Assembly: GCA_037142615.1 (NCBI GenBank)
Contig: JBAXAI010000042.1
Location: 1-29,319, forward strand
DNA length: 29,319 nucleotides
Origin: Spirochaetales bacterium
Lineage (GTDB): Bacteria; Spirochaetota; Spirochaetia; JABEVK01
Reading direction: 5' to 3'
The notes beneath the pieces are model-generated. The model ran no database searches. It had not been told where the DNA came from and saw nothing but the letters and a program-made list of their open reading frames with translations. A program made the translations under genes and the position numbers. Position 1 is the stretch's first letter. Each line of letters begins with the position of its first letter. Shown one piece after another: positions 1 through 29,319 of this stretch.

Positions 1-36
1 GCTTTCGCTCGAGTTCCTCCACCAAAGGAGTTCCCA

Positions 37-930
37 ATGACCGTCGAAGTCCTAGCGCTCCGCAGCGACAATCCCGCCGTCACGCTGACGGCCTACCTGC
101 AACACGACTCGGCCGAGTTCAACACCGGCACGCTGCGTCCCGCCCTCGTTCTCGCGCCGGGGGGCGGCTACCTGTTCACGTCGGACCGCGAAGCCGAGCC
201 CGTGGCGCTGCGCTTCGCGGGTGAGGGGTACCAAACCTTCGTCGTGCGCTATTCCACGGCGTCGATCGGCGACACACGCTGGCCGCGGCCACTGGTCGAC
301 TTGGCGAAGGCCGTGCAGCTCGTCCGCCAGAACTCCCGGCGCTGGTTCGTCGACCCCGAGCGCGTCACGGTGTGCGGCTTCTCAGCGGGTGGCAACCTGG
401 TGGCGCAGTTGGGAACCCGCTGGCACGAGCCCGCGCTCGGCAAGGAACTCGCGGGTCCGGCCGAGTCGTGGCGCCCCAACGGCGTGATCGCGGGCTACCC
501 CGTCGTCGACTACCACGTGATGCTCGACGAAGCTTCGCTCGACCCTGCCGCGTCGCTGGAAGATCCGGCCAGCGGCTTCTCCAAGATGAAGCTGTGGCGC
601 GACTCGAACCTGGCGGTCCTGGGCACGACGACGCCCAGCAAGGAGCAACTCGACTGGATGAGCCCTTCGCGGGCCGTTTCGAGTCGCACGCCGCCAACGT
701 TCGTGTGGCACACGGCCGCCGACGACCTGGTGTACGTCCGCAACGCGTACGCTTTCGCCTCGGAATTGGCGAGACACCACGTTCCACACGAGATGCACGT
801 GTTCCAGACCGGCGGGCACGGCCTGTCGCTGGCCGACGTCACCACCGCGTCGGGCCCAGACCACGTGAACCCGGCGGCAGCCCAGTGGGTGCCGTTGGCT
901 CTGACTTGGCTGCGGACGAACGGCCTGTAG
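37..930 (+). CDS. Alpha/beta hydrolase, probable carbohydrate (acetyl/feruloyl) esterase
   Basis: PGGGY oxyanion motif, GFSAGG nucleophile elbow, later D (ADDLV) and H (GGHGL); RBS AAAGGAG at 24-30; no signal peptide. Confidence 0.85.
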   Translation: MTVEVLALRSDNPAVTLTAYLQHDSAEFNTGTLRPALVLAPGGGYLFTSDREAEPVALRFAGEGYQTFVVRYSTASIGDTRWPRPLVDLAKAVQLVRQNSRRWFVDPERVTVCGFSAGGNLVAQLGTRWHEPALGKELAGPAESWRPNGVIAGYPVVDYHVMLDEASLDPAASLEDPASGFSKMKLWRDSNLAVLGTTTPSKEQLDWMSPSRAVSSRTPPTFVWHTAADDLVYVRNAYAFASELARHHVPHEMHVFQTGGHGLSLADVTTASGPDHVNPAAAQWVPLALTWLRTNGL

Positions 931-943
931 GCCTGGCAAGCGT

Positions 944-1738
944 CTAGTTCGCTGGCGCGTTGCCCAGCCAACCCAGGCGCCGCGAGACGGCTTCGGCGGC
1001 CTCGCAGACCAGCCGGGCGACCGGTGACGACGCGTCGGGACGGATCACGGCCACCTCGCCCGAAGCGCTGAGGGCGGCCACGATGCGCCCCGTAAAGTCG
1101 CGTACAGGGGCTCCGATGCACCGGATCCCCACCTCGTGCTCCTCGTCGTCGAGGGCCCAACCCCGCCGCCGCGCCTCGGCCACGTCGGCCAGAAAGGCCT
1201 CGGCCGTCAGGCGGGTGCTCGGCGTGAACTTCTCATACGCCAGGCGCCTCGCCAGAGCCTCCAGCTCGGGGAGAGCCCAGTCCGAGACCAGACACTTGCC
1301 CAGCGAAGAACACGACAAGGGAATGCGTTTGCCGATCTGCGAATACATGCGCAGGTGGGCACGGGGTTCGATTTTCTCGATGTACACGGCGTCGGTGCCG
1401 TCGAGAATGGCCAGATGGACCGGCTGATCGACGGCAGCGGCGAGCTTGCGCAGGTACGGGCCGGCCTCGGTCTTGAGCTCCACCTGACCCAAACGCAGGC
1501 TGGCAAGCTCGATGAACTTCAGCCCGAGGGTGTAGAGCGCGCGTTCCTCGTCCTTTTCGATGTAGCCCTGCGCCAGCAGGTGGTTCAGCAGGCGGTGGAC
1601 GGTGCTTTTGTGCAAACCTACCCGTAAGCCGATTTCGGTGACGCCAAAGCCTTGCGCGTGAACGGCCAGCAGTTCAATGATCTTGAGCGCGCGGTCGAGC
1701 GTCTGTACGACGGCGCCGGGCTTTTCGGGGTCGGCCAT
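944..1738 (-). CDS. IclR-family transcriptional regulator (KdgR-like)
   Basis: N-terminal wHTH (VQTLDRALKIIELL...LHKSTVHRLL) and IclR C-terminal signature (RGWALDDEEHEVGIRCIGAPV). Confidence 0.93.
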   Translation of the reverse strand: MADPEKPGAVVQTLDRALKIIELLAVHAQGFGVTEIGLRVGLHKSTVHRLLNHLLAQGYIEKDEERALYTLGLKFIELASLRLGQVELKTEAGPYLRKLAAAVDQPVHLAILDGTDAVYIEKIEPRAHLRMYSQIGKRIPLSCSSLGKCLVSDWALPELEALARRLAYEKFTPSTRLTAEAFLADVAEARRRGWALDDEEHEVGIRCIGAPVRDFTGRIVAALSASGEVAVIRPDASSPVARLVCEAAEAVSRRLGWLGNAPAN

Positions 1739-1744
1739 GTCGAC

Positions 1745-1773
1745 AGGCTAGCCTCCAGCCCGCCACGTGTCAA
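1745..1773 (-). promoter_or_regulatory. Sigma70-type promoter of the IclR gene, probably leaderless
   Basis: TTGACA (1773-1768), 17-nt spacer, TAGCCT (1750-1745), then 6 nt to the ATG at 1738. Confidence 0.75.
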
Positions 1774-1792
1774 TGTTTCATAGGGTAAAACA
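1774..1792. promoter_or_regulatory. Probable IclR operator (imperfect palindrome)
   Basis: TGTTTCA-TAGGG-TAAAACA, 6 of 7 arm positions match; AT-rich site between the divergent iclR and GH30 promoters. Confidence 0.6.
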
Positions 1793-1803
1793 GCTGGGGG
1801 CCG

Positions 1804-1812
1804 TGGTATGCT
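1804..1812 (+). promoter_or_regulatory. Extended -10 promoter of the GH30 gene
   Basis: TGgTATGCT ending 5 nt before the ATG at 1818; no clear SD. Confidence 0.55.
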
Positions 1813-1817
1813 GGGGC

Positions 1818-3227
1818 ATGCGCAAACCCTTTTCCGTTTTGGCCGCGTCGCTGGTGCTGCTGGTTCCCCTCGCGGCCATGGGCACGCCCGAGAAGCCCCG
1901 GCTGACGCTCGACCCTTCGTCAGCCTTTCAGACCGTCGAACACTTTGGCACCTCGGCCGCGTGGTGGGCCCAGGCCGTCGGCACTTGGCCCGAAGCCGAA
2001 CTCGACCGCACCGTCGACCTCTTGTTCAGCCGCGAGCAGGGCATCGGTTTGTCGCTGGTGCGCTACAACCTGGGCGGCGGCAAGGAGGGCGGGGCAGCCA
2101 TTGCCGACCCGTGGCGCTCGGCCTCCGCTCCGCTTCGTACCAGTACCGGCTTCGATTGGTCGCCCGATGCGGCGGCGGTCCGGGTCGTCGACAAAGCCGT
2201 GGCCCTCGGCGCGCAGGTGCTCGTGTTCGCCAACAGTCCCCCGGCGTCGCTCACCGTCACGGGTCTCACCACGGGCAACAAGGCCGTCAGCAACCTCCGC
2301 CCCGAAGCCCGGGGGGCCTTCGCCGCGTACTTGGCCGACGCGGTGGAATCACTCACCGCGCGGGGCTGGCCCGTGGTCGCCGTGAGCCCGATGAACGAAC
2401 CGCAGTGGGACTGGCAGCCTTCGAACGGGCAAGAGGGCTCACACGACACGCCGGCCGAGGCCCACGCGCTGCTGACGGCCTTGGCGGCCGAGTGGCGTTC
2501 GCGCGGGCTGACCACCGAATTGTCGGCCATCGACTCGGGCGAGTGGAAACTCGGCAGCAACACCGCTTACCTGAACGAGGTGTGGGGCGACCCGGCTCTC
2601 AGGCCGCTGCTCACCCACTACTCCGTGCACTCGTACTGGTCCGAGACGGGTGACCGCCGTGCGCTGGCCGCTTTTGTCGCGGCAAAGTACCCCGGCCTGC
2701 GGTTGTGGCAGACCGAGTGGACCGAGATGAAGGGCGGCCGCGACGTGGGCATGGCCTCGGCCCTCGTGCTGGCCAAGACCGTGCAGGACGACCTGATCAA
2801 CGGCGGCGTCACGTCGTGGCAATCGTGGATCGCCGTATCGAAGTACGACTACCGCGACGGCCTGTTGTACGCCGACGAAGCAGACCAGACCGTGACGGCG
2901 ACCAAACGGTTGTGGGCGCTGGGGAACTGGTCGAGGTTTGTGCTCCCTGGGGCCCGGCGCATCGCCGCCACGCTCTCGGCGGCGGGTCGCCTGACCGTCA
3001 GCGCCTTTGCCAACCCCGACGGCTCGTTGGTCGCCGTGCTGGTGAACGATTCGCCACAGGCCCGCGAGGTCGGTGGTCTTTCGGCGCCGGGTCTGGCGGC
3101 CCCCAGTGCGACCTCGCTGGCGGTGTGGCAGACCTCCGCCGCTTCCGACCTGGAGCAAGTCAGCGCGGGGCCTCCTGGCCCCTTCGAACTCGCCCCGTAC
3201 AGCGTGACCACGCTGGTTCTGCGCTGA
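1818..3227 (+). CDS. Secreted glycoside hydrolase family 30 (possibly endo-beta-1,6-galactanase-like)
   Basis: Signal peptide MRKPFSVLAASLVLLVPLAA; GIGLSLVRYNLGGG, NSPP, SPMNEP (acid/base), LWQTEW (nucleophile), LGNWSRFVLPGARRI; start moved from 1767 to ATG 1818. Confidence 0.85.
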   Translation: MRKPFSVLAASLVLLVPLAAMGTPEKPRLTLDPSSAFQTVEHFGTSAAWWAQAVGTWPEAELDRTVDLLFSREQGIGLSLVRYNLGGGKEGGAAIADPWRSASAPLRTSTGFDWSPDAAAVRVVDKAVALGAQVLVFANSPPASLTVTGLTTGNKAVSNLRPEARGAFAAYLADAVESLTARGWPVVAVSPMNEPQWDWQPSNGQEGSHDTPAEAHALLTALAAEWRSRGLTTELSAIDSGEWKLGSNTAYLNEVWGDPALRPLLTHYSVHSYWSETGDRRALAAFVAAKYPGLRLWQTEWTEMKGGRDVGMASALVLAKTVQDDLINGGVTSWQSWIAVSKYDYRDGLLYADEADQTVTATKRLWALGNWSRFVLPGARRIAATLSAAGRLTVSAFANPDGSLVAVLVNDSPQAREVGGLSAPGLAAPSATSLAVWQTSAASDLEQVSAGPPGPFELAPYSVTTLVLR

Positions 3228-3230
3228 AGC

Positions 3231-4727
3231 CTAGGCCCCGAACCGCAGCACGTTCCACGACAGTGGGGGAAGGGGTACCGAAAGCGCGGCCGCCGACGTG
3301 GGGCGCACAGCCCGTTCCACAGGGGCCACGTTGTCGGGCTGGCTCTCGGTGTTCGTCGCCTTGAGGTCGGGGTGGGTGAGCACCGTGTGGCCGGCCAGCG
3401 AAAGGTGTTCCAAGCCAGCGAACTTTCCTGTGAGCTCCAGCGGCTCGCGGCTGCGGTTGACCACGAACAAGGTCAGGCCGCGGCCGTCGTCGCTGAGCAC
3501 CGCGCTGGCGTCGAGCCAGCTCACGAAGCCGTAGGTTTGGTTGTCGTAGCCGCCGGCGTCGAGCTTCACCTGCAGCGATGTGCCCCGGCCGTAGGTCGAG
3601 GCGTGGTACAGCGGCCAGAAAATCGTCTGTTTCCACGCCGGGCCCCCGGTGCGGGTCAGGATGGGGGCGATGACGTTCACCAGCTGAGCCAGGCACGCGA
3701 TCTTCACGCGGTCGGCGTGGCGCAGCAGGCTGTTGAGCAGGGTGCCGACCACCAGCGCGTCCTCGAAGGTGTACACATCCTCGAGCTGAGGCGGTCCCAC
3801 CGTCCACGGTTCGAGCTTCTTGTCCTGCTCGTGCGAATGGAACCACACGTTCCACTCGTCGAAGCTCAGGTTCACCTGCTTCTTGCTGCGCTTGCGGGCC
3901 CGAACGTAGTCCACCGTCGCCACCACCTGGTCGATGAAGCGGTCCATGCCCACGCCGCTGGCCAGAAAAGTCGGCAGGTCGTCGGCGCTGTTGTTGTAGT
4001 ACTCGTGCAGCGACAGGTAGTCGACCTTCTCGTAGCAATGCTCGAGCACGGTGGCCTCCCAGTGCGGGAAGGTGGGCATGTATTGGTTCGACGAGCCGAC
4101 CGCGACCAGCTCGAGCGTGGGGTCGAACAGCTTGATCGCCTTGGCGGTCTCGTAGGCTAGGCGCCCGTACTCGTCGGGGGCCTTTTGCCCCACCTGCCAC
4201 GGACCGTCGAGTTCGTTGCCCAGGCACCAGAGCTTGATGTTGTGCGGTTCGGCCACGCCGTGCGCCTTGCGCAGGTCCGACCAATAGGAGCCGCCCGGGT
4301 GGTTGGCGTATTCCACGAGAGCGCTGGCGGCCTCGAGGCCCCGCGTGCCTAGGTTGAGGGCCATCATGGCCTCGGTGCCGGCGGCCTTGGTCCACGCCAG
4401 AAACTCGTTGAGGCCAAACAAGTTGGGCTCCACGGCCTTCCACGCGAGGTCGAGGCGGCGCGGGCGCTTTTCGACGGGGCCCACGGAATCTTCCCAGTGG
4501 AACGAGCTGACGAAGTTGCCGCCCGGGTAGCGGACGACGGGCACCTTCAGCTCGCGGATCAGCGCCAACACGTCCTGGCGGAAGCCTTGCGCGTCGGCTT
4601 GCGGGTGCCCGGGCTCGTAGATGCCCCCATAGACGGCGCGGCCGAGGTGTTCGATGAACGAACCGAACAAGCGCTTGTCGACCTCGCCGACGGTGAACTC
4701 TTTGTCGAGGTGGATCTTGGCGGTCAT
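3231..4727 (-). CDS. abfA: Alpha-L-arabinofuranosidase, GH51
   Basis: FGSFIEHLGRAVYGGIYEPGHP, RYPGGNFVS, WCLGNE, SFDEWNVW, ACLAQLVNVI; RBS AGGAG before ATG 4727. Confidence 0.95.
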   Translation of the reverse strand: MTAKIHLDKEFTVGEVDKRLFGSFIEHLGRAVYGGIYEPGHPQADAQGFRQDVLALIRELKVPVVRYPGGNFVSSFHWEDSVGPVEKRPRRLDLAWKAVEPNLFGLNEFLAWTKAAGTEAMMALNLGTRGLEAASALVEYANHPGGSYWSDLRKAHGVAEPHNIKLWCLGNELDGPWQVGQKAPDEYGRLAYETAKAIKLFDPTLELVAVGSSNQYMPTFPHWEATVLEHCYEKVDYLSLHEYYNNSADDLPTFLASGVGMDRFIDQVVATVDYVRARKRSKKQVNLSFDEWNVWFHSHEQDKKLEPWTVGPPQLEDVYTFEDALVVGTLLNSLLRHADRVKIACLAQLVNVIAPILTRTGGPAWKQTIFWPLYHASTYGRGTSLQVKLDAGGYDNQTYGFVSWLDASAVLSDDGRGLTLFVVNRSREPLELTGKFAGLEHLSLAGHTVLTHPDLKATNTESQPDNVAPVERAVRPTSAAALSVPLPPLSWNVLRFGA

Positions 4728-4744
4728 GCAGAAACTCCTGAAGG

Positions 4745-4779
4745 GCGGCTGCGCCCAGTATACCACCGGAGGCAGCCGC
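4745..4779 (-). terminator. 8-bp inverted repeat downstream of phoX (possible weak terminator)
   Basis: GCGGCTGC (4745-4752) / GCAGCCGC (4772-4779), 19-nt loop, no strong U-tract. Confidence 0.3.
4757..4765 (-). promoter_or_regulatory. Extended -10 promoter for abfA
   Basis: TGgTATACT on the minus strand about 30 nt upstream of the start. Confidence 0.6.
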
Positions 4780-4791
4780 GTCTTGGGGAGT

Positions 4792-6663
4792 TTACTTCAG
4801 GGCGGGCAGACCGGCGAGGTAGCCCACGCCACCCTTCACGTCGATCGAGGGACCGTCGGCGAGGGCCTTGAGCAGTTCGGCCTTGTCGACGGCGGTGATG
4901 GGGAAGCGGGCGTTGTCGACGATCTCGTCACCGGGGTGCTGGTAGTTCGAGGTGAGGTAGGCGAACTTGCCGGCCTTTTCGACCACCGACAGGCCCGTGG
5001 CCTCGGCGCCGGCGGGAATCGACAGGATGCGCACCAGCTTCTCGCTGTCGAGCGAGTACGCCCACAGGAAGTTGTTCGTGTGCATGCCCGAATCCTCGCC
5101 GATGAACAACGTCCGCAGGGCGGGGCTGTAGGCCAGATTGTCGGGGTTGGCGATGCGGTTCACGTTGGCGCGGTTGCCGTACTCGTCGCCCACGGCGAGG
5201 TCCTGACCCTGGACCAGGCTGCGGAAACCGATGGCCTGGTAGGGCGACAGATCGCCTTCGCTCAGGATGAACTCGTACACGGCGCCCGCCGACACCTTGG
5301 TGAAGCTCAGCTGGTTGGCCGGATCGGTCTTGCTGGCTTCCATGCTCTTCGACTGGTCCGAGATGGCCACGTACAGGCGCTTCTCGGCGTTGTTGATGGC
5401 CAAGCCTTCCATCTTGTTCCACTCGGAGCAGGCGCCGAGCAGCGCCCCGTAGCGGCGGCTCTCGAGGAACGCGGCGGCCTTCTCCATGCCGGCCTTCACC
5501 TTGAGGTATTCGATGCCGGCCTTGTCGCGCGCGGCGAAGCTGTACTGCTTGATGGCGGTGAAGCCGTCGGCGGGCGCGGCGCTGGTTTCGAACAGGTCGC
5601 TGAACTTCAGGCCCTGGTCGAGGTAGGCGCGGATCTCGGCGTCGGTGGCGTGGCCCAGCTGGATCCAGGTCAGCGAGCCGCTGGGGAAGTCGGCCATCTT
5701 GCCTTGGTCGACCGAGGCTGCGTACAAGCTGCCCGCGCTGAGGTCAGCGGCCTTGTCGGCGACGTACATAAACAGCATGGTGTTCACCCCGTCGTCGCCG
5801 AAGTACACGGTGCGGTTGTCGCCGGCCACGAGGGCCAGTTCCTTCGAGAAGCGGCCCATGGAATAGTGTTTGACCGCCTTGAGCGTGTCGCCCTTGAGGC
5901 TGACCTCGGGCGTCCAGCCGTAGTCGTAGGGGTTGGCGGTGGAAGCGTCACCCGTGTAGAGCGTCACGAAGGCCTTCACGTTAGTCGAGTCCTTGGTCGC
6001 GTCGCCGAGTTCGCTTTCGAACCAGCGGGCGTCGGGCTCGTACTCTTCCGAGGCGAGGTGGGTGTTCCAGGGGCTGAGCGAGCCGTTGCAGGGAATCCAC
6101 AGGCCGTGGACGCCGGCGAAGTCGACCTTGCGCAGGCCCTTGACGGCCAGCGTTCCATCGGCTTTCTGCGTCAGTTCGGTGACCGAGATCGACGCGGGAA
6201 CCTTTCCGTAGGCGCTCTTGCCGGCGGCGTCGAGGGTGTCGTACTCAAAGTGGCTGAACAGGTACAGCTTGCCGTCCACCTGCACGAACGAGTTGGCGTC
6301 GGGCGCGTCCGAGATGAAGGGAACCGCGGGGCTCACCGACGCGTCGACGATCACTTCGCCCTTGGCGTTGATCGGGGATCCGGCGGCCACCAAAGCGCCT
6401 TTGGAATCCTTGAGACCGAAGGTCTGGTCGGTGGTGTACAGCGCTTTGTACTCGAGCGACACCGTCTTGGTGGTGCCGTCGGCCAGCGTCAGCGTGACCT
6501 GCGACTGGGTGTACGTGCGGATCATGTCGGGAATGGTCTGGGGCGCCGGCGTGCTGGTGAACTCGGCCGAAACGACGGGAACCGTCTTGGCCTCGGGAGC
6601 GCCCATGGCGAACAGAGTGGCGGAACCTGCGAGCAGGGCGCCAAGGATGAGTGACTTTTTCAT
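4792..6663 (-). CDS. phoX: PhoX-family (DUF839) alkaline phosphatase, secreted
   Basis: PCNGSLSPWNTHLASEEY, YDYGWTPEV, MGRFSKE, YFGDDG, NPDNL, IGEDS, GAEATG, NYQHPG; signal peptide; RBS GGAGG. Confidence 0.88.
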   Translation of the reverse strand: MKKSLILGALLAGSATLFAMGAPEAKTVPVVSAEFTSTPAPQTIPDMIRTYTQSQVTLTLADGTTKTVSLEYKALYTTDQTFGLKDSKGALVAAGSPINAKGEVIVDASVSPAVPFISDAPDANSFVQVDGKLYLFSHFEYDTLDAAGKSAYGKVPASISVTELTQKADGTLAVKGLRKVDFAGVHGLWIPCNGSLSPWNTHLASEEYEPDARWFESELGDATKDSTNVKAFVTLYTGDASTANPYDYGWTPEVSLKGDTLKAVKHYSMGRFSKELALVAGDNRTVYFGDDGVNTMLFMYVADKAADLSAGSLYAASVDQGKMADFPSGSLTWIQLGHATDAEIRAYLDQGLKFSDLFETSAAPADGFTAIKQYSFAARDKAGIEYLKVKAGMEKAAAFLESRRYGALLGACSEWNKMEGLAINNAEKRLYVAISDQSKSMEASKTDPANQLSFTKVSAGAVYEFILSEGDLSPYQAIGFRSLVQGQDLAVGDEYGNRANVNRIANPDNLAYSPALRTLFIGEDSGMHTNNFLWAYSLDSEKLVRILSIPAGAEATGLSVVEKAGKFAYLTSNYQHPGDEIVDNARFPITAVDKAELLKALADGPSIDVKGGVGYLAGLPALK

Positions 6664-6706
6664 GCTTCCTCCTAGGAGGCTCCAGCGTGACAAGATCGTG
6701 CAGGCG

Positions 6707-6748
6707 TTTCGTTAGGGCTTTGCTAGATTTTCGTGAGGAGTTTGCGGA
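6707..6748 (-). promoter_or_regulatory. PHO-box-like direct repeats upstream of phoX
   Basis: Minus strand CTCACG-AAAAT-CTAGCA-AAGCC-CTAACG-AAA at an 11-bp period (+ strand starts 6732, 6721, 6710); overlaps the GH79 stop codon. Confidence 0.65.
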
Positions 6749-8187
6749 AGTTCCGCGAAGGCGCATGACAGCGGCCCGAGTTCCAGAAGGGACGGCGCTG
6801 GCCCGGTGCGGTCGCCGAAGCGCACCAGGTCAGCCAGAGACGACAACAGGGCCCCGTTCCAGGTCGCCTCGCGCGAGGTCCAGCTGCCCGCCGGAGAAAG
6901 CACGTCCCACGAGGTCACCCCTCCCTCGACGGTGATCCGGGCCCGCGCCTTGCGGCTGAGGTTCACCACCACCAAGCACGAACGGCCGTCGGGCCAGGCG
7001 TGGTGCCACACCCGGAGGCGGCGGTCCGGTCCTCGCACCAAGGGCTTGGCGTGCACCAGCGGTCCCATGAGCCGCTTCCAGGCCACGGTGGCCCAGTAGT
7101 CCGGGCGCGGCTGCCAGGTGGCCGGGTCGAGCAGGCCGTAGTCGCCGCCCACCAGCGATTGGCGGAACAGGGCACCCACCCCCGCGTGCGACAACAAGCC
7201 CAGCTGGTCAAGCCACCAAGGCGTCGACAGCCACGTGTCGGACACGCCCGCCTGGCCACCGTACAGGGCGTGCCCGAGCTCCGTGAGCCAGATGGGGGCC
7301 GTGGCCGCCGAGCCCCGCTGCAGCGAACGCCGGGCATGCCGCAACCAGCGCAGCGAGCCGTCGAGCGCGCGCGGGTTGAGCAGGTTGGTCTCGCCGGCGC
7401 GGCGCACCGCCACGCGTCCCCGGTCGGACTGCTGGGGGTAGTAGTGAAAACTCAGCACGTCGAGGAAGGCCGACACCGGGCTGCGCCCCAGGGCCGGGAT
7501 AAGCGGGTTGGGCTCGCCCACCAGCGGCCAGATGGCCGAGGCGGGCCCAACGGTGCGGGTTCCCGGAGCCAGGCGTCGCACCAGGTCGGCAAACCGCGCG
7601 AAGTCGGCCAGGTACTGCCGGGGCGAAACGGCGTGGCGCAGGCCGAACAGAAAAGGGTAGGCGTTCACCTCGTTGCCAAACTCCCACGCGACCACGGGGT
7701 AACCTTTGCGGACGGTCTTGCGCAGCAGGCGCTCGGCGCCGGCCGACGTCCATCGTCCGTCGGCATCGCGAACCTCGGGGCCGGCCGACACCGTGAACAG
7801 CACCGAGAACCCCCGGGCAGCGGCCCAGCGGTTGAACTCGTCCCAACGCTTGCCCTTGAGCACCAGCACCGCGCCGACAGGGGCCGGCTCCGGCGGGCCT
7901 TCGCGCGCGAACCCGTACAAGATGCGGTCGGCCTCGGTGCCCCCCATGCGCAGCATGGCCGGAGCCAGGGCCTCGGCCCAGCGCGACAGGTCGGGCTGCG
8001 ACAGGTCGAGGGGCGCCGTGCGGTCGCGCGACAGACCCTGCGAGGTCCCTTTGGTGGGACCCCACCAGTGGCCGCCGAGCACCACCGACGTGTCGAGGGT
8101 CAGCGACACGAACTCGGGGTCTTGGCGGTGCAGCACTTCGGGCGACGGCACGATGTGGTAAAGCCGGGCTTGGGGCCGAGAACTCAA
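6712..8187 (-). CDS. GH79 beta-glucuronidase / heparanase-like hydrolase, no signal peptide
   Basis: LAPAMLRMGGTEAD, WEFGNE (acid/base), SFHYY, IWLTE (nucleophile), WLDQLG, RQSLVGGDYGLLD...PRPDYW; TTG start overlaps the upstream TGA. Confidence 0.85.
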   Translation of the reverse strand: MSSRPQARLYHIVPSPEVLHRQDPEFVSLTLDTSVVLGGHWWGPTKGTSQGLSRDRTAPLDLSQPDLSRWAEALAPAMLRMGGTEADRILYGFAREGPPEPAPVGAVLVLKGKRWDEFNRWAAARGFSVLFTVSAGPEVRDADGRWTSAGAERLLRKTVRKGYPVVAWEFGNEVNAYPFLFGLRHAVSPRQYLADFARFADLVRRLAPGTRTVGPASAIWPLVGEPNPLIPALGRSPVSAFLDVLSFHYYPQQSDRGRVAVRRAGETNLLNPRALDGSLRWLRHARRSLQRGSAATAPIWLTELGHALYGGQAGVSDTWLSTPWWLDQLGLLSHAGVGALFRQSLVGGDYGLLDPATWQPRPDYWATVAWKRLMGPLVHAKPLVRGPDRRLRVWHHAWPDGRSCLVVVNLSRKARARITVEGGVTSWDVLSPAGSWTSREATWNGALLSSLADLVRFGDRTGPAPSLLELGPLSCAFAELPQTPHENLAKP

Positions 8188-9161
8188 CCGGCCACCCGCC
8201 GCTCCAGAAAGGCTTCGAGACGGGTCAGCAGCTCGGGCGTGCCATCCTCAAAACGGAAGCGCCCGACCACGGGCGCCGAGGCCAGCGTGTCGAGCGAGGC
8301 CAAGAAACGCCTGAGATCGGTTTCGAAGGTTTCGAGGGAGCCGCTGTGTCCGCGTCCCGTGGCGACGAGTTGTTGGGCGTTGAGCGTTTGTTCGGGTTGG
8401 CCGATCTGGGGCAGGGCCAGCACCGGCTTGCCCAGCGCCAGCGCTTCGGCCAGCACCTGATGACCCGCGGGACTGACGACGCCAGCGCAGTCGAGCAGCG
8501 CCTCGTCAAAGTTCTCAACCGGACTGGGGAAAACGCGGTAGCGCAAACCGGGGACAGCGCGGAGCACCGCCAGTGCGCGCGCGCGGTACGAGGTCTTGAG
8601 GTGGACGAGGAGCTCGGAGCCCGCCCGGGCGGCGCGGGCCTTGAGGGCCGGTCGTAGCAGGGGCCCTACGTCGCCGTGGAAGAACGACACCAGGATGCGC
8701 TCCGACCACGGGCCTTCGAGAAGCCGCGAGCCAACAACACCCAACCAGGCGCCACGAACTCTCACCCGGGTCAGCACGCCCGGGTGGTTAATCTGCAGAA
8801 TGGGCAGCCCGGCCAGCCAGCCCGCCCACGCCAAATGGGGTTCGTAGTCGGAAACGACCGCCTGGTAGCTTTGGCGGCGCAGCTGGCGGGCCAGTCGCCA
8901 CACCATGAGCGGAAACGCCACGAGCACGGGCAACATCGCCCGGAACGAAGCCCCCCAGCGGATGCGGTCGCCGCGGTGTTCAAAGTGCAGGCCGGGAATA
9001 CGGGTGCTCGGGCGCGGGCCGACCTTGGCAGCCAAAAACTCGACCACCGACGCGGGCAGGAACAACCCCACCTCGTGGCGCGCTTCCAGGTGGGGCAGCA
9101 GCACCGACAGCCGCGAGACGTGGCCGAAGCCCTCGCCGGCACACGAATACGCAAGCTTCAT
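8184..9161 (-). CDS. GT-B glycosyltransferase, MJ1255/VC2487-like family
   Basis: N-terminal YSCAGEGFGHVSR, VVSDYEP, C-terminal AGHQVLAEALALGKPVLALP...EQTLNA; RBS GGAGG. Confidence 0.85.
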   Translation of the reverse strand: MKLAYSCAGEGFGHVSRLSVLLPHLEARHEVGLFLPASVVEFLAAKVGPRPSTRIPGLHFEHRGDRIRWGASFRAMLPVLVAFPLMVWRLARQLRRQSYQAVVSDYEPHLAWAGWLAGLPILQINHPGVLTRVRVRGAWLGVVGSRLLEGPWSERILVSFFHGDVGPLLRPALKARAARAGSELLVHLKTSYRARALAVLRAVPGLRYRVFPSPVENFDEALLDCAGVVSPAGHQVLAEALALGKPVLALPQIGQPEQTLNAQQLVATGRGHSGSLETFETDLRRFLASLDTLASAPVVGRFRFEDGTPELLTRLEAFLERRVAG

Positions 9162-9220
9162 GGCACCTCCACGGCCGATTCTCCCGGTTCACGTCCCCGT
9201 GTCGACGTTCCTGAGGGCAC

Positions 9221-9259
9221 TTCATCGGTTTCTCACCGAGAACTGACGCAACCCGAACG
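9221..9259 (+). promoter_or_regulatory. PHO-box-like direct repeats in the divergent GT/MFS intergenic region
   Basis: TTCATC (9221), CTCACC (9232), CTGACG (9243), CGAACG (9254) at an 11-bp period; in-phase TTCACG at 9188. Confidence 0.6.
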
Positions 9260-9291
9260 AACCGCCCGGCGGGGGCGGTCACACTGCCGGA

Positions 9292-10533
9292 ATGGATGCA
9301 CACCCACCTCGAAGGCGCCGGTCGCTGGTTCTTCTGTCGCTGGGGAACTCGCTCGACAACGCCGAAGGTGGCCTGGTCAACGCCTTGTTCCCCATGATCC
9401 GCACGTCTCTGGGGTTGGGCCTCGAGACGCTGGGCCTGCTTTCGGGCGTGGCGAGGCTTTCGCGCATGCTCGCGGCGCCCGTCTGGGCGTGGCTGGGCGA
9501 CCGGATGCCGCGCAAGCTGCTGCTGTTCCTGACCACCGGGGTGTGGAGCCTGTGGACGGTGGCTGCTGCGTTCTCGACCAGTTGGGATCAGCTCTTCTGG
9601 CTCTACACGCTTGGAGCCCTGGGCACTGTCGCCGCCGAGCCGCTGGTGCAGTCCATGCTTGCCGACCTGTACCCGGACGCCGAGCGGGGCCGGGCCTTCG
9701 GGGCCTCGCGCGGGGTGGCCGCGCTCGTGCTCGTGGCCTCGACGCCGCTCGTCGGGCTCTTGACGGGAACCCCCGACGGCTGGCGCTGGGGCATGGGGCT
9801 CATGGGTGGCCTAGGCTCGATCTCGGGCCTGCTCATCTTGCTGTTTGTGCCCGAACCGCGGCGCGAGCAGGCGTCACCCGAAGCCCCGAAGGTGACCTGG
9901 GTGCAGATTCGCGCCTTGGCGCGCGTGCGCACCCTGCTGCTCATGGTCCCCTCGGTGATGCTCAATACCAGCCTGGTGCTGGTCAGCTACGTCGTCACCT
10001 TCCTCGTCGACGTGCGGGGCTTGAGCAACGCGCAGGGCACGTGGGCCATGGCCGCCACCGCGCTGGGCTTTGTGTTCAGCTCGTTCGCCGGGGGGTGGCT
10101 GGGTGACCGTTTTGAGCGGTGGTGGCCCCGACGCGGGCGCATCTGGCTGATGCAGGGCTTCTTGCTCGCGTACGCCGCCACCAGCTTTCTGGCGCTGCAG
10201 GTGGCCTGGAGCGAGGTGTGGATGACCTACGCGGCGTTTGGATTGCTGGGCCTGGTGAGCGCCATCGGGTACTCGGGCTGCGTGCTCCCCATGATCGCGC
10301 GCGTCAGTCCGCCGGCGCTTCGCACCACGGTGTACGGCGTGCTGCTGTCGTTTGTGCAGGGCGCCAGCACGGCCGTTCTCAGTGTGGCGGTGGGTTACTT
10401 CTCGGTACTGTACGGGTTTGCCACCGTGCTGCTGTGGGTCGGCAGCATACCCTACCTCGTGAACGCCGTGCTGTGGTTCGGGTTCTGGAAGCTTTACCCG
10501 TCCGAGAGCAGTTCGACGCGCGACGAGATGTAG
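9292..10533 (+). CDS. MFS transporter
   Basis: About 12 hydrophobic segments; motif A-like WLGDRMPRK and repeat GWLGDRFER; YPDAERGRAFG. Confidence 0.88.
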   Translation: MDAHPPRRRRSLVLLSLGNSLDNAEGGLVNALFPMIRTSLGLGLETLGLLSGVARLSRMLAAPVWAWLGDRMPRKLLLFLTTGVWSLWTVAAAFSTSWDQLFWLYTLGALGTVAAEPLVQSMLADLYPDAERGRAFGASRGVAALVLVASTPLVGLLTGTPDGWRWGMGLMGGLGSISGLLILLFVPEPRREQASPEAPKVTWVQIRALARVRTLLLMVPSVMLNTSLVLVSYVVTFLVDVRGLSNAQGTWAMAATALGFVFSSFAGGWLGDRFERWWPRRGRIWLMQGFLLAYAATSFLALQVAWSEVWMTYAAFGLLGLVSAIGYSGCVLPMIARVSPPALRTTVYGVLLSFVQGASTAVLSVAVGYFSVLYGFATVLLWVGSIPYLVNAVLWFGFWKLYPSESSSTRDEM

Positions 10534-11558
10534 TCCAGCGATTCCCGGCGCAGCACCGAACGGTAGGCTCCCTCACCGTGCAGGCGCGGCGGCTTCGTAC
10601 CGCGGTAGTCGCCCAGCCGGTCCGAGCGGTCCGGCGACGTCCAGCTCACCAGCCCGAGGTGGCCGCTTTTCAGTTCCAACGAAGTGAACCCGCGCTTGCC
10701 CACCGCGCAGCCGGCGTTGAACAGGCAGGGCACCAGCATGTCGCCGTACACCCGCGACACCAGCGGCTGCGCCGTCTGCTGAGCCCGCAGGTAGTCGCGT
10801 CGCAGGTTACGTACCGAGCGCCGTATCCACGCCTTGCGCCCCTCGTCGGCCGCTGGAAAGTCCCGGCAAAGGCGCTCGATCTGAATGCCCAGCGACTCCT
10901 GCTTCGACAGCGACTCGAACAGGGGGCGGTGCGTGTGCCCCATCACCGAAAGAAGCTTCTTGCCGCGCGAGAACTCGTAGATGGCCTTCTCGAGCTTGAA
11001 CTTCTTTTGCGAGTCGTGGGCCACCGACGTGTTGCCGATGCCCAGGCTGTTGGCGAACAGCCGCAGGCTCCAGCCGATGGCCTGGTTGTAGCGCCCCGAA
11101 TTGGCCACGCCCGCCTGGTGCCCGTGGAAGACGAAGATGTCTTGGCCCGGCAGCTCGAGGATGAGGCTCTCGCCGTCGAAGTGATCGGTGTAGTACGGAT
11201 CACTCTGCTTTCCGGGGAGAATCTCGTGGTTGCCGATCAACCAGATGAGCTTGCCGCGGTCCCGGAAGCGGGCAAACAGGTCGTACACGGGCTTCCACGC
11301 GCGCACGATTTCGGCGCGCGGCACCCGCAGCAGTTCCTCGATATCACCGTTCAGAATCAGCGTGAACCCGCGGGGGAGGTAGTAGTGTTCGAGCGCGTCG
11401 ACAAACAAGGCACCGTTGCGCAGAAAGTCATCCTTGCGGTCGCCGCGGCCCATGTGCAGGTCGCTGAGAATGACAAAGCGCTCGCCACGCAGCACCTTGC
11501 GTCGGGGCGACGTCTGCCAAAGCGACTCGAGCCGCTCCTGCGAGGCCCCGAAACTCAA
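10494..11558 (-). CDS. Calcineurin-like metallophosphoesterase (LpxH/PlcP-like)
   Basis: SDLH, NGDIEE, GNHE, FHGH, GHTH metal motifs; TTG start overlaps the ugd TGA. Confidence 0.82.
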   Translation of the reverse strand: MSFGASQERLESLWQTSPRRKVLRGERFVILSDLHMGRGDRKDDFLRNGALFVDALEHYYLPRGFTLILNGDIEELLRVPRAEIVRAWKPVYDLFARFRDRGKLIWLIGNHEILPGKQSDPYYTDHFDGESLILELPGQDIFVFHGHQAGVANSGRYNQAIGWSLRLFANSLGIGNTSVAHDSQKKFKLEKAIYEFSRGKKLLSVMGHTHRPLFESLSKQESLGIQIERLCRDFPAADEGRKAWIRRSVRNLRRDYLRAQQTAQPLVSRVYGDMLVPCLFNAGCAVGKRGFTSLELKSGHLGLVSWTSPDRSDRLGDYRGTKPPRLHGEGAYRSVLRRESLDYISSRVELLSDG

Positions 11559-12907
11559 ACGAGCACCTGCTCGGCAGCCAGCACGGGGGCGCCCACCTGA
11601 CGGTAGTAGAAGCCGTCGTCGGCCATGCGCTGCCGGTTGTACTGGTTACGGCCGTCGAAGATCACGGGGCGCCGCAACAGGCGGGCCATCTCGCCAAAAT
11701 CGGGGCTGCGGAACTCCTTCCATTCGGTGAGCAGCAGCAGCGCCGACCCCCCGCGGAGGGCTTCGTACTTGCTCTCGCACCAGGTGACCGCGTCGCCGAG
11801 GTCGGCCAGCAGCTCGCGCGCGCCGGCCAGGGCCTTGGGGTCGTAGGCCCGCACGTGGGCCCCGCGGGCCACCAGGTCGCGGATGACCACCAGGCTGGGG
11901 GCCTCGCGCAGGTCGTCGGTCTCGGGCTTGAAGGCCAGGCCCCACACCGCGAAGGTCAGGCCGCCCAGGTCGTCGCCAAACTCCTCGGCCACCATGCGCA
12001 CCAGCACCGACTTCTGGTTCTCGTTCACCGCAACCACGGCCTCGAGCAGCGGTGAGTGCACCTCGCAGGCCTGAGCCGTGCGGATGAGCGCTCGCAGATC
12101 TTTGGGGAAGCACGAGCCGCCAAACCCCGTGCCCGGGTACAGAAAGGAGTAGCCGATGCGCGGGTCGGAACCCACCCCGACGCGCACCAGGTTGACGTCG
12201 GCGCCCACCGCGCCGCAGATGGCCGCCACTTCGTTCATGAAGCTGATGCGGGTGGCCAGCATGGCGTTCGAGGCGTACTTGGTCATCTCCGACGACCGCA
12301 GGTCCATTTCGATGAAGCGGTCATGGCTGCGCAGAAACGGGCGGTAGAGTTCCTTCATCAGCGCCAGGGCGCGGGGATCGTCGCCGCCCAGAACCACACG
12401 GTCGGGGGTCATGAAGTCTTCGAGGGCCGCGCCCTCCTTCAGGAACTCGGGGTTGTTGACCAGGCTGACTTGGCTCACCACCCCGCGCGATTCCTGCTCG
12501 TCGCGGACCAGGGCTCCCAAGCGCTCCGTGGTGCCGATGGGCACGGTCGATTTGGTGACCAGCACCACCGGGTGTGACAGGGCAGAGCCTATGGATCGGG
12601 CCGCCGCGTAGAGGGCCGTCAGGTCGCTGCCACCGGAGGCATCGGTGGGGGTTCCTACGGTCAGGAAGATGACGCTGGCACCGGGGATGGCCGACGAGAG
12701 ATCGGTGGTAAAGGCCAGTTCGCCCGTCTCGAGGCGTTCGCGCACCAGGTCTTCCAGGCCGGGCTCGAAAATCGGTACCTGTCCGCGCCGCAGCAGCGCC
12801 ACCTTGCGCGCGTCGATATCGACGCAGGTGACCCGGTTCCCCATCCGGGCGAAGCACGCTCCCGTCACCAGGCCGACGTAGCCGGTTCCTACAATCACGA
12901 TGTTCAT
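11555..12907 (-). CDS. ugd: UDP-glucose 6-dehydrogenase
   Basis: GTGYVG Rossmann motif, TKSTVPIGT, NPEFLKEG, KYASN, GFGGSCFPKD, WGLAFKPETDDLRE; RBS AAGGGG; start at ATG 12907. Confidence 0.95.
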   Translation of the reverse strand: MNIVIVGTGYVGLVTGACFARMGNRVTCVDIDARKVALLRRGQVPIFEPGLEDLVRERLETGELAFTTDLSSAIPGASVIFLTVGTPTDASGGSDLTALYAAARSIGSALSHPVVLVTKSTVPIGTTERLGALVRDEQESRGVVSQVSLVNNPEFLKEGAALEDFMTPDRVVLGGDDPRALALMKELYRPFLRSHDRFIEMDLRSSEMTKYASNAMLATRISFMNEVAAICGAVGADVNLVRVGVGSDPRIGYSFLYPGTGFGGSCFPKDLRALIRTAQACEVHSPLLEAVVAVNENQKSVLVRMVAEEFGDDLGGLTFAVWGLAFKPETDDLREAPSLVVIRDLVARGAHVRAYDPKALAGARELLADLGDAVTWCESKYEALRGGSALLLLTEWKEFRSPDFGEMARLLRRPVIFDGRNQYNRQRMADDGFYYRQVGAPVLAAEQVLV

Positions 12908-12941
12908 GGAGTCCCCCTTGCGGGCGATTGTGGTCGGCGGA

Positions 12942-12980
12942 CGTGAGGATACCGTGTCCCAGCGATGAGAATTGGGCGAG
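12942..12980 (-). promoter_or_regulatory. PHO-box-like direct repeats upstream of ugd
   Basis: Minus strand CTCGCC-CAATT-CTCATC-GCTGG-GACACG-GTATC-CTCACG, 11-bp period. Confidence 0.55.
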
Positions 12981-13004
12981 TTCTCGCGACTTGTTCCGGC
13001 GGAA

Positions 13005-13032
13005 CTAACCAAGTTCTAACAATATTCTGTCT
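13005..13032 (+). promoter_or_regulatory. PHO-box-like direct repeats upstream of the histone-like gene
   Basis: CTAACC-AAGTT-CTAACA-ATATT-CTGTCT, 11-bp period, in an AT-rich stretch. Confidence 0.55.
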
Positions 13033-13107
13033 AAATACAAACGAAGATTGAGATTGGAAAAGATCGCGCCGCCCTAGACGCGGATGCGAAAAGACAAGGA
13101 GTACTGT

Positions 13108-13452
13108 ATGTCGAAACTGGACAAGAACCTTCAGGAAGCCAAGGCCTGGATCAAGAAGAAGGGCCCCGACTCTCCTGGCGCCGCTGCGGCCGTCCACGCT
13201 TTGGGTGCGTGGGAAGCCAAGGTGACGAAGGCCGAAGAGGCCAAGGCGAAGCTCGAGTCCGCGCGTGCAGAGCTCAAGACCGCTCGAAAAGCCCTTCTGC
13301 AGGCCGTCAAAGCCGCCAAGGACCTCAAGAAGGCCAAGCCCGCGAAGCCGGCCCCTGTGAAGGCAGCCCCCGCCAAGCCCGCCGCGCCGAAGAAGGCCGC
13401 CCCGAAGAAGGCGGCACCCAAGAAGGTTGCCCCCACCGAACCGAAGGCCTAG
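13108..13452 (+). CDS. Small basic protein with helical N-terminal part and histone H1-like PAK/PKKAA tail
   Basis: RBS AAGGAG before ATG 13108; strong AAG/GCC codon bias; tail KPAKPAPVKAAPAKPAAPKKAAPKKAAPKKVAP. Confidence 0.75.
   Translation: MSKLDKNLQEAKAWIKKKGPDSPGAAAAVHALGAWEAKVTKAEEAKAKLESARAELKTARKALLQAVKAAKDLKKAKPAKPAPVKAAPAKPAAPKKAAPKKAAPKKVAPTEPKA
13387..13431 (+). repeat. Three imperfect 15-bp coding tandem repeats (PKKAA)
   Basis: ccgaagaaggccgcc ccgaagaaggcggca cccaagaaggttgcc. Confidence 0.8.
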
Positions 13453-13991
13453 GCTCCCCGAAGTACGGTTCGGGCCCATTCGACCCAAACCCCGTCCACT
13501 TCGCGAAACAACGCAACGTGGTCGAGGGTCCACTGGGCCGAAGGGACGTCCACTCCCGCCAGCTGCCGCTCAAGGACGAGGAGCTGTTCGGGGGTCAGGT
13601 CGTGGTACGCCAGCGACACGTGTGGCTCGAAGGGTGCCTGCGGGCCCTTTTGCCACGCGGAGAACTCTAGCAGATGCCGGTGAACCCTCTCGAGGCCCGC
13701 CGACAGGGGAACGCGCCAGCCGGCCATGCCTCGGCGGGGTTCGCCGTAGGTGACGAAAAAGAGCCCATCGGTGGCCACAGAACAGGGCTGGCCTTTCCTG
13801 GCGTGCTCCAGAAACCGTTCGGCGACAGACTCTGCCTGGTCGTCCGGGCACACCAGCCCGGTTCGCAGCGTGAGGTGGGCCGGGTAGCGCAAGGCCTCGA
13901 ACGTCCCTAGGTTCCGGTTCCAGGTTTGCCGAAAAGCCTCCAGCGGGGCCCGCTGCGCCTCGGGTGGCACTGTGATGACGATGAACCTCAT
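13449..13991 (-). CDS. 2H phosphoesterase (2'-5' RNA ligase / cyclic phosphodiesterase fold)
   Basis: Two HxT/S motifs, PAHLTL and FEPHVSL; 180 aa; ATG 13991 overlaps the IMPase TGA; RBS GGAGG; it is the C-terminal part of ORF 13449..14702. Confidence 0.85.
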   Translation of the reverse strand: MRFIVITVPPEAQRAPLEAFRQTWNRNLGTFEALRYPAHLTLRTGLVCPDDQAESVAERFLEHARKGQPCSVATDGLFFVTYGEPRRGMAGWRVPLSAGLERVHRHLLEFSAWQKGPQAPFEPHVSLAYHDLTPEQLLVLERQLAGVDVPSAQWTLDHVALFREVDGVWVEWARTVLRGA

Positions 13992-14779
13992 GTCCAGGCC
14001 TCCACGAGCGAGGGAAAGGCGCCGCGGCCGGCGGCCAGCACGTGGTCGCCACCCTCGGCGCTCACGGAATGGTAATGGCCACCGGCCTCGAGGACAAGGT
14101 GGGCGCCCGCGGCGACGTCCCACGGCTGCAACGAACGCTGGGCGTGACCGACCAGCGACCCCTGGGCCACGTAGGCCAGATCGAGCGCTGCCGCTCCGTG
14201 GGAGCGCGTCTTGCGCGCCGACGATCCGATGCGTTCCAGAAAGCCCCGCATGTAGTGCTGATCGTCGGATCGCGAGCCCCGGCTGTGCGACAGAATGCCG
14301 CGGGCTAGTCCCTCCTCCGAAACGTGAAGGCGCCGTGCCCCGCACCAGGCTCCCTGGCCGTCGAGCGCCGAGAAGACTTGGCCGAGCAGGGGCGCCGCCA
14401 CGACCGAAGCCACCGGTCGGCCATAGCGCCACAGCGGATGCGTGCTTGCCGCGGTCCGGTGGTAGCAGGCCACCGACACACAGAACCACGGAAGGCGGTG
14501 ATGGTAGTTCACCGTGCCGTCCAACGGGTCTACGATCCACAGCCATTCGGCCTGGCCGTCGTCGGGCGGGCCGTCCTCTTCGAGGATTCCCTCCCCAGGA
14601 AACGAGCGCGACAGCGTGGCACGGATGAGATCTCCCGCTTCGCGGTCGGCCGTCAGGCTGAGGTCGTAGGTGCCCTTGAGCGTCACCTCGTGCTCGCTCC
14701 ACAGGGCGTTCTTCAGGTACTCCGCAGCGTGTCCTGCGGCCTCTTTCGCCGTGTGGAGCCGACGCTCAGGATCGGTCAA
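13988..14779 (-). CDS. Inositol monophosphatase (SuhB/FIG superfamily) sugar phosphatase
   Basis: TADREA, ILEE, WIVDPLDGTVNY, GAAALDLAYVAQG, QPWDVAAG; TTG start overlaps the phnE TGA. Confidence 0.9.
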   Translation of the reverse strand: MTDPERRLHTAKEAAGHAAEYLKNALWSEHEVTLKGTYDLSLTADREAGDLIRATLSRSFPGEGILEEDGPPDDGQAEWLWIVDPLDGTVNYHHRLPWFCVSVACYHRTAASTHPLWRYGRPVASVVAAPLLGQVFSALDGQGAWCGARRLHVSEEGLARGILSHSRGSRSDDQHYMRGFLERIGSSARKTRSHGAAALDLAYVAQGSLVGHAQRSLQPWDVAAGAHLVLEAGGHYHSVSAEGGDHVLAAGRGAFPSLVEAWT

Positions 14780-15585
14780 CTCCGGACTCCCGCGGAGTCG
14801 CGCAGGCGGGTGGCTCCCCATTCCAAGGCCACTGCAGTGGCCAGGATGCCCCAGGTCAGCATGCCCACCTCATGCAGGTTGAAGTAGAAGCCCGAGGCCA
14901 TAAACAGGTCAAATCCCACACCGCCGGCGCCCGCGGCCGCGCCCATGGCGACAGCGGTAACGAAGTTGATCTCGAACCGCAAGAAGGTCCACGACGTCAG
15001 GGCGGCCAGCGACGAGGGGAGGACGGCCTGGGTGACAATGGCCAGCCAGTCGGCCCCCGAGGCCTTGAGGGCCTCGAGAGTGCCGTCGTCGAGTTCTTCA
15101 AAGGACTCCGAGAACGCCTTGAGAAGGTAACCGAACGAGTGAAAGGTCATGCCCACGACGGCGGCGACGCTTCCGAGACCGGCACCGATGGCGAAAATGA
15201 GGACCCACAAGACGGTGGGAACCGCGCGCACGAAGGCGACGAAGGCCCGCAAGACCCAACCCAACCAGGCCGGTCCCAGGTTGCGCGCGGCGAAGAGCCC
15301 CAGGACGAGGGCCGGAAGCGCCCCGAGCACGGTGGTCAGAAGGCCGAGAGCCAAGGTGAACCCGAGGCCTTGCAACATCTCTGGCAGGGTGAAGTGTTCG
15401 GCGCCCGGCGTGAGGAACAGGATACCCAGGTCGTGACCGACCTTGGCGAAGGCCGCACCGAGGTCGAGGCCCCTGAGGCTGAGGACGAAGAACCCGGCCA
15501 CGGTCACCGAAAGCAGCACCGTGAGCGTGGCTCCCAAGGCCCAGGTATCGGCACCCCAGCGGCGCACCCGGATGCGGGGGCTCAC
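14776..15585 (-). CDS. phnE: Phosphonate ABC transporter permease (second copy)
   Basis: RAVPTVLWVLIF, EAA loop EALKASGA, TFLRFEIN, GAGGVG; GTG start overlaps the upstream TGA. Confidence 0.9.
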   Translation of the reverse strand: MSPRIRVRRWGADTWALGATLTVLLSVTVAGFFVLSLRGLDLGAAFAKVGHDLGILFLTPGAEHFTLPEMLQGLGFTLALGLLTTVLGALPALVLGLFAARNLGPAWLGWVLRAFVAFVRAVPTVLWVLIFAIGAGLGSVAAVVGMTFHSFGYLLKAFSESFEELDDGTLEALKASGADWLAIVTQAVLPSSLAALTSWTFLRFEINFVTAVAMGAAAGAGGVGFDLFMASGFYFNLHEVGMLTWGILATAVALEWGATRLRDSAGVRS

Positions 15586-16373
15586 AGAATCACCTTGCGC
15601 AGCGCGTTCGACACGGCTTCGAGGGCCAACACGACGATGACGATGCAGAGGGTGACCAGCGCCGCCGAGGGGTAGTTGAGGCTTTTGTAGTACAGATCGA
15701 AGCTGAACCCGATACCTGTGCCGGTGAGCAAGCCCACCAATGTGGCGCTCCGGATGTTGGTTTCGAGCATGAAGAGCATCCAGCTGGTGAGCGAAGGCAG
15801 CAGCGTGGGGATCACGGCTTGCGAAACCACCGTGCCCCAGGGCGCACCGGTAGCCCGCAGCCCTTCGACGGGCTCCGCCGCCGTCTCGTCGGTGATCTCG
15901 AGAAAGGAGCGCGTCAAGAAGCCCACGGATTCCAGCAAGAGGGCCAGCAGGCCCGTGACGTAGGTTTGGCCAAAGGCCAGCAAGAAGATCATGGCCCAAG
16001 CCACCACGGGGATGTTGCGTCCCAACGATCCGAGCGCCCGGACAAGGGGCGTGAAGACCGCGTGGGGGCGCGTGGTCCGGCTACCGAGCAGAGCCAGGCC
16101 GAAACTCACGACAGCCGCAAGAACCGTGGCCTGAACCGACACCACAACGGTTTCGCCCAGGCGGTTCAGGATCGAAGGCAGGTTGTTCCAGGCGCGTTCG
16201 TTGGGAAGGAAGTTGGCGCCCATCCAAGCAAAGGCGCGCGGAAACGACGCGACACCCTCGGCAAAGTCGAACCCGGTCAGAAGGGCCGAGCCCCACACCA
16301 GCACGAGCAGGGTGCCCAGAAGCCCCCAGAGCAGCAGGTTGCGGTCTCGGAAGACTTTCCCGACGCGGGTCAC
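15582..16373 (-). CDS. phnE: Phosphonate ABC transporter permease
   Basis: RNIPVVAWAMIF, VEGLRATGA, ETNIRSATLVG. Confidence 0.9.
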   Translation of the reverse strand: MTRVGKVFRDRNLLLWGLLGTLLVLVWGSALLTGFDFAEGVASFPRAFAWMGANFLPNERAWNNLPSILNRLGETVVVSVQATVLAAVVSFGLALLGSRTTRPHAVFTPLVRALGSLGRNIPVVAWAMIFLLAFGQTYVTGLLALLLESVGFLTRSFLEITDETAAEPVEGLRATGAPWGTVVSQAVIPTLLPSLTSWMLFMLETNIRSATLVGLLTGTGIGFSFDLYYKSLNYPSAALVTLCIVIVVLALEAVSNALRKVIL

Positions 16374-17143
16374 TCCTCCACCCCCTCTACCAGCAGATCC
16401 TCGTGGTTCTGCCCGTAGATGGCGGCAATCGTTTTCTTTTTGAGGTGCTTGGGCGCGTCGTCAAACTCGACCCGCCCCGCCCGGATGCCGACGATCCGGT
16501 CGGCGTACTTCATGGCCACCTCGACCTGGTGCAGGTTGACCACAATGGTGATGCCCTGCTCGTCGCAGATGCGACGCAGTTCGTCCATGATCACTTTGGA
16601 CGACGCCGGGTCGAGCGACGCGATGGGCTCGTCGCACAGGATGATGCGCGGATCCTGGATGAGCGCCCGGGCGATGCCCACGCGCTGCTTCTGCCCGCCC
16701 GACAAGCGGTCGCAGCGCTGGTGAGCCTGGCCCTCAAGGCCCAGATGCACCAGCAGTTCGAGGGCGCGTTCCTTTTCCGACTGCGAGTACAGGCCCAGTA
16801 GCCCGGCCCAGGCGCCCTTGAACCCCAGGCGCCCGTGCAGCACATTCTCGATCACGGTCAGCCGGGGGACAAGGTTGGAGTGCTGAAAAATCATTCCCAC
16901 CCGTGTTCGAAGGCTGCGGAGCCCCCGGCGGCGGAGGGTGGTGACCTCGATGTTGTCGACGCGGATCCGCCCGGTGGAAGGCTCCACCAAGCGGTTGATG
17001 CAGCGCAGCAGCGTCGACTTGCCGGCGCCCGAACGGCCGATGATGGCGACAAACTCGCCCTTTTTGACCGTCAGAGACACCGAACTCAACGCGGAGACCC
17101 CCCGGTAATCCTTGGAAAGATGTTCCACTTCGAGGATGTTCAT
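16370..17143 (-). CDS. phnC: Phosphonate ABC transporter ATP-binding protein
   Basis: GRSGAGKSTLLRCINRL, ENVLHGRL, LSGGQKQRV, CDEPIASLDP, NLHQV. Confidence 0.95.
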   Translation of the reverse strand: MNILEVEHLSKDYRGVSALSSVSLTVKKGEFVAIIGRSGAGKSTLLRCINRLVEPSTGRIRVDNIEVTTLRRRGLRSLRTRVGMIFQHSNLVPRLTVIENVLHGRLGFKGAWAGLLGLYSQSEKERALELLVHLGLEGQAHQRCDRLSGGQKQRVGIARALIQDPRIILCDEPIASLDPASSKVIMDELRRICDEQGITIVVNLHQVEVAMKYADRIVGIRAGRVEFDDAPKHLKKKTIAAIYGQNHEDLLVEGVEE

Positions 17144-17165
17144 GGCGGGGTCTCCTTGTTCGGCT

Positions 17166-18197
17166 CTAGTTGTTCAGCATGGCACGGATGGGATCCCACC
17201 AGGCGTTGCTCGCGGCGATGAAGTGGTTCTTGCCGTTTTGCTTGTTCAGTGCAGCGCCCTTGGTTCCCTTGGGCAGGAAGATCTGCGGATTCTGGGCGGT
17301 CGAGTCGGCCAGGAAGGCATCCTGCAGCGCCTTGAGCTGGGCGGCGGTGAACAGGTCGGTGTTGACGGCGATGGGGGCGTTGCGCACTTGGATGGCGGCG
17401 AGCACCGTGAACTGGGCACCGGCCAGGGTGTCGAAGGGAGCCGCGGCGCCCTGCTTGACCTGGTAGGTGGCGCCGACGGTGTTGGCCGTGCCCGAAATCA
17501 GGTCGAGGTAGCTGTCGACGTCGATGTCGTCCACGGCGCCCACATCGGCCTTGCCGGTGAGCACGTTGACCAGCGAGCCCTGGTGGCTCTGACCGAACAC
17601 CACGTTTCCGAAGAACTTGCCGGAACCGCCTTCCAGGAAGAGGTCCTCGACTTTCTTGTCGGCGAACTTCTCGGCCTTGCCGAAGGTGCTCTTGATCAGG
17701 TTCGAAGGAAACACGAAGCCCGAGGTCGAGCTGGTCGACACGAAGCTGAAGGTCTTGCCCTTGATGTTGTCGAGAACGTACTTGCCGTCCTTCATGTACA
17801 TCGAGGCGTTGTCGGCCTTCACGACGATGCGGCTGTAGTAGTAGGCGTCGTCGAGGGTGCCTGAGTCACCCGACGAGACCACCAGCGGCTGAACCTTGGG
17901 GTTCTTGGCCTGAGCCTGAAGAAAGCCCACGGCGCCGGGGTAGGCAATGGCGGCGTTGCCGGTGGCCAGGGCCTCGATGGCGATCACGTAGTCGGTGGTC
18001 AGCTTGTCGACGACGGGCCGTCCGGTGGCCTTCGACACCAGGTCGTTGATGGCCTGGCGGGCGGATTTCCAGTCCTCGCCCGAGTTGTTGGGGTACCAAA
18101 CCGCCACGATGGGCTTGGTGGTAGCTTCGGGAGTTCCGTTGGCCCACGCGCCAAGCGCGAGGGTTGCAAACAGAGCGGCGAGCGCAATCTTCTTCAT
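17166..18197 (-). CDS. phnD: Phosphonate ABC transporter substrate-binding protein
   Basis: Signal peptide; YYSRI, SSTSG, SHQGS, ADVGA motifs; directly upstream of phnC. Confidence 0.9.
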   Translation of the reverse strand: MKKIALAALFATLALGAWANGTPEATTKPIVAVWYPNNSGEDWKSARQAINDLVSKATGRPVVDKLTTDYVIAIEALATGNAAIAYPGAVGFLQAQAKNPKVQPLVVSSGDSGTLDDAYYYSRIVVKADNASMYMKDGKYVLDNIKGKTFSFVSTSSTSGFVFPSNLIKSTFGKAEKFADKKVEDLFLEGGSGKFFGNVVFGQSHQGSLVNVLTGKADVGAVDDIDVDSYLDLISGTANTVGATYQVKQGAAAPFDTLAGAQFTVLAAIQVRNAPIAVNTDLFTAAQLKALQDAFLADSTAQNPQIFLPKGTKGAALNKQNGKNHFIAASNAWWDPIRAMLNN

Positions 18198-18261
18198 GAT
18201 GAACCTTCCTTTTTGGATGTTCCGGGCCGCTGCCCGGATGGTGGAGAGTTTGTTCCGAGTG

Positions 18262-18321
18262 GGTGAAGGGAAGATGAGCGTTGCTTTCAGAATCTTGTGT
18301 TTTGGGTGAGGAAGCGGTTAG
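18262..18321 (-). promoter_or_regulatory. Two PHO-box-like repeat pairs upstream of phnD (internal promoter)
   Basis: Minus strand CTAACC-GCTTC-CTCACC and CTCATC-TTCCC-TTCACC, each with 11-bp spacing. Confidence 0.7.
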
Positions 18322-19019
18322 GCCAGCTTTCCGCCGCTCATCGGGTACTCACGATCGCAGAGGGCGCCCATGAACTCGAGGTCGTGGAAGATGCCGAGCA
18401 TGGTCACGCCCTCGGCCTTGAGCTGCTCGAGCAGCACGCGCACGCGCTCTTTGGAGTGCTGGTCCAAGCTGGCGGTGGGTTCGTCGAGCAGCAGCAACCG
18501 GGGCTTTTTCACCATGGCGCGGGCGATGTTCAGGCGCAGTTTCTCGCCACCCGAGAAGGTGTTCACGTAGCTGTCCCACAGGCTGGCGTCGAGCTCAAAG
18601 TGCCGCAGCATGCGCTCGGCTTCGTCGTGGGCCTCGTCGGGACTGCCACCGCGGTCGAGCACCGAGTGTTCCAGAACTTGGCGGGCCGACGTACGAGGTA
18701 TGACGCCCAGGAATTGGCTGATGTAGCCCAGCTCGCGCTGGCGCAAGGCCAGCACCTGCCGGTCGCTGAGGTGACCCAGGTCGACGGGCCCCCATAGCGT
18801 TGACAGGTAGTCGAGCGTGCCCGTCTGCGGCAGGTAGGTGCGGTAGATGAGCTTGAGCACCGTCGACTTGCCGCTGCCGCTGCGGCCGGTGATGCCCACA
18901 AACTCGCCCTGGCCCACCGAGAACGACACGTCGCGGCAACCCTCCAGGTTCTTGCCCAGGGCATGAATGTGAAAGCCTTTGGTCAGGTTCTCGACCTTGA
19001 GTACGGTCGTGGGGCTCAT
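18318..19019 (-). CDS. phnL: C-P lyase ABC-type ATPase PhnL
   Basis: VENLTKGFHIH, GRSGSGKS, IYRTYLP, YISQFL..IPR, TFSGGEK, LDEPTASLD, GIFHD; ATGA overlap. Confidence 0.93.
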   Translation of the reverse strand: MSPTTVLKVENLTKGFHIHALGKNLEGCRDVSFSVGQGEFVGITGRSGSGKSTVLKLIYRTYLPQTGTLDYLSTLWGPVDLGHLSDRQVLALRQRELGYISQFLGVIPRTSARQVLEHSVLDRGGSPDEAHDEAERMLRHFELDASLWDSYVNTFSGGEKLRLNIARAMVKKPRLLLLDEPTASLDQHSKERVRVLLEQLKAEGVTMLGIFHDLEFMGALCDREYPMSGGKLA

Positions 19020-19633
19020 GACGGGGCCCACTTGTCGAGAAAGGCCTGCACATCGCCGCTGAAGTCGTCCAGTCGTTCTTTCAGGGTCTCGTGCGGCCAG
19101 TCCCACCACTGCAGCGCGACCAGCCGGCGCACGGTCTCGGCATCGAAGCGGGGGCGAAGCACGCGGGCCGGTACCCCCGCCACGATGGTGTAGGGGGCCA
19201 CATCCTTGGTCACCACCGCGCCCGACCCGATCACCGCGCCATCGCCGACGATGAGGCCGGGCATGAGCGTCGCGCCGTGGCCAATCCAGGTGTCGTTGCC
19301 TACGTGGGTGACTTGGCTGCGCCGCCACGCAAAAAAAGCCTCGTCGTCGCGGTCGGCCAGCTCGTACAGCCGGCGGCGGTAGGTGAAGTGGTGCAGGGTG
19401 GGGCGATCGAGCGGGTGCATGGTGGGCCCGATGCGCACCGAGGCGGCGATGTTGGCAAACTTGCCGATGACGCAGTTCTGGAAGATGCCGAAGGGGCCGG
19501 TGTAGCTGTAGTCGCCGAGCACGACATTCTCGAGCACGCTGTGCTCGCCGACTTCCGTCCAGGCGCCCAGTGTCGCTTCGGTCAGCGCCACCGAACCATG
19601 CACGGTGGGCCGCGGCGAAAGCGGGGCGCTCAC
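19016..19633 (-). CDS. Left-handed beta-helix (hexapeptide) acetyltransferase, phn-associated
   Basis: LGDYSY, IGKFANIA, HHFTYR, VGNDTWIGHGA, IVAGVPA, WWDW; GTGA overlap with phnM. Confidence 0.88.
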   Translation of the reverse strand: MSAPLSPRPTVHGSVALTEATLGAWTEVGEHSVLENVVLGDYSYTGPFGIFQNCVIGKFANIAASVRIGPTMHPLDRPTLHHFTYRRRLYELADRDDEAFFAWRRSQVTHVGNDTWIGHGATLMPGLIVGDGAVIGSGAVVTKDVAPYTIVAGVPARVLRPRFDAETVRRLVALQWWDWPHETLKERLDDFSGDVQAFLDKWAPS

Positions 19634-20799
19634 AAGCGGTAGCCCGTGCTCAGCAGTTGCCGCCCTTCGACGAGGGCATTGGCCACGTACGGGAACCCAT
19701 CCGCCAGCGTTCGGACCACGAGCACATCGGCCCGCTTGCCGACTTCGAGAGACCCGAGCTCGTTGCCCAGACCCACGGCCCGCGCGGGGTTGAGCGAGAC
19801 AAGCCGCGTCATCGCAGCGAGGGACAGGCCCTTCTCGTGGTGTAGCTGGAACACGGCGTGCAACAGCGACGCGGGGTAGTAGTCGCTGCACAGCACGTCA
19901 ACCGAACCCTGCACAATCGCCTCGGTGGCCGAAAGGTTGCCCGAGTGCGAGCCTCCCAACAAGACGTTGGGCGCCCCAGCCACGGTGTGAAGGCCGCGCC
20001 TTTTGGCTTCGGCCGCCACTTCGAGGGTGATGGGAAACTCGCTGATGGTGGAGCCCAGCGCTTGCACGACGTCGAGCTTCTCGACGGTGTCGTCGTCGTG
20101 GCTGGCCACGGCAATCCCGGCGGCGCGCGCCAGGGCGGCAATCTCCTGAAGCGTCTCGAAAGGAACTTTGGCCCTGTTCTGGCTTGTTTGGATGAGCGTG
20201 TCGGCCTCACCGTCGGCGAGCTTGCGGTAGCCCTTGAGAATGAGCTTGTACAGCTCCAGGTCACGGTACTGGCCTTGCCCCGGGCTGTGGTCCATGAAGC
20301 TCAAGAGGTGCACCTTGCCGTCGCGGATCAGGTCCTTGAGCTCGTCGACCCGTTCCAGGTTGTCGATCTCGAAACGGGCGTGGAAGCGGTGGCGGATCTG
20401 GTGGTCGTTGTGGTGGCTCTGGTGGATAAGGTCGATGAGTTGGCGCGAGTTCTCGGCCGAGCGTATGGGGTTGCTCCCGAAGTCGGTGCTGCCATAGAAG
20501 CTCAGCGAGTGGAACATGGTGGTGATGCCATGCGTGAGCAGTTCGCGTTCGGCCTCGCGAAGGCTGAGCCCGAAGCGCATCAGCGAGGTGGGGCGGGGCG
20601 CCGCCATGTGTTCGATATAGTCGGCGTGGATGTCGAGAAAGCCCGGCATTACCAGCGCGCCCGACGCATCGATGCGCTCGGCGTCGGTCTTCAGGTCACG
20701 GCCGATGGCGGTGATGCGCCCCCCCTCGAGGAGGACGTCGTGCTGTTCGAGCAGTGCGTCAGGACCGACCACGGTCCCGTTCTGAATCAAAATCGGCAT
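19630..20799 (-). CDS. phnM: Alpha-D-ribose 1-methylphosphonate 5-triphosphate diphosphatase
   Basis: PGFLDIHAD, GITTMFHSLS, MDHSPGQGQYR, ASHDD, SEFP, GAPNVLLGGSHSGN, SDYYP. Confidence 0.95.
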   Translation of the reverse strand: MPILIQNGTVVGPDALLEQHDVLLEGGRITAIGRDLKTDAERIDASGALVMPGFLDIHADYIEHMAAPRPTSLMRFGLSLREAERELLTHGITTMFHSLSFYGSTDFGSNPIRSAENSRQLIDLIHQSHHNDHQIRHRFHARFEIDNLERVDELKDLIRDGKVHLLSFMDHSPGQGQYRDLELYKLILKGYRKLADGEADTLIQTSQNRAKVPFETLQEIAALARAAGIAVASHDDDTVEKLDVVQALGSTISEFPITLEVAAEAKRRGLHTVAGAPNVLLGGSHSGNLSATEAIVQGSVDVLCSDYYPASLLHAVFQLHHEKGLSLAAMTRLVSLNPARAVGLGNELGSLEVGKRADVLVVRTLADGFPYVANALVEGRQLLSTGYRL

Positions 20800-20812
20800 A
20801 GCCTTCCTCACC

Positions 20813-21652
20813 TTACAAGAGCGATTGCACCAGTTCCTGGGTGTACGGGTGCTGGGGATCCTCGAGAATCTGGTCAGTCAAACCTTGCTCCACGACCCGG
20901 CCGTCGAGCATGACCAGGGTGCGGTCGGCCAGCATGCGGATGACACCCAGATCGTGGCTGACCAGCAGCATCCCCACCTGAAGTTCGCGTTTCAGGGCAC
21001 GGATCAGGTCGAGCACCTTGGCCTGCACTGAAAGGTCGAGACCCGTGGTCACCTCGTCGAGCAGAAGCAGCGGCGGCCGGTTCGAGAGTGCCTTGGCGAT
21101 CTGTACCCGCTGTTGCATGCCGCCCGAAAACCGCCGCGGCGCTTCCTTCCAGCGCTGCAAGGGCAAGTTGACGTGCTCGAGCAGTTCGCTGGCCCGGGCT
21201 TCCATCGAGCCTACCGAGCGCCCACCGGCCGCGATGAGCTTCTCGGCGATGTTGGCCAGCGCCGAGAAATCCATCTTGAGACCATCGGCCGGGTTCTGGT
21301 ACACCATGCCGAGCACCGTGTTGCGGATCTGGCGTCGGCGCTGGTCGCTGGCTTCGAGCACGTTCTCGCGGCCCTCACCCACGGCCGACAGGTAGACGGC
21401 GCCGCTGGTGGCTGGCTGGTCGAAGTACAAGCACTTCATCAGCGTCGACTTGCCGCTGCCCGACTCGCCCACGACGCCCACCACCTCGTTGGGCCGGACG
21501 TCGAGGCTGACGTCGCCCAACGCGTGCACGGTGCCGCAGCGGGTGCAGTAGTTCTTGCGCAGGTCGGGCTCGGGCCCGAGGCAACGCGAACAGCCGGGGC
21601 CGAAGCGGCGGCTGAGGTGTTCGACGGTGAGCAGGGGCGAAGGCTCACGCAT
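20813..21652 (-). CDS. phnK: C-P lyase ABC-type ATPase PhnK
   Basis: GESGSGKST, VYQNPADGL, FSGGMQQRVQIA, DEVTTGLDLSVQA, GLTDQILEDPQHPYTQ. Confidence 0.95.
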   Translation of the reverse strand: MREPSPLLTVEHLSRRFGPGCSRCLGPEPDLRKNYCTRCGTVHALGDVSLDVRPNEVVGVVGESGSGKSTLMKCLYFDQPATSGAVYLSAVGEGRENVLEASDQRRRQIRNTVLGMVYQNPADGLKMDFSALANIAEKLIAAGGRSVGSMEARASELLEHVNLPLQRWKEAPRRFSGGMQQRVQIAKALSNRPPLLLLDEVTTGLDLSVQAKVLDLIRALKRELQVGMLLVSHDLGVIRMLADRTLVMLDGRVVEQGLTDQILEDPQHPYTQELVQSLL

Positions 21653-22487
21653 GGGGTGTCCCCGCGTTGAGCCGTTCCAGGCAGTACCCGGTGTCGTTGC
21701 ACTGGTAGAGCGCCCCGCCGTCCTGGGGAAGTTCATCGAGGAAGACCCCCGTGGCGCCGCAAAGGCGGCAGGCCTTGCCCTCGAACCCCTCCACGCGGAA
21801 CGGCCGGTCGCCAAACGCGAGCGACGCGACCCGGGTAAAGGGCGGCACGGCGTAGATCTTCTTCTCGCGGCCAGCCCCCAGGAGGATGAGGGCCCGCGAG
21901 TGGTCCATCTTGGGGTTGTCGAACCGGGGGATGGGGCTGGGTGCCATGACGTAGCGGCCCCCCACGAGAACCGGGTGGTCGCTGCCCGTGGTGTACGCGC
22001 CATAGCGCTGCAACTCCTCGAACAGCATCAACCACGCGCCCGTGTAGTCGGCCTCGGCATGCAGGCGCTTGGTGGCCAATTCCGACGGCTCGATGGCCCG
22101 CAGCGGCTCGGGAATCGGCACCTGCAACACGAGAACTTGATCTTCGCGCAGCGGCGCCTCGGGGATGCGGTGGCGGCTCTGGATGAGGGTGGCTTCGGCG
22201 GTACGGTCGGTGGTGGTCACGCCGGTTGTCGAGCGCACCAGTTTCTTGATGCTCACCGCGTTCACCGACTCGTCGGCCCCCTGGTCGATCACCTTGAGCG
22301 TGTCGGCGCGGCCAATGAGCGACAGCGTGATCTGCAGGCCGCCGGTCCCCCAGCCGCGGGCGATGGGCATCTCGCGACTGGCGAACGGCGTTTGGTAGCC
22401 CGGGATGCAGACACTTTTCAGAATGGCCCGCCGGATCTCGCGCTTCGAGCCCTCGTCGAAGAACGCGTAGTTGTAGAGGCTCTTCAT
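21645..22487 (-). CDS. phnJ: C-P lyase radical SAM subunit PhnJ
   Basis: IPGYQ (glycyl-radical Gly), REMP...GWGTGG, LKVIDQG, IQSRHRIPE, PSPIPRFD, GAGREK, Cx2Cx19Cx5C. Confidence 0.97.
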   Translation of the reverse strand: MKSLYNYAFFDEGSKREIRRAILKSVCIPGYQTPFASREMPIARGWGTGGLQITLSLIGRADTLKVIDQGADESVNAVSIKKLVRSTTGVTTTDRTAEATLIQSRHRIPEAPLREDQVLVLQVPIPEPLRAIEPSELATKRLHAEADYTGAWLMLFEELQRYGAYTTGSDHPVLVGGRYVMAPSPIPRFDNPKMDHSRALILLGAGREKKIYAVPPFTRVASLAFGDRPFRVEGFEGKACRLCGATGVFLDELPQDGGALYQCNDTGYCLERLNAGTPHA

Positions 22488-23551
22488 GGCGACTTCCTCG
22501 AAGCCCGGACACTTTCGAGCTTGGACTGAAAGGTGACGTAGTGCGGCAGCTTAAGGTGGCTGATGAAGCCGGTGGCCTCGACCGAATCCACGTGCAGCAG
22601 GACAAACTCCTCGTCGGCGAGGGGGCCCCCCGGACCCTGGCCCTCGGCGGCGGCGCTGAGCACCTGGTCGAGCAGGGCCATTGCGATAGCCTTGGTCTCG
22701 TTGCGGCCGTAGCACAGTCCGTAACCAAGGTCGAACTGCAGGTCGGTGCGCCCCTCGCCCCGGGGCAGTTCCACCGGCACGAGCATCTCGACCTCGGTGA
22801 CCCGGATCTCGCCCAGGAAGTGATCGTCTTCGGGGTCGCCGTCCGACAACGGATCGGCCACCGTCACAGGGAGCCTCCCTACGCGGAGCTCGCCGACCGT
22901 CGGGTGCAAAGCCCCGTAGCCGCGAAGCGACGCGTAGCCGAGCGCGGTGACCGTCCCCGTTTGGCCACGCGCGAGGATCTGCAACCGTTCCGAGCGCTTG
23001 GCCGGGAACTCCAGGCTCTTCTTGGTCACATCGCCCGGTGCGCTGGTGTCCAGAAGCAAGGTGGGGAGCAGGTCGAGCTGTCGCAGGTAGTCCACCACCT
23101 TGGGGTAGGTGCCTGCGCCGTCTTGCGGCCCCAGGTTGCGAGCCAACGCAGCCAGCTGGGCTTCGACCTCGTTGAAGCGCTCGTCGTCGAACTCGATGAG
23201 GCGGTGGGAGTAATCGCTGGTGGCGCCCAGCAGTTGACCGCCGGGAATGTCCTTGAAGGCTGCCGAGATCCGGCGCTCGACCCACAGGTCGGACGGGTCG
23301 ATCACGCGCGTGGTGTGCAAGCGCGGCACCGTGGACCGGAAGGCGCGCAGCAGGAACACGGCTTCCTCGGGCGAGCCGTCGGCCTGCGCCACGGCGAGCT
23401 CGGCGATGTCGGGAGCGTACAGACTGGCCTCGGCCATCACCTGGTCGATGAGGGCCGCGGGACGACCGGCCTGGGCTTTGCGTTCACGGCGCCACAGCAG
23501 CAGCGAGGCTTCGATGGCGCGGGTTCCCCCCTTGACGGCGACGTAGGCCAC
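22484..23551 (-). CDS. phnI: C-P lyase core subunit PhnI
   Basis: YVAVKGG, EAVFLLRAFR, RRISAAFKDIPGGQLLG, HPTVGELRVG, GFISHLKLPHYVTFQS; GTG start with RBS. Confidence 0.96.
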   Translation of the reverse strand: MAYVAVKGGTRAIEASLLLWRRERKAQAGRPAALIDQVMAEASLYAPDIAELAVAQADGSPEEAVFLLRAFRSTVPRLHTTRVIDPSDLWVERRISAAFKDIPGGQLLGATSDYSHRLIEFDDERFNEVEAQLAALARNLGPQDGAGTYPKVVDYLRQLDLLPTLLLDTSAPGDVTKKSLEFPAKRSERLQILARGQTGTVTALGYASLRGYGALHPTVGELRVGRLPVTVADPLSDGDPEDDHFLGEIRVTEVEMLVPVELPRGEGRTDLQFDLGYGLCYGRNETKAIAMALLDQVLSAAAEGQGPGGPLADEEFVLLHVDSVEATGFISHLKLPHYVTFQSKLESVRASRKSP

Positions 23552-23552
23552 G

Positions 23553-24143
23553 TTAGGTCCCTCCCCGGGTCTGTGTGGTGCGGGGCAGGGCCAGCACTCG
23601 GCCCCGAGCGTCAAAAAAGGCCAGGTCGAGCCCGAGAGGAAACTCGGAAACCCGGGCGTTGCGGGCCGCCAGCCAGCGCTCGCCCGAAGGGAGGTGGCAA
23701 GTCAGGGGGTGTTCCAGGCCGGGCCCGGTGAGCGTGACCGGCGAACCCGTGTCCAGTTCGTCCACGCCCACCAGCACGGTGGCGCCCAAGTGCGGATCGA
23801 TGAGGGTGCCGGTCCGCGCCCGTTCGAGCACGCCGGCCAGCCTCGCATCGTCAAAGGTGGCGACCACCAGAAAGGCCGAAGCGGACGCCGGCGACGGCGC
23901 GCTGGCGCTCCACTCGGTCAAGAACCGCGTCACCTCCGCCTGATCCGACCAGTACGTGGTCTCGTTGTCGATGAGGGTGGCGGCGGCCAGCAGCAGACCC
24001 GCCGGCGCCGGCGTTGGCGGCAGAAGCGACCCCAAGCGTTCGGCAGTCGCCGCGAGGTCTACCAGCGTGCCTGGAAAGGTGAAGGCCCGGAGCAGACCCC
24101 GGAAGGCCAGCTGCACATCGTGCACGCGGTCGAAGGCTGCCAT
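23553..24143 (-). CDS. phnH: C-P lyase subunit PhnH
   Basis: QLAFRGLLRAFTFPG, TLIDNET, GTLIDPHLGAT, LTGPG, FPLGLD, ALPRTT. Confidence 0.93.
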   Translation of the reverse strand: MAAFDRVHDVQLAFRGLLRAFTFPGTLVDLAATAERLGSLLPPTPAPAGLLLAAATLIDNETTYWSDQAEVTRFLTEWSASAPSPASASAFLVVATFDDARLAGVLERARTGTLIDPHLGATVLVGVDELDTGSPVTLTGPGLEHPLTCHLPSGERWLAARNARVSEFPLGLDLAFFDARGRVLALPRTTQTRGGT

Positions 24144-24580
24144 CACGCACCGGTATCCATGGTCTGAAAGTCGACCCGGGTGGTTTCGAGGAGGCGGCGC
24201 TCGTCGGCCAGTCGTGCCTCGAGGGCGGTTCCCGCGTCGTCCAGCCGGCCGTTCCAACCTTCTGTGACGGGCAGACCGGCCCGGTAGGCGGCGTCGACCA
24301 CGGCGAGGTCTTCGGCGAGGTCCTCGTTCCAGCCCTTGACCAGGCCCAAACCCAACGTGCCCGAGACGCGAACCTTGCATTCCGAAACCAGCACTTCGCC
24401 CAAGTGGAAGACGCTACGACGCGCGGTTTCGAGCACCTGCGCCATCACGAGGCCCGCCCGGGCCGGTTCGAGAACCTCAACGAGGTGGAGGGCGCGGACC
24501 TCCTGCGCCAGTTCGCGCGCGAGCTCCGGGGGGCTGAGGACAAGGAGGCGGGTGCGTTCGCGCCGGGTAAGGACCGTCAT
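24143..24580 (-). CDS. phnG: C-P lyase subunit PhnG
   Basis: GLVMAQV, FHLGEVLVSEC, AVVDA, C-terminal TRVDFQTM. Confidence 0.93.
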   Translation of the reverse strand: MTVLTRRERTRLLVLSPPELARELAQEVRALHLVEVLEPARAGLVMAQVLETARRSVFHLGEVLVSECKVRVSGTLGLGLVKGWNEDLAEDLAVVDAAYRAGLPVTEGWNGRLDDAGTALEARLADERRLLETTRVDFQTMDTGA

Positions 24581-24611
24581 GCTCGCTAGTCTGCCTTCCG
24601 CGTTGGATGGG

Positions 24612-24663
24612 TTTCGTGAGCGACACATGAAAGTCTGTTGCCTTTTCGTTAGGAAACCATGAG
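24612..24663 (-). promoter_or_regulatory. PHO-box-like repeats upstream of phnG
   Basis: Minus strand CTCATG-GTTTC-CTAACG-AAAAG-GCAACA and TTCATG-TGTCG-CTCACG-AAA; CTAACGAAA and CTCACGAAA also occur upstream of phoX. Confidence 0.72.
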
Positions 24664-24677
24664 GGGTGTCGAGAGGC

Positions 24678-25439
24678 CTAGAACCCGGTGACGAACTTGA
24701 GTCCGGCAAGAACGAGGAGCAACGCCAAGAGCCGCAGAACCGCCTGCGCGTTCCAGCGGGTGGATGCGGCGCTTCCCACCGGCGCGCCCACCAGCACCCC
24801 CGCCACCAGACCGGCCAGCAACATGGGTGCCACCGCCAGCTCGGCTCGCCCCAGATGCAGGGCGAGAGCCAGGAGCGATCCCACGCCCACGATGAATTGC
24901 GTCGTCGCGGTGGCCTGGTCAATCCGGTAACGAAGGACGTACACCAGGAGCGGAAGAAACAGGAAGCCACCCCCAAGCGCAAAGAAGCCCGAAACGAACC
25001 CAATGCCCAGGCTGAGCAGGGTGCCCGTCAGCCACAGCAGGGCCGGAGGCTGCGTTTCGCGGGGCGCCGGCGCCGCTTGGAAGAACAACAAAATCGCCCC
25101 GGCAAAGAGCAGGGCCCCCAAGAGCAGGCGAAACACCGAAGCCTGGACCAAGGCTTGGGTCTGCGTGCCCAGCCACACCGTGGGGAGCGACACCAGGCCA
25201 TACGCCATACCGGTGCGGAGACGGACCCTTGCCTTCGTCAGCGCGAGGACGCTCCCAGAAAACGAGTTGAAGAACACGACGCACAATGATACCAGTGCCA
25301 GCGACTCGACACTCGCCTCGGGAAAGACAAGGAGGAGGATGGGCATCAAAAGAAAGCCCCCACCAATTCCGGTGAGGCTCCCCACAAAGCCCAGGACGAA
25401 GCCCAAGACGAGCCCGATCACGAGCAGTAGGATTGTCAC
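24678..25439 (-). CDS. TSUP (TauE/SafE) family membrane transporter
   Basis: Internal duplication GSLTGIGGGFLLMP / GFFALGGGFLFLP; very hydrophobic; RBS GGAGG. Confidence 0.85.
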   Translation of the reverse strand: MTILLLVIGLVLGFVLGFVGSLTGIGGGFLLMPILLLVFPEASVESLALVSLCVVFFNSFSGSVLALTKARVRLRTGMAYGLVSLPTVWLGTQTQALVQASVFRLLLGALLFAGAILLFFQAAPAPRETQPPALLWLTGTLLSLGIGFVSGFFALGGGFLFLPLLVYVLRYRIDQATATTQFIVGVGSLLALALHLGRAELAVAPMLLAGLVAGVLVGAPVGSAASTRWNAQAVLRLLALLLVLAGLKFVTGF

Positions 25440-25467
25440 GGTCCCTCCGGAGTGTTTCCGTGGAAAG

Positions 25468-26514
<1,047 letters not shown>

Positions 26515-27285
26515 CTAGCGTCCTTTGGTGCGGGTGATGAGTTGCAGCAGGCCGATGAACAGCCAGGTCAGCGCAAAGCTGACCACGGCCAGCGCTGCGG
26601 GCTCGTACGCCAGGTCGCGGCCGACGAGCGCCATGTAGGGGCCAAAGGCTGGCCACGCGAGGAGCACCGCCAACGTCAGTTCACCGAGGACGATGGCGAA
26701 AGTGAGGAAGGCCGCACCGAGCAGCGAAGTGCGCAGGTTCGGGAGAATGACGCGGAAGAGCGTGGTGACCGTGCCGGCGCCCAGGCTTTGCGCGGCCTCG
26801 GTCAGCGACTTCAGGTCGAGCGCGCGCATTCCGGCGTCCAGCGAGCGGAACAGGTACGGAAATGCGATCACGATGTAGCCGGCGACCAGCAGGAGCGGAG
26901 TGGTCACGAGGTCGAAGGGCGGACGGCTGTAGAGCTTGATCAGGCCGAACACCAGCACGATGGGCGGCACCACGAAGGGCAACAGGGCGAACCCTTCGAC
27001 GAGGGCCCGCAGCCGCGGTGCCCGCAGGTGGATCCACAGTACCGTGGGCACCAGCAACACCAGGCCCAAGACCACCGTCGCCAGCGCCATCTCGAACGAG
27101 AAAGCAAAGGTGGCGTAGAACTGCGGATCGGCGAACACGTGCTCGTAGGCCGAGAAGCCCAGCGTATCCTTCTTGCCCCGCAGCGAGAACAGGAACGTGG
27201 CCACCAGCGGCAAAAAGAAGAACACCCCGCCCAGGGCGAGCACCAGCGCGTGCTTCAGCGCTCGCCACCGCGACGTGCCGGTCAC
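26515..27285 (-). CDS. ABC transporter permease (PotC-like)
   Basis: LPFVVPPIV, EAAQSLGA, VILPNLR; GTGA overlap. Confidence 0.9.
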   Translation of the reverse strand: MTGTSRWRALKHALVLALGGVFFFLPLVATFLFSLRGKKDTLGFSAYEHVFADPQFYATFAFSFEMALATVVLGLVLLVPTVLWIHLRAPRLRALVEGFALLPFVVPPIVLVFGLIKLYSRPPFDLVTTPLLLVAGYIVIAFPYLFRSLDAGMRALDLKSLTEAAQSLGAGTVTTLFRVILPNLRTSLLGAAFLTFAIVLGELTLAVLLAWPAFGPYMALVGRDLAYEPAALAVVSFALTWLFIGLLQLITRTKGR

Positions 27286-28124
27286 GTCAGCCACCGCGAC
27301 GTCTGCTTCTGCAGCGCCAGATAGGCGAAAATCGACAGCGTCATGAGGAAGACCATGCCCAGCGCCAGCGCGTAGCCCAGGTTGGGGTCGTGCAGCACGT
27401 CGCCGCGGATCTGCGCGCCGATGAGAATGGGCACCAGGTTGAGCAGGCCGCCCGTCATCGCGTAGGCCGTGGCGTAGGCACCGAAGGCATTGCCGAACAA
27501 CATGATAAAGCTGGCCAGCAGGGCGGGCACCAGCACCGGCAGGCCCACGCGCCGCCAGTAGGTGAGCGAGCCGGCGCCCAGGCTCTCGGCCGCCTCGCGC
27601 CACGAGGGTTTCATCGCCTCAAGAGCCGGTGTGATGAGCAAAACCATGAGGGGAATCTGAAAGTAGAGGTAGGTGAGGCTCAGGCCCCAAAAACTGTACA
27701 GGTTGAACCCGGCGTCGTACAGATCGATGCCGAACACCGTGCTCAGCACCGTGGTGACCAAGCCGACCCTTCCGAGCGTGGCGATGAACGTAAAGGCCAG
27801 GGGAACCCCGGCAAAGTTCGAAGCCACGCCCGAAAAGGTCAGTAGAAACGACTTCAGGCCTTTCGGCAGCCCCCCGAGGGTGACCGCATAGGCCAGCAAG
27901 AAGCCAAAAACAACCCCGCCCGCGGCGCTGAACGCGCTGATCTGGAGCGTCGTCACGTACGACTTCACAATTCCAGGGCGCGCCAGGTGGGCAAAGTTGT
28001 CCAAGGTGAAGCCTCCCCCCTTGTCGAGGAAAGCCCCGATCAGCAGGTTTCCCGCCGGCAGTACCAGGAACGCCAGCGCGAACAGCAGAAACGGGAGCAG
28101 ACCCGACCAGGAGGGAAGCTTCAC
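27282..28124 (-). CDS. ABC transporter permease (PotB-like)
   Basis: SNFAGVPLAF, YFQIPL, EAAESLGA, FGAYATA. Confidence 0.9.
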   Translation of the reverse strand: MKLPSWSGLLPFLLFALAFLVLPAGNLLIGAFLDKGGGFTLDNFAHLARPGIVKSYVTTLQISAFSAAGGVVFGFLLAYAVTLGGLPKGLKSFLLTFSGVASNFAGVPLAFTFIATLGRVGLVTTVLSTVFGIDLYDAGFNLYSFWGLSLTYLYFQIPLMVLLITPALEAMKPSWREAAESLGAGSLTYWRRVGLPVLVPALLASFIMLFGNAFGAYATAYAMTGGLLNLVPILIGAQIRGDVLHDPNLGYALALGMVFLMTLSIFAYLALQKQTSRWLT

Positions 28125-28134
28125 CGACTCTTCC

Positions 28135-29223
28135 TTACTTCTTGACCACGTCGACGCCGACGACGGCGTCCCAGTTCTCCGCGATCATCTTCTTGGCGGC
28201 GTCCTGGTCGGCGATGCTCGGGAACACGGCCTTGGCGTAGCTGGCAGCCGGGGGCAGCAGCTTGGCCACGTCGGCAGGGATCACGTTGCGCTTGGCGAGG
28301 TCGTTGTAGCGCACGGGGTGTCCGTAGCCCTTGAGCCAGATGATCTGGCCTTCGTCGCTGTACAGGAACTCCATCCACAGCTTGGCGGCGTTGGGGTGCG
28401 GGGCGTAGGCGCTGATGGCCTGGATGTACACCCCGGCCACGACGCCGGTCTTGGGCAGGCTGACGCTGATGTCGGTGCTGCCAGCGCTCTTGTCGCGGTT
28501 GGCCAGCGCGTTGTAGTCCCAGCGGATGGTGATGGGAGTCTCGCCCGAAGCGATGGTGCCGGGCACGGCAATCACGGGCACGAAGTTACCGGCCTTGTTG
28601 AGCTTGCTCACGAAGTCGAGGCCGGGCTTGACGTTGGCGAACGAGCCGCCGTTGGCCAGCGCCATGGCGCCGATGGTCATGATGGCCTGGTTGGCCGTGC
28701 GGGGGTCGCCGGCGAGCGCGATCTTGCCCTTGTACTCGGGCTTGAGCAAGTCGGCCCAGTCGGTGGGGATGTTCTTGACCGCGCTCTTGTTTACTTCGAA
28801 GGCCAGCGCGCCGTAGTAGTCACCGTACCAGGCGCCGTCGGCGTCTTTCACCTCGTTGGGGATGGTGCTCCAGGTACTCACCTTGTAGTTCATCAAGAGG
28901 CCATCGGCCTTGGCGCTAGGGCCGAAGCTGAGGCCGACATCGATGACGTCGGGAGCCTGGGGACCCTTGTTGTCCTTGTTGGCCTTGATGGCCTCGATCT
29001 CGTCGCCCGAGCCACCGTCGGGGTTGAGCTCGTTGACGGTCAGGCCGTACTTGGCCTTGAACTTCTCGATCATCTCGCCGTAGTTCACCCAGTCGTGGGG
29101 CAGCGCAATCACGGTCAGCTGGCCTTCTTTCTTGGCTGCGTCGATGAGGGACTTGGTCTGGCCCCACGCCGGGGCGGTCAGCAGCGCGGCAGCGGCGGCC
29201 AGCGCAAGCACGTTCACTTTCAT
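28135..29223 (-). CDS. ABC transporter substrate-binding protein (PotD/AfuA-like)
   Basis: Signal peptide; AAKKEG, PTDWADLLKPEYKGKI, APHPNAAKLWMEFLYSDEGQ; RBS AAAGGAG. Confidence 0.9.
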   Translation of the reverse strand: MKVNVLALAAAAALLTAPAWGQTKSLIDAAKKEGQLTVIALPHDWVNYGEMIEKFKAKYGLTVNELNPDGGSGDEIEAIKANKDNKGPQAPDVIDVGLSFGPSAKADGLLMNYKVSTWSTIPNEVKDADGAWYGDYYGALAFEVNKSAVKNIPTDWADLLKPEYKGKIALAGDPRTANQAIMTIGAMALANGGSFANVKPGLDFVSKLNKAGNFVPVIAVPGTIASGETPITIRWDYNALANRDKSAGSTDISVSLPKTGVVAGVYIQAISAYAPHPNAAKLWMEFLYSDEGQIIWLKGYGHPVRYNDLAKRNVIPADVAKLLPPAASYAKAVFPSIADQDAAKKMIAENWDAVVGVDVVKK

Positions 29224-29310
29224 AGGTTCTCCTTTCGAGGTCGTGCCCAACCTAAGCGCCTGCCGCTAGCCCGATCTTCTCACGACGATAGAAACGGGGT
29301 GCGAGCCGTC

Positions 29311-29319
29311 TGATATAAT
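29311..29319 (+). promoter_or_regulatory. Possible extended -10 for a divergent gene beyond the window
   Basis: TGaTATAAT at the window edge; downstream context missing. Confidence 0.3.

Follow-up and report, generated by a model that had tools for sequence, protein, structure and literature searches.

Pho-boxed glycosyltransferase and heparanase-like glycosidase genes as the core of a putative phospholipid-to-glycolipid exchange system in spirochaetes

The window, meaning the whole stretch of 29,319 nucleotides that was analysed, contains a Pho island of a freshwater spirochaete. Five adjacent ORFs lie in this island, and ORF and domain searches confirmed the families to which an earlier reading of the sequence alone had assigned them. 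The features of the locus are as follows, with Pho-type arrays ranked among 8.5 million genome positions:

4792 to 6663, minus strand: phoX (context), PhoX-family alkaline phosphatase (PF05787, E 2e-22)
6705 to 6737, minus strand: Pho-type array of phoX that runs over the stop codon of GH79; rank 3
6712 to 8187, minus strand: GH79, cytoplasmic heparanase-like protein of 491 aa (PF03662, E 8e-23), putative beta-glucuronidase or transglycosidase with the GT product as substrate
8184 to 9161, minus strand: GT, GT-B glycosyltransferase related to MJ1255/VC2487 (PF13528, E 1e-22), putative inverting glycolipid synthase
9178 to 9205, minus strand: sigma-70-like promoter candidate for GT-GH79; 9 of 12 matches, the sole site in 6500-13600 (0.3 expected)
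9221 to 9264, plus strand: Pho-type array of 11-bp tandem units facing MFS; rank 37 (9221-9253), 12.7 bits
9292 to 10533, plus strand: MFS, Spinster-like transporter (PF07690), second copy in the genome, an insert between MPP and GT that is specific to the lineage
10494 to 11558, minus strand: MPP, calcineurin-like metallophosphoesterase (PF00149), distantly related to PlcP/LpxH but longer, putative phosphatidate phosphatase or phospholipase C
11555 to 12907, minus strand: ugd, TuaD-like UDP-glucose 6-dehydrogenase (PF03721/PF00984/PF03720), sole close copy in the genome
12926 to 12980, minus strand: weak, degenerate Pho-type array directed at ugd; rank 1949 for its three best units, with single units scoring between 6.0 and -2.6
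13005 to 13037, plus strand: Pho-type array facing the small ORF at 13108; rank 1, the strongest in the genome
13108 to 13452: small Lys/Ala-rich ORF, at which the strongest array points

The proposed coupling of ugd to MPP and of GT to GH79 agrees with the gene map, as each pair shares 4 bases. The five genes had also been placed between phoX and the phn operon; they are indeed adjacent, but three more ORFs separate ugd from phnE. In public DNA, contigs that are 95-100% alike give unbroken cover of positions 4500-14000 (30 of 30 bins) without joints or indels, although no single piece spans the stretch.

Pho-type boxes consist of 11-bp tandem units, and our matrix was trained solely on 27 units from pstS promoters; forward arrays were scored at 9 bits or more within -130 to -15. 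The sequence-only reading reported PHO-like arrays in both promoter regions of the locus. These go beyond chance (ranks 1 and 37), but both strong arrays lie on the plus strand and face the small ORF and MFS, away from GT and ugd, which we count against our main reading. The array of phnD has rank 19 in the same ranking, which contained no GT-facing array in the window. The MFS-facing orientation is kept in loci L170 (16.3 bits) and L188 (18.8 bits), where by eye the two hexamers and the spacing of the candidate GT promoter are also identical upstream of GT. In the sister locus L188, ugd is additionally preceded by a forward array of 11.8 bits.

Among GT homologues, a forward Pho array precedes 39 of 68 distinct upstream regions, a result we count in favour of the main reading, and 37 of the 51 best-scoring homologues have one. 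The corresponding controls gave 2/68 for the reverse strand, 1.5% for shuffles and 30/920 for other ORFs in those loci. Three of the 14 array-less genes among the best 51 sit inside operons with an array at the first gene (L021, L171, L177). The GT is frequently solitary behind its own Pho box, which fits a one-step synthase. Own arrays are found before only 8 of 27 MPP and 4 of 84 GH79 upstream regions, which counts against the main reading. Genes beside GT include those for a Zn-dependent phospholipase C domain (L202), a patatin (L028) and alkaline phosphatase (L089, L177, L183). Sequence comparison shows Pho boxes of the pstS, phoX and phnD type in the GT family throughout the spirochaete class. 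Phosphate-starvation control, the theme first suggested for the module, and a lipid theme are well supported.

That the five genes form one conserved module is not what the comparison indicates, since their order was found again only in a sister lineage and they are scattered in three other genomes of the genus. Synteny does recur, however, for GT and GH79. Of the 41 genomes with the spirochaete GH79 clade, 39 carry GT, with 21 having it at the GH79 locus and 18 of the other 20 at another place, against a background of 21 strong GT matches in 60 relatives and 23 in a phylum sample of 300, in which one GH79 genome has no GT; kin genomes are not independent in these counts, and some genomes were counted both in the genome sample and among the loci. 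The pair occurs in three layouts (GT>GH79, GH79>GT and divergent) in several well-supported subclades. Among the 60 relatives, 11 carry GH79, and every one of these carries GT and MPP too; in L171, MPP, GT and GH79 form one contiguous Pho-boxed run, and GT and MPP are adjacent in L029, L177 and L181. Counted against the main reading are 14 of 60 relatives with MPP and no GT, five with GT and no strong MPP, and the non-spirochaete GH79 clade, where a related GT is limited to 15 of 39 genomes. On these gene neighbourhoods, the conserved core is GT plus GH79.

The GT had been described as MJ1255-type and GT28-like. It passes the PF13528 cut-off and its best NCBIfam match is the MJ1255 model TIGR00661, but at 88.8 bits it falls below the curated cut-off of 195.9, and in profile comparison its nearest solved structures are of GT1 (YjiC and plant UGTs) rather than GT28, with MurG only at E 0.02. 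That these GT1 relatives are small-molecule enzymes counts against the main reading. H14 and D105 are invariant among homologues, the structural neighbours in the Atlas are all PF13528 proteins, and the GT belongs to a spirochaete subfamily of PF13528. We found no characterised member of the MJ1255/VC2487 family (TIGR00661, PF13528) in print. Membership of the GT4 Agt clade is ruled out by the PF13528/PF04101 domains, the GT1 best structures and the lack of a PF00534 match (the GT is not among the six in the genome). Membership of the MGDG-synthase family was rejected because PF06925 (GT28 DAG glycosyltransferases, MGD/YpfP), present in 3 of 14 control genomes, has no match in this genome; we count this, too, against the main reading. 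The suggested correspondence between a putatively inverting GT and a putative beta-glucuronidase still stands.

GH79 matches proheparanase in profile comparison (E 1.5e-62), and its predicted model (pLDDT 91), a TIM barrel with a beta-sandwich, most resembles heparanase and leech hyaluronidase. Residues D32, T84, N172, E173, E303, G310 and Y350 correspond to heparanase D62, T97, N224, E225, E343, G350 and Y391; all are invariant in 21 sequences except T84, which is Ser in two rows. The -1 subsite also agrees with the residues that the portion of PMC9500389 consulted gives as conserved for glucuronate. Judged by this alignment, GH79 keeps the catalytic Glu pair and a glucuronate -1 subsite. An insertion of about 17 residues, with invariant G38, W41 and W42, follows the subsite aspartate. 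The start is uncertain: the database call is 12 residues shorter, and the modelled first strand favours TTG at 8187. Neither GH79 nor 20 aligned homologues have a hydrophobic N-terminus, which bears out the predicted cytoplasmic location.

All metal motifs of MPP are kept, with D33, H35, D72, N110, H111, H145, H208 and H210 invariant in 27 sequences. A His or Arg at the GNH/GNR position separates PlcP from LpxH. As stand-ins for PlcP we used two PlcP-type proteins from Rhodobacterales plasmids (L233 and L234, the latter adjoining a glucosyltransferase); aligned with these and LpxH, MPP has five calcineurin-like metal motifs with GNH, placing His at the LpxH Arg position. In hhalign, MPP reaches 96-97% probability and about 25% identity to the stand-ins and 75% probability to E. 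coli LpxH, which is its best fold (Z 14.0, rmsd 4.2, 208 aligned). With a stand-in as query, 61 spirochaete genomes, including that of the window, gave no match. We rejected LpxH as an identity, since the fold alone is common, the motif is GNH rather than GNR, and the NCBIfam matches of 27 MPP members at E 0.01 included no LpxH model. The name PlcP-like esterase, given at the outset, fits in its nearest relatives and the LpxH fold, but MPP is likelier a distant sister family of PlcP than an orthologue.

The three UDPG/MGDP dehydrogenase domains of ugd best match UDP-glucose models; TIGR03026 is over its cut-off and the TuaD model scores best, below its equivalog cut-off (465 vs 700). A distant second ugd-type gene lies on contig C22. 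A UDP-glucose dehydrogenase of either type occurs in 19 of 21 GT genomes, which counts for the main reading. Counted against it are the two GT genomes without a match (92% and 81% complete), the presence of the gene in 16 of 39 relatives that lack GT, and the small number of loci in which ugd adjoins GT or GH79 (L031, L033, L076, L188, L208).

MFS had been likened to the glycolipid flippase LtaA, a comparison that finds no support. Its best solved relatives are SPNS2 (E 1e-14) and SPNS1 (E 2e-12), and LtaA is not among 22 solved MFS relatives at E 0.01. MFS is 69% identical to the L188 copy and 46% to a paralogue on contig C45, was found at 0 of 80 GH79 loci, 0 of 20 GT loci and 2 of 19 metagenome loci, and is missing from the MPP-GT-GH79 operon of L171. 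By sequence and distribution, it is a lineage-specific, Spinster-like insert, and a role in flipping is unsupported.

We consider it somewhat better than an even chance that these genes serve a PhoB-regulated exchange of phospholipid for glycolipid in free-living spirochaetes. At low phosphate, the PlcP-like MPP would strip the phosphate-bearing head from phospholipids to give DAG. Ugd would supply UDP-glucuronate, from which the inverting GT would beta-link glucuronate to DAG, and the resulting beta-glucuronosyl-DAG, an anionic lipid free of phosphorus, would replace phosphatidylglycerol. More tentatively, the cytoplasmic GH79 may dock at the membrane and split this lipid into DAG and glucuronate, and a DAG kinase may return the DAG to phospholipid synthesis. 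A gene of the DAG-kinase family lies directly 3′ of GH79 in L101, L103, L112, L123 and L229. These are mostly one clade, which we count against the main reading, and the window's genome has no match to this kinase and only a distant PF00781 gene elsewhere. The Spinster-like MFS, a Pho-boxed local addition, may move lysolipids or the glycolipid, and the core would not need it. GH79 would be accessory, because 10 of 21 GT genomes lack it.

The role of reversal enzyme originally given to GH79 is plausible, but GH79 would not simply be an enzyme of phosphate resupply, since in many lineages it is co-transcribed with GT (15 of 32 paired loci classed by layout) or has its own Pho array (L075, L085, L119, L123 and L229 among others). 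Synthesis and hydrolysis would then be induced together, which counts against the main reading. By contrast, such expression during starvation fits an alternative in which GH79 works forward, as a retaining transglycosidase that passes glucuronate from a glucuronosyl lipid donor to form di- or oligo-glucuronosyl lipids or an anionic surface glycan, freeing DAG for the kinase. Plant SFR2 offers an analogy. The five neighbouring DAG-kinase genes, a GT4 gene preceding GH79 in L089 and L183, and a profile nearer to heparanase, which is endo-acting, than to the exo-acting enzyme of Acidobacterium would all agree with this, but no conserved polymerase, flippase or export genes lie near GT or GH79 loci, the 10 GT genomes without GH79 speak against it, and where the two genes diverge or follow the order GH79>GT, the array points in most cases at GT only. 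We regard a forward-acting GH79 as unlikely.

Conjugation and deconjugation of a small molecule, with GT1-like glucuronidation, MFS export, release by GH79 and phosphate-starvation induction for another reason, would match the YjiC, plant UGT and OleD structures, the source name ‘UDP:flavonoid glycosyltransferase YjiC’ of several GT homologues and the MFS gene adjoining GT in the window. We think this distinctly unlikely, because MFS is present in this lineage only, no aglycone biosynthesis genes recur around the loci, the recurrent partners are lipid enzymes and phosphatases, and phosphorus sparing better fits the class-wide Pho control.

It is very unlikely, in our estimation, that the GT product is a neutral glycolipid, either glucosyl-DAG or galactosyl-DAG, or that the GT acts on some other lipid, with ugd a bystander and GH79 drifted to that sugar. 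In this genome ugd is the single close copy, and other members of the genus have it at another place; the part of PMC8231724 consulted describes lipid GTs that take several UDP-sugars, and Tyr309 of GH79 occupies the position of heparanase Gly349; against this, the remaining glucuronate-subsite residues are invariant or retained, and a forward array precedes ugd in L031 and L033, where ugd and GT diverge, and in L076, where ugd lies next to GH79. That co-regulated but unrelated genes were gathered in a phosphate island is highly improbable for the set, given that GT and GH79 are neighbours in varying layouts and in different clades, including two cases from outside spirochaetes (L099, L131), and that GT is in nearly all GH79-clade genomes, although the one-lineage gene order and the mostly unrelated neighbours of MPP in 17 other genomes point that way, and the explanation likely holds for MFS and perhaps for ugd.

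The preferred exchange of phospholipid for glycolipid resembles the PlcP-Agt remodelling described for Agrobacterium Agt, SAR11 GTcp and the plcP-agt(-dagK) genes of Methylosinus and Burkholderia, as far as the consulted parts of these accounts go (PMC4796936, PMC8231724, PMC9239053, PMC13691135). Common to both are Pho-boxed genes, an LpxH/PlcP-fold esterase adjoining a GT-B enzyme, UDP-glucuronate supply and, in some lineages, a linked DAG kinase. However, Agt is a retaining GT4 enzyme, as are the makers of the known bacterial phosphorus-sparing glucuronosyl lipids in these sources, whereas the spirochaete GT is a PF13528 protein with GT1/GT28-like motifs, so that a beta rather than an alpha product is predicted. 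The spirochaete esterase is about 65-90 residues longer than the two PlcP-type proteins and has a helical insert. The same portions of this literature mention no matched GH79 glycosidase and, with that of PMC9500389, name no enzyme that removes such lipids. The spirochaete system would work like PlcP-Agt without being a member of it.

With heparanase, leech hyaluronidase and Acidobacterium AcGH79, as covered in part by PMC9500389, the spirochaete GH79 has the fold, catalytic pair and glucuronate subsite in common; it differs in having the insertion and no signal peptide, and in its linkage to genes for a GT and a lipid kinase instead of those for glycan catabolism. The MJ1255/VC2487 family remains the best NCBIfam/Pfam match of the GT. 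In S. aureus, YpfP and LtaA form a glycolipid synthase and flippase, with a GT-B enzyme beside an MFS gene. The window has a similar arrangement, but its MFS gene is Spinster-like, divergent and confined to one lineage.

Free-living spirochaetes probably swap membrane phospholipids for an acidic lipid free of phosphorus and later take it apart. We further suggest, with less than even confidence, a new class of Pho-regulated beta-glucuronosyl-DAG synthase, made up of the PF13528 spirochaete subfamily, with GH79 as its dedicated lipid glycosidase or transglycosidase; these two would form a reversible phospholipid-glycolipid cycle with a DAG kinase and a new sister family of PlcP. If true, this would provide a route by which bacteria could dismantle starvation glycolipids, and lipid remodelling would extend to Spirochaetota. 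The analysis yields a usable spirochaete Pho box and suggests possible roles for PF13528 GTs, cytoplasmic heparanase-like GH79s and the long PlcP-like esterase, all three of them uncharacterised families, and each step of the pathway can be assayed with purified enzymes. Source-named GH79 homologues are found in cultured, non-pathogenic species (P0066, P0075 and P0120).

The window is the entire contig C42 of a 4.27-Mb genome, and the homologues of its genes that bear names are almost all from Spirochaetota. Near-identical DNA is contained in freshwater metagenome runs, and no RNA run was among the matches listed. The locus is flanked by phoX on one side and by a C-P lyase operon on the other. 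A sequence-only reading had proposed a five-gene phosphate-starvation module that makes, flips and recycles a glucuronosyl lipid, and all five open reading frames are present with the families then assigned:

6712-8187 (-), GH79 glycosidase
8184-9161 (-), glycosyltransferase (GT), PF13528
9292-10533 (+), MFS transporter
10494-11558 (-), PlcP-like metallophosphoesterase (MPP)
11555-12907 (-), ugd

The proposed coupling of ugd with MPP and of GT with GH79 corresponds to a 4-base overlap in each pair. The MFS gene indeed diverges from the GT on the opposite strand, and it overlaps the 3′ end of MPP by 40 bases. GH79, described as cytoplasmic, has no transmembrane or signal-like stretch, nor do GT and MPP, and all three proteins are basic (pI 9.6-10.4). 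From ugd to phoX all genes lie on the - strand, with MFS as the sole exception (region concerned: window 9161-10533). The genes may form a non-contiguous operon that encloses an antisense gene, and it is possible that ugd-MPP transcription reads through antisense MFS into GT-GH79; a terminator scan remained at chance level (6 found, 5.4 expected).

The neighbourhood search limited five-gene synteny to a sister lineage, which entered the comparison with 19 added metagenome loci. One of these (L188) has ugd-MPP-MFS(inverted)-GT, running to the contig end, and another (L170) has MPP-MFS(inverted)-GT-GH79, beginning at the contig start. Beyond this lineage we rejected the five genes as a conserved module, since they are scattered in three other genomes of the genus, save for GT-GH79 together in two, and the best 80 GH79 loci lack MFS. 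Among 60 relatives, strong matches were found to GT in 21, to MPP in 30 and to GH79 in 11, and all 11 genomes with GH79 have both GT and MPP. UDP-glucose dehydrogenase is found in 19 of the 21 genomes with GT versus 16 of the 39 without it. Within the best 80 of 155 confirmed GH79 matches, the locus includes GT in 23 cases, MPP and ugd in one each, and MFS in none. A quick GH79 tree separated a spirochaete clade (41 loci plus the window) from a mixed clade (39 loci). In the former, GT is at the locus in 21 cases and elsewhere in the genome in 18 of the other 20 (39/41 in total), versus 15/39 in the latter. In a sample of 300 genomes from the phylum, 23 have GT and three have GH79, two of these with GT. 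The two genes occur as GT>GH79, GH79>GT, divergently and convergently. Plasmid searches yielded a single relative of MPP, whose surroundings were uninformative, and a single GT relative that lacks annotation.

Regulation was examined with a matrix built from an 11-bp tandem unit found 5′ of pstS in both this genome and its relatives (27 units from eight pstS-family promoters, with the window excluded from training); a generic repeat search missed the arrays, and only the matrix detected them. Among 8.5 million genome positions, phoX ranks 3rd and phnD 19th, and the gene for an ABC sugar-phosphate-type binding protein is 5th in the merged list, so the motif behaves as a Pho box. The genome also encodes PhoU and a PhoB-like regulator. 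Arrays do lie in both promoter regions of the module, as had been claimed, with rank 1 between ugd and a small ORF and rank 37 between GT and MFS, but these strong arrays point away from ugd and GT. The array facing ugd is weak (rank 1949); its counterpart in the sister locus L188, at 11.8 bits, is clearer. A sigma-70-like candidate site precedes GT, and its hexamers recur in sister loci. When 68 distinct regions upstream of GT were compared, 39 had a forward array of at least 9 bits, in most cases with its start at -55 to -85, versus 2/68 on the reverse strand, 1.5% in shuffles and 30/920 for other ORFs in the same loci; several rows are close kin, so the counts overstate independence. Arrays precede 37 of the 51 best-scoring GT homologues and are mostly missing from a distant GT clade, while MPP and GH79 have arrays of their own in 8/27 and 4/84 cases. 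The Pho evidence is thus stronger across the GT family than in the window itself, and it is comparison among sequences that shows the predicted regulation and the gene linkage.

Further Pho-type arrays lie in the phosphonate region, before phnG (window 24631-24663, -) and phnD (18246-18321, -), and high-ranking arrays on other contigs of this genome (C26:46210(+), C10:20910(+), C18:21285(-), C23:48212(-)) mark candidate regulon members. The pstS array (C49:24133-24176) separates pstS from two divergently placed genes whose products, judged by eye, resemble a DUF47 protein and a PiT-type transporter. The genome's strongest array faces a 114-aa Lys/Ala/Pro-rich ORF (array and ORF together at window 13005-13452, +) matching no Pfam or NCBIfam family, perhaps, as a guess, a nucleoid or polyphosphate-binding protein; L188 has a different small Lys/Ala-rich ORF in the equivalent place (2233-2676).

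The GH79 protein is heparanase-like (profile E 1.5e-62, with which the structure model agrees), and it keeps the catalytic pair and glucuronate subsite listed in the available text of PMC9500389. Heparanase lacks the Trp-Trp loop that comes after the subsite aspartate here; this loop could form the lining of a hydrophobic site for the aglycone. The GT belongs to PF13528, misses the TIGR00661 cut-off, and has an invariant His-Asp pair. Its best solved matches are GT1 enzymes, and an assignment as an MGD/YpfP-type GT28 was rejected. GT1 and GT28 enzymes are both inverting, so the expected product is beta-linked and could be cleaved by GH79. Agt-type GT4 enzymes are retaining, according to the part of PMC8231724 available.

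All metal motifs of MPP are invariant. Its structure model (pLDDT 79) has LpxH as top fold among 48,161 chains (Z 14.0, versus 12.7 for YfcE), and its profile matched two PlcP-type proxies, known by annotation rather than as characterised enzymes, at 96-97% over about 180 columns, versus 75% over 44 columns for E. coli LpxH. Sequence searches of solved structures, single or profile, gave nothing related to MPP; 409 of 1.84 billion representatives matched its profile at E 1e-30, all without names; and a proxy search of 61 genomes, run without a positive control, had no match. MPP is at best a distant sister of PlcP.

The MFS protein had been likened to the flippase LtaA, which is not supported: among solved structures it is most closely related to two lipid transporters, SPNS2 and SPNS1, and linkage is lacking in the best 80 GH79 loci. 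It is 46% identical to a paralogue on contig C45. As locus L171 has contiguous MPP-GT-GH79 behind a 19.8-bit array without MFS, and sister loci have MFS inverted, the best reading of the sequences is that an operon of MPP-GT-GH79 gained a duplicate by insertion, with the event's direction as the inferred part.

We consider it somewhat probable, from sequence comparison, that these genes remodel lipids. Phosphate starvation would induce GT, MPP would release diacylglycerol (DAG), GT would build beta-glucuronosyl-DAG from UDP-glucuronate, and GH79 would turn this back to DAG for re-phosphorylation; for the donor and acceptor of GT and the substrate of GH79, this is what we infer. The scheme would work similarly to PlcP-Agt remodelling of phospholipids to glucuronosyl lipids, as far as described in the available parts of PMC4796936, PMC9239053 and PMC5193443. 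However, the spirochaete GT falls outside the membership of that system's GT, and MPP is not clearly PlcP. Supplementary plcP-neighbourhood tables (e.g. in PMC4796936) could list a GT of the spirochaete kind. In five genomes, four of which belong to a single subclade, the gene immediately after GH79 is of the DAG-kinase family, and a plcP-agt-dagK operon is reported for Burkholderia in the part of PMC13691135 available. Chosen nearest ORFs (scans of 96, 119, 52 and 65 proteins) placed a phospholipase C domain, a patatin, alkaline phosphatases, and phoU-phoB or ugd beside GT in single lineages. In the distant GT clade without arrays, a CDP-alcohol phosphatidyltransferase adjoins GT in four loci (L197, L198, L199, L208), with a similar ORF in L200 and L201; other GT neighbours are mostly unrelated. 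GH79 is often co-induced with GT, which would also fit an enzyme acting forward as a transglycosidase; we regard this main rival to reversal by GH79 as unlikely. Conjugation of a small molecule is somewhat less likely still, a neutral lipid product would be surprising, and mere co-location of the genes is very improbable. Literature searches, which took in few subscription papers and were judged by result lists and the openings of abstracts, found nothing on the function of MJ1255/VC2487/PF13528, on any action of GH79 towards glycolipids or on how spirochaetes remodel their lipids when phosphate is limiting, and the portions available of PMC13157583 and PMC12722247 hold nothing on the first two.

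Several other arrangements were seen around GT. In a more distant clade, a radical SAM (SPASM) gene directly follows GT in five genomes, one of which also has an adjacent GH79; this gene possibly oxidises the sugar in place or otherwise tailors the lipid. The loci are:

L099:6629-8837, GT and radical SAM (SPASM)
L189:3870-6061, the same pair
L190:10765-13043, the same pair
L191:4890-7108, the same pair
L215:411-2607, the same pair

In one clade a YdjM-family membrane protein follows GT-GH79 (L022:10420-11061, L122:2753-3373, L172:3101-3790, L174:7802-8521). At L089:4705-10373, L182 and L183:4141-9704, genes for GT4, GH79, GT and alkaline phosphatase follow one another in this order, together with several Pho arrays. 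In L208, GT is also placed after ugd, and L205, a complete genome, has a full GT (4693-5724) and a shortened second copy beside a transposase (12782-13324).

Follow-up and report, generated by a model that had tools for sequence, protein, structure and literature searches.

A 2H phosphoesterase and an inositol monophosphatase (IMPase)-family phosphatase, encoded by the last two genes of a C-P lyase operon in this spirochaete, probably make up a hydrolytic exit module substituting for PhnP and PhnN. Judged from gene context, it is fairly likely that the 2H enzyme opens 5-phosphoribosyl 1,2-cyclic phosphate and that the IMPase hydrolyzes the resulting ribose bisphosphate into ribose 5-phosphate and Pi. 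The initial annotation had proposed a replacement of this kind, and the proposal is supported in all of its parts that can be tested in silico.

The operon and its terminal genes

The window, i.e., the whole stretch of 29,319 nucleotides analyzed, contains the complete C-P lyase set (phnG, H, I, J, K, L and M; 7/7) on one strand at 18318-24628. These genes and phnCDEE, which the initial annotation had assigned to the operon, were all found by profile matches. The gene order on the minus strand is phnGHIJK-phnM-hexapeptide transferase-phnL-phnDCEE, then the IMPase gene and then the 2H gene. The upstream part consists of phnG (24143..24628; PF06754, 6.8e-26), phnH (23553..24146; PF05845, 3.8e-34), phnI (22484..23551; PF05861, 1.3e-120), phnJ (21645..22487; PF06007, 3.5e-133), which encodes the C-P bond-cleaving subunit producing the cyclic phosphate, and phnK (20813..21652; TIGR02323, 2.4e-66). 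It is followed by phnM (19630..20799; NF011990, 475.7 bits; TIGR02318, 421.6 bits), a gene of a phosphonate-associated hexapeptide-repeat transferase (19016..19633; TIGR03308, 269.8 bits, above the cut-off) and phnL (18318..19019, ATG at 19019; TIGR02324, 2e-69). The starts given for these genes are approximate, except for that of phnJ. The transport genes are phnD for the phosphonate-binding protein (17166..18197; PF12974, 8.2e-35), phnC for the ABC ATPase (16370..17143; TIGR02315, 345.5 bits, above the cut-off) and two permease genes, both phnE (TIGR01097), at 15582..16373 (2.9e-62) and at 14776..15585 (3e-51; GTG start at 15585). The window also carries a PhoX-like gene at 4792-6693, another phosphorus-scavenging gene.

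The two terminal genes lie at 13449..14779 on the minus strand, as originally located. The predicted ribose bisphosphate phosphatase gene (13988..14779; PF00459, 2.4e-46) runs from a TTG at 14779 to a TGA stop at 13988-13990 and encodes 263 aa. The predicted 5-phosphoribosyl 1,2-cyclic phosphate phosphodiesterase gene, the last of the operon (LigT/YjcG/CPDase-like 2H phosphoesterase, 13449..13991; PF13563, 2.7e-10; PF02834, 5.4e-8), starts with an ATG at 13991, ends with a TAG at 13449-13451 and encodes 180 aa. The initial annotation described phnE, the IMPase gene and the 2H gene as chained by 4-nt overlaps. The IMPase stop and the 2H start do share ATGA (13991-13988). For the phnE stop and the IMPase start (TTGA, 14779-14776), the overlap is likely, short of proof, since the alignment with 22 orthologues starts near the TTG; an in-frame ATG at 14821 remains as an alternative IMPase start. 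GGGAG and GGAGG, 7 nt upstream of the IMPase and 2H starts, are good ribosome-binding sites.

Catalytic motifs are intact in both enzymes. The IMPase belongs to its superfamily by a score of 158.9 bits against PF00459 (cut-off 27), and E68, DPLDG (84-88) and WD (220-221) are invariant in the alignment of 23 phn-linked IMPases; these correspond to the metal-binding Glu and to the DPxDGT and WD motifs of the superfamily. Its scores against the curated equivalogs are far under the cut-offs: 98.6 bits vs 332 for SuhB (NF008027), 95.7 vs 275 for HisN (TIGR02067), 87.5 vs 264 for FBPase/IMPase (NF009321) and 61.2 vs 229 for CysQ (TIGR01331). Among solved structures, SuhB (2e-59) is closer than CysQ (1.7e-17).

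The 2H protein has the two H-x-T/S motifs of the 2H superfamily (H39-L-T41 and H124-V-S126), of which H39, T41 and H124 are invariant across the alignment of 25 homologues. Its AF2 model (pLDDT 96.3) has the 2H fold according to Foldseek matches to 2D4G (TM 0.75/0.80) and 1JH6 (TM 0.74), with a probability of 1.00 each; the match to the LigT fold is weaker (TM 0.58). By sequence, the closest solved relatives are YjcG (2D4G; 5.5e-9) and the Arabidopsis Appr>p cyclic phosphodiesterase (1FSI/1JH6; 3.8e-5), at an identity of 14-17%. PF13563 is matched by 25/25 members of the 2H family, PF02834 by 24/25 and PF07823 by 14/25 (E <= 0.01).

Conservation of the pair and its relation to PhnP and PhnN

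The 2H-IMPase pair is a conserved module. In contigs taken from one genome per species, 33 loci of the 2H family were collected from other species. In 30 of them, phn genes lie no more than 10 kb from the 2H gene, and in 24 an IMPase gene is located immediately upstream of it; the pair recurs beside phn genes, in favour of the proposed role. Direct adjacency in 24 of 33 independent loci is far beyond chance. The 24 loci come from metagenome-assembled genomes (MAGs) labelled Spirochaetota, Lentisphaerota, Planctomycetota, Myxococcota and Rokuibacteriota (at least five phyla), and the pair follows the hexapeptide transferase gene (15 loci), phnM (5), phnL (2) or phnE (1), or precedes phnG (1). 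The 4-nt overlap between IMPase stop and 2H start is found in at least 10 of the 24. No fused 2H-IMPase protein was found in a 2H-alignment search of proteins of 367-2000 aa, which is weak evidence; a 564-aa fusion frame in locus L017 was rejected as a frameshifted IMPase gene of the assembly, represented by two tblastn pieces in different frames.

The IMPase gene of the operon is one of three IMPase-family genes in its genome. A 56-row tree places the 23 2H-linked IMPases, without exception, inside one 29-row clade (SH-aLRT 93), which leaves out all 25 housekeeping IMPases and the genome's own paralogue C17; the latter groups with the housekeeping enzymes. Invariant residues of its own (C100, C105, K190 and Q214) and an insertion after the FC..C segment characterize the phn clade. 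The IMPase and 2H trees, both quick trees supported by SH-aLRT values alone, have their main groupings in common. Three further phn-linked clade members are located behind a PHP dihydrolase-like gene (L091 and L092) or between phnE and phnM. The remaining 3 of the 29 have other neighbours, and their genomes gave no PhnJ match; the clade thus extends beyond C-P lyase. A reciprocal search of 401 genomes of the phylum with a phn-IMPase profile yielded six genomes at or above 284 bits, all others being at or below 231. Apart from the genome under study, none of the six has a 2H gene nearby; in two of them the IMPase gene stands behind a PHP dihydrolase-like gene, and three are without PhnJ. Members of the clade can therefore occur apart from the 2H gene and apart from C-P lyase.

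The initial annotation saw neither phnP nor phnN in the window, and a Pfam search of the window found neither. Extending the search to the rest of the genome (96.74% complete, 76 contigs), as had been suggested, gave the same result. The best score against PhnP (metallo-beta-lactamase, TIGR03307) is 57.7 bits, on another contig (cut-off 272.25), and none of 63 candidates matched PhnN (P-loop kinase, TIGR02322, cut-off 156 bits). For the PHP cyclic phosphate dihydrolase (NF041661), the best score, located elsewhere in the genome, is 88.7 bits (cut-off 500); a Pfam search detected no PHP domain in either gene of the pair. DUF1045 was not found in the genome, a negative of little weight because the search found the family in 0 of 14 control genomes. 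PhnP exceeds the cut-off in 0 of the 33 genomes with the 2H family. In several of these genomes, metallo-beta-lactamases encoded on other contigs give full-length PhnP matches at 84-120 bits (below 272); a remote PhnP-like enzyme is thus conceivable. Neither PhnP nor PhnN exceeds the cut-off in any of the 11 PhnJ-positive genomes of the 401-genome sample. Such absences are provisional, since most of the relatives are MAGs.

PhnN itself exceeds the cut-off in 2 of the 33 2H-family genomes, namely L018 and L038, and in exactly these two it is encoded directly upstream of the 2H gene (201.4 and 193.9 bits). The best phn-type IMPase profile match in these genomes is 152-157 bits, vs at least 259 for phn-linked members. 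In the 2H quick tree, six IMPase-linked 2H proteins form a group with the PhnN-linked protein of L018 (SH-aLRT 93). IMPase and PhnN thus occupy one slot and are mutually exclusive at the genome level across the 33 genomes. If the IMPase replaces PhnN, slot sharing and mutual exclusion are to be expected, and both are seen. The phn-linked 2H loci lacking an adjoining IMPase gene number six (L008, L012, L018, L027, L036 and L038). The genome of L008 has no IMPase-profile match (E <= 1e-20) and no PhnN over the cut-off, so the 2H enzyme is apparently able to act without either partner. In L012, the slot is taken by a PHP protein scoring 200.8 bits as a cyclic phosphate dihydrolase and 167.6 bits as a 3',5'-nucleoside bisphosphate phosphatase. 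PHP dihydrolase-like genes (173-223 bits, cut-off 500) adjoin the phn-type IMPase gene in L091 and L092 and the 2H gene in L012; the parts of the end module are therefore mixed in nature.

Proposed pathway and competing explanations

In the established pathway, the phosphorus of the phosphonate ends up in 5-phosphoribosyl 1,2-cyclic phosphate after the PhnJ reaction. In the first of the proposed steps, the 2H phosphoesterase would open the ring of this diester, in all likelihood yielding ribose 1,5-bisphosphate, since two genomes pair the 2H family with a true PhnN. In the second step, the IMPase-family enzyme would cleave one phosphate monoester, giving ribose 5-phosphate and free Pi with no use of ATP. 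From the gene context we infer both activities, their order, the regiochemistry (1,5- or 2,5-bisphosphate) and the choice of the phosphate removed by the IMPase. The best known substrates of IMPase-fold enzymes are alcohol phosphate esters; for the phn IMPase clade, the ability to hydrolyze an anomeric 1-phosphate is predicted and unproven.

A wider reading is put forward more tentatively. The ending of the C-P lyase pathway may be modular, combining a ring opener (the 2H family or a PHP protein) with an interchangeable second enzyme (the dedicated IMPase clade, PhnN, a PHP phosphatase or an AP_endonuc_2 TIM-barrel protein), and the phn IMPase clade may be an unrecognized ribose 1,5-bisphosphate 1-phosphatase.

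The same logic could operate with another regiochemistry: the 2H enzyme would release ribose 2,5-bisphosphate, and the IMPase, acting like a 3'(2'),5'-bisphosphate nucleotidase, would take the 2-phosphate. The IMPase superfamily does include such nucleotidases of the CysQ type, to which the IMPase is weakly similar (the above 61.2 bits), and the PHP protein in the L012 slot is related to both the dihydrolase and the 3',5'-nucleoside bisphosphate phosphatase. Furthermore, Ghodge et al. in 2013 reportedly found that the first step of the PHP dihydrolase leads to a 2,5-bisphosphate intermediate. This variant is nevertheless unlikely: the substrate of PhnN, the alternative partner of the 2H family, is ribose 1,5-bisphosphate, the 1''-phosphate is what plant and yeast 2H CPDases produce from Appr>p, and the IMPase is nearer to SuhB than to CysQ.

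We give about as little credence to a pathway in which the 2H enzyme acts alone as a PhnP analogue, with unspecific enzymes handling the ribose bisphosphate and the IMPase being merely a co-expressed phosphatase for general Pho-type scavenging or for another sugar phosphate. Three clade members in PhnJ-free genomes, the 2H gene of L008 standing without an IMPase gene and the presence of other phosphorus-scavenging genes in the window, such as the PhoX-like one, would suit it. Against it, the two genes remain neighbours with 4-nt overlaps across at least five phyla even though their position in the cluster varies, unlike a loose association; the exact exclusion of PhnN would be unexpected for a loosely associated IMPase, and the two trees share their main groupings.

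It is very improbable that the pair is unrelated to phosphonates, being an RNA-repair or ADP-ribose cyclic phosphate (LigT/CPDase) system or a housekeeping SuhB, HisN or CysQ located here by chance: the Pfam families matched by the 2H protein are indeed named '2'-5' RNA ligase' and the nearest solved IMPases are SuhB proteins, but nearly all 2H loci lie within phn clusters, the genome has two other IMPase-family genes, of which the C17 copy groups with housekeeping enzymes, and every curated IMPase equivalog scores far below its cut-off.

Relation to known systems and significance

In E. coli, the phosphodiesterase PhnP and the ribose 1,5-bisphosphokinase PhnN process the 5-phosphoribosyl 1,2-cyclic phosphate formed by PhnJ, according to PMC3463581 and PMC10574752. 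The pair occupies the same place in the pathway, and the 2H enzyme is predicted to make PhnP's intermediate, given its pairing with PhnN in L018 and L038. The folds are unrelated (2H vs beta-lactamase, IMPase vs P-loop kinase). Unlike PhnN, which forms PRPP in an ATP-dependent reaction, the IMPase is predicted to act hydrolytically, with ribose 5-phosphate and Pi as products.

Substitutes for PhnP, both 2H (DUF1045/RcsF) and PHP proteins, were already known, as the initial annotation stated and as PMC3840354, PMC10574752, PMC11656708 and PMC8774927 bear out. DUF1045, or 'RcsF', belongs to the 2H superfamily; its gene occurs in C-P lyase clusters that lack phnP, and its proposed function is hydrolysis of the cyclic phosphate (PMC3840354 and PMC10574752). 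The 2H protein of the window shares this setting and superfamily, but its family matches other Pfam families (PF13563/PF02834). PF06299 (DUF1045) gave no match to the window protein (E <= 0.001) and is absent among the Pfam families matched by the 25 family members (E <= 0.01). The accessible portions of the DUF1045 literature mention no phosphatase partner, whereas the window 2H gene has the IMPase gene beside it. PhnPP/Elen0235, a PHP-family dihydrolase (EC 3.1.4.57), converts the cyclic phosphate into ribose 5-phosphate and Pi without ATP, as stated in PMC8774927 and PMC11656708. The same net chemistry is predicted for the 2H-IMPase pair, with the difference that one PHP enzyme carries out both hydrolyses there, whereas two enzymes of other folds would do so here.

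Among enzymes outside phosphonate metabolism, the plant CPDase resembles the window 2H enzyme in that its substrate, ADP-ribose 1'',2''-cyclic phosphate, also contains a ribose 1,2-cyclic phosphate. Plant and yeast CPDases and YjcG of B. subtilis serve in the disposal of a tRNA-splicing by-product and, unlike the window 2H family, have no known link to phn genes. Among solved structures, the IMPase is closest to SuhB-type inositol monophosphatase, with which it shares the metal-binding motifs. It differs by its low score against the SuhB equivalog, and the phn IMPases form a separate clade with the residues and insertion given above.

The initial annotation had met no description of the IMPase step. 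No paper linking an IMPase to C-P lyase was found in a search of freely accessible literature, so this 2H family and the IMPase step are provisionally taken as unpublished; a 2H substitute for PhnP and a hydrolytic exit are known.

When phosphonate use is surveyed in soils, sediments and oceans, the genes scored are phnP, phnN or phnPP. Such surveys would call pathways of this kind incomplete, given that none of the 11 PhnJ-positive genomes has PhnP or PhnN above the cut-off. Defining the 2H-IMPase module provides two new marker genes and proposes a new activity for the IMPase fold. If the modular reading is true, neither PhnP, PhnN nor ATP would be needed to free phosphonate phosphorus as Pi in many anaerobic and uncultured lineages, among them all 11 genomes of the 401-genome sample that encode PhnJ.

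Organization of the operon and its surroundings

The window has a high GC content (about 62-73%, counted in 1-kb windows), and a single long gene array runs across it on the minus strand. The array starts with an aminoethylphosphonate-type ABC transporter (25468-29250) and a TauE-family membrane protein, followed by phnG, phnH, phnI, phnJ, phnK and phnM. A TIGR03308 hexapeptide-repeat transferase (19016-19633, minus strand; 269.8 bits, over the cut-off) is located between phnM and phnL, after which phnD, phnC and two phnE genes are found. The second phnE is followed by a gene of the inositol monophosphatase family (IMPase; 13988-14779, minus strand) and, as the last gene of the array, by a 2H phosphoesterase gene (13449-13991, minus strand). 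TTGA is common to the phnE stop and the TTG start of the IMPase gene, ATGA is common to the IMPase stop and the ATG start of the 2H gene, and GGGAG or GGAGG lies 7 nt 5' of both starts. The sole soft point of this gene description is the IMPase start, as an in-frame ATG lies 42 nt 5' of the TTG; alignment with orthologues favours TTG as the probable start. The 2H gene is the last of the operon, since it meets a convergent plus-strand ORF that has its end at 13452. The coordinates and the description of the operon end in the initial annotation were correct.

The convergent ORF (13084-13452, plus strand) overlaps the 2H stop by 4 nt and encodes 122 Lys/Ala-rich residues that match neither Pfam nor NCBIfam models. 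By composition the product could be histone-like or a nucleoid protein, or the ORF could be a spurious one of GC-rich DNA. The transporter directly 5' of phnG, which together with the TauE/SafE-family membrane protein occupies 24678-29250 on the same strand, is the second one of the operon and resembles 2-aminoethylphosphonate systems (two permeases, a binding protein and an ATPase); its ATPase scored 411.6 bits against the PhnT2 model, below the cut-off. The operon may thus import two classes of phosphonate. The hexapeptide transferase, whose model is named for phosphonate metabolism and whose role is putative, occurs in most related clusters, often just before the IMPase gene. A PhoX-like alkaline phosphatase (4792-6693, minus strand; PF05787 at 1.8e-22) and a calcineurin-like metallophosphoesterase (10494-11558, minus strand) are encoded no more than 10 kb from the operon, and the region is possibly an island of phosphorus-scavenging genes.

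The absence of phnP and phnN, reported initially for the window, extends to the searched assembly (96.74% complete, 76 contigs). The best PhnP match, located on another contig, scored 57.7 bits where the cut-off is 272.25, and none of the 63 PhnN candidates matched. The model of the PHP cyclic phosphate dihydrolase, the known one-enzyme alternative, gave at best 88.7 bits (cut-off 500). DUF1045 had no match in this genome, but the control of that search was silent everywhere, so the result carries no weight.

The 2H protein and the gene beside it

The 2H protein has Pfam matches to PF13563 and PF02834 and none in NCBIfam. A word-seeded search of a 5.8-billion-cluster collection found 25 proteins of its family in all, the window's included. 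Aligning them shows H-x-T and H-x-S/T motifs in which H39, T41 and H124 never vary. PF13563 is matched by 25/25 members, PF02834 by 24/25 and the CPDase family PF07823 by 14/25; PF06299 (DUF1045) is absent from the families matched. The AlphaFold model made from this alignment (mean pLDDT 96.3) is closest among solved folds to B. subtilis YjcG (TM 0.75) and the Arabidopsis Appr>p cyclic phosphodiesterase (TM 0.74), with E. coli LigT next (TM 0.58), and a profile search of PDB sequences ranked them in the same order. Opening of Appr>p by 2H CPDases gives the 1''-phosphate.

Scanning one genome for each of 185,579 species for the conserved motif yielded 33 2H loci, mostly in Spirochaetota MAGs, the remainder belonging to Lentisphaerota, Planctomycetota, Myxococcota, Rokuibacteriota, Thermodesulfobacteriota and SAR324. 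The neighbours were read by tblastn with the window's proteins. Phn genes are present in 30 of the 33 loci, as expected under the initial annotation; the exceptions are L009, with merely 398 bases available 5' of the 2H gene, L026 and L033. In 24 loci the 2H gene is immediately preceded by an IMPase gene of the same strand. The pair is kept intact while the adjacent gene varies (hexapeptide transferase in 15, phnM in five, phnL in two, phnE in one, phnG downstream in one). Under a simple first-start rule the 4-nt stop/start overlap appears in 10 of the 24 loci, the rule choosing an earlier start in the other 14, where the overlap is hence not readable. In L010 and L017, from long-contig MAGs, phnI, phnJ, phnM, phnC and the IMPase gene are among several genes that look split into two frames, probably by assembly frameshifts rather than as pseudogenes. 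In L026 (9965-11506, a SAR324 MAG) the 2H gene adjoins a divergent IMPase-family gene in convergent orientation (PF00459, 4.8e-27), and phn genes are absent from the 10 kb around it.

Other genes also occupy the position upstream of the 2H gene. In L018 and L038 it holds PhnN (201.4 and 193.9 bits by the curated model, cut-off 156), in L012 a PHP relative of the cyclic phosphate dihydrolase (200.8 bits, cut-off 500), in L036 an AP_endonuc_2 TIM-barrel protein, in L027 phnM, and in L008 an unrelated binding-protein gene on the opposite strand. When all 33 genomes were searched in full, PhnN passed the cut-off in two, exactly those of L018 and L038, and PhnP in none (best 119.7 bits). A profile built from phn-linked IMPases reached only 152.5 and 157.2 bits in the two PhnN genomes, which is the housekeeping range. 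PhnN and the phn-type IMPase are thus alternatives in the same position beside the same 2H family, as a replacement of PhnN predicts. A quickly searched 2H tree of 32 rows, made without L038 and L039, which are truncated, places the PhnN-linked L018 together with six IMPase-linked 2H proteins of other phyla (SH-aLRT 93). L008 (10001-10549) is closely related to the window's 2H gene (44% identity) and stands alone, convergent with phnE; its genome gave no phn-IMPase profile match at E <= 1e-20 and no PhnN over the cut-off.

The IMPase clade and other end modules

The IMPase protein matches PF00459 (158.9 bits) and scores far under the cut-off of each curated equivalog (SuhB type, HisN, FBPase/IMPase, CysQ); two further IMPase-family genes are present in its genome. 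Among 23 aligned phn-linked sequences (the window and 22 of the 24 loci, leaving out L010 with a short ORF and the frameshifted L017), E68, DPLDG 84-88 and WD 220-221 are kept, and C100, C105, K190, R192 and Q214 are clade-specific invariants. Against SuhB structures, K190 aligns with Asp and Q214 with Glu, and the clade has an insertion.

Over 401 genomes sampled from the phylum the phn-IMPase profile scored at least 284 bits in six, followed by a truncated seventh (230.7 bits) and the rest at 229 or less. Only the window's own genome among the six has a 2H gene nearby. G100 carries phnM, the hexapeptide transferase, a PHP dihydrolase-like gene and then the IMPase gene, G173 a PHP gene and the IMPase gene at a contig end, while in G077, G180 and G035, genomes without PhnJ, the IMPase gene has another neighbourhood. 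The genome of L012 supplies a further member, placed between phnE and phnM. A 56-row tree unites the 23 2H-linked IMPases with six others, the five just named and that of L012, in a clade of 29 (SH-aLRT 93) excluding all 25 housekeeping IMPases and a paralogue from the window's genome. As 26 of the 29 are phn-linked, one at a contig end, the clade is distinct and mostly, not exclusively, phn-linked, which counts against strict specialization of the IMPase. The three genomes without PhnJ are of low GC, and in each the clade member precedes a conserved set of three genes (about 475-518, 255-266 and 278-285 aa; loci L090 9922-13856, L093 9991-14018 and L094 10011-14018), which have no Pfam match in L090 and L094 and, for the L090 set, no NCBIfam match.

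Of the 401 genomes, 11 contain PhnJ, and in the ten besides the window's own neither PhnP nor PhnN passes the cut-off. Three of them (family f43) have a PHP dihydrolase-like gene (181-223 bits). The seven of family f39 all carry, some 3 kb downstream of phnJ, an AP_endonuc_2 TIM-barrel gene, directly followed in five by a 2H gene of the window's family. Thus none of the C-P lyase clusters seen in the sample has a canonical end.

A second non-canonical module comprises phnM, the xylose isomerase-like TIM-barrel gene, the 2H gene and the hexapeptide transferase; it occurs in f39 genomes, L100 (genome G172, 13580-15142) and L036 (9025-10555). The TIM-barrel proteins of G172 and L036 are 69% identical, and the latter weakly matches the CbiR cobamide phosphodiesterase model (E 1.8e-4). 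The two g73 genomes seem to have the TIM-barrel gene without the 2H gene. PHP proteins related to the dihydrolase (173-223 bits, well below the cut-off of 500) appear in phn clusters in various settings: with a phn-type IMPase gene (L092 1980-3639; L091 5256-6798), with a 2H gene (L012 9097-10477, the IMPase gene of that genome, L095 1351-2241, being on another contig) or alone (L101 4669-5523).

Proposed end of the C-P lyase pathway

In the established pathway, PhnJ forms 5-phosphoribosyl 1,2-cyclic phosphate, which PhnP converts into ribose 1,5-bisphosphate and PhnN then into PRPP (PMC3463581, PMC10574752). The second known route, phnPP, ends in ribose 5-phosphate (PMC8774927), its PHP enzyme cutting both ester bonds (PMC11656708).

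In the window's organism the 2H enzyme would perform the PhnP step, opening the cyclic phosphate, and the IMPase would hydrolyze one phosphate of the resulting ribose bisphosphate, setting Pi free. The main argument is the exchange of PhnN and IMPase beside the same 2H family, by which the 2H enzyme would make the substrate of PhnN and the IMPase would use the same intermediate. Because the 2H family is also paired with PhnN, removal of the 1-phosphate of the 1,5-isomer is favoured; a 2,5-isomer as the intermediate, or removal of the 5-phosphate instead, is possible. That the 2H enzyme by itself is a PhnP analogue appears very probable, and the full two-step mechanism, ring opening followed by hydrolysis by the IMPase, is moderately probable.

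A 2H protein in place of PhnP has already been proposed for 'RcsF'/DUF1045 (PMC3840354, PMC10574752); the window's 2H family belongs to a different Pfam family. The hydrolytic outcome is already known from PhnPP. Neither the window's LigT/CPDase-like 2H family as a phn enzyme nor an IMPase-family partner in the place of PhnN was found in the searched literature, which covers few subscription journals.

The replacement of PhnP and PhnN by the 2H enzyme and the IMPase, suggested in the initial annotation, is favoured by gene context in every in silico test available, the activities being predicted. The 2H-IMPase pair is one among several end combinations, and gene context supports it well as a non-orthologous two-enzyme replacement within a known pathway.
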